A stretch of 64,000 nt of DNA, from positions 2,289-66,288 of the forward strand of contig CAZVLJ010000005.1 in NCBI GenBank assembly GCA_964627825.1. Reading direction: 5' to 3'. The first letter of the stretch is position 1. Every line of letters starts with the position of its first letter. The stretch is from an uncultured Rikenella sp. GTDB lineage: Bacteria; Bacteroidota; Bacteroidia; Bacteroidales; VadinHA17. Below are positions 1 to 64,000 of the stretch, one piece after another. Below the pieces are notes generated by a model that had not been told where the DNA came from, searched no databases, and worked only from the letters and a program-made list of their open reading frames with translations. Made by a program: the position numbers and the translations under genes.

Positions 1-876
1 GACCTAGGCAAAAAAGCGAAGGAACTTGGTTACTGGGACGGGAAGGAGCCATTCAAATTCTACAAGGTTATCGACACTCGCAAACCCTATGACATCCGTG
101 ATTTCTTCGTGCTCAGCACCCTCGCCCCTGAGCTGAACCTGACGATGGAGATGGAGGAACTCCCCTTCTCGGTGAAACCGGAAAAAAAACTATCCGTAAG
201 CGATGTGATGGCTCTATTCCGTGAGACTTACGAGGGCACACCATATGACATGACGAAAAACCTGATGATTACTGTTAGGAAAAAGGATGAAGCCGGCAAT
301 GAGGTTACCGATACGGTAAAGTCACCCGCCTTCAACAACTGGATGAATAATGACATCCGCACTCTCATCAACGAGCTGAAGCCAGGCACCATCGAGAGGC
401 AGCGTACAATTGCAATCGCCGGTTGCTCATACTCGCACGTCATACAGTGCCGTTCATGGCTGCCTGACGAGGTTGGCGCCGTGGCATGGTTCTCATTTGA
501 CAATCCGGGCCAGAGCCCCCGCATCCCGATCTTCTCCGGCACCATGGCACTGCCGCAGAGCTTCCGCATCTGCGGTCAGCACCGCTATCGCGAAGACGCA
601 GCCATATGGTCGTTCCGCGAAGCCAACAGGCTCTCCACCGTGAACTGGGAACGCGGCCGAAAGCTGATTGAGCCTTCCGTGACCCACATGGAGCAGAAAG
701 CACTGGCCGAAATGCCTGCACTTGAGGAGAGAGTTAAAATAATGGTTAAGGAAGGCAGAAACGATGAGGCCAGGAAAGCGGTAACGGAATATACCAACGC
801 ATTTGCTCATGGCGCCATGAGCCGCTGGCAGGAAATGAAAGCAGAATTCTGGCAGATGTTCGGCAGGGGATTCTGA
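1..876 (+). CDS. C69-family dipeptidase, C-terminal part (5' end outside the window)
   Basis: Frame 1 is open from nt 1 (DLGKKAKELGYWDGKEPFKF...); the track ORF 109..876 starts at an internal GTG. The region ...RTIAIAGCSYSHVIQCRSWLPDEVGAVAWFSFDNPGQSPRIPIF... matches my recollection of bacteroidetal C69 (PepD-like) dipeptidases. Not verifiable without a search. Confidence 0.55.
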   Translation, partial: DLGKKAKELGYWDGKEPFKFYKVIDTRKPYDIRDFFVLSTLAPELNLTMEMEELPFSVKPEKKLSVSDVMALFRETYEGTPYDMTKNLMITVRKKDEAGNEVTDTVKSPAFNNWMNNDIRTLINELKPGTIERQRTIAIAGCSYSHVIQCRSWLPDEVGAVAWFSFDNPGQSPRIPIFSGTMALPQSFRICGQHRYREDAAIWSFREANRLSTVNWERGRKLIEPSVTHMEQKALAEMPALEERVKIMVKEGRNDEARKAVTEYTNAFAHGAMSRWQEMKAEFWQMFGRGF

Positions 877-943
877 TTTAATTGATACCGTAGGTGAACT
901 CTTCAGGGTCCCGCTTGTTAACGTTATACAATTCACAAGTAAG

Positions 944-2032
944 ATGGGGGAATCCATAGCATCTGTTCTGGAAAAGGCAAATCCTGACCGGTCAGACATA
1001 CTTGCCATGCTGCAGTGCAGCGAAGAGGAAGCTCCCCTGCTCTATCACAGAGCGGCAGCCGTCAGAGACCGCTATGTAGGGAACCATGTCTACCTTCGCG
1101 GACTGATTGAATTCTCGAATATCTGTGGTAAAAATTGCCTCTATTGCGGTGTCAGACGTGACAACATTAAGATTGAAAGGTACACCATGTCACAGGAGGA
1201 GGTGCTGGAAGCTGCAATGACTGCCTACAAACTCAATCTGGGTTCAATAGCCATACAGTCAGGAGAAAATTCATCAAACAATTTTGTTGAAACTGTTGAG
1301 GAACTGGTAAGGTCTATCCGGAAGATGACCGGCGGAAAGCTGGGTATCACTCTCTCTCTCGGCGAGCAGAGCAGGGAGACCTATCAAAGATGGTTTGACG
1401 CCGGCGCCCACCGCTACCTGCTAAGGATAGAGGCCTCCAGCGAGGCTCTCTACCGGAGGGTGCACCCTGATGATGACATGCACAGGTACCACAGGAGGCT
1501 TGAATGCCTGAAGGCAATACAGGAGACCGGTTACCAGACCGGGACCGGGGTGATGGTGGGATTGCCTTTCCAGACCATGAGTGACCTGGCGGATGATGTG
1601 ATCTTTATGCGTGATTTTGATATTGACATGTGCGGTATGGGGCCATTTATTGAGCACTCAGACACTCCGCTGGGATCAAGAGGTACGGACAACCTGTTCC
1701 TTAATGAACGTTTTAATCTGACTCTCAGGATGATAGCAATATTGAGGATCATCATGAAGGATATCAATATTGTAGCCTCCACAGCCATGCAGACCATTGA
1801 TCCTGCCGGTCGTGAGAAGGCGATTTCATGCGGTGCCAACGTGGTGATGCCCAACCTCACCCCTGCCAGGTACAGGTCAGGTTACCTGATCTACGAAGGC
1901 AAGCCCGGATATATGGAGGCGGATGAGTCCAATGTCAGCGGGCTGAACCTCGACCTGATTCCGGGAACAACCATAGAACCGGGCATATGGGGTGATACGC
2001 CCCACTACATCAGGCGGCGGACCGTGAGGTGA
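944..2032 (+). CDS. hydE: [FeFe]-hydrogenase H-cluster maturase HydE (radical SAM)
   Basis: 362 aa. N-proximal radical-SAM motif CGKNCLYCGVRRDN (CX3CX2C), biotin-synthase-like length and composition, and location beside hydG and [FeFe]-hydrogenase genes. Confidence 0.8.
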   Translation: MGESIASVLEKANPDRSDILAMLQCSEEEAPLLYHRAAAVRDRYVGNHVYLRGLIEFSNICGKNCLYCGVRRDNIKIERYTMSQEEVLEAAMTAYKLNLGSIAIQSGENSSNNFVETVEELVRSIRKMTGGKLGITLSLGEQSRETYQRWFDAGAHRYLLRIEASSEALYRRVHPDDDMHRYHRRLECLKAIQETGYQTGTGVMVGLPFQTMSDLADDVIFMRDFDIDMCGMGPFIEHSDTPLGSRGTDNLFLNERFNLTLRMIAILRIIMKDINIVASTAMQTIDPAGREKAISCGANVVMPNLTPARYRSGYLIYEGKPGYMEADESNVSGLNLDLIPGTTIEPGIWGDTPHYIRRRTVR

Positions 2033-2112
2033 TTATGCTGCAGAACAAGCAGCTGCCGTAACAACCAATCCTCTTTTTTCCGAAATTGCTCGATGTACAT
2101 AAACCTGATGTG

Positions 2113-4689
2113 ATGAAAAGAACGCTCCTTTCATCAGTGATCCTGCTGGCATCACTGATAAGTTTTGGTCAGACACACCCGACACTTGAATATTACATGC
2201 CTGCCGGCATCTCCTTTGACAGCAGCATCCCCTCGCCCGGCTCAATAGGTCATCAGGTCGGCGAATGGCATGTCACCCATGACAAGCTGGTGGGTTACAT
2301 GAAACAGCTAGATGCTGTCTCGGACAGAGCAAAATGGGAAGAGTATGGCAAGAGCTGGGAAGGAAGGCCACTGGGGCAGCTGATCATCACATCTGAAAAG
2401 AACATGGCCCGACTTGAGGAGATCCGGCTTGAGCATCTCAGTCTGTCTGATCCGGCCGTTTCAAGGAGTGTCAGTACGGCTGAGATGCCGCTGATCATCA
2501 AGCTTGGTTACGGAGTGCACGGCAACGAGTCGAGTGCACAGAACGCATCACTCCTTACAGCTTATTATCTTGTCGCGGGTCAGGGAACCAAAATTGATGG
2601 AATACTTGACAGATGCATAATTCTTGTTGACCCGGCACTCAATCCTGACGGACTGCAGCGTCACTCAACATGGGTCAATATGCACCGGGGAATGACTCTG
2701 TCCACCGATCCTTCAGGCCGTGAGTTCAACGAAGCGTGGCCCGGAGGCCGGACCAACCACTATTGGTTTGATCTTAACCGCGACTATCTCATGCTTCAGC
2801 ACCCCGAGAGCGTGGGGCGCGTGGGGGCCTTTCACCGCTGGATGCCCAACATCAACACTGACCATCATGAAATGGGCGCCAACTCCACATTCTTCTTCCA
2901 GCCCGGCGTACAGTCGCGCAACAACCCCGTGGTCCCACCGGACAACCAGATACTTACTGCTGAGATTGGCAGTTACCATGCAAGGTATCTTGACTCCATC
3001 GGCAGCCTTTACTATTCAGAGGAGAGCTTTGACGATTACTACCTCGGGAAGGGCTCTTCCTATCCGGATGTTCACGGGTCAGTTGGAATTCTCTTCGAGC
3101 AGGCCGGCACCAAAGGGCACCTGCGCGAGGTGCCGGGCGGAGTGCTTTCCTTTCCCTTTGCAATCAGGAACCAGTTCACCGTTTCACTCTCAACCATAGA
3201 GGCAGGGATAAACATGAGGATCAGACTGCTGGATATGCAGCGCGAGTTTTATCTCTCTGCTCTCAGGGAAGCTGCTGCTGCCCCTGTAAAGGGCTATCTC
3301 TTCAACGCCGGCACCGACCGTAGTGCCTGTGCTCATTTTATCGAGAATCTGCTGCGTCACAGGATAGAGGTATACAGGTGCAGCCGCCAGATCACCAAAG
3401 GAGGCGTCACCTACAGCCCCGGCGACAGTTATTTTGTTCCTGCCAGACAGAAGGAATATCGTTTCGTCAGAACCCTGTTCGAAACGGTAAAGACATTTTC
3501 GGACACCGTCTTTTATGATATCTCCACCTGGGTCATGCCGATGGCCTTCAACCTCAGCTACACCTCACTGGGCAGCACCGAGGCGGCCGGCATTGCAGGA
3601 GAAAGGGTGACGGCACCGCCTTTCCCTGCCGGAACAGTCAACAGCACGGAAACTGATTATGCATGGCTCTTCGAGTGGGGTGACACATATGCACCGAAGG
3701 CACTTTACATGATCCAGTCGGCCGGCCTGACCGCCAGAGTTGCAATGGCACCATTCACTGCAGTTACAAATGACGGGAAGGAAAAGTACTTCGGTTACGG
3801 TACTATCATGGTTCAGCGGGGAGAGAATCTGCTCACTTCCGCAAAGATCACCGCTACTCTCCGCAGGGTGGCAGCGGAGTGTGGCATAACTGTTCACGGC
3901 GTCATCTCCGGACTGACCACGGCAGGAATAGACCTTGGCAGCGGAGGTTTCACGGTCCTGAGCAGGCCGTCAGTGATGCTGGTTATTGAGGATGGTACAC
4001 CGGTGGATGATGCAGGCGAGATATGGCACCTTCTGGATGTGCGCTACGGCATGCCTGTCACTCTGGTCACTCCGTCAAGAATGGGGTCGGCCAATCTTAG
4101 CAAATACAACGTGATAATCATTGCCGGCAATCCGTCTATGTCACCCGTCGCGATTGAGGGTCTGCGCAACTGGTCCCGCTCGGGAGGAACCATTATAGGC
4201 TACCGTGGAGGCAACCGCTGGCTGGCGGCAAACGATTTTGCGGACATTAGTTACATTGAAGCCGCAGGAACTGATCCGGAAAAGGAGAGTATTTTCTCCG
4301 GGAGAAATGCAGCAAGGGCTATACAGTCAGTTCCGGGGACGATCTTCAGGGCAGAGGTTGATATCACTCATCCCATCTGTTACGGGTACACGCAGCAATA
4401 CCTGCCGGTATTCAAGACTGATGCATCGGCCGTGAAGATAACAGGAAGAAGCTATAACACTCCGGTTAAATACATATCTGACCCGTTGCTTAGCGGGTAC
4501 TGCTCAAAAGAGAATCTGCAGCGGATTGCCGGCAGCGCCGTTGTGGCTGTTCATCCAGGTGCGGGGAGGGTGATCTCGATCTATGACGACACCAACTTCA
4601 GGGCCATATGGTTCGGCACCTCGAAACTGTTCATGAATGCAGTATTTTTCGGCCAGACTCTGAGACCGGAAGGAAGGTACGGATATTAG
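2113..4689 (+). CDS. Secreted M14-family zinc carboxypeptidase-like protein
   Basis: HXXE zinc motif in YGVHGNESS, plus LNPDG and DLNRDY motifs typical of M14. Signal peptide MKRTLLSSVILLASLISFGQ begins at ATG 2113; the track ORF starts at TTG 2086. Confidence 0.65.
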   Translation: MKRTLLSSVILLASLISFGQTHPTLEYYMPAGISFDSSIPSPGSIGHQVGEWHVTHDKLVGYMKQLDAVSDRAKWEEYGKSWEGRPLGQLIITSEKNMARLEEIRLEHLSLSDPAVSRSVSTAEMPLIIKLGYGVHGNESSAQNASLLTAYYLVAGQGTKIDGILDRCIILVDPALNPDGLQRHSTWVNMHRGMTLSTDPSGREFNEAWPGGRTNHYWFDLNRDYLMLQHPESVGRVGAFHRWMPNINTDHHEMGANSTFFFQPGVQSRNNPVVPPDNQILTAEIGSYHARYLDSIGSLYYSEESFDDYYLGKGSSYPDVHGSVGILFEQAGTKGHLREVPGGVLSFPFAIRNQFTVSLSTIEAGINMRIRLLDMQREFYLSALREAAAAPVKGYLFNAGTDRSACAHFIENLLRHRIEVYRCSRQITKGGVTYSPGDSYFVPARQKEYRFVRTLFETVKTFSDTVFYDISTWVMPMAFNLSYTSLGSTEAAGIAGERVTAPPFPAGTVNSTETDYAWLFEWGDTYAPKALYMIQSAGLTARVAMAPFTAVTNDGKEKYFGYGTIMVQRGENLLTSAKITATLRRVAAECGITVHGVISGLTTAGIDLGSGGFTVLSRPSVMLVIEDGTPVDDAGEIWHLLDVRYGMPVTLVTPSRMGSANLSKYNVIIIAGNPSMSPVAIEGLRNWSRSGGTIIGYRGGNRWLAANDFADISYIEAAGTDPEKESIFSGRNAARAIQSVPGTIFRAEVDITHPICYGYTQQYLPVFKTDASAVKITGRSYNTPVKYISDPLLSGYCSKENLQRIAGSAVVAVHPGAGRVISIYDDTNFRAIWFGTSKLFMNAVFFGQTLRPEGRYGY

Positions 4690-4771
4690 AACTATCCCTC
4701 AGTGAAGTATAACAGAAAAATTCATTTCCCGTGGTCAGGCCGGAGAGTAGATACGGAGATTAGTATTTCTC

Positions 4772-5296
4772 TCAGGCAGGAAAGCAGATACTGCCAATGG
4801 CTATTTCCTCAGTCTCGCGCAGTGAACGTTCCAGGGAGGCATACTGGCTTCTGTCACCTGTCAGCTCCAGAATGATCAGTCCGGCCGGCTCACCGAAATA
4901 TATCTCATTGACGCCCAGCCTGGTGCGGATAACACACCCGTAAGTGGTCAGCAACGCCTGTACTGCCAGCCCCAGTTCATCACGTTTCGGCACCATGATA
5001 CCCAGTATTGTGATGCCTTCACACTCCACGGGAGCATCGGAGAAGCCGTGGGAGAATACCATTTCCTTAATGAACAGCCCCTCAATACTCTTCAGCTTTG
5101 CAACCAGATCCTCACAGTCGTCAGCCTGACCTGCAAGGTGGATAACCATGAAACCCTCACGGCTGCACAGTTCATCGTTCAGCTCGTGAAATCCAAGTCT
5201 TGTGCTGACCACGGCAGCATGTTCCGAGAGTGCTTTCTGGACCAGTCCTGCCTCCTTGATCCTGTCAGTGATCTTAATGCCTAATACTCTGACCAT
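4772..5296 (-). CDS. Tandem-duplicated TM1266-like putative iron-only hydrogenase system regulator (two ACT/NikR-C-like repeats)
   Basis: 174 aa. The two halves follow the same pattern: VLGIKITDR..AGLVQKALSEHAAVVSTRLGFHE...GFMVIHLAG..EDLVAKLKSIEGLFIKEMVF versus ITILGIMVPKR..LAVQALLTTYGCVIRTRLGVNE...GLIILELTG..ASLERSLRETEEIAIGSICF. It lies 11 nt downstream of hydG. Confidence 0.6.
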   Translation of the reverse strand: MVRVLGIKITDRIKEAGLVQKALSEHAAVVSTRLGFHELNDELCSREGFMVIHLAGQADDCEDLVAKLKSIEGLFIKEMVFSHGFSDAPVECEGITILGIMVPKRDELGLAVQALLTTYGCVIRTRLGVNEIYFGEPAGLIILELTGDRSQYASLERSLRETEEIAIGSICFPA

Positions 5297-5307
5297 GATA
5301 GTATGTT

Positions 5308-6729
5308 TTAATAGTAAAGGTCCCTCTCACCGTTCCTGATACGCTCAATCTTCTTCCTGATACTCTGCTTCATCCCCTCATCGAGGTCGACCATGTTCTT
5401 TTCAATAGCCTTCCATCCCTTCTCAGCAAGTTCAGGTGAGGCGTAATCAACGATATATTCCGAGAGCGTCAGTATGGCGTTGGGGGTACAGTATCTCTTG
5501 ATAAAGCCAGGCACAGAGAACTCCATGAAATGTTCGCCTGTGCGGCCGAGGCGGTAGCATGCAGTGCAGAATGACGGAATATAGTCGTTGTCTATCAGTT
5601 CATTGATGACATCGGCAAGTGACCTTTCATCATTGATCTTGAACTGCTCGCGGTTGAGGTTCTGCTCGGCATTCTTCGATGCGGAGTAACCGCCAAGTTC
5701 CAGTTTTGTTCCGCCGTCTATCTGTGAGACACCAAAGGCCATTGCTTCGGAGCGTACTGCCGGAGCCTCTCTGGCCGTCAGGATGAGTCCGGTATATGGC
5801 ACCGCAAGGCGAAGGATGGCAATCAGCTTCTTGAAATCGTCATCATTCACATAGTACTTCGGGTTCAGGTTCAGCGCCAGGGCGTCCTTAATCCTTGGGA
5901 AGGAAATTGTGTGCGGGCCAACATTATAGCAGGCCTCCAGGTGGTTGGTGTGCCTTACCAGACCCATCACCTCGAACCTCCAGTCATACAGACCGAAGAG
6001 AGCACCAATGCCTACATCATCAATACCTGCCTCCTGGGCCCTGTCGAGAGCTGTCAGCCTCCAGTTGTAGTCTTTCTTTTTACCTCCCAGGTGATACCAT
6101 GTGTAAGCTTCCGGGTCATAGGTCTCCTGGAAGATCTGGTAGGTGCCTATGCCGGCTCTGCCAACCGTGCGGAAACCGTCTATATCCAGCGGAGCAGCAT
6201 TGATGTTCACCCTGCGAATCTCACCACGGTCTTTCTTGATACCGTAGACGAGCTTCACCGTATGAGCTATGTATTCAGGACCATACTCGGGATGTTCACC
6301 ATAAACAAGTATCAGTCTCTTCTGCCCGTTGTCCTCCAGTGCCTCAACCTCTGCTGTTATGTCGGCATCGGAGAGGGTTTTGCGCCTGGCATCCTTATTC
6401 GTAACCCTGAAGCCGCAATACTGGCAGTTATTGACGCATTTGTTCCCTATGTAAAGAGGGGCAAAAAGCACTATCCTGTTGCCATAAACCTTCTTCTTCA
6501 GTTCGCGTGCTCCGGCTTTGATCTCCTCACCCAGGTCTCCTTCGGCATTGATCAGGGCTGCTGTCTCCGCAAGTGTAAGGCGCTCCTTTGAGAGCGATTT
6601 TGCTATCAGCTCCCTTACTCTCACCCTGTCAGCCCTGTTGTTATTGATAAATGACCACAGCTCGGCAGGATCAATGAACGGCTCCATCCGGCGGTCGGGA
6701 ATACTGCATTTTTCTGGATTGAATTTCAT
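5308..6729 (-). CDS. hydG: [FeFe]-hydrogenase H-cluster maturase HydG (radical SAM tyrosine lyase)
   Basis: 473 aa. Radical-SAM motif CVNNCQYCGF and the C-terminal auxiliary-cluster motif CTAC-X22-C (CTACYRLGRTGEHFMEFSVPGFIKRYC), which is characteristic of HydG. Confidence 0.9.
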   Translation of the reverse strand: MKFNPEKCSIPDRRMEPFIDPAELWSFINNNRADRVRVRELIAKSLSKERLTLAETAALINAEGDLGEEIKAGARELKKKVYGNRIVLFAPLYIGNKCVNNCQYCGFRVTNKDARRKTLSDADITAEVEALEDNGQKRLILVYGEHPEYGPEYIAHTVKLVYGIKKDRGEIRRVNINAAPLDIDGFRTVGRAGIGTYQIFQETYDPEAYTWYHLGGKKKDYNWRLTALDRAQEAGIDDVGIGALFGLYDWRFEVMGLVRHTNHLEACYNVGPHTISFPRIKDALALNLNPKYYVNDDDFKKLIAILRLAVPYTGLILTAREAPAVRSEAMAFGVSQIDGGTKLELGGYSASKNAEQNLNREQFKINDERSLADVINELIDNDYIPSFCTACYRLGRTGEHFMEFSVPGFIKRYCTPNAILTLSEYIVDYASPELAEKGWKAIEKNMVDLDEGMKQSIRKKIERIRNGERDLYY

Positions 6730-6806
6730 CTCGTTATTTTTTTCCCTCCTCCACTAAGAAATTAACACTCAATATACGGAAAATAGCCACCTGTGGTTCA
6801 GACATA

Positions 6807-7718
6807 TCAGAAGATAAGCTCCTCCATCTCCCCTGCCCCGGCAATAAGGGCTTTAGCCGGCTCAGCAAACATTCGGCTCGCATCCAGACGTTTATGAAAA
6901 AAGAGAGTCATTCTCTTGCCCGGGATATCACTCTCATAGTTCTCCAGGTGAAGGAAGAGGTCAGGCAACGGTGCCCCGTTGTCAGGGATAAACACCATAC
7001 CCCTTGAGTAGAATGTCTCTGCGGCGCATGATACAGCATACAGGCCTGGTGCAGGCAGGAGCTTGGTGACGTCAGTTACGGGAATGCGTATCATCGGCAC
7101 CTGCGGACTTATGGCCGGATCCTCCTTTACTGCTGTGCCGATGACAAGATAGAAATGGTCAAGATAGGCATTAGCGCGCTGGATGTATCCCTCTGTCAGC
7201 GCCTGCCTTATACGTGTAGAGCTGACGGTCTCATTCTGCACCTCCTGCATGGGTATCTCTTCGGCCTCAAAGCCGTATTTCTCCCTCCAGGCCCACAACG
7301 TACGATAGTCGCCCTGCTGGTTAAACCCGAAGTGATGATTATGACCCACAACTATCACCTTTGCCCCAAGGGTACCGCAGAGAATATCTCTCACGAACTC
7401 CTCGCTGGTGATCCGTGCAAAATGGCGTGTGAACTCAATAATGATGATATTGTCAAGCCCCGCCTTGCGCAGCAGTTCTATCTTCTCCTCCTGTGAACAG
7501 ATGAGCTTAAGTCCCTTGCCGGCCGTCTCGGGATAGAGGACCACCCTGGGATGAGGATGAAACGTTATTAGTACGCTCTCGCCGTTATGCTCGGAGGCAA
7601 GCTTTTTCAGCCTTTTAATGATTGTCCTGTGGCCAATGTGAACGCCGTCAAAAGTACCCGTGGTCACCACGGGAGCCTGTATTACTGATGCCTCCTGAAA
7701 GCTCCTGAAGATTCTCAT
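6807..7718 (-). CDS. ribF: RibF-like FAD synthetase with a divergent riboflavin-kinase domain
   Basis: N-terminal FMN adenylyltransferase motifs are intact: GTFDGVHIGH, ITFHPHPR, VVGHNHHFGF, VSSTRIRQAL. The C-terminal domain keeps the length and GLYAV but lacks the GFPTAN and NIGxRPT motifs. The start codon overlaps the rex stop (TAATG). Confidence 0.75.
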   Translation of the reverse strand: MRIFRSFQEASVIQAPVVTTGTFDGVHIGHRTIIKRLKKLASEHNGESVLITFHPHPRVVLYPETAGKGLKLICSQEEKIELLRKAGLDNIIIIEFTRHFARITSEEFVRDILCGTLGAKVIVVGHNHHFGFNQQGDYRTLWAWREKYGFEAEEIPMQEVQNETVSSTRIRQALTEGYIQRANAYLDHFYLVIGTAVKEDPAISPQVPMIRIPVTDVTKLLPAPGLYAVSCAAETFYSRGMVFIPDNGAPLPDLFLHLENYESDIPGKRMTLFFHKRLDASRMFAEPAKALIAGAGEMEELIF

Positions 7719-8353
7719 TACCCTGCAGGCTGCTGGTTTTCCTTAACGAAGTAGGCTACTTTCTCTATTGAGGTTATCATATCAAACTCCTCAAGGTATA
7801 CGGTATCAGGGACATTCAGCGGAACGGTTGTGAAGTTCATTATACCCCGTATTCCGTTACTTACCAGCAGTGATGCCACAGATACCGCCTGATCAGCGGG
7901 CACGGCCAGAACGGCAACAGAGATGTCAAGCTCCTCCCGCAGGCTCTTCAACTGGTTAATGTTATGGCATCGAACCCCGGCTACAACCTTATCAACTTTC
8001 TGGGGATCAATATCAAAGGCAGCCACCACATTCATGTTGGTACGTTTGCCCTTAAAGTAACCCGTGATAGCCCGTCCCAGGTTACCCATACCCATGATTG
8101 CCACATTCAGTCCGCTGGGTGCATCAATAATAGTTCCGATTGTTTTTATCAGTTCCCTTACGTCATACCCTTTACGCATCACGCTGCCGTAACCTATGAG
8201 CATAAGATCGCGTCTCACCTGTACGGCAGTGATATGCAGCATTGCTGCAAGCTCATGTGAGAACACATAGTTGCGATTGGCAGCCAGGGTAGCGGCAAGG
8301 GCTCTTCTGTACTGGCTTAGCCGTTCAACGGTCTTTCCTGGGAGTGTTTTCAT
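7718..8353 (-). CDS. rex: Redox-sensing transcriptional repressor Rex
   Basis: 211 aa. N-terminal winged-helix region (TVERLSQYRRAL...FSHELAAML..TAVQVRRDLMLIGY), Rossmann motif IMGMGNLGRAITGY, and AAFDIDPQKV, which is typical of Rex. Confidence 0.85.
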   Translation of the reverse strand: MKTLPGKTVERLSQYRRALAATLAANRNYVFSHELAAMLHITAVQVRRDLMLIGYGSVMRKGYDVRELIKTIGTIIDAPSGLNVAIMGMGNLGRAITGYFKGKRTNMNVVAAFDIDPQKVDKVVAGVRCHNINQLKSLREELDISVAVLAVPADQAVSVASLLVSNGIRGIMNFTTVPLNVPDTVYLEEFDMITSIEKVAYFVKENQQPAG

Positions 8354-9498
8354 ATTCCGGTCTTTAAATTGGAAACCTGTGATCTGGGTATTATCACTGT
8401 GAAGACTGATCCTTTGTCAGGGGCACTCTCCACATTAATCACACCATGATATAGATCGACAACCTTTTTGACTATTGAGAGACCCAGACCGCTGCCGCTG
8501 ATGTTACGTGTCTTGTCATTGCGTATCCGTGAGAACTCTTCAAAAAGCATTTCGCGCTCTTCACTGTTCATCCCTATACCTGTGTCAGCCACCGAAAGGG
8601 AGAACTCATCCTCATTGCAGTTGAGGGTTATCATTACCGTACCTCCGGGATTATTGTACTTGACGGCATTGGAAACGAGGTTATTCATGATTATCTCGAA
8701 ATCATTGGGATCTGCCCAGATGGTCTCACATCCATTGATCTCTGTAACAAACCGTATGTCCTTATGTATGGCATAGGGACTGACTGTCACCACAGCCATG
8801 GAGGCCAGCTCCCTGAGGTTAACGTTCTGCATCTTTTCCATCTGCCTCTCAAAACTCACCTTGGTGAAGTCGAGCAGGTCCATGATCAGGTGCCTCATGC
8901 TGTCAATGCGCTGAAGTGATCTCTCAATGGCAGAGGCATACTCGTCAAGTGAATCACCCATCTGTCTCTCCTGCATCATCTTGAGATATCCTTCCACTGC
9001 ATTCAGCGGGGCCTTCAGCTCGTGTGAGAGCACGGAGAGGAACTGGAACCGGACCTTCCTGCCCTCGACCTTTAGTTTGTGGGTTATCCTGCGCAGGTAT
9101 TGCTGCTTGGTGATCTGTTCTATGGAAGATTTCAGCTCCTGCGGCGTGAAGGGTTTGGGAATAAAGTCAATGGCCCCGTCACTGTGCGCTTTTACAGCGA
9201 CATCGATTGAAGCATATGATGTTATCATGGCCACCACAATGTCATAGTTCTTTTTCCTGACATATTCCAGTACCTCAACCCCCTGTATCCCGGGTAGCTT
9301 ATTGTCAAGAAGCAGGATATCAGGCATCTCCCGGTCAATTATCTCTATTCCCTCCTCGCCGGTCGCTGCCTCCAGTATCTGAAACGTATAATCCTCATCC
9401 ATAAAAGGATAGGTGACATGAAAATTGCCCAGTATCCTGGTTACGCCTGACCTGATACCGGGTTCATCATCTACAACCAGTATTTTCAGCTGTGCCAT
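8350..9498 (-). CDS. Hybrid response-regulator receiver / histidine kinase (REC-HisKA-HATPase)
   Basis: REC domain (LVVDDEPGIR...LLLDNKLPG...IPKPF), then H-box LSHELKAPLNAV and the ATPase boxes NAVKYN, DTGIGM, GSGLGLS. A 4-nt ATGA overlap with the rex start. Confidence 0.85.
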   Translation of the reverse strand: MAQLKILVVDDEPGIRSGVTRILGNFHVTYPFMDEDYTFQILEAATGEEGIEIIDREMPDILLLDNKLPGIQGVEVLEYVRKKNYDIVVAMITSYASIDVAVKAHSDGAIDFIPKPFTPQELKSSIEQITKQQYLRRITHKLKVEGRKVRFQFLSVLSHELKAPLNAVEGYLKMMQERQMGDSLDEYASAIERSLQRIDSMRHLIMDLLDFTKVSFERQMEKMQNVNLRELASMAVVTVSPYAIHKDIRFVTEINGCETIWADPNDFEIIMNNLVSNAVKYNNPGGTVMITLNCNEDEFSLSVADTGIGMNSEEREMLFEEFSRIRNDKTRNISGSGLGLSIVKKVVDLYHGVINVESAPDKGSVFTVIIPRSQVSNLKTGI

Positions 9499-9500
9499 TG

Positions 9501-9893
9501 TCAGATTTTTAAGAGTTTTCTTACTTCCTGTTCAAGCTGCTCGGGCCTCACCCCTTTCTCAAGGTAGAGATCAGCCCTGATCCAGTCGCGATCCTGCTCT
9601 CCGCTGAGCCCGAAAGTGATGCCAGTCTCGCGTGAGACTGCCGTAGCTAGTATCACCGGCACGTCGGGATACCTCCTTTTAAGCTTGTAACAGAGGATAA
9701 AGCCGCTGTCATCACTCTCCATCATCAGGTCAAAGACGGCTATGTCAGGCTTCATTTTGGCAATTACCTGTTCTGCTTCAGTCTGGCTCTCCACGGCTAT
9801 CACCTCGAAGCCGGCCTTACGCAGGTAAAAGGCTGTCTGGAAGAGATAATCGGGATCATCATCAACCAGCAGTACGGTATATACTTTGTTCAT
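9501..9893 (-). CDS. Single-domain response regulator (REC only)
   Basis: 130 aa. LLVDDDPD, phospho-acceptor context AVFDLMME, conserved T/K positions (LATAV, YLEKG). No output domain. Confidence 0.85.
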   Translation of the reverse strand: MNKVYTVLLVDDDPDYLFQTAFYLRKAGFEVIAVESQTEAEQVIAKMKPDIAVFDLMMESDDSGFILCYKLKRRYPDVPVILATAVSRETGITFGLSGEQDRDWIRADLYLEKGVRPEQLEQEVRKLLKI

Positions 9894-9940
9894 TGTAATT
9901 ATTTGTTTTTAAACTTGTTATAATGCATTCACAATCATGC

Positions 9941-11905
9941 TTATTCAGGTCTCCTCGGGAGAATTATTTTAAATGTGGTGCCGGTGTCCCCCCTGGACGG
10001 ATCACTGTTTGACTCAACGGTTATCTGACCCTTATGCATCTTGACAATACCATAGGTAGTTGCCAGGCCGAGGCCCGTGCCCTTGCCAAGGCCTTTGGTG
10101 GTAAAAAATGGCTCAAAGATTTTTGGTTTGTCCTCATCCCTTATCCCGCTGCCCGTATCCGAAACGACAATTATCACATCGGCCGCTGTATCCTCCAGGG
10201 TAACAGTCAGTGTCCCTCCCTCCGGCATTGCATCAATGGCATTCCGGAAGAGATTGGTTAGAACCTGGGTCATCTGTTCCGAATCAATAGATGCATCAGG
10301 ACTGGTGGTGCGGTCCTCTATTACAGCCTTTACATTGTCAGGAAAGACTACCCCTGCAATGCTGTTTTCGGTAAGCTTCCTGATATCAATGAACTGGTGG
10401 TTCACCTGGTTCTTGCGGGCAAAGTTCAGCAGGCCTCCTACAATCTTCTTACAACGGGCTGCCTGTTCCACAATGAGTTGCAGGTCTTCGCGGACAGGGT
10501 CCTCAGTAGTGCACTCATCAAGCAGAATGTTGCTGTACATAATGACCACACCAAGGGGATTATTCAGCTCATGGGCAATGCCAGCCGACAGCTGTCCCAT
10601 ATGTGCAAGCTTCTCTGATTGTTTGAGAGCATTCTGCATGGTGGTAAGCTTGGCGTTGGAGAGAGCGAGATCCTGAACTGATCTGTGCAGTTTCTCAATT
10701 GTATACGGCAGGCACATCTCTTCCTCGGCCAGTCCCTTGATTATGGCAATGGCATGGTCATAGCATGTTTCATAGCCACATGCGCCGCAGTTAAGATGAT
10801 CCTTCTCCGTCAGCTTGCCCATTGAGGCGAGGACCTGTTTTACCTCCTCACTGGCAGCTGACATCTGGCGCTTATCTTCAGGACGGTAACGGACAGAGAG
10901 GTCGAGCCTGTCATATAACTCAACATTTTTCTTCCACTCCACTGTATTCAGAGAGGCCATTTTATCCTGTGCATAAGCGCTCACCAGGGCTCTCCTGTTG
11001 TACTGTTTGCCGCCCTTGCTCATGCCGGGACCCATGATGCATCCCTCACAGCAGAGCAGCTCAAGATGCTGACCACCTATCATCCCCTGCTCAAACTCTT
11101 TAATTGCTTCCTGGAAATCAGTCCTTCCTTCTGCTGCAATAATATTTCCTGTTATGGCATCATCATTGACCCCGGCAGTCTGTAACAATCCCCTGGTCAC
11201 AGGGAAGATGGCCCCTCTTCCTCCCAGCGGCGGATCGAACTCCGAAGGTTCTACTGAGTCAGGAGTAATGCCGGCTGTCTCAATCATCTCACGAAGCTCA
11301 ATGAACGTTATGGCCACATCCACCTCCGCGTTCTCAGCTTTCTTGGCCACACAGGGACCGACAAAGACCACGGAGAGGTCATCTCCGTATTTCTTCCTCA
11401 TGACCCTGGTCATTGCCACCATTGGTGAGACTACCGGCACAAGGTTCTCTGTCAGGTCAGGATGATAAAATCTTATAAACGATACTATGGCAGGACAATC
11501 TGATGAGATATAGTTCTGTTTTCCGGCCTCGCTGATCAGTTGACGGTAGCGGTGCGCCACCAGGTCAGCCCCGAAGGAGACCTCGGACACATAGTCAAAG
11601 CCAAGTGATCTAACCATGCCTACAACCTTCTGGTAATCAGTTCCTTCATAGAACTCCGCAGGGAAACTGGGTGCAATGATAGCAGCTTTCCTTCCCGGTC
11701 TGGCCAGTACTTTTTTCACCAGGTCCACGGTATTGACAAAGACCTTGGCTCCCTGGCTGCATACCTTGGTGCAGTTACCGCAGGCGATGCACCTCTCGGT
11801 TATCACCTCAGCCTGTCCGCCAACTATCCGTATGGCCCGGGCAGGGCATTCTCTGACGCAGGTATAACATGTACGGCAAAGCTCTTTTATTGTATATACA
11901 AGCAT
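9941..11905 (-). CDS. [FeFe]-hydrogenase-like (H-domain) putative sensor fused to a histidine kinase
   Basis: N-terminal 2x[4Fe-4S] ferredoxin motifs ([23 protein letters not shown]). H-domain with variant motifs [16 protein letters not shown] and [13 protein letters not shown]. Four-Cys motif [14 protein letters not shown]...MCLPY. Then H-box AHELNNPL and ATPase boxes NAIDAM, DTGSGI, GTGLGL. Confidence 0.8.
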
Positions 11906-11917
11906 ACTCTTATTCTG

Positions 11918-13633
11918 TTAAAGCAAAACATCCCTCTTGCTGAAGTGGGTATGAAATACCTCTTTATCAGCGAGCTCAGAACACTGTTCAAATACCCTGC
12001 CATACAGGCCGGCCACTGCAGCAGACTGTTCGGGTGCCCGCACCGCCTCCTGGTCATCTGTCTGCCATATGAACCTTGAGCGCTGTCTTACTGCCTCCCT
12101 TGAACCGGCGGGCAGCATACCGCCGCCATTGACGCAACCGCCGGGGCAGGCCATTACCTCCACGAGGTCATATTTAGCGCCGGCATCAACCATCTGCCTG
12201 ATCTTTTCCAATCCTTTCAGGCCGTCAACCACGGCCACTGAGTAACTCCTCCCGCCAATAGTGACCATGGTCTCGCGGAAGACCCCGGTGTTCCGCAGCT
12301 TCTTCAGTGCAGGCCTGTCGGCCTCTTTCTCTCCCTTTCTTGCTGCCAGTGACCGCAGCACCGACTCGGTGATTCCACCGGCAGATTCAGCAAGGAGTGA
12401 TGCCGAGCTGCGCAGCTCCATGGGCTCGTCTGCGGGCTCGGGATCGATATTCGTAATGTCAATGCCGTAAAGCACAATAAGTCTTGCCAGCTCCCTGACA
12501 GTCAACACCGTATCAATATCACTTATCCCCTTCCTTGTCATGCTGTCTCTGCGGGCCTCGAACTTCATTGCCGTACAGGGAGTCACTGACACAGTGTAGA
12601 CCCGTGATTTCTCATCGGTTACCGGAACAACCGATTTAATTATTGATCCTGATATCTGCTGTGGTGTTTTGAGAGTTGAGAGAAGGGGCAGCAGTTCAGG
12701 TGTGAACTGCTCGCAATATTTGACCCAGGCGGGACAGGCCGAGACTATGAGCGGTCTCTTTTCCTCGTGATCCTCCGCTTTGATGACAGCATCAGTAAGT
12801 TCGGTTATCAGGATATCAGTTCCTGCTCCGGACAGGAATACTTTATCGAAGCCGGCTTTTCTCAATGCTGCATTGAGCAACCTGTCAAAGTCACGGGTGT
12901 ACTTTACGCCCAGCTCCTCAGCAAGGGCATAGGGTACCAGCGGTGAATACTGTATCACCCGTGTCACGTCGGTCCTGCTGAGCTGTTCCTGAACCTCGGA
13001 GAGGTAATGTTTTTCATGAAGTGCGCCCGTGGGACAAACCAGCACGCACTGACCGCAGTGGATGCAGCTTGAAAAGTTGAAATCGCGGTCCATGGCCGGC
13101 CCCACATGGGTGTATCGTCCCCTGCCTATGAAATCTATTGACGTGGCTGTCACCACCTCCTCGCATACCCTGAGGCAGCGGCCACAGAGTATGCATTTGG
13201 AGAGTTCGCGCACTATGGCGGGGCTCGACTGGTCACGGCGGGGTTTAATCTTGCTGCCGCGTATGCGCCGTTCTCTCACCTGCATCTCATCAGAGAGGCG
13301 CTGGAGCTCACAATCGAGGTTGCGTTCACAATAAAGACAATCATCAGGATGGTTTGAGAGCAGCAGCTCAACAATAGTCTTGCGTGCCCTGATGACCCTC
13401 GGGGAGTGGGTTTTTATCTTCATCCACTCCTCCACTGGTGCCGAGCAGGCAGTAACGAGCCTGTCACGTCCCTCCACCTCCACCACGCACATGCGGCAGG
13501 CACCCGTAGGAGTGAACTCTGCCATCCGGCAGAGGGTGGGTATTATTATGCCGTTGCGATTGAGGGCTGAAAGGATGGTCTCACCCTTTTCCGCCCTGAT
13601 GCTCTTGTTGTTTACTTCAATGGTGAACTGCAT
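11918..13633 (-). CDS. hydA: [FeFe]-hydrogenase large subunit HydA (M3 architecture) with non-canonical H-cluster motifs
   Basis: N-terminal 2Fe-2S motif (CRMAEFTPTGACRMC), His-ligated cluster motif HPDDCLYCERNLDC, two 4Fe-4S motifs (CILCGRCLRVC, CIHCGQCVLVCP). H-domain motifs VSACPAW, TPCTAMKFE and EVMACPGGCVNGGG. Directly downstream of NuoF-like and NuoE-like genes. Confidence 0.85.
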   Translation of the reverse strand: MQFTIEVNNKSIRAEKGETILSALNRNGIIIPTLCRMAEFTPTGACRMCVVEVEGRDRLVTACSAPVEEWMKIKTHSPRVIRARKTIVELLLSNHPDDCLYCERNLDCELQRLSDEMQVRERRIRGSKIKPRRDQSSPAIVRELSKCILCGRCLRVCEEVVTATSIDFIGRGRYTHVGPAMDRDFNFSSCIHCGQCVLVCPTGALHEKHYLSEVQEQLSRTDVTRVIQYSPLVPYALAEELGVKYTRDFDRLLNAALRKAGFDKVFLSGAGTDILITELTDAVIKAEDHEEKRPLIVSACPAWVKYCEQFTPELLPLLSTLKTPQQISGSIIKSVVPVTDEKSRVYTVSVTPCTAMKFEARRDSMTRKGISDIDTVLTVRELARLIVLYGIDITNIDPEPADEPMELRSSASLLAESAGGITESVLRSLAARKGEKEADRPALKKLRNTGVFRETMVTIGGRSYSVAVVDGLKGLEKIRQMVDAGAKYDLVEVMACPGGCVNGGGMLPAGSREAVRQRSRFIWQTDDQEAVRAPEQSAAVAGLYGRVFEQCSELADKEVFHTHFSKRDVLL

Positions 13634-13636
13634 GGC

Positions 13637-15586
13637 TTATTTAACTGTAACAGCACTGAACTTGCATACATCATAACAAATACCGCATCCGATGCACTTG
13701 TCCTCAACAATGAAGAAAGGCTGGAGCCTGGTGCCGTAGATGGCATTTACCGGGCATTTAGCAGCACAGACGGTACACCCGGTACACTTCTCCACGTCAA
13801 TGCTGAATGTTCTCAGTCCCCTACACACATTTGCACGGCATCTTCTGTCAAAGATATGCTCCTCAAATTCCTCCCGGTAGTTAGCCAGGGCGCTGATGAA
13901 AGGGTTTGGTGCCGTCTGCCCCAGTCCGCATAGCGAAGTGTCCTTCATCACCGCAGCGATTGTCTCAAGCTGCATCACCCCCTTGAACCTCTCGAGAGTG
14001 GCGTTGGAGTCCTCACTCAGGGGCTTCCTGACTATGTTTTCAAGTATCTCCAGCATTCGTCCCGTTCCTTCGCGGCAGGGGATGCATTTGCCACAGCTCT
14101 CCCTGTGAATGAACGCCATGTAATACCTCACAAAATCAACCAGGCAGGTGGTCTCGTCAATAATGATGAGCCCTCCTGATCCCATGGCTATGCCGTTTTC
14201 GCGCAACACGTCGAAATCGACCGGCAGATCAAGGTTCTTCTCCGTTATGAAGGTGCCCGAGGGACCTCCTATCTGCAGTGTTTTAAATGCTTTCCCATCC
14301 TTTATGCCATCGGTGATGCCTTCGGCGATTGTTCTGAAGGTGGTGCCCATCTCAACCTCAATGAGGCCCGTGAGCCGTCCCCTGCCGCCCAGGGAAAAGA
14401 GCTTGGTGCCCTTGCTTCCTTCGGTGCCCATTCCACGGAACCACTCCGGACCGTGAGACATGATGAGAGGCACATTCATCAGGGTCTCCACGTTGTTGAT
14501 GACAGTGGGTTTGCCAAAGAGGCCGCTGCTGGTGGGGTATGGGGGTTTGAGCTCGGGCATGCCCCGTTTGCCTTCCAGGCTGGCTATCAGCGCTGTCTCC
14601 TCGCCACACACGAATGCTCCTGCTTCCTCACGGATGACTATCTCCAGATTAAAGCCGCTGGAGAGGATATTGTGGCCCGTGATACCATACTCCGCGGCGG
14701 CGGCAAGAGCCTTGCGCAGGCGGGCAAGCGGGTGAGGCGATCCCGCCTTGAGATAGATGATGGCACTTGATGCCCCGATAGCATACGCAGCAATGCATAT
14801 TCCTTCAATAAGCCTGTGCGGGTCGCCTTCAAGGACAGACCTGTCAGCATATGATCCGGGGTCACTCTCCTTTGCGTTGCAGATCAGGTAGCGGTTATCA
14901 GATGCCGAGTTGAGGGCATACTTCCATTTAAGTCCGGTGTTGAAGCCTCCGCCGCTGCGCCCGCGCAGGCCGCTGCGCTCAACAATATCACAGACCTCCT
15001 CATGCGTGTAATTGCGGATCGTCTTGAGAAAGGCCCTGTAACCTCCCCTGGCAATGTACTCTTCAATGCTCTCCGGATCATAGCATCCGCAGTTGCCCAG
15101 CACAACCCTCTTCTGCAGCCTGAAGAAGGGGATCTCATCAATGAAGGGTATATCATGCCAGGCCTCGAAGCCGTAATTGCCTGATTGTCCGACGAGATCC
15201 TCCTCAGGCATGTCATTGTGGAAGACCCCGTTGAGAAGAGGTTCTACCTTGTCCTCAGTTATATTCCTGAAGACAAGCTTGTTCTTGCCCGGCAGGTGAA
15301 CACACATCACCGGCTCGAATGCGGCAGGACCATGACAGCCGGTGAGCACCACCTCACCCCTGATTTCCATTTCTTCAAGGTACTGCGATGTTGCCGCTGC
15401 CGCGGCTGTACTGCCTGCAATTATTGCAGCCGATCCCGTAGCCACATAGATGACAGGTGCGGAAGGTTTGTCACGACGTATCTCCGAGAGCCGCTTCTCC
15501 GTATCAGCCGGCAGAGTGTCAGAAGCATGGAGCAGTACCTCCCTGATAAGGAATTTCTTCAAATCGGTTTCTGTTTTCTGTTTCAT
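13637..15586 (-). CDS. hydB: NuoF-like flavoprotein subunit HydB of a trimeric (bifurcating-type) hydrogenase
   Basis: 649 aa. FMN/NADH motif GRSGGGFNTGLKWKY, 4Fe-4S motif ESCGKCIPCREGT, C-terminal 2x[4Fe-4S] (CTGCTVCAAKCP, CIGCGICYDVC). Confidence 0.85.
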   Translation of the reverse strand: MKQKTETDLKKFLIREVLLHASDTLPADTEKRLSEIRRDKPSAPVIYVATGSAAIIAGSTAAAAATSQYLEEMEIRGEVVLTGCHGPAAFEPVMCVHLPGKNKLVFRNITEDKVEPLLNGVFHNDMPEEDLVGQSGNYGFEAWHDIPFIDEIPFFRLQKRVVLGNCGCYDPESIEEYIARGGYRAFLKTIRNYTHEEVCDIVERSGLRGRSGGGFNTGLKWKYALNSASDNRYLICNAKESDPGSYADRSVLEGDPHRLIEGICIAAYAIGASSAIIYLKAGSPHPLARLRKALAAAAEYGITGHNILSSGFNLEIVIREEAGAFVCGEETALIASLEGKRGMPELKPPYPTSSGLFGKPTVINNVETLMNVPLIMSHGPEWFRGMGTEGSKGTKLFSLGGRGRLTGLIEVEMGTTFRTIAEGITDGIKDGKAFKTLQIGGPSGTFITEKNLDLPVDFDVLRENGIAMGSGGLIIIDETTCLVDFVRYYMAFIHRESCGKCIPCREGTGRMLEILENIVRKPLSEDSNATLERFKGVMQLETIAAVMKDTSLCGLGQTAPNPFISALANYREEFEEHIFDRRCRANVCRGLRTFSIDVEKCTGCTVCAAKCPVNAIYGTRLQPFFIVEDKCIGCGICYDVCKFSAVTVK

Positions 15587-16050
15587 TTCAGATCAGCCAG
15601 GGCTTTGAGTTTTGCAATCATCGCCGGAATATCCTCCGGCCGGATATGAGTAAAGTACTTTTCATTCACATAGATGACAGGTCCTTCATTACACCCTCCC
15701 TGACACGCCGTCAGTTCATAACTGAACCTGCCATCACGGGTAGTCTGCCCCGGCTCAATGCCCAACGCCTCCTTCACGGCAGTAACCACACCCCCGGAAC
15801 CATTTATGAAACAAGTCGTTCCATTACATATACGCAGATGGATCCTGCCTTCAGGAATGAACCTGAAACGGTCATAAAAGGTAGCCAGCCCATAAATCTT
15901 GGTGGTTGACATATGAAGGAACCTGCCAATGCTAACTATAGCATTCTCAGAGAGATATCCCTCTGCCTCCTGTACGTCCTGAAGGATCGGGATAAGGTTT
16001 TCATGACTCCCCTCCCTGTAGCGGGTCAGTATTTCCTCTATCTTGCTCAT
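15583..16050 (-). CDS. hydC: NuoE-like thioredoxin-fold [2Fe-2S] subunit HydC
   Basis: 155 aa. Cys pattern ICNGTTCFINGSGG...CQGGCNEGPV typical of NuoE/HydC. A 4-nt overlap with the hydB start. Confidence 0.85.
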   Translation of the reverse strand: MSKIEEILTRYREGSHENLIPILQDVQEAEGYLSENAIVSIGRFLHMSTTKIYGLATFYDRFRFIPEGRIHLRICNGTTCFINGSGGVVTAVKEALGIEPGQTTRDGRFSYELTACQGGCNEGPVIYVNEKYFTHIRPEDIPAMIAKLKALADLK

Positions 16051-16081
16051 CTTTAGTTTGATCTGATTATCCGGGCAAATG

Positions 16082-16112
16082 CAAAGCTACTTCTTTTTGT
16101 TGTTATTTCAAA
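16082..16112 (-). promoter_or_regulatory. Candidate Bacteroidota-type promoter for the hydCBA operon (-33 TTTG / -7 TAgcTTTG)
   Basis: Read on the minus strand: TTTG (16112..16109), a 19-nt spacer, then TAGCTTTG (16089..16082). This lies about 32 nt upstream of the hydC ATG at 16050. Pattern match only. Confidence 0.4.
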
Positions 16113-16134
16113 AACAATGTTATTTTATTAACAA
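16100..16134. promoter_or_regulatory. Two adjacent Rex-operator-like inverted repeats
   Basis: TTGTTATTTCAAAAACAA (16100..16117) and ATGTTATTTTATTAACAA (16117..16134), compared with the published Rex consensus TTGTTAA-N4-TTAACAA. Box 1 overlaps the predicted -33 element of hydCBA. rex is encoded in the same operon. Confidence 0.45.
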
Positions 16135-16219
16135 TTAACGACTGAAATTCTCAGTTCCCTGATGTAAGCGATTAAATTTATTGTACTTTTGAGATAGCAT
16201 GTAATAAAATATCAGATTC

Positions 16220-16465
16220 TTGGGACAATCGCACAGCATAGAGATCTGCCTTGGAAGTTCCTGTTTTTCCAGAGGTAACAGGGAGGCGGTTCAGATAATA
16301 AAGGAGTACCTCAGGAAGAATCACCTGGATGACAAGGTGGTGCTCCGGGGAGCCCGCTGCATGAATCATTGCAGTGAAGGTCCGGTCATCATTATTAACG
16401 GAAATACTTTCTTCAGTACAGGCATTCAGGATATTGAAAAGATACTGGAGAGAGAGCTGGTATGA
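16220..16465 (+). CDS. Small thioredoxin-like [2Fe-2S] ferredoxin (NuoE-fold, HfsA-like)
   Basis: 81 aa. Cys pattern ICLGSSCFSRGN...CMNHCSEGPV. Apparent TTG start at 16220 (no in-frame ATG). Immediately upstream of the H-domain-PAS gene. A TActTTTG -7-like box lies at 16184..16191. Confidence 0.65.
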   Translation: MGQSHSIEICLGSSCFSRGNREAVQIIKEYLRKNHLDDKVVLRGARCMNHCSEGPVIIINGNTFFSTGIQDIEKILERELV

Positions 16466-16488
16466 CATGATACACCAACGCATTGATT

Positions 16489-18366
16489 ATGAAGATCCCC
16501 GATCAGGTAATATACATTAATGAGGATAAGTGTCGCAACTCTTATTCATGTGTCAGGGCGTGCCCTGTAAATGCAATCGAGGTCAAGCCCGAGAGGGCGC
16601 ACCCGGTAATCATTGCCGACAGGTGCATAGGGTGCGGGCTCTGTTTTCTTGCCTGTTCACCAGGGGCCATTGAGTTTATGGATTCGAAGGGCCGTGCAAA
16701 GGAGATACTGCAATCGGGCCGTCCTGCTGCTGCCCTCATTGCCCCCAGCATAGCATCTGAGTTTGATGATATCACTGACTATCGCAAGTTCGTGGCCATG
16801 ATACGCAAGTTGGGATTCACCTATGTGCATGAGGTCTCATTCGGAGTTGACCTGGTAGCCTATGCCTACAAAAAGCTCTTCGAGGAGTCGAGCGGCAAAT
16901 ACTACATCACGGCCAACTGTCCATCCATTGTTGAGATGATAGAGAAGTATCATCCTCACCTGGTGCCTAACATGGCCCCGCTGGTTTCGCCGCTTATAGC
17001 CACGGCCATGGTCACGCGCGATCTTTATGGAGAGGAGGTGGCCAATGTGTTTATCGGGCCATGTATTGATATCAAAGCTGAAGCTGACCTGTACAGTGAC
17101 AGGAACCTGGTTGAAGGGGTTCTGACCTTCATTGAGATTCGCCAGCTCTTTGAAGAAAACAACATCCAGGAAAAGACTGTCAAGATGTCTGAGTTTGATC
17201 CTCCCTTTGGCAATTGGGGAGCACTCTACCCCTACCCTGCAGGCATACTGCAGGCAGCGGGCATCAAGCGTGACCTGGTCTCAAGCCAGGTGATCACCGC
17301 CTCCGGGGCTGAGGATGTGAAGGAGGCAATCAATGATTTTGACCATCACATTGATACAATCAGGCATCACTTTAACCTCTTCTTCTGTCCGGGGTGTATG
17401 CTGGGGCCGGGTATGATCAGGCACGATGAGCGCTACCGGCGCCGGTCACTGGTCAAGCAATACGCTGAGAAACGTGTGGAGGTGCTTGACAAGAAACAGT
17501 GGCAGAAGGATATGGACCGTTGGTCAAAGCTTGATCTCACCCGCACCTTCAGGGCCAATGACCAGCGTATTCCCGAACCAACGCCTGAAGCGATAGGCGA
17601 GGTGCTCAAGATAATTGGCAAGGATAACCGGTCAGAGGAGCTTAACTGCAATGCCTGTGGTTACGGCTCGTGCCGCGAGTTCGCATCAACGGTGGCCAAG
17701 GGGCTTGCGGTGCCGGAGATGTGCCACACCTATAACCTGCGAAACAAGCAGGAGTACATTGAAACACTTCGTCAGACCAACAGGAAGCTTTCAGAGACCA
17801 AGAAAGCCCTGAAGGACTCGGAGGAGCAGGCCATGCGTGAAAAGGATGCGGCACAGGATGCCTCTGACACCATGAACAGCATGCTCAACAAACTGCCCAA
17901 CGGGGTGGTCATCGTTGACAATGAGCTGAAGATCCTTCACTCCAATGAACGTTTTCTGGAGATCATAGGTGAGGATGCCAAGGCCATAGCCGAGATCATT
18001 CCCGGGCTCAGGGGGGCTGACCTGAAGACTCTGATGCCGTTCAACGTTTACAATATATTCTCTTTCGTGCTGCGCGAAAATGAATCAGTCATCAGCAGGG
18101 ATGTGCAGCTTGAGGATCATATGTTCAATGTCTCAATCTTCCCCATACGTCAGAACAGGATTGCCGGGGCAGTGATACGTGACCTGTTCTCACCCGAGGT
18201 GCAGCGTGAGGAGGTGATCACCAGGGTTTCAGACGTGATAGACAAGAACCTTGATATGGTGCAGAAGATAGGATTCCTACTCGGTGAGGGTGCCTCCGAG
18301 ACGGAGAAGATGCTCAACTCTATTGTTGAATCATTCCGGCAGAAGAAAAATGAACCGGGAAAATAA
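16489..18366 (+). CDS. [FeFe]-hydrogenase-like putative sensor with C-terminal PAS domain (HydS/HfsB-like)
   Basis: 2x[4Fe-4S] motifs (CRNSYSCVRACP, CIGCGLCFLAC). H-domain variants TANCPSI, GPCIDIKAE and NLFFCPGCMLGPG. Four-Cys motif LNCNACGYGSCREF...MCHTY. A coiled segment, then a PAS-like region (LPNGVVIVDNELKILHSNERFLEIIG). ATG 16489 preferred over the TTG at 16483. Confidence 0.8.
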   Translation: MKIPDQVIYINEDKCRNSYSCVRACPVNAIEVKPERAHPVIIADRCIGCGLCFLACSPGAIEFMDSKGRAKEILQSGRPAAALIAPSIASEFDDITDYRKFVAMIRKLGFTYVHEVSFGVDLVAYAYKKLFEESSGKYYITANCPSIVEMIEKYHPHLVPNMAPLVSPLIATAMVTRDLYGEEVANVFIGPCIDIKAEADLYSDRNLVEGVLTFIEIRQLFEENNIQEKTVKMSEFDPPFGNWGALYPYPAGILQAAGIKRDLVSSQVITASGAEDVKEAINDFDHHIDTIRHHFNLFFCPGCMLGPGMIRHDERYRRRSLVKQYAEKRVEVLDKKQWQKDMDRWSKLDLTRTFRANDQRIPEPTPEAIGEVLKIIGKDNRSEELNCNACGYGSCREFASTVAKGLAVPEMCHTYNLRNKQEYIETLRQTNRKLSETKKALKDSEEQAMREKDAAQDASDTMNSMLNKLPNGVVIVDNELKILHSNERFLEIIGEDAKAIAEIIPGLRGADLKTLMPFNVYNIFSFVLRENESVISRDVQLEDHMFNVSIFPIRQNRIAGAVIRDLFSPEVQREEVITRVSDVIDKNLDMVQKIGFLLGEGASETEKMLNSIVESFRQKKNEPGK

Positions 18367-19564
18367 TCCTTCGGCAGCATTGGAGAAGCAGTTCTTCATA
18401 GAGGTGAACAGCCAGCAGCGCAACCACCATGGTGAGCGTATCTGCGGCGATGTCTTCCTGTCAGAGAACGTGCGGGAAGAAAACCGAATCATCACCGTGC
18501 TCTCTGACGGCATGGGACACGGAGTAAAAGCCAATATTCTGGCAACGCTCACATCCACCATGGCCCTCAATTTCACGAAGGAACACAAGGAGCCTGACCG
18601 CATTGCCGAGATTATCATGAATACCCTCCCGGTCTGTTCGGAGAGGAAGATCAGCTATGCCACCTTCTCCATTGTTGATATTGAGAGCGACGGCCGTGTC
18701 AATATACTGGAGTATGACAACCCGCGCTGCATTATCCTCAAGGGCAGCCAGCCCTTTGAGCCGGGATGGAAGGATGTGGTGCTTGACACAGGCAGAAATG
18801 CAGGCAAACGTCTTCACAAGTGCACTTTCTACCCCGCCAAGGAGGACCGCATTATCCTTCTTTCCGACGGTGTTGCACAGAGTGGCATGGGATCAGCAGC
18901 ATGGCCCCTGGGATGGGAACGTGACAATGTACTGCAGTACGCCATGTCACTTGTCGCAGGAGAGTCATCCATCTCTGCCGGATCACTTGCAGCGAAGATT
19001 GTCAACATGGCCTATAAATATGACAATTACGAGGCCAAGGATGATATCTCGTGCGCCATTCTTTACTTCCGCGAGCCACGCAAGCTGCTCCTCTGCTCAG
19101 GTCCGCCCTATGATGAGGAAAAGGATAAGGAGCTTGCCTCCATGGTTACGGACTACAACGGCAAGGTAATTCTCTGCGGCGGAACCACCGCTGATATTGT
19201 GGCACGAGAGCTGAACCGCAAAATAGTTGATGAGCTTATATTTGAGGATAACGACCTGCCCCCTGAAAGCTTCATGGAGGGAATAGACCTGGTCACCGAA
19301 GGTATACTTACACTGCAGAAGGTAAGTGAGCTGCTGAAGAGCTACAAAAGCAGCGTCAAGCTCGGTAAGGGTCCGGCTGACAAGATTGTCAGGATGATCA
19401 TGGAGAGTGACGAAATCAACTTTGTGGTGGGCACACGGATCAATGTGGCACACCAGGACCCCAGCCTGCCGGTTGATCTTGAGATACGACGGACAGTGGT
19501 GAAGCGCATAGCGCGCCTGCTGGAGGATAAGTGGCTTAAACAGGTAAGTATTGATTATATTTGA
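18350..19564 (+). CDS. PP2C/SpoIIE-family serine phosphatase with an extra C-terminal domain
   Basis: ICGDVF, VLSDGMGHGVKA and LLSDGVAQSG motifs. ATG 18350 (MNRENN...) overlaps the upstream stop by 17 nt; the track ORF starts at GTG 18284. Confidence 0.8.
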   Translation: MNRENNPSAALEKQFFIEVNSQQRNHHGERICGDVFLSENVREENRIITVLSDGMGHGVKANILATLTSTMALNFTKEHKEPDRIAEIIMNTLPVCSERKISYATFSIVDIESDGRVNILEYDNPRCIILKGSQPFEPGWKDVVLDTGRNAGKRLHKCTFYPAKEDRIILLSDGVAQSGMGSAAWPLGWERDNVLQYAMSLVAGESSISAGSLAAKIVNMAYKYDNYEAKDDISCAILYFREPRKLLLCSGPPYDEEKDKELASMVTDYNGKVILCGGTTADIVARELNRKIVDELIFEDNDLPPESFMEGIDLVTEGILTLQKVSELLKSYKSSVKLGKGPADKIVRMIMESDEINFVVGTRINVAHQDPSLPVDLEIRRTVVKRIARLLEDKWLKQVSIDYI

Positions 19565-19570
19565 AAATAA

Positions 19571-19659
19571 AGTCCTGCGGTCAGGCAGTCATGCAGCCCT
19601 CTGTTATAACGGTTTGATTCTTTGACTGCCAGACTGCCAGACCGCAGGACCGCAGGACT
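19571..19659. terminator. Long imperfect hairpin between convergent genes (candidate bidirectional terminator)
   Basis: AGTCCTGCGGTC (19571..19582) is the exact reverse complement of GACCGCAGGACT (19648..19659). The right arm contains tandem octamers GACTGCCA x2 and GACCGCAG x2, which allow alternative pairing registers. Confidence 0.45.
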
Positions 19660-19660
19660 T

Positions 19661-20089
19661 TCAATCTTTCCGACCTTCAGACTTTTGTGCCTCCCTGAAG
19701 AGGAATGACATCACCTCCGGCAATGAAAGGTTGCGGGGACTTCTCCTGAATGCCCTGACACCCTCTATCTCATCATGGTCGGTCAGTTCTCCCAGCCTCT
19801 CCACCTCTGCATAGAACAACCTGCCATATTGCTTCCCCTTTCCGGCATCAACAGAGTAGTATGATACCGGTTCCATGATGAAATCGATTGCCCCTGTCTC
19901 CTCAATGAGTTCCCTTACTGCTGCCTCCACACTGCTCTCCCCCTCATCAGGATGACCTGCAGGCATCTCCCAGCCACCCCTTCTGCGGTGCCTGACAAAG
20001 AGCCAGCCTCTGTTGTAGCGAGCAGCTATCACAACATACGAAAGCCTTCCTTTGAAATACTCTCCAGGTATCAACTCAACCCTGACCAT
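19661..20089 (-). CDS. NUDIX hydrolase
   Basis: Nudix box GHPDEGESSVEAAVRELIEETG. ATG 20089 (MVRVELIPG...) preferred over the TTG at 20107. Confidence 0.8.
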   Translation of the reverse strand: MVRVELIPGEYFKGRLSYVVIAARYNRGWLFVRHRRRGGWEMPAGHPDEGESSVEAAVRELIEETGAIDFIMEPVSYYSVDAGKGKQYGRLFYAEVERLGELTDHDEIEGVRAFRRSPRNLSLPEVMSFLFREAQKSEGRKD

Positions 20090-20138
20090 GGTGCAAAAGT
20101 AACCCAAAAACAGAAGTGGGTATATTATTGTTTATGAA

Positions 20139-21341
20139 ATGTTACTTTTACTCAAAAGCCGGACAATGCTTTTCTATCTTACATTACTGTTTGCAGATCT
20201 GTTCCTGTGGTTCATTCTACTGAGGGAGCTGAAGGAGAGGGGTAAAATCCTCCGGTTGTCAATACTGGCAGTCAAGGCGGTAGTCTCGGCCATTTTCATA
20301 TTTCTTTTCTTCAGAATCACACTCTATAACGGTGAGTTTGCCGATCCTGCCAATGCTTTCAAACAGATACAGATGGGGACACTGGCCCTGCTGCTTGCGG
20401 CAGCATCATCAGCCTGCCTGATTATTACGGTCATAATAAGGCTGACGTCAGCGGCCCTGAGAAGGAAATACAAGGGGACGGGATTAGCCAACAGCATCGT
20501 CTTCCTTCTGTTTGTTCTCCTGATTGCAGACGGTTATGTCCGGCAGAGGCTGGATATACGCACAATAAGGGAGGAAGTGACCGTCGAGGGCCTCGATCCG
20601 GCACTTGACGGACTGAAGATTGCCCTTATCTCCGACCTGCACATCTCCTCATGGCACGGAAGCTACGGGAGACTTGATCGGGCAATGACAGCAATCACCG
20701 GGGAGGAGCCTGATCTCCTTGTCAACACAGGCGATTTCATCACCTTTGGCTGGCAGGAGTTCGGCAGCAGCGATACCATCCTGAGAAAAGCCCGTGCCGC
20801 TGCCGGTGCTTTTGCAGTTGAAGGAAACCATGACGATGGAACCTATTACCCTGAGTATGATGAGGAGTACGGCAGGATCTGCAGGGCGATGGTAAAGCAG
20901 AGAACTGAAGCATCGGGATACATGCTGCTACGAGACACTGCACTTATCCTAAGGCACCGGGGAGCGGATATTGCTGTGGCTGGCGTCATCACCCGTGGTC
21001 ACCGGCTGGATATGAGCTATGGAAATTTTGAGCAGGTACTGGCCCCACTGCCTGATTCAATACTTACAATACTGTTGCTGCATGATCCGGCAGGGTGGCT
21101 CATGTCATCCGTCTCCGGCCGTATACCACACCTGACGCTCTCAGGCCATACACACGGTTTCCAGGCCGGGTTGCCCGGCACGGGATGGTCGCCTTCCGCA
21201 CTGGTACAGGAGAGATGGAAAGGGCTTCATGAATTCAGGGGAAGACACCTGTACGTCACAACAGGTCTTGGAACCATAGGTATGGCCATGCGAATCTTCA
21301 TGCCACCGGAGATAGTATTTATTACGCTTCGAATCCCTTGA
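20139..21341 (+). CDS. Membrane-anchored calcineurin-like metallophosphoesterase
   Basis: N-terminal hydrophobic helices, then ISDLH, NTGDF, EGNHD and SGHTHG motifs. Confidence 0.8.
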   Translation: MLLLLKSRTMLFYLTLLFADLFLWFILLRELKERGKILRLSILAVKAVVSAIFIFLFFRITLYNGEFADPANAFKQIQMGTLALLLAAASSACLIITVIIRLTSAALRRKYKGTGLANSIVFLLFVLLIADGYVRQRLDIRTIREEVTVEGLDPALDGLKIALISDLHISSWHGSYGRLDRAMTAITGEEPDLLVNTGDFITFGWQEFGSSDTILRKARAAAGAFAVEGNHDDGTYYPEYDEEYGRICRAMVKQRTEASGYMLLRDTALILRHRGADIAVAGVITRGHRLDMSYGNFEQVLAPLPDSILTILLLHDPAGWLMSSVSGRIPHLTLSGHTHGFQAGLPGTGWSPSALVQERWKGLHEFRGRHLYVTTGLGTIGMAMRIFMPPEIVFITLRIP

Positions 21342-21442
21342 CCATGAAAATGTTGCACGTAAAAGTAAATAATGGACGTTGACGGGTACAACCGATTAAC
21401 CATTTCCTTACCTTTGCCGTTTTCACAATACTTTTTACGCGA

Positions 21443-23020
21443 ATGAAACTGAAATATCTGATCGTATCAGCCGTTTTGCTGACGGCGCTACCCGCATATT
21501 CCCAGAAGAAAGCCCTCAGTGTCATCACTCTGAAGGATTCCGAGATTCACATGCAATACCTGTCATCTGACAACCTGGAAGGCAGGCGGACGGGCAGTGA
21601 GGGCAACAACGCTGCTGCTGAATATATCAGGGCTGAAGCTCTCAGGCTCGGCGTGAAGCCTCTCCCCGGCCAGGATGACCTTTTCCAGCCCCTTGAATAT
21701 CTGCGGATAACCACCGTTCCCGGGGAATCGCTCATCACCCTCAGTGATACAAACTCCACTTTTATCCATTCTGAGGATCTCATGCCCCTCATGCCACCTT
21801 CTGACACCGTCAACCTTGACGGTGAGGTGGTCTTTGCGGGGTATGGTTACATGAACAGCAAGGAAAAGTACAACGATTTTGCCGGAGTCAGCGTTAAGGA
21901 CCGCATAGTGATTGTAATGACAAGGGTGCCGGAGGTAAAGGGAAATGGTATGCCCGAGGCCGGTTCAGGCATCAGTGAGATGACCGAGGTGCGCAAGCTT
22001 CCCATGATAATGCTGCAGCAGGCAAAAGCAGTCCTTTTTGTGGCTGACCCCGCCCTCGGCAAAGAGATCTCAGCTGACCTGATGTCAATGGGATCATCAT
22101 ACCAGTTGGTACCACTCTTCAGGAAACAGATACTCACCTTTTCCATCAACGCCTATGCCATCACCACGGAGATGGCCGACAGGATGCTGGGCCAGTCAGG
22201 ACTGACTCTCAGAGAGTTGCAGGACAGCATTGCGTCCAGCCACCAGCCGGCATCATTTATAGTACCCAATCTTAAGGCACAGGTAAGCATCAATGTATCG
22301 AAAGATACCGTTACAAGCAACAACATCATCGGTTACATCGAAGGCTCTGATCCGGAATTAAGTAAGGAAGCTGTGATGTTCACCGCCCATTATGATCATG
22401 TGGGAGTTGATGCGGCCGGTAACATCTATAACGGTGCCAATGACAATGCCTCGGGCAGCGTTGGTCTGCTCAACATCGCGGCAGCCTTTGCCGCCCTTGA
22501 AAGGAAACCGGCAAGAAGTGCAATTTTCTTCTGGACCACCGGCGAGGAGGAGGGTCTCCACGGCTCCTCCTTCTATACCGAGAATCCACTCTTCCCCCTT
22601 GAAAAAACCGTAGCCGACATCAACTTTGACATGATAGGAAGGTCACGGCGCGACACCGACGTGGGCGCATCACTCACCGGAGAGATAGATATCACCGGCC
22701 CCGACACCATCAAGATCATAAACGGTACCGACTGCCCGGTACTGGTGTCATATGCCACTGACGCATGCCGCGAGTCAGGCGTTTATCCCATCAATGAAGG
22801 CAAGGGAACCCACTTCTCGGGATCAGACCACTACCCATTCTACAGGAAGAAAATACCTGTGCTTTTCTTCTTTACCGGACTGCACAAGGACTACCACAAG
22901 CCAACCGATGATTTTGAATTCATTGATTTCGACAAGCTGGTGAATGTATCCAGAGCAGGATTCCTTACCGGTTACAGGGTGGCCTCAGATACTGATTTCC
23001 TTTCAAAAGATACTGATTAA
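21443..23020 (+). CDS. Secreted M28-family aminopeptidase with PA-like insert
   Basis: Signal peptide MKLKYLIVSAVLLTALPAYSQ. Metal-ligand motifs FTAHYDHVG, NDNASG, GEEEGLHGS, NFDMIG and GSDHYPF. Confidence 0.8.
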   Translation: MKLKYLIVSAVLLTALPAYSQKKALSVITLKDSEIHMQYLSSDNLEGRRTGSEGNNAAAEYIRAEALRLGVKPLPGQDDLFQPLEYLRITTVPGESLITLSDTNSTFIHSEDLMPLMPPSDTVNLDGEVVFAGYGYMNSKEKYNDFAGVSVKDRIVIVMTRVPEVKGNGMPEAGSGISEMTEVRKLPMIMLQQAKAVLFVADPALGKEISADLMSMGSSYQLVPLFRKQILTFSINAYAITTEMADRMLGQSGLTLRELQDSIASSHQPASFIVPNLKAQVSINVSKDTVTSNNIIGYIEGSDPELSKEAVMFTAHYDHVGVDAAGNIYNGANDNASGSVGLLNIAAAFAALERKPARSAIFFWTTGEEEGLHGSSFYTENPLFPLEKTVADINFDMIGRSRRDTDVGASLTGEIDITGPDTIKIINGTDCPVLVSYATDACRESGVYPINEGKGTHFSGSDHYPFYRKKIPVLFFFTGLHKDYHKPTDDFEFIDFDKLVNVSRAGFLTGYRVASDTDFLSKDTD

Positions 23021-23050
23021 GGAGCAGGGAGGTCAGCCCCCACCGCCATC

Positions 23051-23749
23051 ATGAGTAAAAGAACTGTCTCACTATCATCAGGTGATGTTGAAGTTGACAT
23101 AATCAGGTCATCACGGAGGACAGTGGCTTTATATGTCGGGCCGGGTGGCACATTGCTGATCAGGGCTCCATGGCTTGTGCCGGTAAAGACGCTGCTGCAG
23201 TTCGCAGAAAAAAAGGCGGGGTGGATTGAACGTCAACGGGACAGGCTGAAGCAGGTTACGCCTCCGGGCTCACCGATGACCGTCACAGATGGCAGCATGG
23301 TGCCGTTCATGGGCAAGCTGCTGGAGGTGAGGATTATCAGAGGACCGGTGCGTATGATAAGGCATGATGACACCAGCCTCCTGCTGACCTTACCGGATGA
23401 TGCCGGTACTGATGAGTCCGTCAGCATGATGGAGGTCTGGTACCTGCGGGAAGCCAAAAGATACCTTCCTGCCAGAACAATGGAGCTTGCCATGCAGCAC
23501 TCCGGGCTGGTCCCTCTGCCCGGCAAGGTGAGTGTCCGTAAAATGAAGCGACGGTGGGGCACATGCCACTCCAATGGCAATATAATGCTTAACAGGGAAC
23601 TGATGAAGAAGACTCCGGATCTGACGGACTACGTCATTGTACATGAACTGTGCCACCTGGTGCATCATAACCACGGCAGGGAGTATTATGAGCTGCTGGA
23701 AAAGATTGTGCCGGATTTCCGGGAAAAGAGGAGAAGGTTGCTGCAATAA
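23051..23749 (+). CDS. YgjP/DUF45-type M48-like metal-dependent hydrolase
   Basis: 232 aa. C-terminal HExxH in VIVHELCHLVHHNHG, with WGTCHSNGNIMLN upstream. Confidence 0.75.
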   Translation: MSKRTVSLSSGDVEVDIIRSSRRTVALYVGPGGTLLIRAPWLVPVKTLLQFAEKKAGWIERQRDRLKQVTPPGSPMTVTDGSMVPFMGKLLEVRIIRGPVRMIRHDDTSLLLTLPDDAGTDESVSMMEVWYLREAKRYLPARTMELAMQHSGLVPLPGKVSVRKMKRRWGTCHSNGNIMLNRELMKKTPDLTDYVIVHELCHLVHHNHGREYYELLEKIVPDFREKRRRLLQ

Positions 23750-23862
23750 TAAGGTCTGAGGGTCTGGCCGCCCTTGGCGGCTGTCCTGTCGGAGCGCAGC
23801 GGAGATCCCGACGGGAAGGTTTGGACGGACCTGCCCTTCGTGAAAACAAAATCCCAAAATCA

Positions 23863-24573
23863 CTATGCAATATTTGTATAGACCGCCAGAATGTCATCAT
23901 CATCCTCGAGGCGGTCGATAAGCTTCTCAACATCAGCCATCTGCTCCTCGGAGAGGGTTACCGGATTAAGCGGAATGCGTTTCAGTGAGGCTCTTTGCAC
24001 CTCAATGCCCTTATCCTCGAGAGCCCTGGACAGAGAGCCAAAGCTCGGGAAGTCGGCATAAACATACCACATGTCATCATACTCCTCAAGAGATTCCAGC
24101 CCGGCCTCTATCAGATCCAGCTCCAGCTCATCACCTGACATGTCTGCCGGAGGATCGAACTCGAACACTGCCTTTCGTGAGAACATGAATTCGAGAGAGC
24201 CTGTAGGGACCACCGTCCCTCCATTCTTGCTGAAGGATGCCCTCACATTGGCAATGGTGCGGGTATTGTTATCGGTGGCAGCCTCCGCCATCACCAGCAC
24301 GCCGTGAGGTCCCTTCCCCTCATATGTAATCTCGGCGTAGTCTGCCGTATCTTTTCCCGCTGCACGATCGATGGCAGCCCTGATATTATCCTTGGGCATG
24401 TTCTGCGCCTTGGCGTTCATGATGGCCGTGCGGAGACGCGCATTCATCTCCGGGTCAGTGCCCCCTTCCCTGGCAGCCATCGTGATTGCCCTGGCAAGCT
24501 TGGGAAAGAGTTTTGACATCCTGTCCCATCTGGCCTCCTTGGAGGCTCTGCGATATTCAAATGCACGTCCCAT
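23863..24573 (-). CDS. YebC/PmpR-family transcriptional regulator
   Basis: 236 aa. The N-terminus [47 protein letters not shown] is highly characteristic of the family. Confidence 0.85.
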
Positions 24574-24663
24574 ATATTAAACAATTACAGGTTTGGATAA
24601 ATGTGCGGCAAAAATACAATTTGGGCCGGAAATTGTTATTCGCGTCAGCAAAAAAACTATCTG

Positions 24664-25896
24664 TCAGGCAAAGAAGAGGTAAGCGATGAAGATTGCCGCT
24701 ATGCTGCCCACGATATCGGCCGTCAGTCCGCATATCACCGCGTACCGTGAATTTTTAATCCCTACAGAGCCAAAATAGACTGCCAGGACATAGAATACCG
24801 TATCGGTTGAACCCTGCAGGCAGCATGCCAGTCGTCCCACAAAGGAATCTGCCCCGTGGGTTGTCATTACATCAATCATCATACCCCGTGAGCCGCTCCC
24901 GCTGAGTGGTTTCATGAGAGCCGTGGGCAGTGCTTCGGTGAATGAAGTGTCAAGTCCCATCCAGGCCACCATGGCAGTAATCCCATCGACCAGCAGGTCC
25001 ATAGCACCCGAGGCTCTGAATACTCCGATGGCAACCAGTATAGCCACCAGGTAGGGAATAATTGTGATTGCGGTCTTGAATCCGTCTTTCGCGCCCTCAA
25101 TAAAGGTCTCATAGACGTTAACCTTCTTCACCATTGCCATCACTATGAATGAGATGATTATGCTGAAGAGGATGAAGTTTGCAGCAAAGGTGGAGATAGT
25201 ATTTATCTGATCCTGGGGCAGGGTACTGAAATACCAGACTATGCCTGCGATAATGGCGGTAAGCCCTCCAAGGTATGCCAGCACCACGCGGTTAAGGAGG
25301 TTGATCTTCTGAGCTATTGCCACGCTGATGAGCCCGGCGAGGGTGGCAATAAACGTTGATATGAGAATAGGTATGAATACGTCGGCAGGATTGGCAGCCC
25401 CCAACTGTGCCCGATAGACCATTATTGTCACCGGTATGAGGCAGAGCCCCGAGGCATTAAGCACCAAAAACATAATCATTGGATCAGAAGCCACCTCCTT
25501 GTCAGGGTTATGTTCCTGCAGCTCCTTCATAGCCTTCAGCCCCATAGGTGTGGCAGCATTGTCCAGACCCAGCATATTGGCCGCCACGTTAAGCATCATG
25601 GAGCCGTTGGCAGGACTTTCGGACGGCAGCTTCGGAAAGAGCTTCCTGAAGAAAGGCCCGATGGCACGAGAGAGCAGTCTCACAGCGCCGCCCTTTTCTC
25701 CCACGCGCATCAGACCCATCCAGAGGGTAAGCACGCCTGTCAGGCCGAGAGATATCTCAAAGCCGGTCTTCGCACTTGAAAAGGTAGAATCAACTATCCG
25801 GTTGAATATCTCCGTGTCACCATTGAAAATCAGTTGCGCAAGGGCGAAGAGAAACCCAATCAGAAAAAATGCAATCCAGATATAATTCAGAGCCAT
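24664..25896 (-). CDS. Nucleoside-recognition (Gate) domain membrane protein, fused SpmA/SpmB-like
   Basis: 410 aa and multi-pass hydrophobic. The pattern GVLTLWMGLMRVGEKGG...NMLGLDNAATPMGLKAM resembles SpmA/SpmB-type proteins, by recall. Confidence 0.6.
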   Translation of the reverse strand: MALNYIWIAFFLIGFLFALAQLIFNGDTEIFNRIVDSTFSSAKTGFEISLGLTGVLTLWMGLMRVGEKGGAVRLLSRAIGPFFRKLFPKLPSESPANGSMMLNVAANMLGLDNAATPMGLKAMKELQEHNPDKEVASDPMIMFLVLNASGLCLIPVTIMVYRAQLGAANPADVFIPILISTFIATLAGLISVAIAQKINLLNRVVLAYLGGLTAIIAGIVWYFSTLPQDQINTISTFAANFILFSIIISFIVMAMVKKVNVYETFIEGAKDGFKTAITIIPYLVAILVAIGVFRASGAMDLLVDGITAMVAWMGLDTSFTEALPTALMKPLSGSGSRGMMIDVMTTHGADSFVGRLACCLQGSTDTVFYVLAVYFGSVGIKNSRYAVICGLTADIVGSIAAIFIAYLFFA

Positions 25897-25960
25897 CCGG
25901 TAAATTCTCAGATCCTAAAAATAGGGATTTTTTTGTTCAGCCGCAGGGCGAAGGAAGATA

Positions 25961-26344
25961 TCAGAGCTCATCCACCTCAATTATTTCGAAAGGGACCTGG
26001 AGGATGGTCTTAAAATCCCTTCCTGCATCACGCATATTCTCATCACCCTTCTCACAATACCACCTGATAAGCACATCCCGGTCAGCCAGACTGATCCGTT
26101 CAAACCTCTTGAAAAGGGCATGTATCCTGTTTGATGAACTGGTATTGAAAAACTCGAACCTGACGCTCAGAACCGTCCTCTCGGCCGGCCTGGCACCATA
26201 TTTCTCAACATAGTGCAGCAACGGCGTATAAAAACTGTTTGAGTTCTCGGGTACGGATTTGCCCCTTATCTCAAACAGACCAAGTTCAGGATCAAACGAT
26301 ACTGACGGTGTCCTGGATGTTTGCTTGATCTCTATCTTTTCCAT
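25961..26344 (-). CDS. DUF1987 / SiaC-family protein (partner-switch phosphoprotein family)
   Basis: MEKIEIKQTSRTPSVSFDPELGLFEIRGKSVPENSNSFYTPLL...FEFFNTSSS...WYCEKGDENM matches my recollection of DUF1987. ATG 26344 preferred over the upstream start at 26398. Confidence 0.6.
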   Translation of the reverse strand: MEKIEIKQTSRTPSVSFDPELGLFEIRGKSVPENSNSFYTPLLHYVEKYGARPAERTVLSVRFEFFNTSSSNRIHALFKRFERISLADRDVLIRWYCEKGDENMRDAGRDFKTILQVPFEIIEVDEL

Positions 26345-26494
26345 ATGTATGAATACACAGCAAAGTATAAATGTATGGATTTCCTCCAATATAGGCAAAC
26401 TCGCAGTGAGATGTTGAAAAGTTACCGGGAAATTAACACTGCTTTATGCTACATTTGAAGACAACAGCTATTCATCATCAATCATTTACATTAA

Positions 26495-29215
26495 ATGATC
26501 AGACAGACCATGTGGATTAAACACCTATTAATCAGCATAATATATTTTCTCTGCCTGGTTCCGATACTCCTGGCGGAAGAGGTGAATATTACCGGGACAG
26601 TCACTGACGGAGGTGGCGTGCCGGTTATGAATGCGCAAGTCTCTTTCTTTCTGAATACCAAGGAGTTCAGAGCCATATCCGGCACTGACGGCCGATATTC
26701 ATTGAAGGTGACCGGTTACTACAGTGATGTAGCAGGGGAATTCAGTGCAGGCACTCCCTACCCCAATCCCTTTGACAACGGTGTGAACATTCCATTTATT
26801 ATCAACACGCCTGGTGACGTAATGCTTACCATATACAACCTTGCCGGCGTGAAGATGCGCATCATGGTCTTTCCCGATGTGGCTCCCGGAAGTTACAATG
26901 CCATCTGGGATGGCTGCGGGCAGAACAATTCCCCCCTTAATGCCGGTATGTACATCTACGCGCTCACCTTTAAGGGCAGATCCTATAGCGGGAGGCTGGT
27001 TAAGTCATCCACCAGCGGGTCGCTCTCCTCCGGCAGCGGGCTGGAGCCGGTGATGCTGCCTCCTGACGAACCCCTGCCTGCGCCATCGCTTCGTTTCCCG
27101 GTGACAGCCGAGGTAACAGCGGAGGGTTACTACCCCGTAAGACTGACCGATATCACCATTGCGCGCGACACAGTCATTGACTTCGCCCTTACCCGGAAAC
27201 ATTCCATGCCCTTCACAGTATCCGGCAACTACATTGCCCGCTACATTGATGGTGAATACAAGCCGATGGTACTCAAAGGAATCAACCTCGGATCGTCGCC
27301 TCCGGGATACTTCCCCGGCGAGATAGCCTATGCAATTAAGCCTGCCACTTATGAGAGATGGATCAGGCGGATAGCGGAAGCGGGATTCAATACGATAAGG
27401 GTTTACACACTCCATCCGCCTGTCTTCTATGAGAAGCTGGCCGAGTACAATCAGCGTCATCCAGAAAGGCCCCTGCTGCTTTTCCAGGGGATATGGCTGG
27501 AGGAGATAGAAGATGGCGCTGACCCATGGTGCTATGATCTCATCAACAGACGCCAGGCATTCACTGATGAGATCACTGAGGTCATCAACTGCATCAACGG
27601 TAATGCTGATATTGCATTCAGGTATGGCAAATCATACGGCATATACAGGACAGACGTTACTCAATGGACAGCAGGATACATAATAGGGCGAGAGGTGGCA
27701 CCGCAGGAGATAGACTCCACCAACAAATTCCATCCGGGCACCTCATCCTATTCAGGCACGCGTTTCAGCATCAGCGGAGGCAGCGCATCCGAAGCCTTCA
27801 TCACCGAGATGCTTGACCGGGTGGTTGTCATTGAAGAGTCAGCATATGAGGTCAGCAGGCCTGTCAGCTTCTCCAGCTGGCCTACGCTTGATCCGCTGGA
27901 ACATCCGACAGAGATATACACTGACGAGGATGTAGCCTCCTTTGATATAACCAAAATAAGCCGCAACGGTGGTCCGGGATTGTTTGCCAGTTACCATGCC
28001 TATCCATACTATCCGAATTTTATCAGCCAGGAACCTTCTTACCTTGGGTACAGTGACAGCCAGGGGCCAAACAGCTACCTCGGCTACCTTACAGCCATGA
28101 AGAGCCATTACTCATCGATGCCTCTGGTTATAGCCGAATTTGGTGTGCCCTCAAGCTGGGGCAGCGCCCACCAGTCGTACAGCTCAATGCACCACGGTGG
28201 CTACTCCGAGATCCAGCAGGGTGAGAAGAACATGAGGATGATGGATAACATGCTTGATGCCGGCTGTGCTGGCGGATTCATGTTCGCATGGATGGATGAG
28301 TGGTTCAAGCGCACATGGATCGTCCTTTACCAGGAGGCCTACGGGATCGGTTCCGGTGAAGCAACCATCCCAACACGCCAGCTGTGGCACAATGAGACAT
28401 CGCCGGAACAGTGCTTCGGCCTGCTTGCTTTTGATCAGAAGGATACTCCCTCATTCGTGCCTTACGATCTGGACCAGTCCGAAGGACCGGTAAGCTCGGT
28501 CACCGCCACACATGACGAAGGATTCCTCTATCTGGAGATAAACACTGAATCCGATCTCACTCCTGCCGATGAGTTCATGGTCGCGTTTGATACCTATCTG
28601 GCCGGAACAGGCGAATCAACCCTCCCCGGTGGAGCCACGGTAAACAACAGGGCCGAGTTCCTGCTCACATTCACCCTGGATGATGATACGGCGCTCCATC
28701 ATGTGACACAGGCTTATGACATGAATGCTCTTACCGTGCGGTTCAACCTCACGGACCCGGTGGTGCAGATGTTCAGGAGCACCATAACCGATGGAGATCC
28801 GTGGAAGGTGATGAGATGGACAAATGACGGATTTGAGCTGACCTGGCAGGATATCGGGAAGGTACCCCTTGAGCACTCTTCCGCCTTCACAGAGGGTAAC
28901 AGGGCGGCAGTGGCCTGGGACGGGAAGAAGATAAACATCAGGCTGCCCTGGACCATGCTCCATTTCTATGATCCCACTCAGATGACGGTCAACGACGGGG
29001 CGATCTCATATGACGGTGGCTATAACTTTGAGATAATCACAGGTGAATCTGACGGCATTGCTGTTTCTGTCTGGCATAACGGGACCGTTACAAACACAAC
29101 CAACAGGTACAGATGGCCGAAGTGGCTCATTGTTCCGCCCACCAAGGAACGGGAGAAGGCTTCGCTCCATATCATCGAAGAAGGTTTATCCGCCATACCT
29201 GATTTTACGGATTAA
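26495..29215 (+). CDS. Large secreted multidomain protein with a clan GH-A-like (TIM-barrel) glycoside hydrolase core
   Basis: Signal/anchor, CarboxypepD_reg-like segment (ITGTVTDGGGVPVMNAQV), internal FlgD/T9SS-like Ig segment (YPNPFDNG...LTIYNLAGV), then NTIRVYTLHP, IIGREV (candidate acid/base), VIAEFGVPS (candidate nucleophile) and FMFAWMDEWFKRTW. The GH family is not assignable by eye. Confidence 0.45.
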   Translation: MIRQTMWIKHLLISIIYFLCLVPILLAEEVNITGTVTDGGGVPVMNAQVSFFLNTKEFRAISGTDGRYSLKVTGYYSDVAGEFSAGTPYPNPFDNGVNIPFIINTPGDVMLTIYNLAGVKMRIMVFPDVAPGSYNAIWDGCGQNNSPLNAGMYIYALTFKGRSYSGRLVKSSTSGSLSSGSGLEPVMLPPDEPLPAPSLRFPVTAEVTAEGYYPVRLTDITIARDTVIDFALTRKHSMPFTVSGNYIARYIDGEYKPMVLKGINLGSSPPGYFPGEIAYAIKPATYERWIRRIAEAGFNTIRVYTLHPPVFYEKLAEYNQRHPERPLLLFQGIWLEEIEDGADPWCYDLINRRQAFTDEITEVINCINGNADIAFRYGKSYGIYRTDVTQWTAGYIIGREVAPQEIDSTNKFHPGTSSYSGTRFSISGGSASEAFITEMLDRVVVIEESAYEVSRPVSFSSWPTLDPLEHPTEIYTDEDVASFDITKISRNGGPGLFASYHAYPYYPNFISQEPSYLGYSDSQGPNSYLGYLTAMKSHYSSMPLVIAEFGVPSSWGSAHQSYSSMHHGGYSEIQQGEKNMRMMDNMLDAGCAGGFMFAWMDEWFKRTWIVLYQEAYGIGSGEATIPTRQLWHNETSPEQCFGLLAFDQKDTPSFVPYDLDQSEGPVSSVTATHDEGFLYLEINTESDLTPADEFMVAFDTYLAGTGESTLPGGATVNNRAEFLLTFTLDDDTALHHVTQAYDMNALTVRFNLTDPVVQMFRSTITDGDPWKVMRWTNDGFELTWQDIGKVPLEHSSAFTEGNRAAVAWDGKKINIRLPWTMLHFYDPTQMTVNDGAISYDGGYNFEIITGESDGIAVSVWHNGTVTNTTNRYRWPKWLIVPPTKEREKASLHIIEEGLSAIPDFTD

Positions 29216-29279
29216 AGAGGACTGAAGATTTACGATTGCCGAGTTAAGCGAAAATCGGAAATCAGAAATTAAAAATCTA

Positions 29280-30686
29280 TCAGGCTTTCTTCTTCTCATG
29301 GAACCCGCTTCTCTCCGCCTTGCCCCATCCTTTCTTGCCACGGAGCGACTCAAGGTTACCCCTGACGGCAAAATAGGTATGCACCGGGTAGAAGAAAGGC
29401 TCAAGCATTGTTGTGCCGATGAGCCTCAGCACATCACGTTTCCTGCGGTATTTATGGAATGTTATCTCCTCAAAGAGGACAGCCCAGGTTGTAAGGCTGA
29501 CAGCGAAGCTGTAGACAAAAAGGAACAGAAGCAGGAAGAAAGGCAGGTTGAGGGCGCCTGTTATGGCAAGATAGATAGTATAGATTATACCGAGGAATGC
29601 TATCAGGGGTGCTGCCCATTCAAACAAGAGCCAGTATGGGTAGCCCAGCATTCCCAGTTTTCCGTAGCGGGCGTTAAGCATCATCTTGCGGTGTGACCAG
29701 AGTGATTCTATGAGGCCACGGGTCCATCTTGTTCTCTGCTTGCGCATTGATTTGAGGTCAGAGGGCACCTCCGTCCAGCAGAGCGGATCAGGTATATAAG
29801 TAACCTCATAGTTCTCCTTGTGTTCGGCCATGTAGCGCCTCATTCTCAGCACCAGTTCCATGTCCTCTCCCACAGTCTTGACATTATATCCGCCGGCTTT
29901 TATAACCGTCTCGCGGTCAAACATGCCCATGGCACCCGAGATAAGCATCAGCCCGTCCAGATGGCTCCAGGCCATGCGTCCCAGCAGGAAGGCACGGGTG
30001 TAGTCAAGCACCTGCAACCTTGGGAGGAACTTTTTCGGCAGATTGATCTGGCGAATATGGCCGCGCTCAATATCGCATGAATTAACAATGCGAATAACCC
30101 CGCCTGTTCCAATTACCCTCTTCTCCTTCTCCTCAAGGAAGGGCTTGACCAGCTTGAGAATTGAATCAGGTTCAATGATTGAGTCGGCATCAATAGTCAC
30201 TATCAGGTTACTGCGGCTGATGTTGATACCTGCATTGAGAGAGTCAGCTTTGCCACCGTTATTCTTGTCAATGACGGTAAGCCGGTTGTATGCCGGGTCC
30301 TTGGAACGGTAAACGCCTCTTATCCTCTCGCAGGGGATGCGGTAATCAAAGTAATAGTTTACCCTGACAAGCTCATAGGCATTCCTGATCTTCTCAAAAG
30401 TGTCATCCGTTGAGCCATCATTGACAATGATAACTTCAAAGTTGTTGTAGTAGAGAGAGAGCAGGGTACGGACGTTATCTATTATGGTCTTCCCCTCGTT
30501 GAATGCAGGGGCAATAATTGTGATACGCGGACTCAGTGGCGAGAGGACGAGTGAGTTGTAGTTGACATAGCTGTTCTTGCGCAGGTACTTTCTCAGCGCA
30601 AGGGCCGAGTATATGCCTAGCAGCAGGTATGTCCCGAAGAGGACGAGGGTCAGGTAGAATATCAGATGTGCAAAGATAAATCCCAT
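29280..30686 (-). CDS. Processive family-2 glycosyltransferase (PgaC/IcaA/BcsA-like polysaccharide synthase)
   Basis: N-terminal TM helix, IIAPAFNE, VNDGSTD, GGKADSLNAG, TIDADS, GEDMEL and the processivity motif QRTRW (QxxRW), then 3-4 C-terminal TM helices. Confidence 0.8.
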   Translation of the reverse strand: MGFIFAHLIFYLTLVLFGTYLLLGIYSALALRKYLRKNSYVNYNSLVLSPLSPRITIIAPAFNEGKTIIDNVRTLLSLYYNNFEVIIVNDGSTDDTFEKIRNAYELVRVNYYFDYRIPCERIRGVYRSKDPAYNRLTVIDKNNGGKADSLNAGINISRSNLIVTIDADSIIEPDSILKLVKPFLEEKEKRVIGTGGVIRIVNSCDIERGHIRQINLPKKFLPRLQVLDYTRAFLLGRMAWSHLDGLMLISGAMGMFDRETVIKAGGYNVKTVGEDMELVLRMRRYMAEHKENYEVTYIPDPLCWTEVPSDLKSMRKQRTRWTRGLIESLWSHRKMMLNARYGKLGMLGYPYWLLFEWAAPLIAFLGIIYTIYLAITGALNLPFFLLLFLFVYSFAVSLTTWAVLFEEITFHKYRRKRDVLRLIGTTMLEPFFYPVHTYFAVRGNLESLRGKKGWGKAERSGFHEKKKA

Positions 30687-30691
30687 GGTAT

Positions 30692-32434
30692 TCAGTATAT
30701 CCTGCGGTCAAGCACATGCCTGACTATAATGTTATAATTCTTATACTCCGATTTCATCACCTTGACAAGAGCCTGTACACCTGTCTCACCCAGGTTTTCA
30801 ATGGCTTTCACTGACTCTATCTGGAGCTGCACGTCATCCTCCTTGTCAAGCACCAGCTTGAGAAAGCCGAGCATCGATGCATCCGGCATCTTGCCCATTG
30901 ACCTGACAATCTCGAGGCAGTTGTTGTACTCCTGGTACTTGTACATGCGTTTCATGGTATCCAGGGTGCTTCTCATGTCCATGTCACCAGCCACCTCCAC
31001 GGCCAGCTGGCTTACACGCTGATCGCGATGAAGCAATACCTTTTTAATCTCCGACTCAGCCTCTTTCTGTTTGAACTCCCTTATCATCCTCAGGGCGAAC
31101 ATCACCACGGTCGGATTTTCTGAAGAAAGCCACCTCTGAAATTCAGGCACAGGCAGATCATGCTGGATTATAAGATCATGCAGTGTGATCTGCTCCCACA
31201 AAGAGAATGGTCTCTTAAGGTGCGACAGGAATTCAAAGTGATCATGGTCGCTCAGGCGTACCAGTGCAATCTGGGCCTCCATCCTCAGGATCTCATTCCT
31301 GGAGTTCAGGCATCTGTAGATATCATCATTACCTTCCCTGATACCCATGAAGGCCAGCTCACGGAATCCCTTTATCTTCTTGTGCCACCGCCTGCTGCGG
31401 GCCCTGGCCAGTGAGTCATTGTCAAGTCCCAGTTCATTATAGAGCCTGGTGAGCTTTTCTCTCGAGTCACCCTTCAGGTTTACGCTGACGTCTATCATCT
31501 GGTCAATAAGCACCTGCCTGCGATAGTCACTTGAGGCAATCTTTTTGAACGACTCAGGACTGCTGTTGCCGAAGAGGTAATCAATTATCAGCGTCTGGTA
31601 CTGTTCAAGCAGATACTGCCGCAGCCTGGCCTCCCTCTCCATCCTTCTCCTGTTAAGGAGGATGACAAGCAGCAGTATAAGCATCGTAGCCAGCGAGGCA
31701 ATAATAGCAATTATAAGTGCATTTACCAGGGCAACCGATTTGCCGAAATAGTTGTACCGGGAGAGCCACGGACTGTCGCCCTTCAGGAGAAAGATATTCC
31801 TGAACCTTTCCCACCTTGTAGGCTCTCTTCCGTAAGTGATCTCAGTATCACCGTCAGATGCAACTGGTTCTTCCCCGGTGGCTGATTCATTCATGCCTTC
31901 TGTAACAGGCACTGTTTCGTTCGCCTGCCTGTCAGCAGATGATGGTATTGTATCCTGCACTGCCGTAACCTCAACCTGATATTGTGGTGTCAGTGCAGTC
32001 TCCGGCTGACCGGGTTCAGATGCTTCAGTCTCCTCTGCTGATACGGGTCTCTCTGTGTGATCAGCGGGGAATGATACCGGGACAAAGAGGCAGGCAGACT
32101 GATCTCTCAATGAGCTGTTTATAAATACCTTGAACAATCCATCCTCTTCCACCAGGTCAAGTGAGAGTCCGGTCATCTCTTCCACTCTTTTCCGGAGGGC
32201 TTCAGCATTGACATGCCTGCTGAAAGCGCCCATCTGGATGGCATATTCGCCGCCGGCCAGCGAGACCAGTCCGTCTACCGTCAGCTCGGCAGGAAAGGTT
32301 GACATGGCTGGCTGGGCTTTGTTGGTTTTATTCAGGGGTACTGAATCAGGTCCATTGTCACTGATACTTCCTGACAAAGACAGAGATGCACTCCCGACGG
32401 CAATGGTCAGTAATATGGTCAGGATGGCTTTCAT
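30692..32434 (-). CDS. Bitopic membrane protein: N-terminal SPOR-like domain, TM helix, C-terminal HEAT/ARM-like repeats
   Basis: Signal peptide, then YAIQMGAFSRHVNAEALRKRVEE...GLFKVFINS (SPOR-like). TM segment VALVNALIIAIIASLATMLILLLVILL, followed by NRRR and about 300 aa of helical repeats. A 4-nt overlap with the upstream gene and a 5-nt gap to the GT2. Confidence 0.5.
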   Translation of the reverse strand: MKAILTILLTIAVGSASLSLSGSISDNGPDSVPLNKTNKAQPAMSTFPAELTVDGLVSLAGGEYAIQMGAFSRHVNAEALRKRVEEMTGLSLDLVEEDGLFKVFINSSLRDQSACLFVPVSFPADHTERPVSAEETEASEPGQPETALTPQYQVEVTAVQDTIPSSADRQANETVPVTEGMNESATGEEPVASDGDTEITYGREPTRWERFRNIFLLKGDSPWLSRYNYFGKSVALVNALIIAIIASLATMLILLLVILLNRRRMEREARLRQYLLEQYQTLIIDYLFGNSSPESFKKIASSDYRRQVLIDQMIDVSVNLKGDSREKLTRLYNELGLDNDSLARARSRRWHKKIKGFRELAFMGIREGNDDIYRCLNSRNEILRMEAQIALVRLSDHDHFEFLSHLKRPFSLWEQITLHDLIIQHDLPVPEFQRWLSSENPTVVMFALRMIREFKQKEAESEIKKVLLHRDQRVSQLAVEVAGDMDMRSTLDTMKRMYKYQEYNNCLEIVRSMGKMPDASMLGFLKLVLDKEDDVQLQIESVKAIENLGETGVQALVKVMKSEYKNYNIIVRHVLDRRIY

Positions 32435-33522
32435 TCTGCTTTACCTATACCCATAATTAATCCAATATTGCCCTCAAACCTGTTACGATATGACGAGGGG
32501 TCATATTTCTCATAGGAATATCCGGCTCCGATCCTGAATGACCAGCGGGAGTTTATCTGGTTGAAGTATGTGAGTCTGACGCTCGAGGCCTTCTGGCGCT
32601 CCAGGTCCGTGATAATATCATAGGGTTCGTCAGGGGCCGTTCCCGTACCAAGGGTCAGCTGAAGGTAATCAGTGATATCGAAATACCTCCTTGCCGTAAT
32701 GAAGAACGATGTTGTGACACCGATATCCTTGAAATGGAAATACCCCCTTGCTGAGAACCAGTAGTTGCCCAGGTATTTTTCCACCGAGGCTGTTCCCAGG
32801 AAAATATGCTCCTCAAAATAATAATAGTTGATGCCTGCTGACAATGCCCAGCCGGGAGGGAGTGACTGCCACAGCTCGAAGGCTGCCCTGTGCCGGGGAA
32901 ACCATGAACCGGGACTGTAGGCATAGGCCAGGTAGGCATAGTTATGGCTGCCGAACTCTGGCCATGCTTCCATGGCAAACTGAACATCATTGTCGGCCAG
33001 TGGGGAGGGCTCTCCTATATTAATATGTCCATAGTTGACCATTGCCACCGCGGTGCCCCAGCCAAAGCGGTGTCCCGCACCCAGGCTGAAGACCTGCCAG
33101 AGACGTTCGTAAGGCTCGTTGAATGTGTCAAACATGTATCCGGCCCTTATATCGGCAGGAAGTGTGAACTGCTGTGAACGGTCACGCATCCATCTCCTGA
33201 TATCAGTCACTGCCTCCAGGGCATCGCTGTTTCCGGGATCAGTCATCAGCAGGGTGTCTATTACTGCTGCCCCTTCCTCATAACGACCCTGCCATGCAAT
33301 GATTCTTCCGAGAAGTACCCTGGCATCTCCGTAGTCCGGGAACTGGTCTACCAGCAGGCGGGCAGCAGGTTCTGCCTCACCATACCTGCCTTCGAAAGCC
33401 AGAGTGCGTATCCTCGCATACTCCTCCTCCGGATTGGTAATGGTCTGGGCAGACAGCAGGCCCGTGGTCATGAACATCATGACCAGTGAAATTATTATGG
33501 CTCTATATTTCCAGTGCCCCAT
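32431..33522 (-). CDS. TPR + YaiO-family outer-membrane beta-barrel protein
   Basis: Signal peptide and N-terminal TPR-like helices (YGEAEPAARLLVDQFPDYGDARVLLGRIIAWQGRYEEG). Then alternating aromatic/Gly beta-strand pattern ending in ...GNIGLIMGIGKAE. YaiO assignment is by recall. Confidence 0.55.
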   Translation of the reverse strand: MGHWKYRAIIISLVMMFMTTGLLSAQTITNPEEEYARIRTLAFEGRYGEAEPAARLLVDQFPDYGDARVLLGRIIAWQGRYEEGAAVIDTLLMTDPGNSDALEAVTDIRRWMRDRSQQFTLPADIRAGYMFDTFNEPYERLWQVFSLGAGHRFGWGTAVAMVNYGHINIGEPSPLADNDVQFAMEAWPEFGSHNYAYLAYAYSPGSWFPRHRAAFELWQSLPPGWALSAGINYYYFEEHIFLGTASVEKYLGNYWFSARGYFHFKDIGVTTSFFITARRYFDITDYLQLTLGTGTAPDEPYDIITDLERQKASSVRLTYFNQINSRWSFRIGAGYSYEKYDPSSYRNRFEGNIGLIMGIGKAE

Positions 33523-33526
33523 ATTA

Positions 33527-33889
33527 TCATATAACTGCTACGGCCGCCCTGATCTTAGTGAGAAGATCATCCGGATCAAAGGGTTTGGTCAGATAACCGC
33601 TCACCTTCATCTCGGCAGCCTGACGCTGCATCTGAGGATCACTGAAGGCAGAGACGATGAGAACAGGTGTCTGCCTTTTCAGCTCGGTGCGCAGAAATCT
33701 TATTACCTCCAGTCCGCTGTGGTACGGCATGTGAATATCTATTATTGCAAGGTCAAAATCAGTTTTCCTGAGCGCTTCAATAGCCTTGTTCCCATCACAT
33801 ACCGTTACAGGATCATATCCCTCACGATCAAGCACTACAGACATAGCTCTTGAAGCCAGCTGGTTATCTTCACAAATAAGTATCTTCAT
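33527..33889 (-). CDS. Single-domain response regulator (REC only)
   Basis: 120 aa. ILICEDN, acceptor context AIIDIHMP, SAF and TKPF motifs. First gene of the four-gene operon. Confidence 0.85.
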   Translation of the reverse strand: MKILICEDNQLASRAMSVVLDREGYDPVTVCDGNKAIEALRKTDFDLAIIDIHMPYHSGLEVIRFLRTELKRQTPVLIVSAFSDPQMQRQAAEMKVSGYLTKPFDPDDLLTKIRAAVAVI

Positions 33890-34057
33890 CTTCTGAACAA
33901 TTCTTTCCGCCCGTTCTAATAACGCTATAATCTGACCTTTATTAGATCAGAACGTCAAAAATGACGCTTTTGTATGACGCTCTCCAAAAATGCAGTTTTA
34001 ATTTTGACTTCCGTACAAAAACTGATGATCATCTGCCTTCAGTGCATGACAAACAGA

Positions 34058-37000
34058 TCATAGTTCCTTAATCCTGATGTTTCTGAATTTTACTACAGAT
34101 CCATGACCCAGGAACCCGATATATCCTTTGCTGTTCTTCAGTCCCGGGTGATCTTTCCCGTCAATGGTTCCGTTCAGGGCAGCGTCTGCGATGTCACCGT
34201 TGACAATAACAGTCCCGTTAAGCACAACCTTCACCTTCGTCCCCTTTACGGTCACCTCCTGGTAGTTCCACTCTCCCACGGGACGGAGGAATCCCCTGCG
34301 TGCAGGAATGACACCATATACTGAGCCGTGATACTGGTATGGCGCCAGTTCGGCATAGACAGAAGCCGTATTGTCAAGTATCTGCAGCTCCATGCCCACG
34401 TATGCGGCATCACCCTCTGTGGGGGTCCTTATCCCCAGGCCGTTGTTGGCCCCGGGAGTAAGCTGGAACTCAAAGCGGAAGATAAAGTCAGCATACTCTC
34501 TCTCAGTATAGAGGTTACCACCGCTGTCATTGCCCGGTTTGATAACAATCATTCCATCTTCGGCCGTATATGACACTTTGTTGCCAATCCATCCGTCGAG
34601 GTTTCTGCCGTTGAAAAGTGAGGTGAAGCCCTCCTCCTTCTCCTTCTCCGTCAGGCTGTATTCCGGGCTCTTGATTTCCCTTATCCAGATATCCCTGAAG
34701 GCAAGGTCAGTACCGTGAGCCTGCAACTCAACCGGGCCGGTGGGGAAGATAGGGATGCTCCTGTCCCAGTAGTTTTCCATAATGACATTGTCAACAGTCA
34801 GTTCGCCGTTAAGCCAGACTGACACTCTCTCACCGGTCATGATGATACGGAAGGTATTCCATTCACCGATGGGATTATCTGCCACGGTAAGGGGCACGGA
34901 GGGATTTTTCTGATTGTTATAGAGTCCTCCAGATCCCACCTCTGCTCCGTCATCGGTGCGCGAGGTGTCCCATATCTGTACCTGCGGGGTTCCACGGAGA
35001 TAGATTCCGCTGTCACCATCCCTTGTAATGCGCCAGTCAACATACATCTCAAAATCACCATACTCTTTTACACTGCAGAGATTATCACCCCGTCCGCTGA
35101 ACCATATCATCCCATCCCTGACGCTCCAGTTCTCAAGCATCCTGATATTGGCTTCCTTCTGCCTGGCGGCCAGCTCCCCGGGCTTCATCTTAGCCCTGGT
35201 GAGAGGGTTTCCTGCCAGTCCCTGCCAACCTTCAAGGTCCTTTCCGTTGAACATCGGTTCGAACAATTCATCAGCAGGGAGATTCATTGATTCAATTGCC
35301 TCTGATGCTGCCCTGCTGACATCTTCGGAAGGATCAGAGAGATAGGGCATGATAAAGAAGTGTGCCTGTCGGATGCCCAGTGAGGCCGCAAGGGCCAGCA
35401 TTCCCGATCTGGCGTCCGGAGCAGCGGCATAACGGGATATATCCTTTATCATCAGGAGCTTGTGCTCCGGTGTCACCGGTGCAGCCGCCACCATTCTCAT
35501 ATAGGCATCAAATGCCGGCATGCCAAATGTTTTATTTCCCGATGCCGCTATCTCCATCAGCACTCCGGCTGCCGAGTGATCTTTCCAGTGCGCCAGTGCA
35601 TCAAAGCATATATCACGTGTGGCGGCATCTCCGTTATCGAAATCATGTGCAACCTTTTTGAGGGCCTCATCTCCTCCTGTTACTGCCAGCATAGGTATCA
35701 GCTTTGCCTTCTCTGCGCCCTTGTCCAGGGCTTGAAGAATAAGGTACGATCTGCGTTCAGGGTCATCGTGACGCATAGCTGCACCAAGGAGTGCCTGCTG
35801 CAGCTGGGTTACTTCAGCCCTGTCAGTTGCAGTACCAAGCAGTTTAATGATTGCCGGTTGGTCATTCCATGAACCCAGTGAAGAAAGAGAGGTGAGGGCT
35901 GCTGCCCTTATTGCCAGGTCATCCGAGGTGGTATAAGGAAGCACTGTTTTAAAATAATGTGTATCACCTGACCATGCCAGAAGTCTGATCAGGGTAACCG
36001 TAGCCTGGCCTGATGACTCCGGCAGCCTGTCAGCCACCATCCTGATGCTAGTGCTGTCAAGGATTGTTGTCAGGGCACTGGCAGCCGCACGGTGGCCCTC
36101 CTCACTGTCATACTTCACTATCCATGAAAGGAGCGGCTCTACGGCTTTACGACCCTGCAGTCTGGCCAGGGCAGTGAGGGCCGAGGATGACACCTCGCGG
36201 GAAGGATCATCCAGAGCCTTCATCATCAGCGGAACAGCCAGCTCATCACCCCGCTCGCCAAGCATGAAAAGTATGTCTGCCTTCGCTTCGGGAGCGACCT
36301 TTCCATATCTGTTGATCCATTTTTTTGTAGCATCGCTTCCCTTAATTGCTGATGCCAGGCGCAGTGCGCCCACCCTTATAGCCACATCCGTATCACCGGC
36401 AGCCTGAAGGAGCATGCCAAGAGCATCACTACCCTTCACCTCCGCGATAACGCTCATTGCTGCCAGCCGCTGGCTGGAAGCCTCAGGTGCCTGGCTGACG
36501 TCCATGACCAGGCTGGCTATGCGTTCCATCTTTTTCACCTCTCCTGCGAGTCCAATGTTGCGGGCATATAGGAGCAGGGCACGTACAGCATCGGTCTGGT
36601 CCCTGCGATATGATGCTGCAGCGGCAGCCCCGGTGAGGATCTCTGCAGCCCCGGGTGCCCCCGTGGAAGCAAGGGCATACAGGGCAGCTGATTTTTCGGC
36701 TGTGTTGCCCTTATTATACCACAAGAGGTAAGGCTCAACTGTTGTTCCCGGAAATGTCTCTGCCAGAGAAATCATGATCTGAGCAGCGCACGGGCACTCA
36801 TCGGCCCTGAGAGCAGAGGTAAGGGCTTCTGCGGCGGAGGCAGTTCCAACAGACTGAAGGGCAATGACGGCATCATCACACATTTCGGGAGAGGTAGTCC
36901 ATTCCTTCAGTGCCTCTGCAGCGGCTTCGGAGCCAATCAGGTTAAGCTGTCGCATAAAGAATGACCTCACCTCCCTGTCAATGGCAGATTGCATATACTT

Positions 37001-37324
37001 TATGCACTGCTTCTCCCATGCGCCTCTGCGTGAATCGTCGGAGCCGGCAGAGAGATGAGCGGTCAGGGTGGCGACGGCATATCGGGCGCTGAGATCGTCA
37101 CCGGTACCGGCAGGGACCACCTTCTGACAGATCATGTCTCTGCCCTCTTCTCCAAGCAGGTACATATCCTCCATTAACCGGGAGGCCAGCTCCTGGTTGT
37201 CAGCCGGCATGCGTGCGAGCAGGTCAGCTACCTTCGTGCTGAGGGTCCTGACATCCTGGGCTCCCGTAACTGCACTGATAAGCAACAGCATTGCTGCTGC
37301 AAAAAGAGTTTTGATTCTGTTCAT
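34058..37324 (-). CDS. Secreted HEAT-repeat protein with two C-terminal DUF1080 (3-keto-disaccharide hydrolase-like) domains
   Basis: Signal peptide MNRIKTLFAAAMLLLISAVTGAQD (ATG 37324), then about 700 aa of Ala/Leu-rich helical repeats. Then two copies of the DUF1080 pattern: FNGKDLEGWQG...WSVRDGMI...YGDFEMYVDW...DSGIYLRG...IWD and FNGRNLDGWIG...YTAEDGMI...YADFIFRFEF...NNGLGIR...LQILDN...GYIGFLGHGS.VKFRNIRIKEL. Confidence 0.65.
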   Translation of the reverse strand: MNRIKTLFAAAMLLLISAVTGAQDVRTLSTKVADLLARMPADNQELASRLMEDMYLLGEEGRDMICQKVVPAGTGDDLSARYAVATLTAHLSAGSDDSRRGAWEKQCIKYMQSAIDREVRSFFMRQLNLIGSEAAAEALKEWTTSPEMCDDAVIALQSVGTASAAEALTSALRADECPCAAQIMISLAETFPGTTVEPYLLWYNKGNTAEKSAALYALASTGAPGAAEILTGAAAAASYRRDQTDAVRALLLYARNIGLAGEVKKMERIASLVMDVSQAPEASSQRLAAMSVIAEVKGSDALGMLLQAAGDTDVAIRVGALRLASAIKGSDATKKWINRYGKVAPEAKADILFMLGERGDELAVPLMMKALDDPSREVSSSALTALARLQGRKAVEPLLSWIVKYDSEEGHRAAASALTTILDSTSIRMVADRLPESSGQATVTLIRLLAWSGDTHYFKTVLPYTTSDDLAIRAAALTSLSSLGSWNDQPAIIKLLGTATDRAEVTQLQQALLGAAMRHDDPERRSYLILQALDKGAEKAKLIPMLAVTGGDEALKKVAHDFDNGDAATRDICFDALAHWKDHSAAGVLMEIAASGNKTFGMPAFDAYMRMVAAAPVTPEHKLLMIKDISRYAAAPDARSGMLALAASLGIRQAHFFIMPYLSDPSEDVSRAASEAIESMNLPADELFEPMFNGKDLEGWQGLAGNPLTRAKMKPGELAARQKEANIRMLENWSVRDGMIWFSGRGDNLCSVKEYGDFEMYVDWRITRDGDSGIYLRGTPQVQIWDTSRTDDGAEVGSGGLYNNQKNPSVPLTVADNPIGEWNTFRIIMTGERVSVWLNGELTVDNVIMENYWDRSIPIFPTGPVELQAHGTDLAFRDIWIREIKSPEYSLTEKEKEEGFTSLFNGRNLDGWIGNKVSYTAEDGMIVIKPGNDSGGNLYTEREYADFIFRFEFQLTPGANNGLGIRTPTEGDAAYVGMELQILDNTASVYAELAPYQYHGSVYGVIPARRGFLRPVGEWNYQEVTVKGTKVKVVLNGTVIVNGDIADAALNGTIDGKDHPGLKNSKGYIGFLGHGSVVKFRNIRIKEL

Positions 37325-37343
37325 GATATCTTTTTCTTGTGTT

Positions 37344-38612
37344 TTACATATGCCATTCACCTCTCATGGGCTGCTCTATTAATGCATTGGCTGCATCATC
37401 ACCTGTAAAGAGCTGTTTCACGGGGTCAAATTTAAGGTTCCTGCCCAGCCGCAGAGCCACCACACCCATATTCACAATGGTACACGATCTGTGTCCGTTC
37501 TGCTCGTTGAGGGCGAAGGGGCGACGTGTCTTCACCGATTCGGTGAAACGGGTGATCTGAGGCTCAGGGTCGGGAAGATCCCTTACCAGCTCCTGGAGAT
37601 TGGGTATGTCTGAGACAAAGCCCTTATATATCCTCCCGAGAGGTCCTTCGATATAAGCAGCATCACTGTCACGGTTTTCGCCATCAAGAATGATCTGGCA
37701 CCCGTCCTCATAGGTATATGTGATCCTTCGCCATGAGCCCACGGCATCATAGTGCTGCTGCGGAGCGTCAATCTCCACGGAGACGGGGCTGGTGTCATCC
37801 TTTCCCAGCAGGTACTGAACAGGATCAATATAGTGTTGCCCCATATCTCCCAATCCTCCCCCGTCATAGTCCCAGTATCCCCTGAAGTTCTCGTGTACGC
37901 GCATCTTATTGTAAGGCTTGAACGGTGCAGGTCCCAGCCACATATCATAATCAAGTTCAGCCGGTACCGGTTCGGGAACGAGATCGGTCCGTCCGCTCCA
38001 GTAGAACTTCCAGTCATATCCGGTGATTCCGCTGATGGTTACCTTCAGGGGCCATCCCAGCACCCCGCTGCTGACAACCTTTTTAAGAGGCATGACGGTA
38101 GTACCCAGGCCGTAGAACTGGCCTGTAAACCGGAACCAGGTGTTGAGCCTGAATATCCTGCCGTTGGCCCTGACGGCCTCCACCAGTCTCTTGCCCTCAC
38201 CAATGGTACGAGTCATTGGTTTCTCGCACCATATGTCCTTGCCGGCCTCAGCAGCCATCCGCGCAATGATCCCGTGCCAGTGAGGCGGAGTGGCTATGTG
38301 TACAATGTCTATGTCAGGCCTGCTGATGAGTTCGCGGAAATCATGATATCCAACCACTCCTTTCCCGGCTTTATCAAGCGCTCTTTTCAGGTGCCTTGAA
38401 TCAACATCACAGACAGCCAGAAGGCGGGTATTCTCATAATTGAAATGGCCAAGTCCCATTCCTCCCACTCCAACAATTCCCTTTGTGAGCTTGTCGCTGG
38501 GAGCAAGATAACCGCTGCCGCCAAGCACGTGCCTGGGAACAATGGTGATGGCGGTACCGGCCACTGCTCCCCTCCTTATAAATTCTCTTCTCTTTATTGG
38601 ATTCAATGACAT
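37344..38612 (-). CDS. Tat-exported Gfo/Idh/MocA-family oxidoreductase
   Basis: Twin-arginine signal KRREFIRRGAVAGTAITIV. Rossmann start GIVGVGGMG and ATPPHWH, followed by a typical C-terminal alpha/beta domain. Confidence 0.8.
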   Translation of the reverse strand: MSLNPIKRREFIRRGAVAGTAITIVPRHVLGGSGYLAPSDKLTKGIVGVGGMGLGHFNYENTRLLAVCDVDSRHLKRALDKAGKGVVGYHDFRELISRPDIDIVHIATPPHWHGIIARMAAEAGKDIWCEKPMTRTIGEGKRLVEAVRANGRIFRLNTWFRFTGQFYGLGTTVMPLKKVVSSGVLGWPLKVTISGITGYDWKFYWSGRTDLVPEPVPAELDYDMWLGPAPFKPYNKMRVHENFRGYWDYDGGGLGDMGQHYIDPVQYLLGKDDTSPVSVEIDAPQQHYDAVGSWRRITYTYEDGCQIILDGENRDSDAAYIEGPLGRIYKGFVSDIPNLQELVRDLPDPEPQITRFTESVKTRRPFALNEQNGHRSCTIVNMGVVALRLGRNLKFDPVKQLFTGDDAANALIEQPMRGEWHM

Positions 38613-38623
38613 AATTTTATGTT

Positions 38624-40162
38624 TTAGTCTTCAGGAACGCTATACTCTTTTCTCAGAGCAGCAAGTTTCTTTCTGAGTTTCTGCTCCACCCGGTCATATG
38701 CCGGATCATCTATCAAGTTATTCATCTCATGCGGATCAGAGGTGATGTCATACAGTTCCCACTGGTCAATGTCATTATAGAAATGAATCAGCTTGTACCT
38801 GTCAGTACGAATTCCATAATGTCTTCTTACTGCATGTTCGGCCGGGTACTCATAATAGTGATAATAAAGTGCATCACGCCATTTTTTGGGTTTTTCTCCC
38901 CTGAGCAGCGGTACAAGTGAGACACCCTGCATCTCTTCAGGAGGCTTCACCCCTGCCAGTTCCAGGAATGTTGGAGCGTAATCAATATTCTGTACCATTT
39001 CGGTTATATCTCCATGGGCAGAGAGCGACTCCGGCAGCCGCATCATCAAGGGAGTACGGAAAGATTCTTCGTACATGAAGCGCTTGTCAAACCAGCCATG
39101 CTCACCCAGGTAGAAGCCCTGGTCAGAGGTGTAGACCACGAGGGTATTTTCAAGCAGGCCGGACTGCTCAAGGTAATCAAGCAGCCTGCCCGTATTGCGG
39201 TCAACAGACTCGATGGTCCTGAGGTAGTCAGTGAGGTACCTGTTCAGCTTGAATAGTGCCAGCTCATCACCCTGAGGCGGATTTGTCCTGTAGGCTTCAC
39301 TGATGCTGTCATACTCCTTCAGCCATGCCTCGCGTTGCTCCGGGGTCATGCGACGGTTGAGGTACCACAGATAGTCCTGCTCTGTTTTGGTCAGGGAGTC
39401 GCCCTGAGCGCTGGTGATCTTGAGGTCATAGGACATGCGCATATCCTTTATGACGCTCATCTCCTGGAGACCGGCGGCGGCTCTGCCCTCATATGTGTCA
39501 AAGAAGTTATCCGGGACGGGGAATTCTGTGCCGTCAAAGAGATCGAGGTCACAGGTTTCAGGCATCCAGTTGCGATGGGGAGCCTTGTGGTGCACCATCA
39601 GGCAGAAAGGCTTTGTGGTATCACGTTGCTCCAGCCACCCGATGGCCTTATCGGTTATGATTGTGGTGGCGTATCCCGTCTGCCTGTAAGTGCGATCCAT
39701 CTCAACAAAGTCAGGGTTATAATAGCTGCCCTGACCGGGAACGATACTCCAGTAGTCAAAGCCTGTTGGTTCACTCTTGAGGTGCCATTTGCCGATGAGA
39801 GCGGTCTGGTATCCTGCCTCACGGAGCAGCTTGGGGAAGGTCACCTGGGAGCTGTCAAACCGGGCACGGTTGTCCCTGTGGCCGTTGGCATGGCTGTGCT
39901 TGCCGGTGAGCAGCGCCGCCCTGCTGGGAGCACATATGGAGTTGCATACAAAACTGTTGCGGAATATGATCCCCTCGTCCGCAATGCGGTCGAGATTCGG
40001 GGTTTTATTTATCTGGCTTCCATAGGCGCTGACAGCCTGGTAGGCATGATCATCCGTCATGATGTAGACGATGTTCAGTTTCTGTGGTTCCGGCTCAGGT
40101 CCTGAGCAACCCAGGATCATGAGGGGCAGCAGAATTGCGGAGAGTCCTTTCACTTTTTTCAT
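38624..40162 (-). CDS. Formylglycine-dependent sulfatase (lipoprotein)
   Basis: Lipobox LMILGCSG. MTDDH, then the CxPSR signature in SICAPSRAALLTGK, and GKWHL. Confidence 0.85.
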   Translation of the reverse strand: MKKVKGLSAILLPLMILGCSGPEPEPQKLNIVYIMTDDHAYQAVSAYGSQINKTPNLDRIADEGIIFRNSFVCNSICAPSRAALLTGKHSHANGHRDNRARFDSSQVTFPKLLREAGYQTALIGKWHLKSEPTGFDYWSIVPGQGSYYNPDFVEMDRTYRQTGYATTIITDKAIGWLEQRDTTKPFCLMVHHKAPHRNWMPETCDLDLFDGTEFPVPDNFFDTYEGRAAAGLQEMSVIKDMRMSYDLKITSAQGDSLTKTEQDYLWYLNRRMTPEQREAWLKEYDSISEAYRTNPPQGDELALFKLNRYLTDYLRTIESVDRNTGRLLDYLEQSGLLENTLVVYTSDQGFYLGEHGWFDKRFMYEESFRTPLMMRLPESLSAHGDITEMVQNIDYAPTFLELAGVKPPEEMQGVSLVPLLRGEKPKKWRDALYYHYYEYPAEHAVRRHYGIRTDRYKLIHFYNDIDQWELYDITSDPHEMNNLIDDPAYDRVEQKLRKKLAALRKEYSVPED

Positions 40163-40225
40163 GTTACAGTTTTCTTTTCCGGTTGCAGGCAGATGAATTA
40201 TTATGCCGGGGATGCCCGGCGGCTA

Positions 40226-41395
40226 TTATATAGTCACAATCCTTTTCCTGATTATGATCCATGCCACTACAAGCAGGTATATTGCACAGAGCAGAAGCAC
40301 TCCCATTCCCGGCACTACCCCCATGGAATCACTTACCAGTCCCATCAGCGGAGGGATGAGAGCCCCGCCGGAGATAGCCATCATCATCAGACCTGATATC
40401 TCATTGCTCCTCTCAGGGTATTTCTGAACAGTGAGTGAGAAGACCAGGGGGAAGATGTTTGCCACACCGAGGCCGATCAGGAAGACGAGGATCCATGCGG
40501 CAGCCTTTGATGCCGGGATGATCATGATAAGCAATATTGTGAGTATTGAGAGTACAGCGCTGTATAGCAATCCTTTTGTTGAAGCAAGCTTCGTCAGTAT
40601 CAGTGCGCCCAGGAAAGTGCCAAGCATACGCCCGAAGAAGTAGACACTGCGGCCCGACTGTGCACTAACCTCCTCAAACCCGAATCTGGTTGTAAGGTAT
40701 TTACCGGAGAAATAGTTGAATCCCACATCAATACCAACTACCAGGAAGATTGAGAGAACCATCATCAGTATGTACGAGTTGCCCAGAAGTTTGAAGGCGG
40801 AGGCCATAGAAGCCCTGCTGCCGGTGGATGCTGTCTCCTCTATCTTGACCGAGCCGAGCCAGAGCACGCTGAGGAATGAGATGATTCCGTATACGAGGAA
40901 GAGTATCTTCCAGTCGCCGAACCGGCTGGCAAACAGTGCCGCCAGGGGTGCTGCCAGCATTGAGCCAATGGCTTTGATGAACTGTGAGAAACTGAGGAAG
41001 CTGGACGCTCTTTTACCGGGTACCACATCAACCAGCAGCGGGTTGGCGGAGACCTGGACAATTGTGTTTCCTATTCCCAGCAGGGCGAAACCAATAATGA
41101 CAGTCACGAAGTTGTAGAAGAGATAAGGGATAAAAAGACCTGTTCCCGTGATGATCATGCCGGCGTTGAGCATGCGCTTCTTCCCGAGACGGGCCTGCAG
41201 GATCCCTACAGGTACGGAGAGGATGAAGAACCATACGAAGGCAGCAAAGGGTATCAGACCCAGGATGAAATCGCTCAGTCCCAGATCACCTGCCACACGG
41301 TCCTTGCCGATACCCACCAGGTCAACGAAGCTCATCACGAAGAATGAGAGGAGTACCGGAACCACCAGCCTCATCTCAATTTTTTTCTCATTCAT
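40226..41395 (-). CDS. MFS sugar transporter (FucP/GluP-like)
   Basis: 389 aa with about 12 hydrophobic helices. Located between kinase and sulfatase genes. Subfamily assigned by recall only. Confidence 0.65.
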   Translation of the reverse strand: MNEKKIEMRLVVPVLLSFFVMSFVDLVGIGKDRVAGDLGLSDFILGLIPFAAFVWFFILSVPVGILQARLGKKRMLNAGMIITGTGLFIPYLFYNFVTVIIGFALLGIGNTIVQVSANPLLVDVVPGKRASSFLSFSQFIKAIGSMLAAPLAALFASRFGDWKILFLVYGIISFLSVLWLGSVKIEETASTGSRASMASAFKLLGNSYILMMVLSIFLVVGIDVGFNYFSGKYLTTRFGFEEVSAQSGRSVYFFGRMLGTFLGALILTKLASTKGLLYSAVLSILTILLIMIIPASKAAAWILVFLIGLGVANIFPLVFSLTVQKYPERSNEISGLMMMAISGGALIPPLMGLVSDSMGVVPGMGVLLLCAIYLLVVAWIIIRKRIVTI

Positions 41396-41415
41396 AGTCT
41401 TTTGGTTAATCAGTC

Positions 41416-42360
41416 TTACATCAATGCAAGAGCCGGCTGCACCGCCTTCCAGAAGTCCTCATTAAGGAGATAGGCGCTTCCCAGCAGGGCCGCATCTTCC
41501 TTCAGTCCGGAGATGGCTGTCACCGTTTGGCATCCCTCTTTACGCATAGCCTCTTCCATTGACTTACCGAAGAGGTTATACGCATTGGAGATGTTCCCTC
41601 CCATAATGAGAGTTTCGGCTCCAAATCGTTTCAGCCATGGAACCAGGAAGGCCCCGAGATTGTTGCCAAACTCCTTAAAGATATCAAGCACCCGGGTATC
41701 CTCCGAAGCCATCATGGCCACCTCCCTCACACCCTCCGCCTCATTGCCCGTCACTTCACGGTAACGCGCAGTGAACCATCGCGTTGAAAAGTAGTCATCA
41801 GCTATTCCGGTTCCATAAGGCAGATGATAGACACAACCCATTCCAGGTACCCTGTCACCCTCCACCACCGGGATGTGGTTTTCAAGGAAAGCTGATCCAA
41901 AGCCGGTACCCAGAGTTATGGCCATCATCCTTTCATATCCTGCAGCCTTGCCTGCCCAGGCCTCACCCACAGCGAAGGAGCTGGCGTCATTCATGAACCG
42001 CACCCTGCAGTCACATGGAAGCCCCAGTCTGGAGCTGATGGCCTTGCCAACATTGATACCATATAGTTTTTCGTATTTCGGAACACCTTTAATAAGGCAG
42101 ATGCCCCTGACATAGTCAAATGGTCCCGGCATGGCAAAGCCTATCCCGCGCAGATTGAAGATCTGCATTCCTCTGAGAACCTTTTTAAGTGTATTGGTCC
42201 AGACTGACAGGATCTCATCTGCTTCAGCCTTGTTGTCCACAGGGCTTTCGGCTCGTGAGCCGCTTATTATGCGGTGTTTTTCCATATCAACGGCTACGGC
42301 TGTAATATGGCTTCCGCCAATGTCCACGCCAATGGCGATGTTCTGAAATGGGGAATTCAT
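41416..42360 (-). CDS. ROK-family sugar kinase-like protein lacking the zinc motif
   Basis: ATP motif GVDIGGSHITAV, GIGFAMPGPFD, NDASSFAVGE and TLGTGFGSAF. The usual CxCGxxGC motif is absent; the region reads GMGCVYHLPYGTGIADDYF. Confidence 0.7.
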   Translation of the reverse strand: MNSPFQNIAIGVDIGGSHITAVAVDMEKHRIISGSRAESPVDNKAEADEILSVWTNTLKKVLRGMQIFNLRGIGFAMPGPFDYVRGICLIKGVPKYEKLYGINVGKAISSRLGLPCDCRVRFMNDASSFAVGEAWAGKAAGYERMMAITLGTGFGSAFLENHIPVVEGDRVPGMGCVYHLPYGTGIADDYFSTRWFTARYREVTGNEAEGVREVAMMASEDTRVLDIFKEFGNNLGAFLVPWLKRFGAETLIMGGNISNAYNLFGKSMEEAMRKEGCQTVTAISGLKEDAALLGSAYLLNEDFWKAVQPALALM

Positions 42361-42529
42361 TGATGGTCTGTTCAGGATCCGGTTTTAAGGCTTTGAAAGT
42401 ATCCATTTTTAACCAATAGTGCAAAGCAGTCAATCATATTATTCCGAAAAAATAGGAGCAGTCTGAGAAATGTTATAAATTCGTGTTCATAACATCTGTT
42501 CCCCTGAACGTTCATAATCAAATCCTGTT

Positions 42530-43837
42530 ATGCCAAAAGCAACTAAAGAAGATGCGCTTCTGTACCACAGTCGCGGCCGTAAGGGCAAGATAGAAGTCAT
42601 TCCTACAAAGCCCTACTGTACCCAGTTTGATCTCAGCCTGGCATATACACCCGGCGTGGCCCATCCGTGCCTTGAGATTGAAAAGAACCCCGGGGATGCT
42701 TACATGTATACCGCAAAGGGCAATCTTGTAGCAGTTATCTCCAACGGTACTGCTGTTCTTGGTCTGGGTGATATCGGGTCGCTGGCCGGCAAGCCGGTGA
42801 TGGAGGGCAAGGGACTGCTTTTTAAAGTCTTTGCTGATGTGGATGTATTTGATATTGAGATTGATGAGAAGGATCCGGAGAAGCTGATAGAAATATGTGC
42901 AAAGATAGCACCCACCTTCGGAGGAATCAATCTGGAAGACATAAAGGCGCCGGAGTGCTTTGAGGTGGAGACAAGGCTCAAACAGATGCTTGATATACCG
43001 GTGTTCCATGATGATCAGCACGGCACTGCCATCATCTCGGCAGCCGGACTGCTCAATGCTGTGGAGATCAGCGGCAAGAACCTTGCAGAATTGAAGGTTG
43101 TGGTATGCGGGGCAGGGGCTGCTGCCAACTCCTGCACAAGGCTGTATGTTGCCCTCGGGGTTAAGAAGGAGAATGTCATCATGGTTGACAGCAAGGGGGT
43201 GATAAACAGTAAAAGGACCGATCTCAATAAATACAAGAAAGAGTGGGTTACCGAAAGGGATATCAGCACCCTTGCTGAAGCTGTTGAAGGCGCCGATCTC
43301 TTTCTCGGACTTTCGGTTGCCAACATGCTGACGAAGGAGATGCTCAGCACCATGGCCCCTGATCCTATTGTCTTTGCGATGGCCAATCCCAACCCGGAGA
43401 TCAGTTTTGAGGATGCCATGTCAACCCGTGACGATTTGATCTTCGCCACAGGCAGGTCAGACTATCCCAACCAGATAAACAACGTATTGGGATTTCCCTT
43501 CATTTTCAGGGGAGCGCTGGATGTGCGGGCACGTAATATCAATGAGGAGATGAAGCTTGCCGCCACCAGGGCGCTGGCTGCCCTTACAAGGGAGAAAGTA
43601 CCAGCTTCGGTACTGAAGGCCTACTCGTTAGAGAGCCTTGAGTTCGGACGCGAATACATCATCCCCAAGCCTCTTGATCCCCGGCTGATCTCATGGGTTG
43701 CTCCGGCGGTAGCCCGGGCAGCAGTAGAGACGGGGGTAGCCAGGTCAGTGATTGAGGATTGGGATGCCTATGCGGCGTCGCTTGACAAACGCACATCAGA
43801 GCATATCAAACGGATATCGGAGATATGCTGTCTCTGA
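42530..43837 (+). CDS. NAD(P)-dependent malic enzyme (short form, no PTA domain)
   Basis: Characteristic [62 protein letters not shown] and VVCGAGAAA. Confidence 0.85.
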
Positions 43838-43853
43838 GACAGAAACCGGAAGA

Positions 43854-43877
43854 GGCCGGATGACATTGGTCACCGGC
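43854..43877. terminator. Hairpin between convergent genes (candidate bidirectional terminator)
   Basis: GGCCGGaTGAC-ATTG-GTCACCGGCC: a 10-bp stem with one bulged A and no strong T-tract. Confidence 0.35.
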
Positions 43878-43945
43878 CCCTTCACTTACCCTCCTGTTAA
43901 ACAACCAGCCCGCTGTGCCAAACTCTAAAACGCACAGCTTTATCA

Positions 43946-44644
43946 TTACCGTTTCACCGCCAGTTTCGTCTCGTACAATGTAAGAATGAGCGACGAGATC
44001 TGCTCCAGGGTGAAGCTGCTCCTGTTCAATGTAACATCAAAGAGATAATCAATGCTCTGAGGCTTCTTGTCAAGAAAGTCAACAATCAGCTTATGCCTTT
44101 TTTCATCAGTCTGCAGGGTATACTGCTCTGCTTTTTCAATGACCATCCCCTTCTTCTTCATTACATTCTGTACCCTCCAGTAGACAGGCGCTACCAGGCG
44201 TACATGCAGGGCATTTGCCATATCACGGGTTATTGCCACGCCTCCCCTTCCGATAATCACAACATAACCATCACGGGCAATGGAGAGAACAACCTCCTTA
44301 ATGGCCTTCTTTACAGAGCTGTCAGTAACAAATGTACCTGAGAAGGCCATGATCATCTGTGATATATCCGTCATACCCAGACCCTGGTAGTAGGTCTCAA
44401 CGCGGTTGGTATCTGTTCTGAGCTCATGGGCAGCATGATATATAATATCCTTATCCACCCATTTCCACCTGTTAGTATTGTATCTCAGGTTCATCTGCGC
44501 AACCAGTTCAGCAGCAACCTCCCTGCCATCGCAACCTGTCAGACGTGATATAGTTATCACCGGGCCTGTACTGTCAACGGGCCTGCCAAGCATTTCAGCC
44601 CTGTAGCGGGTGTCAAAATAATCAAATATCTTTTTCACATCCAA
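43946..44644 (-). CDS. Cytidylate kinase-like family protein
   Basis: 232 aa. N-terminal pattern PVITISRLTGCDGREVAAEL and later VIIGRGG, typical of the cytidylate-kinase-like family of unknown function. Confidence 0.6.
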   Translation of the reverse strand: MDVKKIFDYFDTRYRAEMLGRPVDSTGPVITISRLTGCDGREVAAELVAQMNLRYNTNRWKWVDKDIIYHAAHELRTDTNRVETYYQGLGMTDISQMIMAFSGTFVTDSSVKKAIKEVVLSIARDGYVVIIGRGGVAITRDMANALHVRLVAPVYWRVQNVMKKKGMVIEKAEQYTLQTDEKRHKLIVDFLDKKPQSIDYLFDVTLNRSSFTLEQISSLILTLYETKLAVKR

Positions 44645-44807
44645 GGCTTTAGCTACTACCGAACATCAACTATGCCACCACGCCGGCAGCAGTTGTTAAA
44701 TCTCTCATAATATACTAAATTCAAAGAGCAAAAGCAACTAATTATGGCAAAAAAAGTGCGCCGTATTCCTCACGGATACGGCGGCTCTCATCATATGGTT
44801 ATTTCCG

Positions 44808-47177
44808 TCAGAAACTCTTATGCTCGGTACGTCTGATGATCTCGTTCTGCAGATCTTCACCCAGGTCATTGAAATAATCGCTGTAACCCGCAACGCGCAC
44901 AATCAGGTCGCGGTACAGTTCAGGGTGTTTCTGTGCTTCACGGAGGGTATCGGCGCTGACTACATTGAACTGCATATGGTGACCGTCAAGGCTGAAGTAA
45001 CTCCTTATCAGTGCAGTAAGTTTCTGATAGCTTCCCTCATCCTCAAAAAATTCAGGAGAGAACTTCTGGTTAAGCAAAGTGCCTCCTGTTCTTAGATGAT
45101 CTATTCTGGAGGCAGACTTAATGACTGCTGTCGGACCCTGCCTGTCCACACCCTGGAAGGGAGAGATACCCTCTGAGAGGGGTACCCATGCCTTGCGGCC
45201 ATCGGGGGTTGCTCCGGTGACATTGCCAAAGTAAACATGTGATGTGGTCGGGAGCATATTTATGCGGTGAATCCCTCCTCTGGGAGTGGCCCGGCCATTC
45301 ACTGCATCATAGAAAAACTCGAAGACAGCTGTAGCCTGAGCATCAGCATAATCATCGTCATTTCCGTACTTGGGAGTGTGATAGATCATGTCATACTGCA
45401 TCTCCTCATGCCCTTCGAAATTATCCCTGAGGGCTGAAAGCATCTCATTCCAGGTAAACCTTTTCCTGTCATAGATATTGAACCTGATGGATGTAAGGAT
45501 ATCAGTGATACTTCCGAGGCCCACCCCCTGTATGTAGGTTGTGTTGTACCTGGCGCCGCCGGCGTTATAGTCCCTGCCGTTGGCAATGCAGTCTTCAAGG
45601 AGAAGGGAAAGGTACGGAACGGGAAGATGGATGGCAAAGGTCTTTTCTATTACATTGTTTCCCTGCACCTTGATATCGGCAAAGAATCTGATCTGCTGCC
45701 TGAATGCCTGCATGAACTCTTCAAAGGTGTCAAATGAAGATGGTTCGCCCGTCTGTGGTCCCACCTGCACACCTGTTCGGTGATCGAAGCCGTTGTTGAG
45801 GGTTACCTCGAGTATTTTGACGAGGTTAAAGTATCCTGTCAGCCAGTAGCACTCGGTACCGAAGGCGCCTGTCTCAACGCATCCGGAAGCGCCGCCATTG
45901 CGGGCATCAACTATGTTCTTACCCTGTCTCAGCAACTCCTGGATGATTGCTTCTGTATTGAAGACTGAGGGCTGTCCGAAACCGGTACGGATGATATCCA
46001 GGGCTTTGTGCACAAATGAGTCAGGGCTCTTGCGGCTCACCTGCACCATTGAGCTGGGCTGAAGGATCCTCATCTCCCGGATGACGTCAAGTAGGATATA
46101 GGTCATGGGATTGACCGCATCTGTACCATCAGGCTTCACTCCTCCCAGGTTGATCAGGCAGAAGTCAGTGTAGGTATTGCTCTCCTGTGCCGTGATCCCC
46201 ATCTTTGGGGGTGACGGATGGTTATTGAATTTTACCCAGAAGCATCCGAGCAGTTCATATGCTTCCTCAGGGGTGAGGATACCTTCATTGATGCTCTTAT
46301 GGTAAACGGGCCACAGGTGCTGGTCAAGGCGTCCGGGATTGAATGAGTCCCATGGATTTAGTTCGGTCACTACCCCCAGATGTATGAACCAGTAGTGTTG
46401 AAGCATCTCATGGAAGGTCTCAGGCGCGTGGGCGGGCACGCGACGGCATACAGCAGACATCCTGGCGAGCTCCTCCCTCCTGCCGGCATCCTTCTCCTCG
46501 CCGGCCATCTGTTCAAGCCTGTCAGCATGTCTGCCGGCATACATGATAATGGCATCACAGGCAACGTCCATGGCCCTGAGTTCCTCATTGCGCTCATAGG
46601 CCTGGAGATCATTGCGGAAATCGAGTGCTACCACAGCAGCGGCTATCTCCTCTTTGAGATCCAGAAACCCTGTATGGAACATCTTGTATCCCAGCACAGT
46701 ATGTCCCGGCGCCCTCTGTTCCTGGAACTCGGTGAAAATCCCCGCCCTGTATGCCGCCAGCCATTCAGGAGTCATGCGCTCCATGATGCGGTCACGGTTA
46801 CTGCGTCCCGTCCAGAAGGGTATGATCTCCTCGGTGTAAATCCTCTTTACCTCATCACTCACTCTGAAGAAGACCTTTTCCCGCGTGTTCAGGATATCAA
46901 GATCCTGAATTGAATGAAGGCTTATCTCAGGGTAAGTGGGGGTAGCCTTGGGTGCCGGTCCTCTCTCTCCCACTATCAGTTCGCCTGCATTGATGCATAT
47001 TTCCTTGTTCCTGAGCAGGTACTCAAAGGCACGTGCTCTGAGCATAGGAGCTGAGAGGCCCTGTGCTTCGGTGCCTGAGTAGAACCTGGTTATCAGCTGT
47101 GCCCTCTCCGCGGTGATTGTCTCAATGGCGTTAAGGCTCTGTTCCCTGAGCCTCATTACTCTTTCTGTCATTTTCAT
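44808..47177 (-). CDS. Glycyl radical enzyme, PFL2/dehydratase class (possibly trans-4-hydroxy-L-proline dehydratase-like)
   Basis: 789 aa. Glycyl-radical motif LIVRVAGYSDYF near the C-terminus and Cys-loop GGASGCVETG (the GCVE type found in the dehydratase/lyase class, not the CC of PFL). Length and several stretches (MTPEWLAAY, EQRAPGHTV) match my memory of HypD. Substrate is unverified. Confidence 0.75.
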   Translation of the reverse strand: MKMTERVMRLREQSLNAIETITAERAQLITRFYSGTEAQGLSAPMLRARAFEYLLRNKEICINAGELIVGERGPAPKATPTYPEISLHSIQDLDILNTREKVFFRVSDEVKRIYTEEIIPFWTGRSNRDRIMERMTPEWLAAYRAGIFTEFQEQRAPGHTVLGYKMFHTGFLDLKEEIAAAVVALDFRNDLQAYERNEELRAMDVACDAIIMYAGRHADRLEQMAGEEKDAGRREELARMSAVCRRVPAHAPETFHEMLQHYWFIHLGVVTELNPWDSFNPGRLDQHLWPVYHKSINEGILTPEEAYELLGCFWVKFNNHPSPPKMGITAQESNTYTDFCLINLGGVKPDGTDAVNPMTYILLDVIREMRILQPSSMVQVSRKSPDSFVHKALDIIRTGFGQPSVFNTEAIIQELLRQGKNIVDARNGGASGCVETGAFGTECYWLTGYFNLVKILEVTLNNGFDHRTGVQVGPQTGEPSSFDTFEEFMQAFRQQIRFFADIKVQGNNVIEKTFAIHLPVPYLSLLLEDCIANGRDYNAGGARYNTTYIQGVGLGSITDILTSIRFNIYDRKRFTWNEMLSALRDNFEGHEEMQYDMIYHTPKYGNDDDYADAQATAVFEFFYDAVNGRATPRGGIHRINMLPTTSHVYFGNVTGATPDGRKAWVPLSEGISPFQGVDRQGPTAVIKSASRIDHLRTGGTLLNQKFSPEFFEDEGSYQKLTALIRSYFSLDGHHMQFNVVSADTLREAQKHPELYRDLIVRVAGYSDYFNDLGEDLQNEIIRRTEHKSF

Positions 47178-47208
47178 ATAACTGTCTCCTTCTTCTTTGC
47201 TTTTTTTG

Positions 47209-48009
47209 TCATCCGCCCTTCTTTACATGTATTCCAAGCGGTTTGAAAATATCAATGTATTCGTCGAGATGACCATTTGACACCTGACTGACAGAAGTCA
47301 TCCTGTCATCGATCCCGAAGCGACGATACTTCGAACTGCCGGTCTTGTGATAAGGCAGCAGGTTTATCTCTTTGATATGGCCATTATTACGATTGCCGAT
47401 GAAATCCCTCAGACTCTCCATGTATATGGTATCGGCTGTCACCCCGGGAATGACCGGAACACGTATCATCACATCCTTCTTTTCTGTCAGAAGCATGTCA
47501 AGGTTTGATATGATCAGTTCATTGCTTACTCCGGTATACTTCCTGTGCAGCTCCGGATCAGTATGTTTGATATCATAAAGAAACAGGTCTGTGACAGGTA
47601 TGACAGACTGCAATACCTCCCTCCTGGCATAGCCTGAAGTATCAATTGTAGTATGGAAACCTGACTTTTTGAGAAGAGACAGTGCTTCACGGAGAAATAC
47701 CGGTTGCATCAGTGGTTCACCTCCGGAAAATGAAACACCTCCTCCCGAATGTTCCATGAAGACCCTGTCAGCCTCCGCCCTGGCAACAATCTCCTCCGGT
47801 GTATACTCTCGTCCTACCTGCTCCTCTGATCTGAATTCTCTCTTACCAATCCTGTCAATCTTTTCCACCATTCTTATGCCCGGTGCCTTACCTTCCGGGT
47901 TATGACACCACCAGCAGTCGAGCGGACAACCCTTCATGAAGAATGTGATCCTGATACCGGGACCGTCATGAATTGCATATCTTTTTATACTGAATATCAA
48001 GCCTTTCAT
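47209..48009 (-). CDS. Glycyl-radical enzyme activating protein (radical SAM), minimal form
   Basis: MKGLIFSIKRYAIHDGPGIRITFFMKGCPLDCWWCHNPE (CX3CX2C), and GGGVSFSGGEPL. Only three Cys in the whole protein. ATG 48009 preferred over the track start at 48087. Confidence 0.85.
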   Translation of the reverse strand: MKGLIFSIKRYAIHDGPGIRITFFMKGCPLDCWWCHNPEGKAPGIRMVEKIDRIGKREFRSEEQVGREYTPEEIVARAEADRVFMEHSGGGVSFSGGEPLMQPVFLREALSLLKKSGFHTTIDTSGYARREVLQSVIPVTDLFLYDIKHTDPELHRKYTGVSNELIISNLDMLLTEKKDVMIRVPVIPGVTADTIYMESLRDFIGNRNNGHIKEINLLPYHKTGSSKYRRFGIDDRMTSVSQVSNGHLDEYIDIFKPLGIHVKKGG

Positions 48010-48129
48010 AGTAACTGAATGATTTGCAGGGAAACAGATAAGGGGAAGCAGGGCTTCGCACGCCCTGGACGAAAGGCTAGCTGGCATAGAACATTAGGCA
48101 ATGATAGAGCCTTCTTCCGAGGCGATTCA

Positions 48130-48164
48130 TCATAAACCTGTGTTTCAGACTGTTCATAAACCTG
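48130..48164. repeat. Exact 11-nt direct repeat TCATAAACCTG x2 (24-nt period) in the leader/promoter region of the GRE operon
   Basis: Copies at 48130..48140 and 48154..48164, read directly from the sequence. Confidence 0.7.
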
Positions 48165-48174
48165 ATTTGGTACG

Positions 48175-48206
48175 CAAAGGTAAATAATAATCCCGAAAAA
48201 GCCAAA
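48175..48206 (-). promoter_or_regulatory. Candidate promoter of the activase-GRE operon (-33 TTTG / -7 TAccTTTG)
   Basis: On the minus strand: TTTG (48206..48203), a 20-nt spacer, then TACCTTTG (48182..48175). This implies a leader of about 160 nt before the ATG at 48009. Pattern match only. Confidence 0.35.
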
Positions 48207-48423
48207 TCCGGCACATCCGCACGGATCCCTTACAACATTTAGTTTCTATATCTGATTGTCTTAATGATCATTACAGAAAAAATAAATAGCTTAACATAAG
48301 ATTAACACAAAGCAGATGCAACAGAAGTGGTGGTTAGCGGTCTTTATATCGGAAAGAAGATGGAAAAGGACAGTTCCGCTTTTTCACAGGACAGTTTAGG
48401 TTTTAAACATAAACGGGTTAGTC

Positions 48424-48879
48424 ATGAAAAGAATTATTCTTGGTTTGTTGCTCTTTGCAGCAGTATCAGCACTCTCTTTCGGCAAGGTGATCATCAGGGG
48501 AAATTCCAACACTCCATTTGGCACGTATACGATAGAGGTCTCCGACAAGCCGGTGGTAGTTGCCGGTGAGGAGCTTAAATGCTATCTCATTAACTATGAA
48601 AACTCCCCTTTGCAGGTCAGGGTACTTATTGACAAGGAGAAGAAATGCAAAAATTACGTGGTTGTGTCCGATGACCTTTCAGTCATGTACACATGCAACG
48701 GAAAATTCATGGGTGTAAACATGCTGGGCGAGAAGTACAGCAAAGCAGGGTTGGGTACATCCACTGAAAAGCTTGACAGGTATGATTATTTCCATCAGAA
48801 GGTAATCACACAGGGTAATCCTGCAGAATTTGATGCAATGATGCTTATTGCGTCATTCTATCCTGAGCTCATTAAATAA
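48424..48879 (+). CDS. Hypothetical secreted protein
   Basis: 151 aa. Signal peptide MKRIILGLLLFAAVSALSFG. No recognisable motif. Followed by a strong terminator. Confidence 0.5.
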   Translation: MKRIILGLLLFAAVSALSFGKVIIRGNSNTPFGTYTIEVSDKPVVVAGEELKCYLINYENSPLQVRVLIDKEKKCKNYVVVSDDLSVMYTCNGKFMGVNMLGEKYSKAGLGTSTEKLDRYDYFHQKVITQGNPAEFDAMMLIASFYPELIK

Positions 48880-48953
48880 CTCCGGGAGTAAGATTTTTTT
48901 TCTTTCCTTAATCAGGCCGTCCGGCCTGTATACGATCAGGTTTAGGTTGAATT

Positions 48954-48987
48954 GAAGATACCCCGTCCGGGTATCTTCTTTCTTTTT
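48954..48987 (+). terminator. Rho-independent terminator
   Basis: GAAGATACCC-cgtcc-GGGTATCTTC (10-bp perfect stem) followed by TTTCTTTTT. Confidence 0.75.
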
Positions 48988-49151
48988 GATCCGGCAGAAG
49001 CTGCCTGATATCTTCTTTTCCGCATCATGGACCGGTCTGCCGGGCTACCTTATTATTATTGATTTTTGTCACACGCCGGTAAAAGTAACGAGTTATCTTT
49101 GATGCTTTGATCCGCCTCCTTTTCGGGGAGACCGGTATTAATCAACAGATC

Positions 49152-50894
49152 ATGAAACAAAAGATAAGATTCAGTCTCCTTTACCGTGACATGTGGCAAT
49201 CGTCCGGCAAGTATCAGCCACGAGTTGATCAGCTGACAACCGTAGCTCCGTATATTGTTGAGATGGGTTGTTTTGACCGTATTGAAACAAATGGCGGTGC
49301 CTTTGAGCAGGTACAGCTGCTCTACGGTGAGAATCCCAACACCGCTGTGAGGGAATGGGTTAAACCATTCAACCGTGCGGGGATACAGACCCACATGCTT
49401 GAGAGGGCTCTCAACGGAATAAGGATGTATCCGGTGCCGGCAGATGTCAGGAGACTGATGTATAAGGTCAAGAAAGCGCAGGGTGTTGATATTGCCCGTT
49501 CCTTCTGCGGGCTGAATGATCACCGCAACCTTGAGCTTTCAATAAAGTACGCCCGTGAAGCCGGCATGATATCACAGGCTGCCCTCTCCATAACCCACTC
49601 TCCCGTGCATACGGTTGATTACTACATGACTGTTGTGGATCATCTTGTGGAATACGGAGCTGATGAGATATGCCTCAAGGACATGGCGGGAGTCGGCCGG
49701 CCTGCCTCACTGGGTGAACTTGTCAAAAGGATTAAGAAAAAATATCCCGGTATCCTGGTGCAGTATCACGGTCACAGCGGCCCGGGGATGTCAGTTGCGT
49801 CCATGCTTGAGGTTGCACGTGCCGGAGCTGATTATATAGACGTGGCCATGGAACCTTTGAGCTGGGGAATGGTCCACCCTGACGTGATAGCTGTACAGGC
49901 AGTGATGAAGGATGCCGGTTTTGATGTTCCGGAGATAAACATGGATGCCTACATGAAGGTAAGGTCACTAACACAGGAATTCATTGATGATTTCCTGGGC
50001 TACTTTATTGACCCGCGCAACAGGCAGATGACCTCGCTGCTGATAGGATCAGGGCTTCCGGGAGGAATGATGGGCAGCATGATGGCTGACCTCAAGGGCG
50101 TCCACCAGGGTATCAATGCCGCACTTAAAGCAAAGAAAAAACCGGAGATGACTGAAGATGAACTGGTTGTCTGGCTTTTCAGGGAGGTGGAGCATATCTG
50201 GCCAATGATGGGATATCCCCCGCTTGTTACACCTTTCAGCCAGTATGTCAAGAACGTTGCACTGATGAATATTGTTTCACTGGTTAACGGCAGGGAACGG
50301 TTCGCAATGATTGACCCCAACACCTGGGACATGCTTCTGGGGCGTGCAGGAAAGCTGCCCGGGCCACTGGCGCCGGAACTGGTTGAGCTTGCTGCAAAAG
50401 AGGGTAAAGAGTTCTATGAAGGCAACCCGCAGGACAACTACCCTGATGCCCTCGACGGATACCGTCAAGAGATGAAAGAGAATGGATGGCCACATGGACC
50501 TGACGAAGAGGAGCTCTTTGAACTGGCAATGCATGACAGGCAATACCGTGACTATAAGTCAGGCACAGCGAGGAAGAGATTCCTGAAGGAGATAGAAGAG
50601 AGACAGGCAGAACTATCCAAAACAGGGCCGGTAAAGGTCCCTCCCAGGAAACTGCTGAATGCGCCGGAGAGCGGCATAGCGTTCCTTTATTCGGGAACTA
50701 CAGGAACCTACTGGCCTGACGAGGAACTGCTCAACGTAGGAGAGACGGTGAAGAAAGGAGAGATTCTGATGTATATCATGATAGGAAAAACCATCAGGGA
50801 GGTTCTGTCAGACCGGGAAGGCGTCATTAAAAATATTCTCGTAAAGAGCGGTGACAAGATCAGCAAAGGTGATCCGCTAGTTGAGTTCAGCTAG
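49152..50894 (+). CDS. Oxaloacetate decarboxylase alpha / pyruvate carboxylase B-type carboxyltransferase with a C-terminal biotinyl-like domain
   Basis: LYRDMWQS, carbamyl-Lys context ICLKDMAGVG and metal motif QYHGHSGPG. The C-terminal 50 aa align without gaps to the BCCP fold, with MIGKT in place of EAMKM. ATG 49152 (MKQKIRF...) preferred. Confidence 0.7.
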   Translation: MKQKIRFSLLYRDMWQSSGKYQPRVDQLTTVAPYIVEMGCFDRIETNGGAFEQVQLLYGENPNTAVREWVKPFNRAGIQTHMLERALNGIRMYPVPADVRRLMYKVKKAQGVDIARSFCGLNDHRNLELSIKYAREAGMISQAALSITHSPVHTVDYYMTVVDHLVEYGADEICLKDMAGVGRPASLGELVKRIKKKYPGILVQYHGHSGPGMSVASMLEVARAGADYIDVAMEPLSWGMVHPDVIAVQAVMKDAGFDVPEINMDAYMKVRSLTQEFIDDFLGYFIDPRNRQMTSLLIGSGLPGGMMGSMMADLKGVHQGINAALKAKKKPEMTEDELVVWLFREVEHIWPMMGYPPLVTPFSQYVKNVALMNIVSLVNGRERFAMIDPNTWDMLLGRAGKLPGPLAPELVELAAKEGKEFYEGNPQDNYPDALDGYRQEMKENGWPHGPDEEELFELAMHDRQYRDYKSGTARKRFLKEIEERQAELSKTGPVKVPPRKLLNAPESGIAFLYSGTTGTYWPDEELLNVGETVKKGEILMYIMIGKTIREVLSDREGVIKNILVKSGDKISKGDPLVEFS

Positions 50895-51002
50895 GAGCTC
50901 GCCCCTGTTCATGCTGTAAAACAACCTAATTGCCTTATGAATCATTGTATTTTAGGGTATTAATCTATATTTTAGCCAGCCAAACCCAAACAATTAACCG
51001 TT

Positions 51003-53096
51003 ATGAAGAAATTTTTTGTCATGTTATTGATCGTATCACTCGGAGCAGTATCCTGCAAACAGGAGAAATGCGAAAATCCATTTTACTGTGATTGGGACAC
51101 ACCCTTTGAAGTGCCCCCGTTTGATCAGATTAAATTCGAACATTTCAAACCGGCATACCTGAAGGGCATGGAGGAACAGATGGCCGAGGTCAATGCCATA
51201 ATAAATAATCCGAAAGAACCAACCTTTGACAACACTGTCAGGGCAATGCAGTTCACAGGTAAACTGCTGACGAAGGTCCAGCGCGCCATGGGTCCGCTTA
51301 GCGGAGCTAACACAAATGACTCGATACAGGCACTGCAGAGAGAGATGTCTCCCCTTTTCTCAAAGCACAGGGATGATATAGCACTCAATGAAAAACTGTT
51401 TGAAAGGGTAAAATCAGTTTATGAAAACCGCGACAAGTTTGAGCTCACTCCGGAAGAGAGCATGCTTCTGGAAGATGAGTATCTCGGTTTCATCAGGAGT
51501 GGTATCGGACTCTCACCCGAAGACAAGGAGAAGTTGCGCAAGGTCAACACTGAGCTCTCCCTGCTGGGTGTGAAATTCGGTGAGAACCTGCTGGCTGAAA
51601 CAAATGGCTTCACACTGATAATTGAAAATGAAGAGGATCTTTCAGGGCTTCCTGAAGGTCTCAGGGCACAGGCTGCCGAGGCCGCAAAGGCGAAGGATAT
51701 GGAAGGCAAGTGGCTCTTCACCCTGCATAACCCCAGCTACATTCCCTTCATGACCTACGCTGACAACAGGGACCTGAGGGAGAAGATGTTCAGGGGATAT
51801 TCAATGCGAGGCAACAACGGCAATGCCAATGACAACAACCAGATCCTTGCTGACATCATCAGGCTTCGCGTTGAAAAGGCAAGACTCCTTGGTTACGAGA
51901 GTCATGCCGATTATGTGCTTGAACGCAATATGGCCAAGGAGCCTGAAACAGTGCTCAATTTTCTGGCACAGATATGGGAAGCAGCCCTTCCGGTGGCAAA
52001 GGCCGAAGCTGCTGCCCAGCAGGAGCTGATTGACAGGGAAGGCGGTAAATTCAGGCTCGAGCCATGGGACTGGTTCTACTACACCGAGAAGATACGGAAG
52101 GAAAAGTATGATCTCAGTGACGAGGAGACAAAACCCTATTTCTCTGCCAAAAACGTCACTGACGGCATGTTCTATGTTGCAAACAGACTTTACGGGCTGG
52201 AATTCAGTGAACGGAATGATATTCCCCTGTACCATCCTGATGTAAAGACGTTTGAGGTGATGCGTGACAACAACCATGTTGGCATCCTGATGATTGACTA
52301 CCACCCGAGGGCTTCAAAGCGTGGCGGAGCATGGTGCAGCGCCATGAGGCCCCAGCAGCTTGACGAGAAGGGTAAATTCGTAAACCCGCTGGTAAGCATG
52401 GTGACCAACTTCACTCCCCCTTCAGGTGACACACCTTCACTGCTGACTCCTGACGAGGCCAGCACCCTCTTCCATGAGTTCGGGCATGCCCTGCACAGCC
52501 TCCTTTCAAATACCGAATATACCAGCGGCACTTCACGCGATTTTGTGGAGCTCCCATCACAGATTATGGAACACTGGGTATTCGAGCCGGAAGTGCTGAA
52601 GGTTTATGCAAAACATTACCAGACCGGTGAGGTGATCCCTGACGCGCTCATTGAAAAGATCGAAAAATCTGGTAAGTTCAACCAGGGATTCACTACCATA
52701 GAGTACCTGGCGGCCTCATCGCTTGACATGGAATATCACTCACTTACCGAACCGGTTGAGCTCAATATTGGTGATTTTGAGAAGAAGGCCATGGAAAAGT
52801 ATGGCCTTATAAAGGAGATCATTCCCCGCTACAGGTCCACATACTTCAACCACATCATTGGCGGATATTCGGCAGGGTACTACAGCTATATATGGTGTGA
52901 GCAGCTCGATGCAGATGCATTCAAGGCCTTCAAGGAGACCGGAGACATCTTCAACCCTGAGGTTGCCGCCCGTTTTGAGAAGGAGATCCTTGCCCGCAAG
53001 GGGTCAAAGGATGAACTTGATATGTGGGTCGCCTTCAGGGGCCGCGAGCCGGGGATTGAGGCACTGCTTGAAAACCGGGGTTTTATTAACAAGTAA
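51003..53096 (+). CDS. dcp: M3-family peptidyl-dipeptidase (Dcp-like), lipoprotein
   Basis: Lipobox LGAVSC. Zinc motif LFHEFGHALH. Length and flanking sequence typical of M3A. Confidence 0.8.
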   Translation: MKKFFVMLLIVSLGAVSCKQEKCENPFYCDWDTPFEVPPFDQIKFEHFKPAYLKGMEEQMAEVNAIINNPKEPTFDNTVRAMQFTGKLLTKVQRAMGPLSGANTNDSIQALQREMSPLFSKHRDDIALNEKLFERVKSVYENRDKFELTPEESMLLEDEYLGFIRSGIGLSPEDKEKLRKVNTELSLLGVKFGENLLAETNGFTLIIENEEDLSGLPEGLRAQAAEAAKAKDMEGKWLFTLHNPSYIPFMTYADNRDLREKMFRGYSMRGNNGNANDNNQILADIIRLRVEKARLLGYESHADYVLERNMAKEPETVLNFLAQIWEAALPVAKAEAAAQQELIDREGGKFRLEPWDWFYYTEKIRKEKYDLSDEETKPYFSAKNVTDGMFYVANRLYGLEFSERNDIPLYHPDVKTFEVMRDNNHVGILMIDYHPRASKRGGAWCSAMRPQQLDEKGKFVNPLVSMVTNFTPPSGDTPSLLTPDEASTLFHEFGHALHSLLSNTEYTSGTSRDFVELPSQIMEHWVFEPEVLKVYAKHYQTGEVIPDALIEKIEKSGKFNQGFTTIEYLAASSLDMEYHSLTEPVELNIGDFEKKAMEKYGLIKEIIPRYRSTYFNHIIGGYSAGYYSYIWCEQLDADAFKAFKETGDIFNPEVAARFEKEILARKGSKDELDMWVAFRGREPGIEALLENRGFINK

Positions 53097-53100
53097 AAAC

Positions 53101-55218
53101 ATGTTTACCGGGATGGGTGTACCGTGGAGATTCTTTCTCTCCCTTGCCTCTCTCTTGCTGATATCATGCAGTAATGCAGACGTCCCTTCCAGGGTTGAGA
53201 AGGGCGTGCTTGACCTGAGGCATCAGGAGCAGGGAGATGATTTCTCCGTCAGGATGAACGGAGAATGGGAATTCTGGTTCGGCACATTCATCTATGGCTC
53301 CCCCGGTGAGATCACTGACACCCTGGTACCTGACTGTTACGGCAGGGTGCCCGGATACTGGAGCGAATACACCGTTGCCGGTGAACCTCTGCCACAGTTC
53401 GGGTATGGCACATACAGGACACTGATACTGCTGCCCTCAGGCTACCGTGACCGGATGGGGTTTGACATGCCGGTATTCGACACCTCCTACGAGATAAGCG
53501 TCAACGGAGTCACCATGGCAAGGAACGGAACACCTGCAAGGAGCAGGGCAGAGTCTGTCGCCTCGTATGAACCCCTCTTCTTCAGCTACGTACCAAAAAG
53601 TGATACTCTGGAGATACTCATAAGAGTCTCCAACTACGAGCACCGCCGAGGCGGATTCTGGATGCCTATGAAAACAGGATCATTTAAAACCATCCAGACC
53701 AATTTCACAAACCAATGGTTCATCTCCATAGCGGTCTCCGGCATGCTCTTTGCCTCCTTCCTCTTCTTCCTTATCTTTTATCTTCTTGACCGCAGAGACA
53801 GGAAACTGCTTATGTTCTCATTGCTGGTGCTCTGCCTGGCACTTCGTCCCTTTCTCTCAGCCCCCTACCTCATCACTCTTATTGATATCAGGCACTGGCA
53901 CCTCATCATCAGGGGAGAATACCTCATACTGTTCTTCATGATCACTTCCGGTGCGTGGCTGGCATACCTGATCTATCCAACCCGTTGGTTCAGGAGATTT
54001 GCATTAGCTATTGACGTTGTCTTCCTTTTCGGTATCGCAGCCGTCATACTCCTTCCCATATATCATTTCTCCTATTCGGTCTGGATAATACAGGCATCAG
54101 CCGTGATAGTGCTGTTGTATGCCATCATTATGAGCATCAGGGGCGTTGCAGAGGGTAACAGGATTGATGTGCTTTACATTATAGCATTTATGACCATTGC
54201 TGTCGGCCTGGTTTCAGATATCATTCTCTCCAATGCTCTTGAAGAAAACCAGCGGCTTTACATTCTTTCTTTTACCATGCTGGCCTTTGTTTTTATTCAG
54301 GCAACGCTTCTGATACGGGACTGGGTAAGACGCGGACAGGAGAGGGAGAGACTGGCGGCACAGCTGGAAGAGCTCAACCGTGATCTTGAGAACAGGGTAA
54401 GGAGACGCACTGCAGAGTTGCAGGAGAGGAGTGACGAGCTGCGCAGCAGAAACGAACAAATTGCCCGCCAGAACAAGAAGCTCTCTGAAACCATAAACCT
54501 TAAAAACAAGATATTCTCCGTCATATCTCATGACCTCCGCAGCCCGGTGGTCAACATTCTCTATACTCTCTATATGCTTAAGGAGGAAGAGTTTCGTGAC
54601 AGAACAGAGCTTATGGCCGACGCATGTATCCAGTCATCACAGCAGCTGATTACACTGCTTGAGAACATGCTGGTCTGGGGAAGAGGGCAGGAAGACATGA
54701 TCCGTTACGCTCCTGCTGAACATGACCTGGCCGATCTGATCCTCACCAACATCAGCATACTCAAGGACGGAGCCGACAGAAAAGATATATCCCTCAATTT
54801 CACGCAGGTAGGGAAAGCCAAGGGATGGTTTGACAGGGACCTTATTGACATTGTCATCAGAAATCTTCTGTCAAATGCCATTAAATACACCAACCATGGC
54901 GGCAGGGTCACCATTGTTGTCAGGAAGAAGGAGGAGTTATCGGACTGGGTAACAATCAGTATCTGTGACAACGGTGTGGGTATCAGCCCGGAACGACAGA
55001 AAAGGCTGTTTAAGGAAAGTGAACTGGAATCTACTCCGGGTACCGACTCTGAGAAAGGTACCGGCATAGGTCTCAGGCTAGTCCATGAGCTGGTAACACT
55101 GAGCAAAGGCACAATCACCGTGGAGAGCACCCCCGGCAGCGGCAGCTGTTTCACAGTGATGCTGCCTGCCACGGGTCACACCAAAAAAGGCAGGACCAGG
55201 CTGCATCAGACCTCATAG
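53101..55218 (+). CDS. 7TMR-DISM-type sensor histidine kinase
   Basis: Signal/lipobox, an extracellular domain of about 200 aa, seven hydrophobic helices (WFISIAVSGMLF... to LYILSFTMLAFVFIQATLLI), a coiled coil, H-box SHDLRSPV, and N/G boxes (NAIKYT, DNGVGI, GTGIGL). ATG 53101; the track ORF 52858 is an upstream extension overlapping dcp. Confidence 0.8.
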   Translation: MFTGMGVPWRFFLSLASLLLISCSNADVPSRVEKGVLDLRHQEQGDDFSVRMNGEWEFWFGTFIYGSPGEITDTLVPDCYGRVPGYWSEYTVAGEPLPQFGYGTYRTLILLPSGYRDRMGFDMPVFDTSYEISVNGVTMARNGTPARSRAESVASYEPLFFSYVPKSDTLEILIRVSNYEHRRGGFWMPMKTGSFKTIQTNFTNQWFISIAVSGMLFASFLFFLIFYLLDRRDRKLLMFSLLVLCLALRPFLSAPYLITLIDIRHWHLIIRGEYLILFFMITSGAWLAYLIYPTRWFRRFALAIDVVFLFGIAAVILLPIYHFSYSVWIIQASAVIVLLYAIIMSIRGVAEGNRIDVLYIIAFMTIAVGLVSDIILSNALEENQRLYILSFTMLAFVFIQATLLIRDWVRRGQERERLAAQLEELNRDLENRVRRRTAELQERSDELRSRNEQIARQNKKLSETINLKNKIFSVISHDLRSPVVNILYTLYMLKEEEFRDRTELMADACIQSSQQLITLLENMLVWGRGQEDMIRYAPAEHDLADLILTNISILKDGADRKDISLNFTQVGKAKGWFDRDLIDIVIRNLLSNAIKYTNHGGRVTIVVRKKEELSDWVTISICDNGVGISPERQKRLFKESELESTPGTDSEKGTGIGLRLVHELVTLSKGTITVESTPGSGSCFTVMLPATGHTKKGRTRLHQTS

Positions 55219-55877
55219 AGCCGGGAGAGGCTTTTCATGTCAATAAGCCTGACCTCACGGCGGTCAACAGCAATCAGGCCATCATGTGCCATCTCCCCTA
55301 TTGCCCTGGCAAGTGAAGGCCGGGTTACACCAAAAAACTCCGCCAGCTCCTGCTGGGTGCGGTCAATAGTGACTCTACCCGTTGCTGCCCCGGGAAGAGC
55401 AGACAGATAATGAGCAAATTTGCCTTTGATTGTATGGAAGGAATGAAATCTGAGCCGGCCTGACAGAAACTGGGCTTTGTTGCAGATGAATGACAGGTAA
55501 TTGGACAAGAGACGCCTGTCACCGGCCATCAGTGTCAGATAATCATCCTTATTGATTATCAGCAACTCTGAATCAGTGTTGGCAATCACATTCACAGGGT
55601 ACTTTGCCCCGGCACCGAAAAGGACTGCAGAGGCAAGAGCATGCGGAGGATTGATATCCTCTATCTTCATAGTGCGTCCTGCCAGATCAGTCATCTCCCC
55701 TCTGACACTGCCTGACAACACAATCATCAATGAATGGATCTCGTCTCCTGACAGTGCTATCACGGCACCCGCCGGAAAGAACCTCACCCTGTAATTGGTC
55801 CCCTCCAGCAGTTTTTCTATCTCTGCATCACTCAATCCCCTGAAAAGAATGCTGCCATTCAGTACTGGAAACCGCAT
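55206..55877 (-). CDS. Crp/Fnr-family transcriptional regulator (HcpR-like by context)
   Basis: cNMP-binding-like beta-barrel, then the C-terminal HTH TQQELAEFFGVTRPSLARAIGEM. ATG 55877. Divergent from the ferredoxin-hcp operon. Confidence 0.75.
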   Translation of the reverse strand: MRFPVLNGSILFRGLSDAEIEKLLEGTNYRVRFFPAGAVIALSGDEIHSLMIVLSGSVRGEMTDLAGRTMKIEDINPPHALASAVLFGAGAKYPVNVIANTDSELLIINKDDYLTLMAGDRRLLSNYLSFICNKAQFLSGRLRFHSFHTIKGKFAHYLSALPGAATGRVTIDRTQQELAEFFGVTRPSLARAIGEMAHDGLIAVDRREVRLIDMKSLSRLYEV

Positions 55878-55910
55878 AGTTTTTTCTTTAAAAATAGAAA
55901 ATATTGTAAA

Positions 55911-55928
55911 TTGTAACAAATGATACAA
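55911..55928. promoter_or_regulatory. Crp/Fnr-type imperfect palindrome (candidate HcpR site)
   Basis: TTGTAAC-AAAT-GATACAA; 6 of 7 half-site positions are symmetric. It lies in the 102-bp divergent intergenic region, about 21 nt upstream of the -7-like box. Confidence 0.45.
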
Positions 55929-55948
55929 CGCATCGAGGTCAGAGCGGG

Positions 55949-55956
55949 TAACTTTG
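55949..55956 (+). promoter_or_regulatory. -7-like box TAACTTTG for the ferredoxin-hcp operon
   Basis: Matches TAnnTTTG, 24 nt upstream of ATG 55980. No TTTG at the -33 position, as expected if the promoter depends on an activator. Confidence 0.4.
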
Positions 55957-55979
55957 CAATTATAAAAAGGAACCTGAAG

Positions 55980-56891
55980 ATGGTAAGGGATATTATAAAG
56001 ATTGACGAGGAGAAGTGCAACGGTTGCGGCCTGTGTGTGCCAAACTGCCATGAAGGGGCACTCCAGGTCATTGACGGGAAAGTAAGGCTGGTGTCAGAGC
56101 TTATGTGTGACGGTCTGGGAGCCTGTATCGGATACTGTCCTGAAGGGGCAATCACGGTAGAGAGGCGTGAGGCAGAGCCTTATGACGAGATAGCAGTGAT
56201 AAGCGAGATGGTGAAGAAGGGGGCCAATACCGTTAAAGCGCATCTGAAGCACCTGAAGGATCATCATGAATATGGGTACCTGGAAGAGGGCACCACATGG
56301 CTTGAGGTCCACAGGGATGAGCTCCCGTTCAGGCTTGGTGATGTGCTTGCTGCTGTAAGCGGCAACGGTGGAGACGGACATGCTCCGCAGGCAGTTGCTG
56401 CTGCTCCTGTTGCTCACCATAACCATGGAGGCGGTTGCCCCGGCAGTGCGGAGAGGATAATTGCTCCGGCACCTGTCATTGCAGCCCCGTCATCTGTGGC
56501 AGATGCACCCTCGCACCTGACCCACTGGCCGGTACAGATGCACCTGGTCAACCCGGATTCGCCGGCTTACAGGGGTGCTGACCTGCTTCTGGCAGCCGAC
56601 TGTGTGGCATTCTCATTGGGCGCATTTCACAACCGCTTCCTTAAAGGGAAAGCCCTGGCAATAGCCTGCCCCAAACTTGATCATGGAACGGAATCATACA
56701 TAGATAAACTGACTGTCATGATAGACAAAGCCCGTATCAACACCATTACCGTTGTGATGATGGAGGTGCCCTGTTGCGGGGGACTGATACAGATGGTGCA
56801 CACAGCCCTGGCAAAGGCCTCGAGGAAAGTCCCGGTAAAGGCAATAATTGTCAGTATTGAAGGAAAAATACTGCAGGACGATTGGATATAA
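55980..56891 (+). CDS. 4Fe-4S dicluster ferredoxin-domain protein with an MvhD/FlpD-like C-terminal domain (hcp-associated)
   Basis: [15 protein letters not shown] and [15 protein letters not shown] motifs. C-terminal LLAADCVAF...ACPKLD...VPCCGG. ATG 55980 preferred. Confidence 0.65.
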
Positions 56892-56935
56892 TAAACAGAA
56901 AACAGAATAATACAAACCTCAAACAAAAACAAGAA

Positions 56936-58582
56936 ATGAGTATGTTTTGTTACCAGTGCCAGGAAACGGCAAAAGGAACCGGATGCGTCGTAAGAGGCGT
57001 ATGCGGTAAGACAGATGATGTTGCCCAAATGCAGGACATGCTGATATGGATTGCCAAGGGGATCTCCATCCTTGGAACCACAGCACGTCAGAACCACTAT
57101 TCCAATGCAAAGGTTGACCGCTTTGTGCAGGAAGCTCTCTTCACAACAATCACCAATGCCAACTTTGACAATGCGAAAATCATTGAGAGAATTCATGAAG
57201 GAATTGCCCTCAGGGACAAGTTGGCAGGTGAGATGAAAGCCAAAGGCATAGCCATGCCGGAGAACATGCATGAGAGTGTTACATGGAAGCCTGCAGACGA
57301 GGCTGACCTGGTTGCAAAGGCGGCTACCATAGGTGTTCTCACAACAGAGAATGAAGATGTAAGGTCACTCCGCGAACTGACCATCTACGGTGTAAAGGGG
57401 ATGGCAGCCTATGCTGAGCATGCAGGTAACCTCGGATACAACAGTGACAGCGTGGATGCATTCATCCAGAAGGCTCTTGCAGCCACAACAGACGACTCAT
57501 TGTCGGCTGATGAGCTGGTAGCCCTTGTCCTTGAGACAGGCAAGCATGGCGTGGAAGTAATGGCCCTGCTTGACAAGGCAAACACCACAACCTACGGCAA
57601 TCCGGAGATTACCGAGGTTAACATCGGCGTAAGGACCAATCCTGCTATCCTGATCAGCGGCCATGACATGAAGGATATGGAAGAACTGCTGCGCCAGACT
57701 GAGGACACAGGTGTTGATGTATACACTCACAGTGAGATGCTGCCTGCCAACTACTATCCCGCATTCAAGAAGTACAGCCACTTTGTTGGCAACTATGGCA
57801 ACTCATGGTGGAAGCAGACCACCGAGTTCGAGACCTTCAACGGTCCGGTCCTTTTTACAACCAACTGTATTGTACCCTTGCGCGACAGCTACCGTGACCG
57901 TGTTTATACAACCGGTTCATCAGGCTATCCCGGATGCCCTCATATTCCTGACAGGGAGCCCGGCAGGGAGAAGGATTTCTCGGCAATCATTGAGCATGCC
58001 AAAAGGTGCAAGCCCCCGATAGCCATTGAAGAGGGAAGCATCATCGGAGGCTTTGCACACAACCAGGTTGTTCAGCTTGCCGATAAAGTTGTTGAGGCTG
58101 TGAAGAGCGGTGCAATACGCAAGTTCTTTGTGATGGGCGGATGTGACGGACGCATGAAGAGCCGCGAATACTACACCGAGTTTGCACAGAAACTTCCGAA
58201 AGACACAGTTATACTGACAGCAGGCTGTGCCAAGTACCGCTACAACAAGCTCAAGCTCGGAGACATCAACGGTATCCCGCGCGTACTTGATGCAGGTCAG
58301 TGCAATGACTCCTACTCACTGGCTGTGATAGCTCTGACCCTCAAGGATATATTCGGCAAGAATGATATCAACGAACTCCCGATAGCATACAACATCGCCT
58401 GGTATGAGCAGAAGGCTGTAATCGTTCTCCTTGCTCTTCTGTACCTTGGTGTAAAGAACATTCACCTCGGACCGACAATCCCGGGATTCCTCTCACCCAA
58501 TGTTGTGAACGTGCTGGTGGAAAAGTTTGGAATTGCAGGCATTACATCAGTTGATGAGGATATGAAGCTTCTGCTCAACTAA
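56936..58582 (+). CDS. hcp: Hydroxylamine reductase / hybrid-cluster protein Hcp
   Basis: N-terminal [23 protein letters not shown] cluster motif, about 548 aa. Conserved GHDMKD, TNC and GGCDG stretches. Confidence 0.9.
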
Positions 58583-58643
58583 AAACCTGCTCCCGCTGCC
58601 AAAACATGCAGTAAGGGCAGAACAGGTAAAAGCATGCCTGAAA

Positions 58644-58676
58644 GATCGCCTCCGGTTATGGGGGCGGTCTTTTTTT
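58644..58676 (+). terminator. Rho-independent terminator after hcp
   Basis: GATCGCCTCC-ggttat-GGGGGCGGTC (10-bp stem including G-U pairs) followed by TTTTTTT. Confidence 0.8.
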
Positions 58677-58800
58677 ATAGCCGGGCATCTGCCTGAGATG
58701 ATATTTATGCACGCTATGACCTTCTTTGTGCAGAATTATCTAAATTAGCATTATAAGATCTTAGATACGCGGGTTCTTTCATTCTCAAAACAGTGAAGTC

Positions 58801-61800
58801 ATGGGTGCAGTTGACGGATTATCCGGAGCTGGTATTTTTATAGGTTTTGATATAGGCTCAGTATCTCTGAACAGTGTTGTGATGGATGATCATTACAATG
58901 TACTGGAAGACTACTATGATTATGTCTATGGCAAGCCTTTCAACAGGCTGCATGAACGGCTCTCCTTACTTCTGAATGATCATCCTGCGGATACCATCGA
59001 AGGAATTGCACTGACAGGCACGGGAGGCAAACTGGCGGCCGGACTGATCGGGGGCATCTTCGTAAACGAGATCATCTCGCAGGCTGCCTCCACCGGGCGG
59101 TTATATCCTGATTCCCGCACCGTGATAGAGATCGGGGGTGAGGACTCGAAACTTATTGTTCTTGAGAGAGAGCCGGGAGATGAGTGTGCCAGGCTGGTCG
59201 ACTTTGAGATGAACAGCATCTGTGCCGCAGGCACAGGGTCATTCCTTGACCAGCAGGCCAGGAGGATCGGTGTGCCGATAGAGAAGGAATTCGGAAAAAT
59301 GGCTATGAAGTCGGTCAATCCGCCGCGCATAGCCGGACGCTGCAGTGTCTTCGCCAAGAGTGACATGATACACCACCAGCAGATAGCCACACCGCTTCAT
59401 GATATTGTAGCAGGGCTTTGCTTCGCCCTGGCAAGGAACTTTCGCAGTACCGTGGCGCGTAGCAAGGAGATAAAAAAGCCTGTCGTCTTCTCCGGCGGGG
59501 TTGCGGCAAACGCAGGCATGGTAAGAGCCTTCCGGGAGGTGCTCGGACTGACGGGTGATGAGCTGATAATTCCTGCGCACCATGCATCCATGGGTGCCAT
59601 CGGAGCGGTCATGTATGTACGGTCCACCGGGTTGAATCAGGGTGAATTCTCCGGATTGAGGAAGCTAGAGGAATATCTGCAGAACAACACCACCACGTTT
59701 GTCAGCCTCCCGCAGCTTAAGGAGTCCGAGGCCCTGTACAGCAAGGAGGTCAGATTCATGAAGAACGGCCTTGAAAAGCTACCCGTCTACCTTGGCATAG
59801 ATGTGGGATCACTCAGCACCAACGTAGTGCTTATCGATGCAGAGCATAATGTGGTTGCAAGACGCTATCTCCCCACTGCCGGCAAGCCCCTGGAGGCTAT
59901 AAAGAAAGGCATGAGAGAGATCTATGACGAAGTAGGGGAAGAGGTGGAGGTGATTGGTGCAGGCACTACCGGCTCAGGCCGATATCTCACCGGCGACTTC
60001 ATCGGTGCCGACACCATCCGCAATGAGATCACGGCACAGGCCACAGCCGCTATCGACTATGACCCCACAGTTGATACTATCTTCGAGATCGGAGGCCAGG
60101 ATTCAAAGTACATCAGCATAGAGAACGGGGTGGTGGTTGACTTCGAGATGAACAAGGTCTGTGCTGCCGGCACCGGCTCATTTCTGGAAGAACAGGCCGA
60201 AAAGCTTAACATAAACATAGTGGGTGAGTTCGGAAACATGGCCCTGAAGTCAAATTCGCCGGTAAAATTGGGTGACCGCTGTACTGTTTTTATGGAATCG
60301 GACCTGAACAGCTTCATGCAGAAGGGCGCCCGCAATGACAACCTGGTGGGTGGTCTGGCCTACTCCATAGTATACAACTACCTTCAGAAGGTGGTTGCTG
60401 ACCGCAGGATAGGCGACAAGATCTTTTTCCAGGGAGGGGTGACCAACAACAAGGCTGTGGTTGCAGCCTTTGAGCAGGTGCTGGGGAAAAAGATCATTAT
60501 CCCGCCCCATTTTGATGTAACGGGTGCCATCGGCGCTGCCATACTGGCGCAGAAAACGATGACCGAAGGGCAGAAGACTACCTTCAAGGGCTTCGGCATT
60601 CGCAATGCCACATATGAGATCACCAGGTTTGTCTGCAACGGCTGCACAAACCACTGTGAGATCAGCAGGGTGAAAATTGCCGGTGAGAGCAAATCACTCT
60701 GCTACGGCGGCCGCTGTGAAAAATATGAGATAGACTCCAGAAAGAAAAAGACGGACCATTTGCCCAACCTGTTTAAAAAGAGAACGGAGATGCTTATGGG
60801 CAACTACCGGGAGAGGGAGGCCGACGGCAAGCCTACGGTTGGTATCCCCCGGGCACTGATGATATATTATCAGCAGTTCCCCTTCTGGAGGACCTTCTTT
60901 GAGGAGGTTGGCTTCAACGTTATCCTATCACGGGAGTCGGACAAGAGTCTTGTGACACGTTCCCTGGAGACCGTCACGGCGGAGACCTGCCTTCCCGTGG
61001 AGCTGATGCACGGCCATATTGTGGACCTGACAGACAGGGGTGCTGACTATATATTCATGCCCTTCATCGTCAGCGGCAAATACCGCGAGGGAGACACCAC
61101 CACCAACTCCAACTGTCCGTGGATACAGTCGTTCCCCTTCATGGTCCGCGCAGCCCTCAGGGGTAAGGTGGATGAGAAGAAGTTCCTCACTCCCACCCTC
61201 CACTTCAGGTACTTTGAACGGGCACTTGTTAAGGAGATGATCGCTTTCTTCGGTGAGAGATTCAATCTTGACGCCGGAAAGATAAAGAAGGCGATATGCA
61301 AGGCTGACAGCGTTCAGGTGTCCTTTGAGAAGGGCCTGGTGGAATTCGGCAAAACGGTGATGGATAATATTCCTGAGGGTTGCCGACCGGTCATCATCCT
61401 TGGCAGACCATACAACAGTTCTGACCCTCATCTGAACCTTAACCTGACGGAGAAGCTGCTGGCACAGAACGTCATGCCCATACCCCTTGACATGCTTGAT
61501 CTTTCACCGGCTCATATCTACTACAACTACAGGAACATGTACTGGCCCAACGGGCAGAAGATGATTGCCGGCGCCCAGCATGTGGCAAAGACCGATGGGC
61601 TTTATGCAGTCTATATCAGCAACTTCAGGTGCGGTCCCGACTCCTTCATATGGCATTATGTCACCGAGGAGCTCAAGGGTAAGCCGTTCCTCCACCTGGA
61701 GGTGGATGAGCACTCTGCCGATGCCGGCATGGTAACGCGCATCGAGGCTTTCCTTGACAGCCTGAAGGGATCAGAACAGAATGAGAAGAGAGAGATTGAA

Positions 61801-63048
61801 GTTATCAGGCCGCGGCCCAGTCCAGCCGAGCCACCGGTGAACAGGACGCTCTACTTCCCCTATATGCATGACGGCGCCTATTTTGTTGCTGCGGCAGCAC
61901 GCAGTGTAGGCATCCCCTCGGAGGTGCTGCCCAAACAGACCGATGAGGATATTGCACTGGGGAGAAAATACACCTCCTCCAAGGAGTGCTTCCCTATGAT
62001 ATGCACCACCGGCAGTTTTCTCAAAAAACTGATGGAACCCGGCGCTGATCCGTCAAGGATGAGTTTCTTCATGCCCGACCATAACGGTCCCTGCCGCTTC
62101 GGGCAATACAACCAGTTCCAGAGGATACTCTTTGACCGGCTCGGATTCAGGGAAGCAGAGCTGGTAACACCCTCCAATGACACATCATATGCAGACCTTG
62201 CCGGTGACCGCAGCCAGCGGTTCCGTATCAATGCCTGGAAGGGATTTGTGGCCTTTGACTATATCAGGAAGCTCTACAGGGAGACAAGGCCCTACGAGCT
62301 CAACCCGGGAGACACTGAAGCGGTATACCAGGATGCCCTGAAGAAGGCAGAGGCTTCCATAGAGAATAACTGCAGGGGATTGCGAAGGGTACTTGTGGAG
62401 ACGGCCCATGAGTTCATGGCCGTGAAGGCTGACAGGAGCCGGAGGAAGCCTGTCATTGCGGTGATAGGCGAGGTCTACATGCGTGATAATGCCGGGTGCA
62501 ACGGTAACATTGCCAACAGGCTGGAGGCGCTGGGTGCTGAGGTGACCATCGGCCCCTTTTCTGAGTGGATAACCTATTCAACACATCGCTATACCCGTGA
62601 CAGCAGGTGGAAGAATGACACCAGGGGAGTGATCAGATCGAAGATACAGTCCGTTGGCCAGGAGGTGATCGTCGATTACCTGCTCAGGGGGATCAACAAA
62701 TATACTGACACCACAAAGGATGTCTCCCTTCATGAGATGCTTGAACTGAGCAACAGGTATGTCAGCGAATTCTATGACGGTGACCCGCCGATAGCTATGG
62801 GCACCTCGGCAGCACTGGCAAAACGGGGGGTGTCAGGCATAGCCGCCATCCTCCCCTTCACCTGTATGCCCGGGACACTGGTGGCATCGGTGAGTGACTC
62901 ATTCAGGAAGGACCACAACAACATACCATTCCTGAATATCCCCTATGACGGACAGGATACCGTCTCACTGGAGACCAGGCTGCAGGCGTTCGTCTTCCAG
63001 GTCAGGGAGTATGCTGCGGCTCACCAACCAGTGTCAACTCTTCAATGA
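58801..63048 (+). CDS. Giant acyl-CoA dehydratase activase-related fusion (2x BcrAD/BadFG ATPase + 2x DUF2229-like domains)
   Basis: Two actin-fold ATPase copies, each with DIGS.S, EIGG(E/Q)DSK, EMN..CAAGTGSF and (R)C(S/T)VF motifs, then a Cys-rich linker CNGCTNHCEISR...CYGGRCEKYE. The C-terminal ~750 aa resembles the uncharacterised CoA-enzyme-activase domain, by recall. Confidence 0.7.
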   Translation: MGAVDGLSGAGIFIGFDIGSVSLNSVVMDDHYNVLEDYYDYVYGKPFNRLHERLSLLLNDHPADTIEGIALTGTGGKLAAGLIGGIFVNEIISQAASTGRLYPDSRTVIEIGGEDSKLIVLEREPGDECARLVDFEMNSICAAGTGSFLDQQARRIGVPIEKEFGKMAMKSVNPPRIAGRCSVFAKSDMIHHQQIATPLHDIVAGLCFALARNFRSTVARSKEIKKPVVFSGGVAANAGMVRAFREVLGLTGDELIIPAHHASMGAIGAVMYVRSTGLNQGEFSGLRKLEEYLQNNTTTFVSLPQLKESEALYSKEVRFMKNGLEKLPVYLGIDVGSLSTNVVLIDAEHNVVARRYLPTAGKPLEAIKKGMREIYDEVGEEVEVIGAGTTGSGRYLTGDFIGADTIRNEITAQATAAIDYDPTVDTIFEIGGQDSKYISIENGVVVDFEMNKVCAAGTGSFLEEQAEKLNINIVGEFGNMALKSNSPVKLGDRCTVFMESDLNSFMQKGARNDNLVGGLAYSIVYNYLQKVVADRRIGDKIFFQGGVTNNKAVVAAFEQVLGKKIIIPPHFDVTGAIGAAILAQKTMTEGQKTTFKGFGIRNATYEITRFVCNGCTNHCEISRVKIAGESKSLCYGGRCEKYEIDSRKKKTDHLPNLFKKRTEMLMGNYREREADGKPTVGIPRALMIYYQQFPFWRTFFEEVGFNVILSRESDKSLVTRSLETVTAETCLPVELMHGHIVDLTDRGADYIFMPFIVSGKYREGDTTTNSNCPWIQSFPFMVRAALRGKVDEKKFLTPTLHFRYFERALVKEMIAFFGERFNLDAGKIKKAICKADSVQVSFEKGLVEFGKTVMDNIPEGCRPVIILGRPYNSSDPHLNLNLTEKLLAQNVMPIPLDMLDLSPAHIYYNYRNMYWPNGQKMIAGAQHVAKTDGLYAVYISNFRCGPDSFIWHYVTEELKGKPFLHLEVDEHSADAGMVTRIEAFLDSLKGSEQNEKREIEVIRPRPSPAEPPVNRTLYFPYMHDGAYFVAAAARSVGIPSEVLPKQTDEDIALGRKYTSSKECFPMICTTGSFLKKLMEPGADPSRMSFFMPDHNGPCRFGQYNQFQRILFDRLGFREAELVTPSNDTSYADLAGDRSQRFRINAWKGFVAFDYIRKLYRETRPYELNPGDTEAVYQDALKKAEASIENNCRGLRRVLVETAHEFMAVKADRSRRKPVIAVIGEVYMRDNAGCNGNIANRLEALGAEVTIGPFSEWITYSTHRYTRDSRWKNDTRGVIRSKIQSVGQEVIVDYLLRGINKYTDTTKDVSLHEMLELSNRYVSEFYDGDPPIAMGTSAALAKRGVSGIAAILPFTCMPGTLVASVSDSFRKDHNNIPFLNIPYDGQDTVSLETRLQAFVFQVREYAAAHQPVSTLQ

Positions 63049-64000
63049 GATAACCTGCTCCGGCAAACTTGTCTATAAGGAACAGCGCATACCTGATATC
63101 AAGGCTGATATTGCGGCTCTGCTTCGGGTTATACATGATATCCGAGGCAACGCCCTCCCAGGCACGGTCAAAGTTAACGCCTATCAGGTGACCCTCGGCA
63201 TTGAGCACCGGGCTGCCCGAGTTACCGCCTGTGGTATGGTTGTTGGCAATGAAGCATACAGGCACATCGCCGTTGACTGCATACCTGCCAAAATCCTTCT
63301 TCTCGTACAGTTCCCTCAGCCTGTCAGGCACATCATAATCATATATCTCCGGGTTATCTTTCTCCATTACTCCCGTAAGAGTGGTCTGATGCTTATGGTA
63401 GACAGCATCACGGGAATCATACCCCATCACCTTGCCATATGCCAGCCTGAGAGTGGAGTTGGCATCAGGATAGAAGATCCGGTCTTTATCCTTTTCCATC
63501 TGTGCCGTCATGTACAGCTTGTTCAGCTCTGTCAGCCTCCTGTCAGCAGTATTCATCTTTTCGTTAACCCTGGAACTGATAAGCTCTGAGGCCGAGAGAG
63601 CCATAATGTAGAATGGATCCTTCTCTACCTTTTTCGGGCTGAAATTGCTGATAAGATTCTTCACCTTTGCCTCATCCGTAAAGATTGATCTGGTAAAGAG
63701 CTTATCCGCCACGGCGGCGAAGTCGCCCCTGGCAGAGGCTGCAAGTTCCCTGTAGACACCCGTCTGCCACTCAGGCGCAATATTATCTCCGTAAAGCTCC
63801 ATTACGGCAACAAACAACTGCTTTGACACATTTTTGTCAAAGTTGCGGAAGAAATTGTCAGCATAACCGCTCAGTCTCTGAAGCTCCTTTTCAAGCTCTG
63901 CTTTCTGGTCAGGCTCTTTTTTGCCAGCCATCTCAACAGCCCTGCTGAATGCGACTGCCAGACCGGCCGGTTCCACTCCTGTTGAACCGAAGACCTCATT
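63002..64000 (-). CDS. S46-family dipeptidyl-peptidase (DPP7/DPP11-like), C-terminal part (5' end outside the window)
   Basis: The frame stays open to nt 64000. Catalytic Ser context NHTTGGNSGSPVLNAEGHLIGVNFD, typical of S46. Confidence 0.75.
   Translation of the reverse strand, partial: NEVFGSTGVEPAGLAVAFSRAVEMAGKKEPDQKAELEKELQRLSGYADNFFRNFDKNVSKQLFVAVMELYGDNIAPEWQTGVYRELAASARGDFAAVADKLFTRSIFTDEAKVKNLISNFSPKKVEKDPFYIMALSASELISSRVNEKMNTADRRLTELNKLYMTAQMEKDKDRIFYPDANSTLRLAYGKVMGYDSRDAVYHKHQTTLTGVMEKDNPEIYDYDVPDRLRELYEKKDFGRYAVNGDVPVCFIANNHTTGGNSGSPVLNAEGHLIGVNFDRAWEGVASDIMYNPKQSRNISLDIRYALFLIDKFAGAGYLIEELTLVGEPQHTP

Follow-up and report, generated by a model that had tools for sequence, protein, structure and literature searches.

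The window, that is, the whole stretch of 64,000 nucleotides which we analysed, carries on its minus strand a cassette of four closely packed genes and, convergent to them, a fifth gene coding for a protein of 906 amino acids (Table 1). The receiver (REC) gene is separated by a 4-nt gap from the gene of the TPR/YaiO protein. This gene overlaps the SPOR/TM/HEAT gene by four nucleotides (ATGA), and a gap of 5 nt precedes the GT2 gene. The sequence-only reading had described a four-gene minus-strand operon with gaps or overlaps of 4-5 nt, and the open reading frames and their spacing are as described; likewise, the domain assignments which it made by eye were all recovered by HMM, by profile or from a structure model. 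Reading the 168-nt region upstream of REC directly, we found a palindrome, CGTCATTTTTGACG, at 33953..33966 and two copies of the direct repeat AGCGTCAT. For promoters we ran a sigma-70 scan, whose consensus is unsuited to Bacteroidota promoters. The sequence scan reported no terminator-like hairpin in the 64-nt spacer between the stop codons of the GT2 gene and the 906-aa reading frame.

Table 1. Features of the cassette and of the convergent gene (positions refer to the window)
Feature	Position	Strand	Remarks
906-aa signal-peptide protein, GH-A-like; proposed polymer-specific glycosidase	26495..29215	+	AF2 + Foldseek
906-aa protein, N-terminal beta-sandwich domains	26576..27214	+	
906-aa protein, putative GH-A-like TIM barrel	about 27242..28444	+	AF2 model, Foldseek
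906-aa protein, candidate acid/base Glu400	27692..27694	+	invariant; follows strand 392-399
906-aa protein, candidate nucleophile Glu548	28136..28138	+	invariant; in strand 544-549
906-aa protein, C-terminal beta domain	28445..29212	+	
Convergent intergenic spacer, GT2 / 906-aa gene, 64 nt	29216..29279	.	stop-to-stop distance
PgaC-like membrane GT2 synthase, 468 aa	29280..30686	-	PF00535, PF13641, PF13632
GT2 QRTRW motif	29724..29738	-	aligned with PgaC, BcsA, NfrB
GT2 GED motif	29862..29870	-	aligned with PgaC, BcsA, NfrB
GT2 DAD motif	30183..30191	-	aligned with PgaC, BcsA, NfrB
Bitopic inner-membrane SPOR/TM/HEAT-like protein, 580 aa	30692..32434	-	HEAT_2; proposed co-synthase and receptor
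Bitopic protein, cytoplasmic HEAT-like domain	30695..31648	-	conserved
Bitopic protein, TM helix	about 31649..31729	-	hydropathy
Bitopic protein, putative SPOR domain	about 32105..32278	-	then low-complexity linker
TPR + YaiO-family beta-barrel protein, 363 aa	32431..33522	-	PF19413, TIGR04390, TPR_19; proposed exporter
Stand-alone receiver domain (REC), 120 aa	33527..33889	-	PF00072; output domain absent; first cassette gene in nearly all loci
Intergenic region upstream of REC gene, 168 nt	33890..34057	-	likely promoter/operator of cassette

The GT2 matches the families PF00535, PF13641 and PF13632 at 1e-19 to 1e-22, and Chitin_synth_2 weakly. The DxD, ED and QRTRW signatures noticed by eye are genuine: four motifs, NDGSTDD (residues 89-95), DAD (166-168), GED (273-275) and QRTRW (317-321), align with those of E. 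coli PgaC, BcsA and NfrB and are invariant in 15 homologues. The top NCBIfam match is PgaC_IcaA with 134.1 bits, followed by an XrtG-associated glycosyltransferase (119) and NodC (50), whereas the ArnC-type, WcaA-type and similar models reach 17-24 bits, ArnC-type scoring 24. The GT2 is thus not closest to the non-processive or lipid-linked families, a kinship which would have spoken against the sequence-only reading. E. coli PgaC, the best match among four E. coli membrane GT2s compared, is 25.6% identical over 356 aa (BLASTP, E = 1e-26), and relative to it the GT2 has two insertions. As a PgaC/IcaA equivalog (TIGR03937) the protein would need 422.3 bits, the curated cut-off, and its 134.1 bits mean that it should not be filed as PgaC. 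JGI pipelines label homologues of the GT2 'PgaC'. By hydropathy the GT2 has a single hydrophobic segment near the N-terminus and a hydrophobic block towards the C-terminus at about residues 353-391; the AF2 model has a pLDDT of 39.6. The region 249-402 with QRTRW and the following hydrophobic helices matched only BcsA among PDB sequences, and the N-terminal Rossmann half resembles many non-processive GT2 structures. We take the enzyme to be probably processive.

The TPR/YaiO protein begins with a hydrophobic segment (residues 8-26, hydropathy), followed by TPRs at about 33187..33435 and the YaiO-family barrel at about 32443..33162, so that HMMs and hydropathy agree with the signal peptide, TPRs and YaiO-like barrel proposed earlier. 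The gene callers' start lies 15 codons downstream (348 aa) and the signal peptide is present only in the longer form. The matches are PF19413 (2.3e-36, 125.8 bits, cut-off 23.9), TIGR04390 (1.9e-30, 106.5 bits, cut-off 32) and TPR_19 (4.7e-8); the barrel proteins of three other loci (L079, L081 and L085) pass the first two cut-offs as well. The PgaA-type model PGA_TPR_OMP gives a mere 14.8 bits, confined to the TPRs. Counting the strands of the barrel had been proposed as a check, and an alignment of 63 sequences yields a crude estimate of about 14 amphipathic strands. The barrels of PgaA, BcsC and AlgE have 16 to 18 strands, and the cassette's barrel is, by this crude count, smaller. To our knowledge a transport function has never been demonstrated for the YaiO family; from its architecture we predict that the protein is the outer-membrane exporter of the polymer.

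The bitopic protein has a signal peptide and one TM helix (residues 240-258) followed by NRRR, as judged from hydropathy, and matches HEAT_2 at 2.4e-9. In the window copy the SPOR domain (PF05036) scores 0.0075 and 17.0 bits, below the gathering cut-off of 21. Most close homologues carry PF05036, and a profile of the family matches the SPOR structure of CwlC (1x60) at 6.8e-5. Across clades conservation is restricted to the TM helix and the cytoplasmic HEAT-like domain. SPOR is optional; it is absent in many clades that retain the other cassette parts and present twice in two loci (L085 and L086). Thus, the bitopic SPOR/TM/HEAT architecture read from the sequence probably holds for this clade, but SPOR does not belong to the conserved portion of the protein.

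The first gene encodes a regulator that consists of a receiver domain only (PF00072, Response_reg, 3e-26, 92 bits), as had been proposed. Its phospho-acceptor is Asp51 (33737..33739). Among 70 operon-linked homologues D8, D51, S/T80, Y/F99 and K102-P103 are conserved in 66-70, and the phospho-acceptor residues are intact in all 70. In 17 divergent loci a gene for a stand-alone Hpt, a REC-Hpt or a PAS-HisKA-HATPase-REC-Hpt hybrid kinase lies directly upstream of REC, and this linkage supports control by phosphotransfer. In the window and in close relatives no Hpt or kinase gene adjoins the operon; the kinases of the window, about 23 kb away, are part of a hydrogenase cluster. HMM searches of the five proteins found no PilZ, GGDEF/EAL, GIL, MshEN or PelD-like domain at E<=0.01, in agreement with the reading by eye. 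An early survey, with four Bacteroidetes genomes to draw on at that time, detected no diguanylate cyclases in them (PMC1183210). The cassette is apparently switched on by a phosphorelay instead of the usual c-di-GMP signal.

The sequence-only reading had called for a survey of synteny. In BLASTP searches the order REC, TPR/YaiO, TM/HEAT, GT2 is found in at least 64 of the 69 Bacteroidota genomes at species level whose flanks are long enough, and tblastn adds three loci with REC, YaiO and HEAT upstream of GT2 on the same strand. The order persists in loci whose GT2 identity is as low as 54% and where the neighbouring genes are unrelated. Such conservation across genomes indicates that the clustering is not due to chance. 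Two loci (L066 and L069) have a cassette without the YaiO gene. The GT2 subfamily is encoded in more than 580 GTDB species genomes, and all genomes found are MAGs; the cassette appears to be specific to Bacteroidota. It contains no sugar-nucleotide genes. Where the 906-aa gene is absent, unrelated housekeeping genes lie downstream of GT2, which marks the cassette as a discrete unit.

The 906-aa protein is more difficult to place. Its core has no HMM or PDB sequence match, and no Pfam or NCBIfam model covers it. The AF2 model (pLDDT 67, pTM 0.68) shows alternating beta and alpha elements in residues 260-600. With this model of moderate quality the best 50 Foldseek matches are without exception TIM-barrel enzymes of GH2 or GH157 with a probability of 1.0 and E-values of 4e-12 to 1e-9, at low TM-scores of 0.2-0.4. 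A (beta/alpha)8 TIM barrel like that of clan GH-A is thus supported by the structure model. In clan GH-A the acid/base position at the end of strand 4 is usually Asn-Glu, and the nucleophile Glu ends strand 7. Here R302, R399-E400, H501/Y503, E548 and W599 are invariant in the family and are located on the model strands 2, 4, 6, 7 and 8; the residue before the candidate acid/base E400 is Arg399, not the usual Asn. We also considered that the protein is a T9SS cargo and rejected this, since the match to TIGR04183 is internal (residues 89-170 of 906) and not C-terminal. The match is therefore no export signal, and the public name 'T9SS type A sorting domain-containing protein' is misleading.

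The gene is found directly downstream of GT2 in convergent orientation in 47 of 73 loci and is absent from 23. In the 47 loci it keeps its adjacency to GT2 as all other neighbours vary. TPR fusions occur in 9 of 41 relatives of the protein, and distant members of the family (P0412, P0415, P0432 and P0460) are fused to a C-terminal CE4 deacetylase. Judged from the loci compared, the hydrolase-like gene is a clade-specific accessory and not part of the whole system. The secreted GH-A-like hydrolase suggested earlier thus stands at the level of the fold, but HMM and PDB sequence comparisons lend it no support, and it belongs to the module in one clade, not system-wide.

How does the cassette compare with known systems? 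With PgaABCD and IcaADBC it shares a GT2 of the PgaC/IcaA type, similar in motifs, size and placement of the hydrophobic segments. As in PgaABCD, the operon is small and without sugar-nucleotide genes, which the cellulose systems likewise do not carry, the proposed exporter combines periplasmic TPRs with a barrel, and a membrane partner is encoded beside the synthase. This partner, however, has one TM helix and a cytoplasmic HEAT-like domain of about 320 aa, whereas E. coli PgaD has 137 aa. Further, the barrel is of the YaiO family and not PgaA, a CE4 deacetylase was not found in the cassette, and, so far as sequence can tell, a REC gene takes the place of c-di-GMP control. The Bcs systems also possess a QxxRW synthase, a bitopic periplasm-facing partner and a TPR plus barrel exporter, with a periplasmic glycosidase encoded alongside, and BcsA alone among solved structures matches the C-terminal half of the GT2. 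In contrast to Bcs, the cassette has no PilZ domain, its partner is no relative of BcsB and carries the conserved domain on the cytoplasmic side, and the barrel belongs to another family. BcsZ is annotated as an endo-1,4-glucanase and classed as GH8, whereas the fold of the 906-aa protein is GH-A-like. The encoding of a signal-peptide TIM-barrel candidate beside the synthase recalls PelA/PgaB, PslG and BcsZ. In PelA the hydrolase domain precedes the deacetylase domain, and the distant relatives of the 906-aa protein have the same order. The window copy differs in having no deacetylase domain and an Arg-Glu instead of an Asn-Glu acid/base motif, and in sequence it does not resemble the E. coli PgaB hydrolase domain.

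The only YaiO-family locus used for comparison, the uncharacterised yaiO-yaiX-yaiP-yaiS of E. coli, also encodes a YaiO barrel together with a membrane GT2 and enzymes that modify sugars. The pairing of a YaiO barrel with a neighbouring membrane glycosyltransferase thus recurs. E. coli YaiO, however, is without the TPR region and without BLASTP-level similarity to the cassette's barrel protein, YaiP is 28% identical to the GT2 over the GT-A domain alone and has no QxxRW, and REC and HEAT genes are absent. Among the full-text matches listed, no function of yaiO is reported and the gene serves as a PCR marker. A further relative in design is NfrA/NfrB/YbcH, described as a recently recognised additional synthase-dependent exopolysaccharide system of E. 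coli (PMC8669469), where by annotation a membrane GT2 is likewise combined with a TPR/barrel outer-membrane protein. As the same source and annotation state, c-di-GMP activates NfrB; unlike NfrB, the proteins of the cassette have no c-di-GMP-related domains detectable with HMMs. The GT2 has no significant similarity to NfrB, and that between the barrel protein and NfrA is limited to the TPRs.

We consider it probable that the cassette is an uncharacterised, self-contained system for glycan synthesis and export of the synthase-dependent type. Some readers may prefer a divergent PNAG system (pgaABCD or icaADBC) which makes ordinary poly-beta-1,6-GlcNAc. The PgaC_IcaA match, the rank of PgaC among the E. 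coli enzymes, the pipeline name of the homologues and the CE4 domains on relatives of the hydrolase would fit. We regard this as improbable in view of the score of 134 bits against an equivalog cut-off of 422, the 25.6% identity and the two insertions, a barrel of YaiO and not PgaA type (PGA_TPR_OMP about 15 bits, in the TPR part) and a cassette in which neither PgaD nor a PgaB-type CE4 deacetylase was found, with no Polysacc_deac_1 in any of the five proteins. Still less probable is a non-processive GT2 of the GtrB, ArnC or DPM-like kind that acts on a lipid carrier or a protein, the cluster then modifying LPS or a surface protein. Such enzymes resemble the GT2 in the Rossmann half, and YaiP beside E. 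coli yaiO is without QxxRW; yet the GT2 has QRTRW and GED in invariant form, the bit scores strongly favour PgaC/IcaA, and the C-terminal region aligns to BcsA only.

More serious, although unlikely, is that the product is not a released exopolysaccharide but a glycan of the cell envelope or septum (capsule-like, periplasmic or peptidoglycan-linked), its synthesis placed at division sites by SPOR and YaiO otherwise employed. SPOR is found on the inner-membrane partner in the window's clade and doubled elsewhere, the GT2 is 80-96% identical among the best 120 database matches, as would suit a housekeeping envelope function, and no adhesin or matrix genes lie near the cassette. Against this, many clades are without SPOR and retain the other genes, and the TPR plus beta-barrel gene is nearly always located between the REC and HEAT genes. 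In synthase-dependent systems, TPRs with a beta-barrel typify the export step at the outer membrane. That the five genes are chance neighbours, or share nothing except transcription, is very improbable. The 906-aa gene is indeed missing in a good part of the loci and, being convergent, is not co-transcribed with the cassette. The four-gene order and strand are nevertheless kept down to 54% GT2 identity in differing contexts, and the 906-aa gene stays beside GT2 despite the turnover of other neighbours.

Returning to the synthesis and export system, we suggest the following steps. The PgaC-like GT2 would polymerise a beta-linked polymer, probably HexNAc-based, from a housekeeping UDP-sugar and thread the chain across the inner membrane. 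The single-pass protein could be its obligatory partner and, via the TM helix and the HEAT-like domain, the regulatory receptor which stands in for PgaD, a PilZ domain or BcsB; where present, SPOR might tether it to the glycan strands of peptidoglycan or to the nascent chain. The periplasmic TPRs and the YaiO barrel would take up the chain and conduct it through the outer membrane. Gating could be post-translational: the stand-alone REC, phosphorylated via an Hpt or hybrid-kinase phosphorelay, may act in place of c-di-GMP by binding to the synthase or to the HEAT-like domain, a contact between REC and HEAT being pure conjecture on our side. In the window's clade a periplasmic GH-A-like glycosidase may trim or release the polymer, as BcsZ and PslG do, and PgaB and PelA with their hydrolase domains.

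In summary, the most likely role of the cassette is to synthesise a sugar polymer at the inner membrane and to export it by way of a novel kind of outer-membrane pore. We infer the nature of the polymer, the role of YaiO, the regulation and the specificity of the hydrolase from sequence, and the function as a whole is well supported in this manner. The central proposal of the sequence-only reading, a differently built module of the synthase-dependent type under REC control, gains from the synteny, the affinities of the GT2, the Hpt linkage and the fusions in the hydrolase family, and should still be read as a proposal. The Nfr system of E. coli is a precedent for such modules still going unrecognised.

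The five genes are arranged as the sequence-only reading had described them: four closely packed minus-strand ORFs, here called the cassette, and a fifth, convergent ORF coding for a 906-aa hydrolase-like protein. Counted from REC towards GT2, the first two ORFs are 4 nt apart, the second and third overlap by 4 nt, and 5 nt separate the third from the fourth; the stops of GT2 and of the 906-aa gene are 64 nt apart, and a gap of 168 nt separates REC from the next upstream gene. This 168-nt region contains the palindrome CGTCATTTTTGACG and two copies of the direct repeat AGCGTCAT, which may constitute an operator or else the terminator of the upstream gene. A scan for sigma-70 promoters and terminators is not informative for Bacteroidota DNA. 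For the barrel gene, the gene callers choose a start 15 codons later, which gives 348 aa. Since an N-terminal signal-like segment is present only in the 363-aa form, we prefer the longer form. Contigs identical to the window come from biogas-fermenter and related metagenomes.

Coordinates of the cassette, of its neighbours and of features in homologous loci (L-numbers: loci from Bacteroidota species genomes, except L006)
Feature	Sequence	Position	Strand	Basis
Rex-like repressor	window	7718..8353	-	
REC-HisKA-HATPase protein	window	8350..9498	-	
[FeFe]-hydrogenase-like domain fused to HisKA/HATPase	window	9941..11905	-	
HydABC-type bifurcating hydrogenase genes	window	11918..16050	-	
Second sensory hydrogenase-like protein	window	16483..18366	+	
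SpoIIE/PP2C phosphatase	window	18284..19564	+	
SiaC-family (DUF1987) regulatory phosphoprotein	window	25961..26398	-	
906-aa protein	window	26495..29215	+	ORF
T9SS type A sorting-domain match, residues 89-170 of the 906-aa protein	window	26759..27004		
GT2	window	29280..30686	-	ORF
SPOR/TM/HEAT protein	window	30692..32434	-	ORF
TPR/YaiO barrel protein	window	32431..33522	-	ORF
REC, stand-alone receiver	window	33527..33889	-	ORF
Palindrome CGTCATTTTTGACG	window	33953..33966		
HEAT + two DUF1080 protein, GFO/IDH/MocA oxidoreductase, sulfatase	window	34058..40162	-	
890-aa DUF5916 + CBM9-like protein	L052	3984..6656		
~385-aa family	L065	5196..6356		
~385-aa family	L069	6663..7808		
~385-aa family	L081	11406..12569		
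~385-aa family	L086	11408..12592		
CotH-family kinase	L081	7415..8785		
yaiO locus	L006 (E. coli K-12)	380069..384616		

Searches with Pfam and NCBIfam reproduced the domain calls for the four cassette proteins. REC consists of a receiver domain and lacks an output domain, the barrel protein has TPRs followed by a strong YaiO match (PF19413, 2e-36; TIGR04390, 2e-30), the 580-aa protein matches HEAT_2 in its C-terminal half (2e-9), and the 468-aa protein matches GT2 families. As in the sequence-only reading, no PilZ, GGDEF or EAL signature is seen: none of the five proteins has a match to these domains in Pfam or NCBIfam. PHROGs gave no match for the 906-aa protein or the HEAT protein.

The best curated NCBIfam family of the GT2 is PgaC/IcaA with 134 bits, followed by the XrtG-associated glycosyltransferase (119 bits), NodC (50) and the cellulose synthase CelA (37). 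A closest kinship to non-processive or lipid-linked transferases, which the sequence-only reading had named as an argument against a synthase, was not found: these families (ArnC-type, WcaA, AglJ and similar) reach 17-31 bits. Among four membrane GT2s of E. coli (PgaC, YaiP, BcsA and NfrB), the nearest to the window GT2 is PgaC (25.6% over 356 aa, E 1e-26). YaiP, which aligns just over the GT-A domain, comes second and BcsA third; the similarity to NfrB is not significant. The window GT2's motifs NDGSTDD, DAD, GED and QRTRW line up with the catalytic ones of PgaC, BcsA and NfrB, and relative to PgaC there are two insertions at about 104-135 and 195-215. A profile search against the PDB retrieved mostly generic GT2 Rossmann halves; for the C-terminal half, with QRTRW and the hydrophobic helices after it, BcsA is the sole match among solved structures. 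From the family scores, the motifs and the BcsA match we conclude that the GT2 is synthase-like. As it stays below the 422 bits required of a PgaC equivalog, the name PgaC is unsuitable. The AlphaFold2 (AF2) model, built from 15 sequences all at least 79% identical, has a pLDDT of 39.6 and is unusable; a channel is therefore predicted from the sequence.

By hydropathy and charge the 580-aa protein has a signal peptide, a periplasmic SPOR domain with a linker, a TM helix at 240-258 followed by NRRR, and a cytoplasmic HEAT-like domain. The SPOR match of the window's protein is slightly under threshold, most close homologues are above it, and a profile of 24 sequences matches the solved CwlC SPOR domain (1x60, E 6.8e-5); besides this, the profile gave just weak PDB matches to designed alpha-Rep proteins. 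The periplasmic part varies among clades: the window's clade has one SPOR domain, L085 and L086 have two, L065 and L069 have a TPR-like segment instead, and next to nothing is left of it in L079 and L081. Strong conservation across clades is seen in the TM helix and in the cytoplasmic domain of about 320 aa, with signature stretches such as WH...KGFRELA.M, ILRMEAQ.ALV.L, LWEQ and VLDKE.DVQLQIE..KAI. This pattern places the conserved function in the membrane and cytoplasm, beside the synthase catalytic domain and the receiver. Thus, of the SPOR/TM/HEAT protein proposed earlier, the TM helix and HEAT-like domain stand as the conserved core, and SPOR does not belong to it; SPOR appears to be an optional module for anchoring or glycan binding.

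We scanned one genome per GTDB species with the GT2 alignment and found the subfamily encoded in at least 580 species genomes. The best 80 of these are all Bacteroidota metagenome-assembled genomes (MAGs), labelled Bacteroidales, 'Rikenellaceae', Paludibacteraceae, Marinilabiliaceae or Flavobacteriales. Many carriers come from anaerobic digesters, sediments and soils, and among the loci inspected the cassette is known from MAGs only. The gene order proved to be kept. By BLASTP, REC, YaiO and HEAT genes lie upstream of GT2 on the same strand in 64/69 loci with enough flank, and tblastn recovers three more; the barrel gene is truly missing only in L066 and L069, and in L079 the order of REC and YaiO is swapped.

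The 906-aa gene follows GT2 directly and convergently in 47/73 loci. Two further loci have frameshifted or fragmentary copies, L061 has the gene upstream, and it is missing in 23 loci, all with a GT2 identity of at most 79%. Hence the hydrolase was correctly read as a convergent neighbour, and its fold is supported below by a model of moderate quality, but it is clade-specific and no component of the system as a whole. Where it is absent, GT2 is followed by unrelated housekeeping genes (for example MiaA, DNA polymerase III subunits, KDPG aldolase, ClpB, FGGY kinase), which shows that the cassette ends at GT2.

The window's flanks, namely the SiaC-like protein, a Gate-domain (nucleoside-recognition) membrane protein and the HEAT+DUF1080/GFO-IDH-MocA/sulfatase group, are common to the closest relatives only. 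The SiaC-family protein (PF09345, 1e-33) adjoins the 906-aa gene; its partner may be the SpoIIE-type phosphatase, 7 kb off, rather than the glycan cassette. The group upstream of the cassette, which includes a 1100-aa protein with HEAT repeats and two DUF1080 (3-keto-disaccharide hydrolase) domains, is probably a separate glycan-catabolic unit, given its restriction to close relatives. Other clades have other neighbours. In L081, L082 and L083 (two MAGs labelled Flavobacteriales, one Bacteroidota) a CotH-family kinase gene (PF08757, 2e-61) lies between the YaiO and HEAT genes; the kinase could modify the polymer or a partner. About 25 loci between L018 and L067 (L052 and ~24 more), a mid-distance clade, have directly upstream of REC and on the same strand a gene for an 890-aa DUF5916 + CBM9-like protein, which may be a further clade-specific accessory. 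Divergent clades have, close to the cassette, a gene of a ~385-aa family without Pfam or NCBIfam match; it lies upstream in L065, L066 and L069 (L066 and L069 being those without a YaiO gene), whereas in L081-L083 and L086 it is downstream and convergent. That this family is a short form of the 906-aa protein was tested and rejected (hhalign probability 0.3%). Likewise, the 911-aa gene upstream in L085/L086 is no displaced hydrolase copy, as it codes for pyruvate phosphate dikinase.

For the core of the 906-aa protein there is no HMM match in Pfam or NCBIfam and none among PDB sequences even at E<=1. Matches are confined to the N-terminal 170 residues and are beta-sandwich domains, sub-threshold or at domain level. 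Public records name the whole family 'T9SS type A sorting domain-containing protein'. The underlying match is internal and hence no C-terminal secretion signal, so this name is misleading. In the AF2 model (30 homologues; pLDDT 67, pTM 0.68) the signal peptide is followed by N-terminal beta-sandwiches, then by a core in which beta and alpha elements alternate (about 260-600), and lastly by a C-terminal beta domain. With Foldseek, all top-50 PDB matches listed are clan GH-A TIM-barrel glycosidases (GH2 glucuronidases, galactosidases and mannosidases; GH157), at E values of 4e-12 to 1e-9 and low TM-scores of 0.2-0.4; within these scores the GH-A-like assignment is upheld. Invariant residues are R302 (strand 2), R399-E400 (end of strand 4), H501/Y503 (strand 6), E548 in VIAEFG (strand 7) and W599 (strand 8). 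In the model they are predicted to lie where clan GH-A enzymes keep theirs; the candidate acid/base Glu is preceded by Arg in place of the usual Asn.

An exhaustive profile search yielded 633 clusters at E<1e-30, with residues about 235-905 as the conserved unit. We scanned 41 distant members with Pfam and no model covers the core in any of them. Six contain a CE4 polysaccharide deacetylase, C-terminal to the core in all four mapped members (P0412, P0415, P0432, P0460), and nine contain TPRs. Two have a T9SS sorting-domain match, at the true C-terminus in P0370. A hydrolase followed by a deacetylase is the logic of PelA, and a deacetylase plus hydrolase that of PgaB. The CE4 fusions therefore tie the family independently to exopolysaccharide processing, and by this analogy its substrates are probably acetylated amino-sugar polymers.

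The receiver residues D8, D51, S/T80, Y/F99 and K102-P103 are kept in 66-70 of 70 operon-linked homologues. In 17 divergent loci a gene for an Hpt, REC-Hpt or hybrid kinase protein is located immediately upstream of REC: stand-alone Hpt proteins in L065, L066, L068-L072 and L077, REC-Hpt proteins in L085 and L086, and PAS-HisKA-(HATPase)-REC-Hpt hybrid kinases in L075, L076, L078 and L081-L083. Such a layout would be expected of a receiver that acts as the last acceptor in a phosphorelay. In the window and its close relatives no Hpt or hybrid kinase gene adjoins REC. The window's kinases at 8350..11905, ~23 kb off, were considered as cognate; they are without Hpt and within a hydrogenase/Rex cluster, so no link to the cassette can be claimed. 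The region 7718..19564 is a hydrogen-sensing regulatory neighbourhood. An early census of the four Bacteroidetes genomes then sequenced reported many histidine kinases and no diguanylate cyclases (PMC1183210), which, as old data on genomes other than the window's, fits a switch other than c-di-GMP.

The synthase-dependent systems described for exopolysaccharides (cellulose, PNAG, alginate, Pel and recently Nfr) come mostly from Proteobacteria and from a small number of Firmicutes, and c-di-GMP gates the majority of them. In contrast to the c-di-GMP-gated systems the cassette has no PilZ or other c-di-GMP receptor domain, and unlike Pga it is under the PgaC equivalog score and lacks PgaB, PgaD and a PgaA-type barrel. 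It appears to work like the Pga, Bcs and Nfr systems, yet to be a member of none. In E. coli the barrel has a single relative, YaiO, whose gene lies next to those of the membrane GT2 YaiP and the deacetylase YaiS in an uncharacterised locus. The window's proteins are not orthologues of YaiO and YaiP, as the barrels have no BLASTP similarity and the transferases are alike only at the GT-A level. Moreover, YaiP lacks the QxxRW motif which PgaC, BcsA, NfrB and the window GT2 have. Thus, despite the common barrel family, the E. coli locus may be no processive synthase system. We found no function for YaiO in the full-text literature, where the mentions of YaiO/YaiP among the matches listed are PCR-marker or incidental uses, and no papers for PF19413, TIGR04390, 'YaiO family' or 'YaiO-like'. 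Nor did we find a description of the cassette in this literature, which contains few subscription-journal papers. Bacteroidetes are not mentioned in a large, systematic survey of synthase-dependent operons (PMC7112194).

We suggest that the cassette encodes a synthase-dependent polysaccharide secretion system with an unusual exporter family and an unusual co-subunit, under probable phosphorelay control. By sequence, its products are a PgaC-like synthase-type GT2, a signal-peptide TPR + YaiO protein, a bitopic HEAT-like partner and a phosphorylatable receiver. To these come the fixed gene order, the Hpt linkage and a GH-A-like neighbour whose family has fusions to CE4 deacetylases and TPRs. The GT2 together with its HEAT partner would build a beta-linked polymer and translocate it; GT2 enzymes use UDP-alpha-sugars with inversion. 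The chain would then be exported by the TPR/YaiO protein. Binding of the phosphorylated receiver to the HEAT-like domain would activate synthesis, and in one clade the 906-aa enzyme would trim or release the polymer. Taken as a whole we hold this mechanism to be fairly probable. That the polymer is rich in HexNAc we favour slightly, because the nearest synthase relatives make GlcNAc polymers or oligomers, relatives of the hydrolase have deacetylase domains and the ligands of SPOR domains are GlcNAc-MurNAc glycan strands. The initial interpretation as a synthase-dependent exopolysaccharide secretion module controlled by REC is supported with three corrections: SPOR is outside the core, the hydrolase is clade-specific and the T9SS-like domain is internal.

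A more far-reaching joint reading is possible, and we put it forward tentatively. A phylum largely without c-di-GMP signalling would have its own synthase-dependent system, in which the phosphorylated receiver docks on the cytoplasmic HEAT-like domain of a single-pass co-synthase and so switches on a PgaC-like polymerase, a new principle of post-translational control for such machines. YaiO barrels, including the orphan E. coli YaiO, would be unrecognised polysaccharide export porins, and the 906-aa protein would found an undescribed family of exopolysaccharide-processing glycoside hydrolases, elsewhere fused to CE4 deacetylases.

If this is true, a widespread Bacteroidota system would be added to the known synthase-dependent systems and a polysaccharide synthase would be under phosphorelay control via a HEAT-like receptor domain. 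The YaiO barrel family, one member of which is an E. coli y-gene that has so far served chiefly as a PCR marker, would gain a testable function, and a large enzyme family without Pfam model would be likely exopolysaccharide-processing glycosidases. Finally, the system would bear on the formation of granules and biofilms in biogas and wastewater reactors, the habitat of these organisms.
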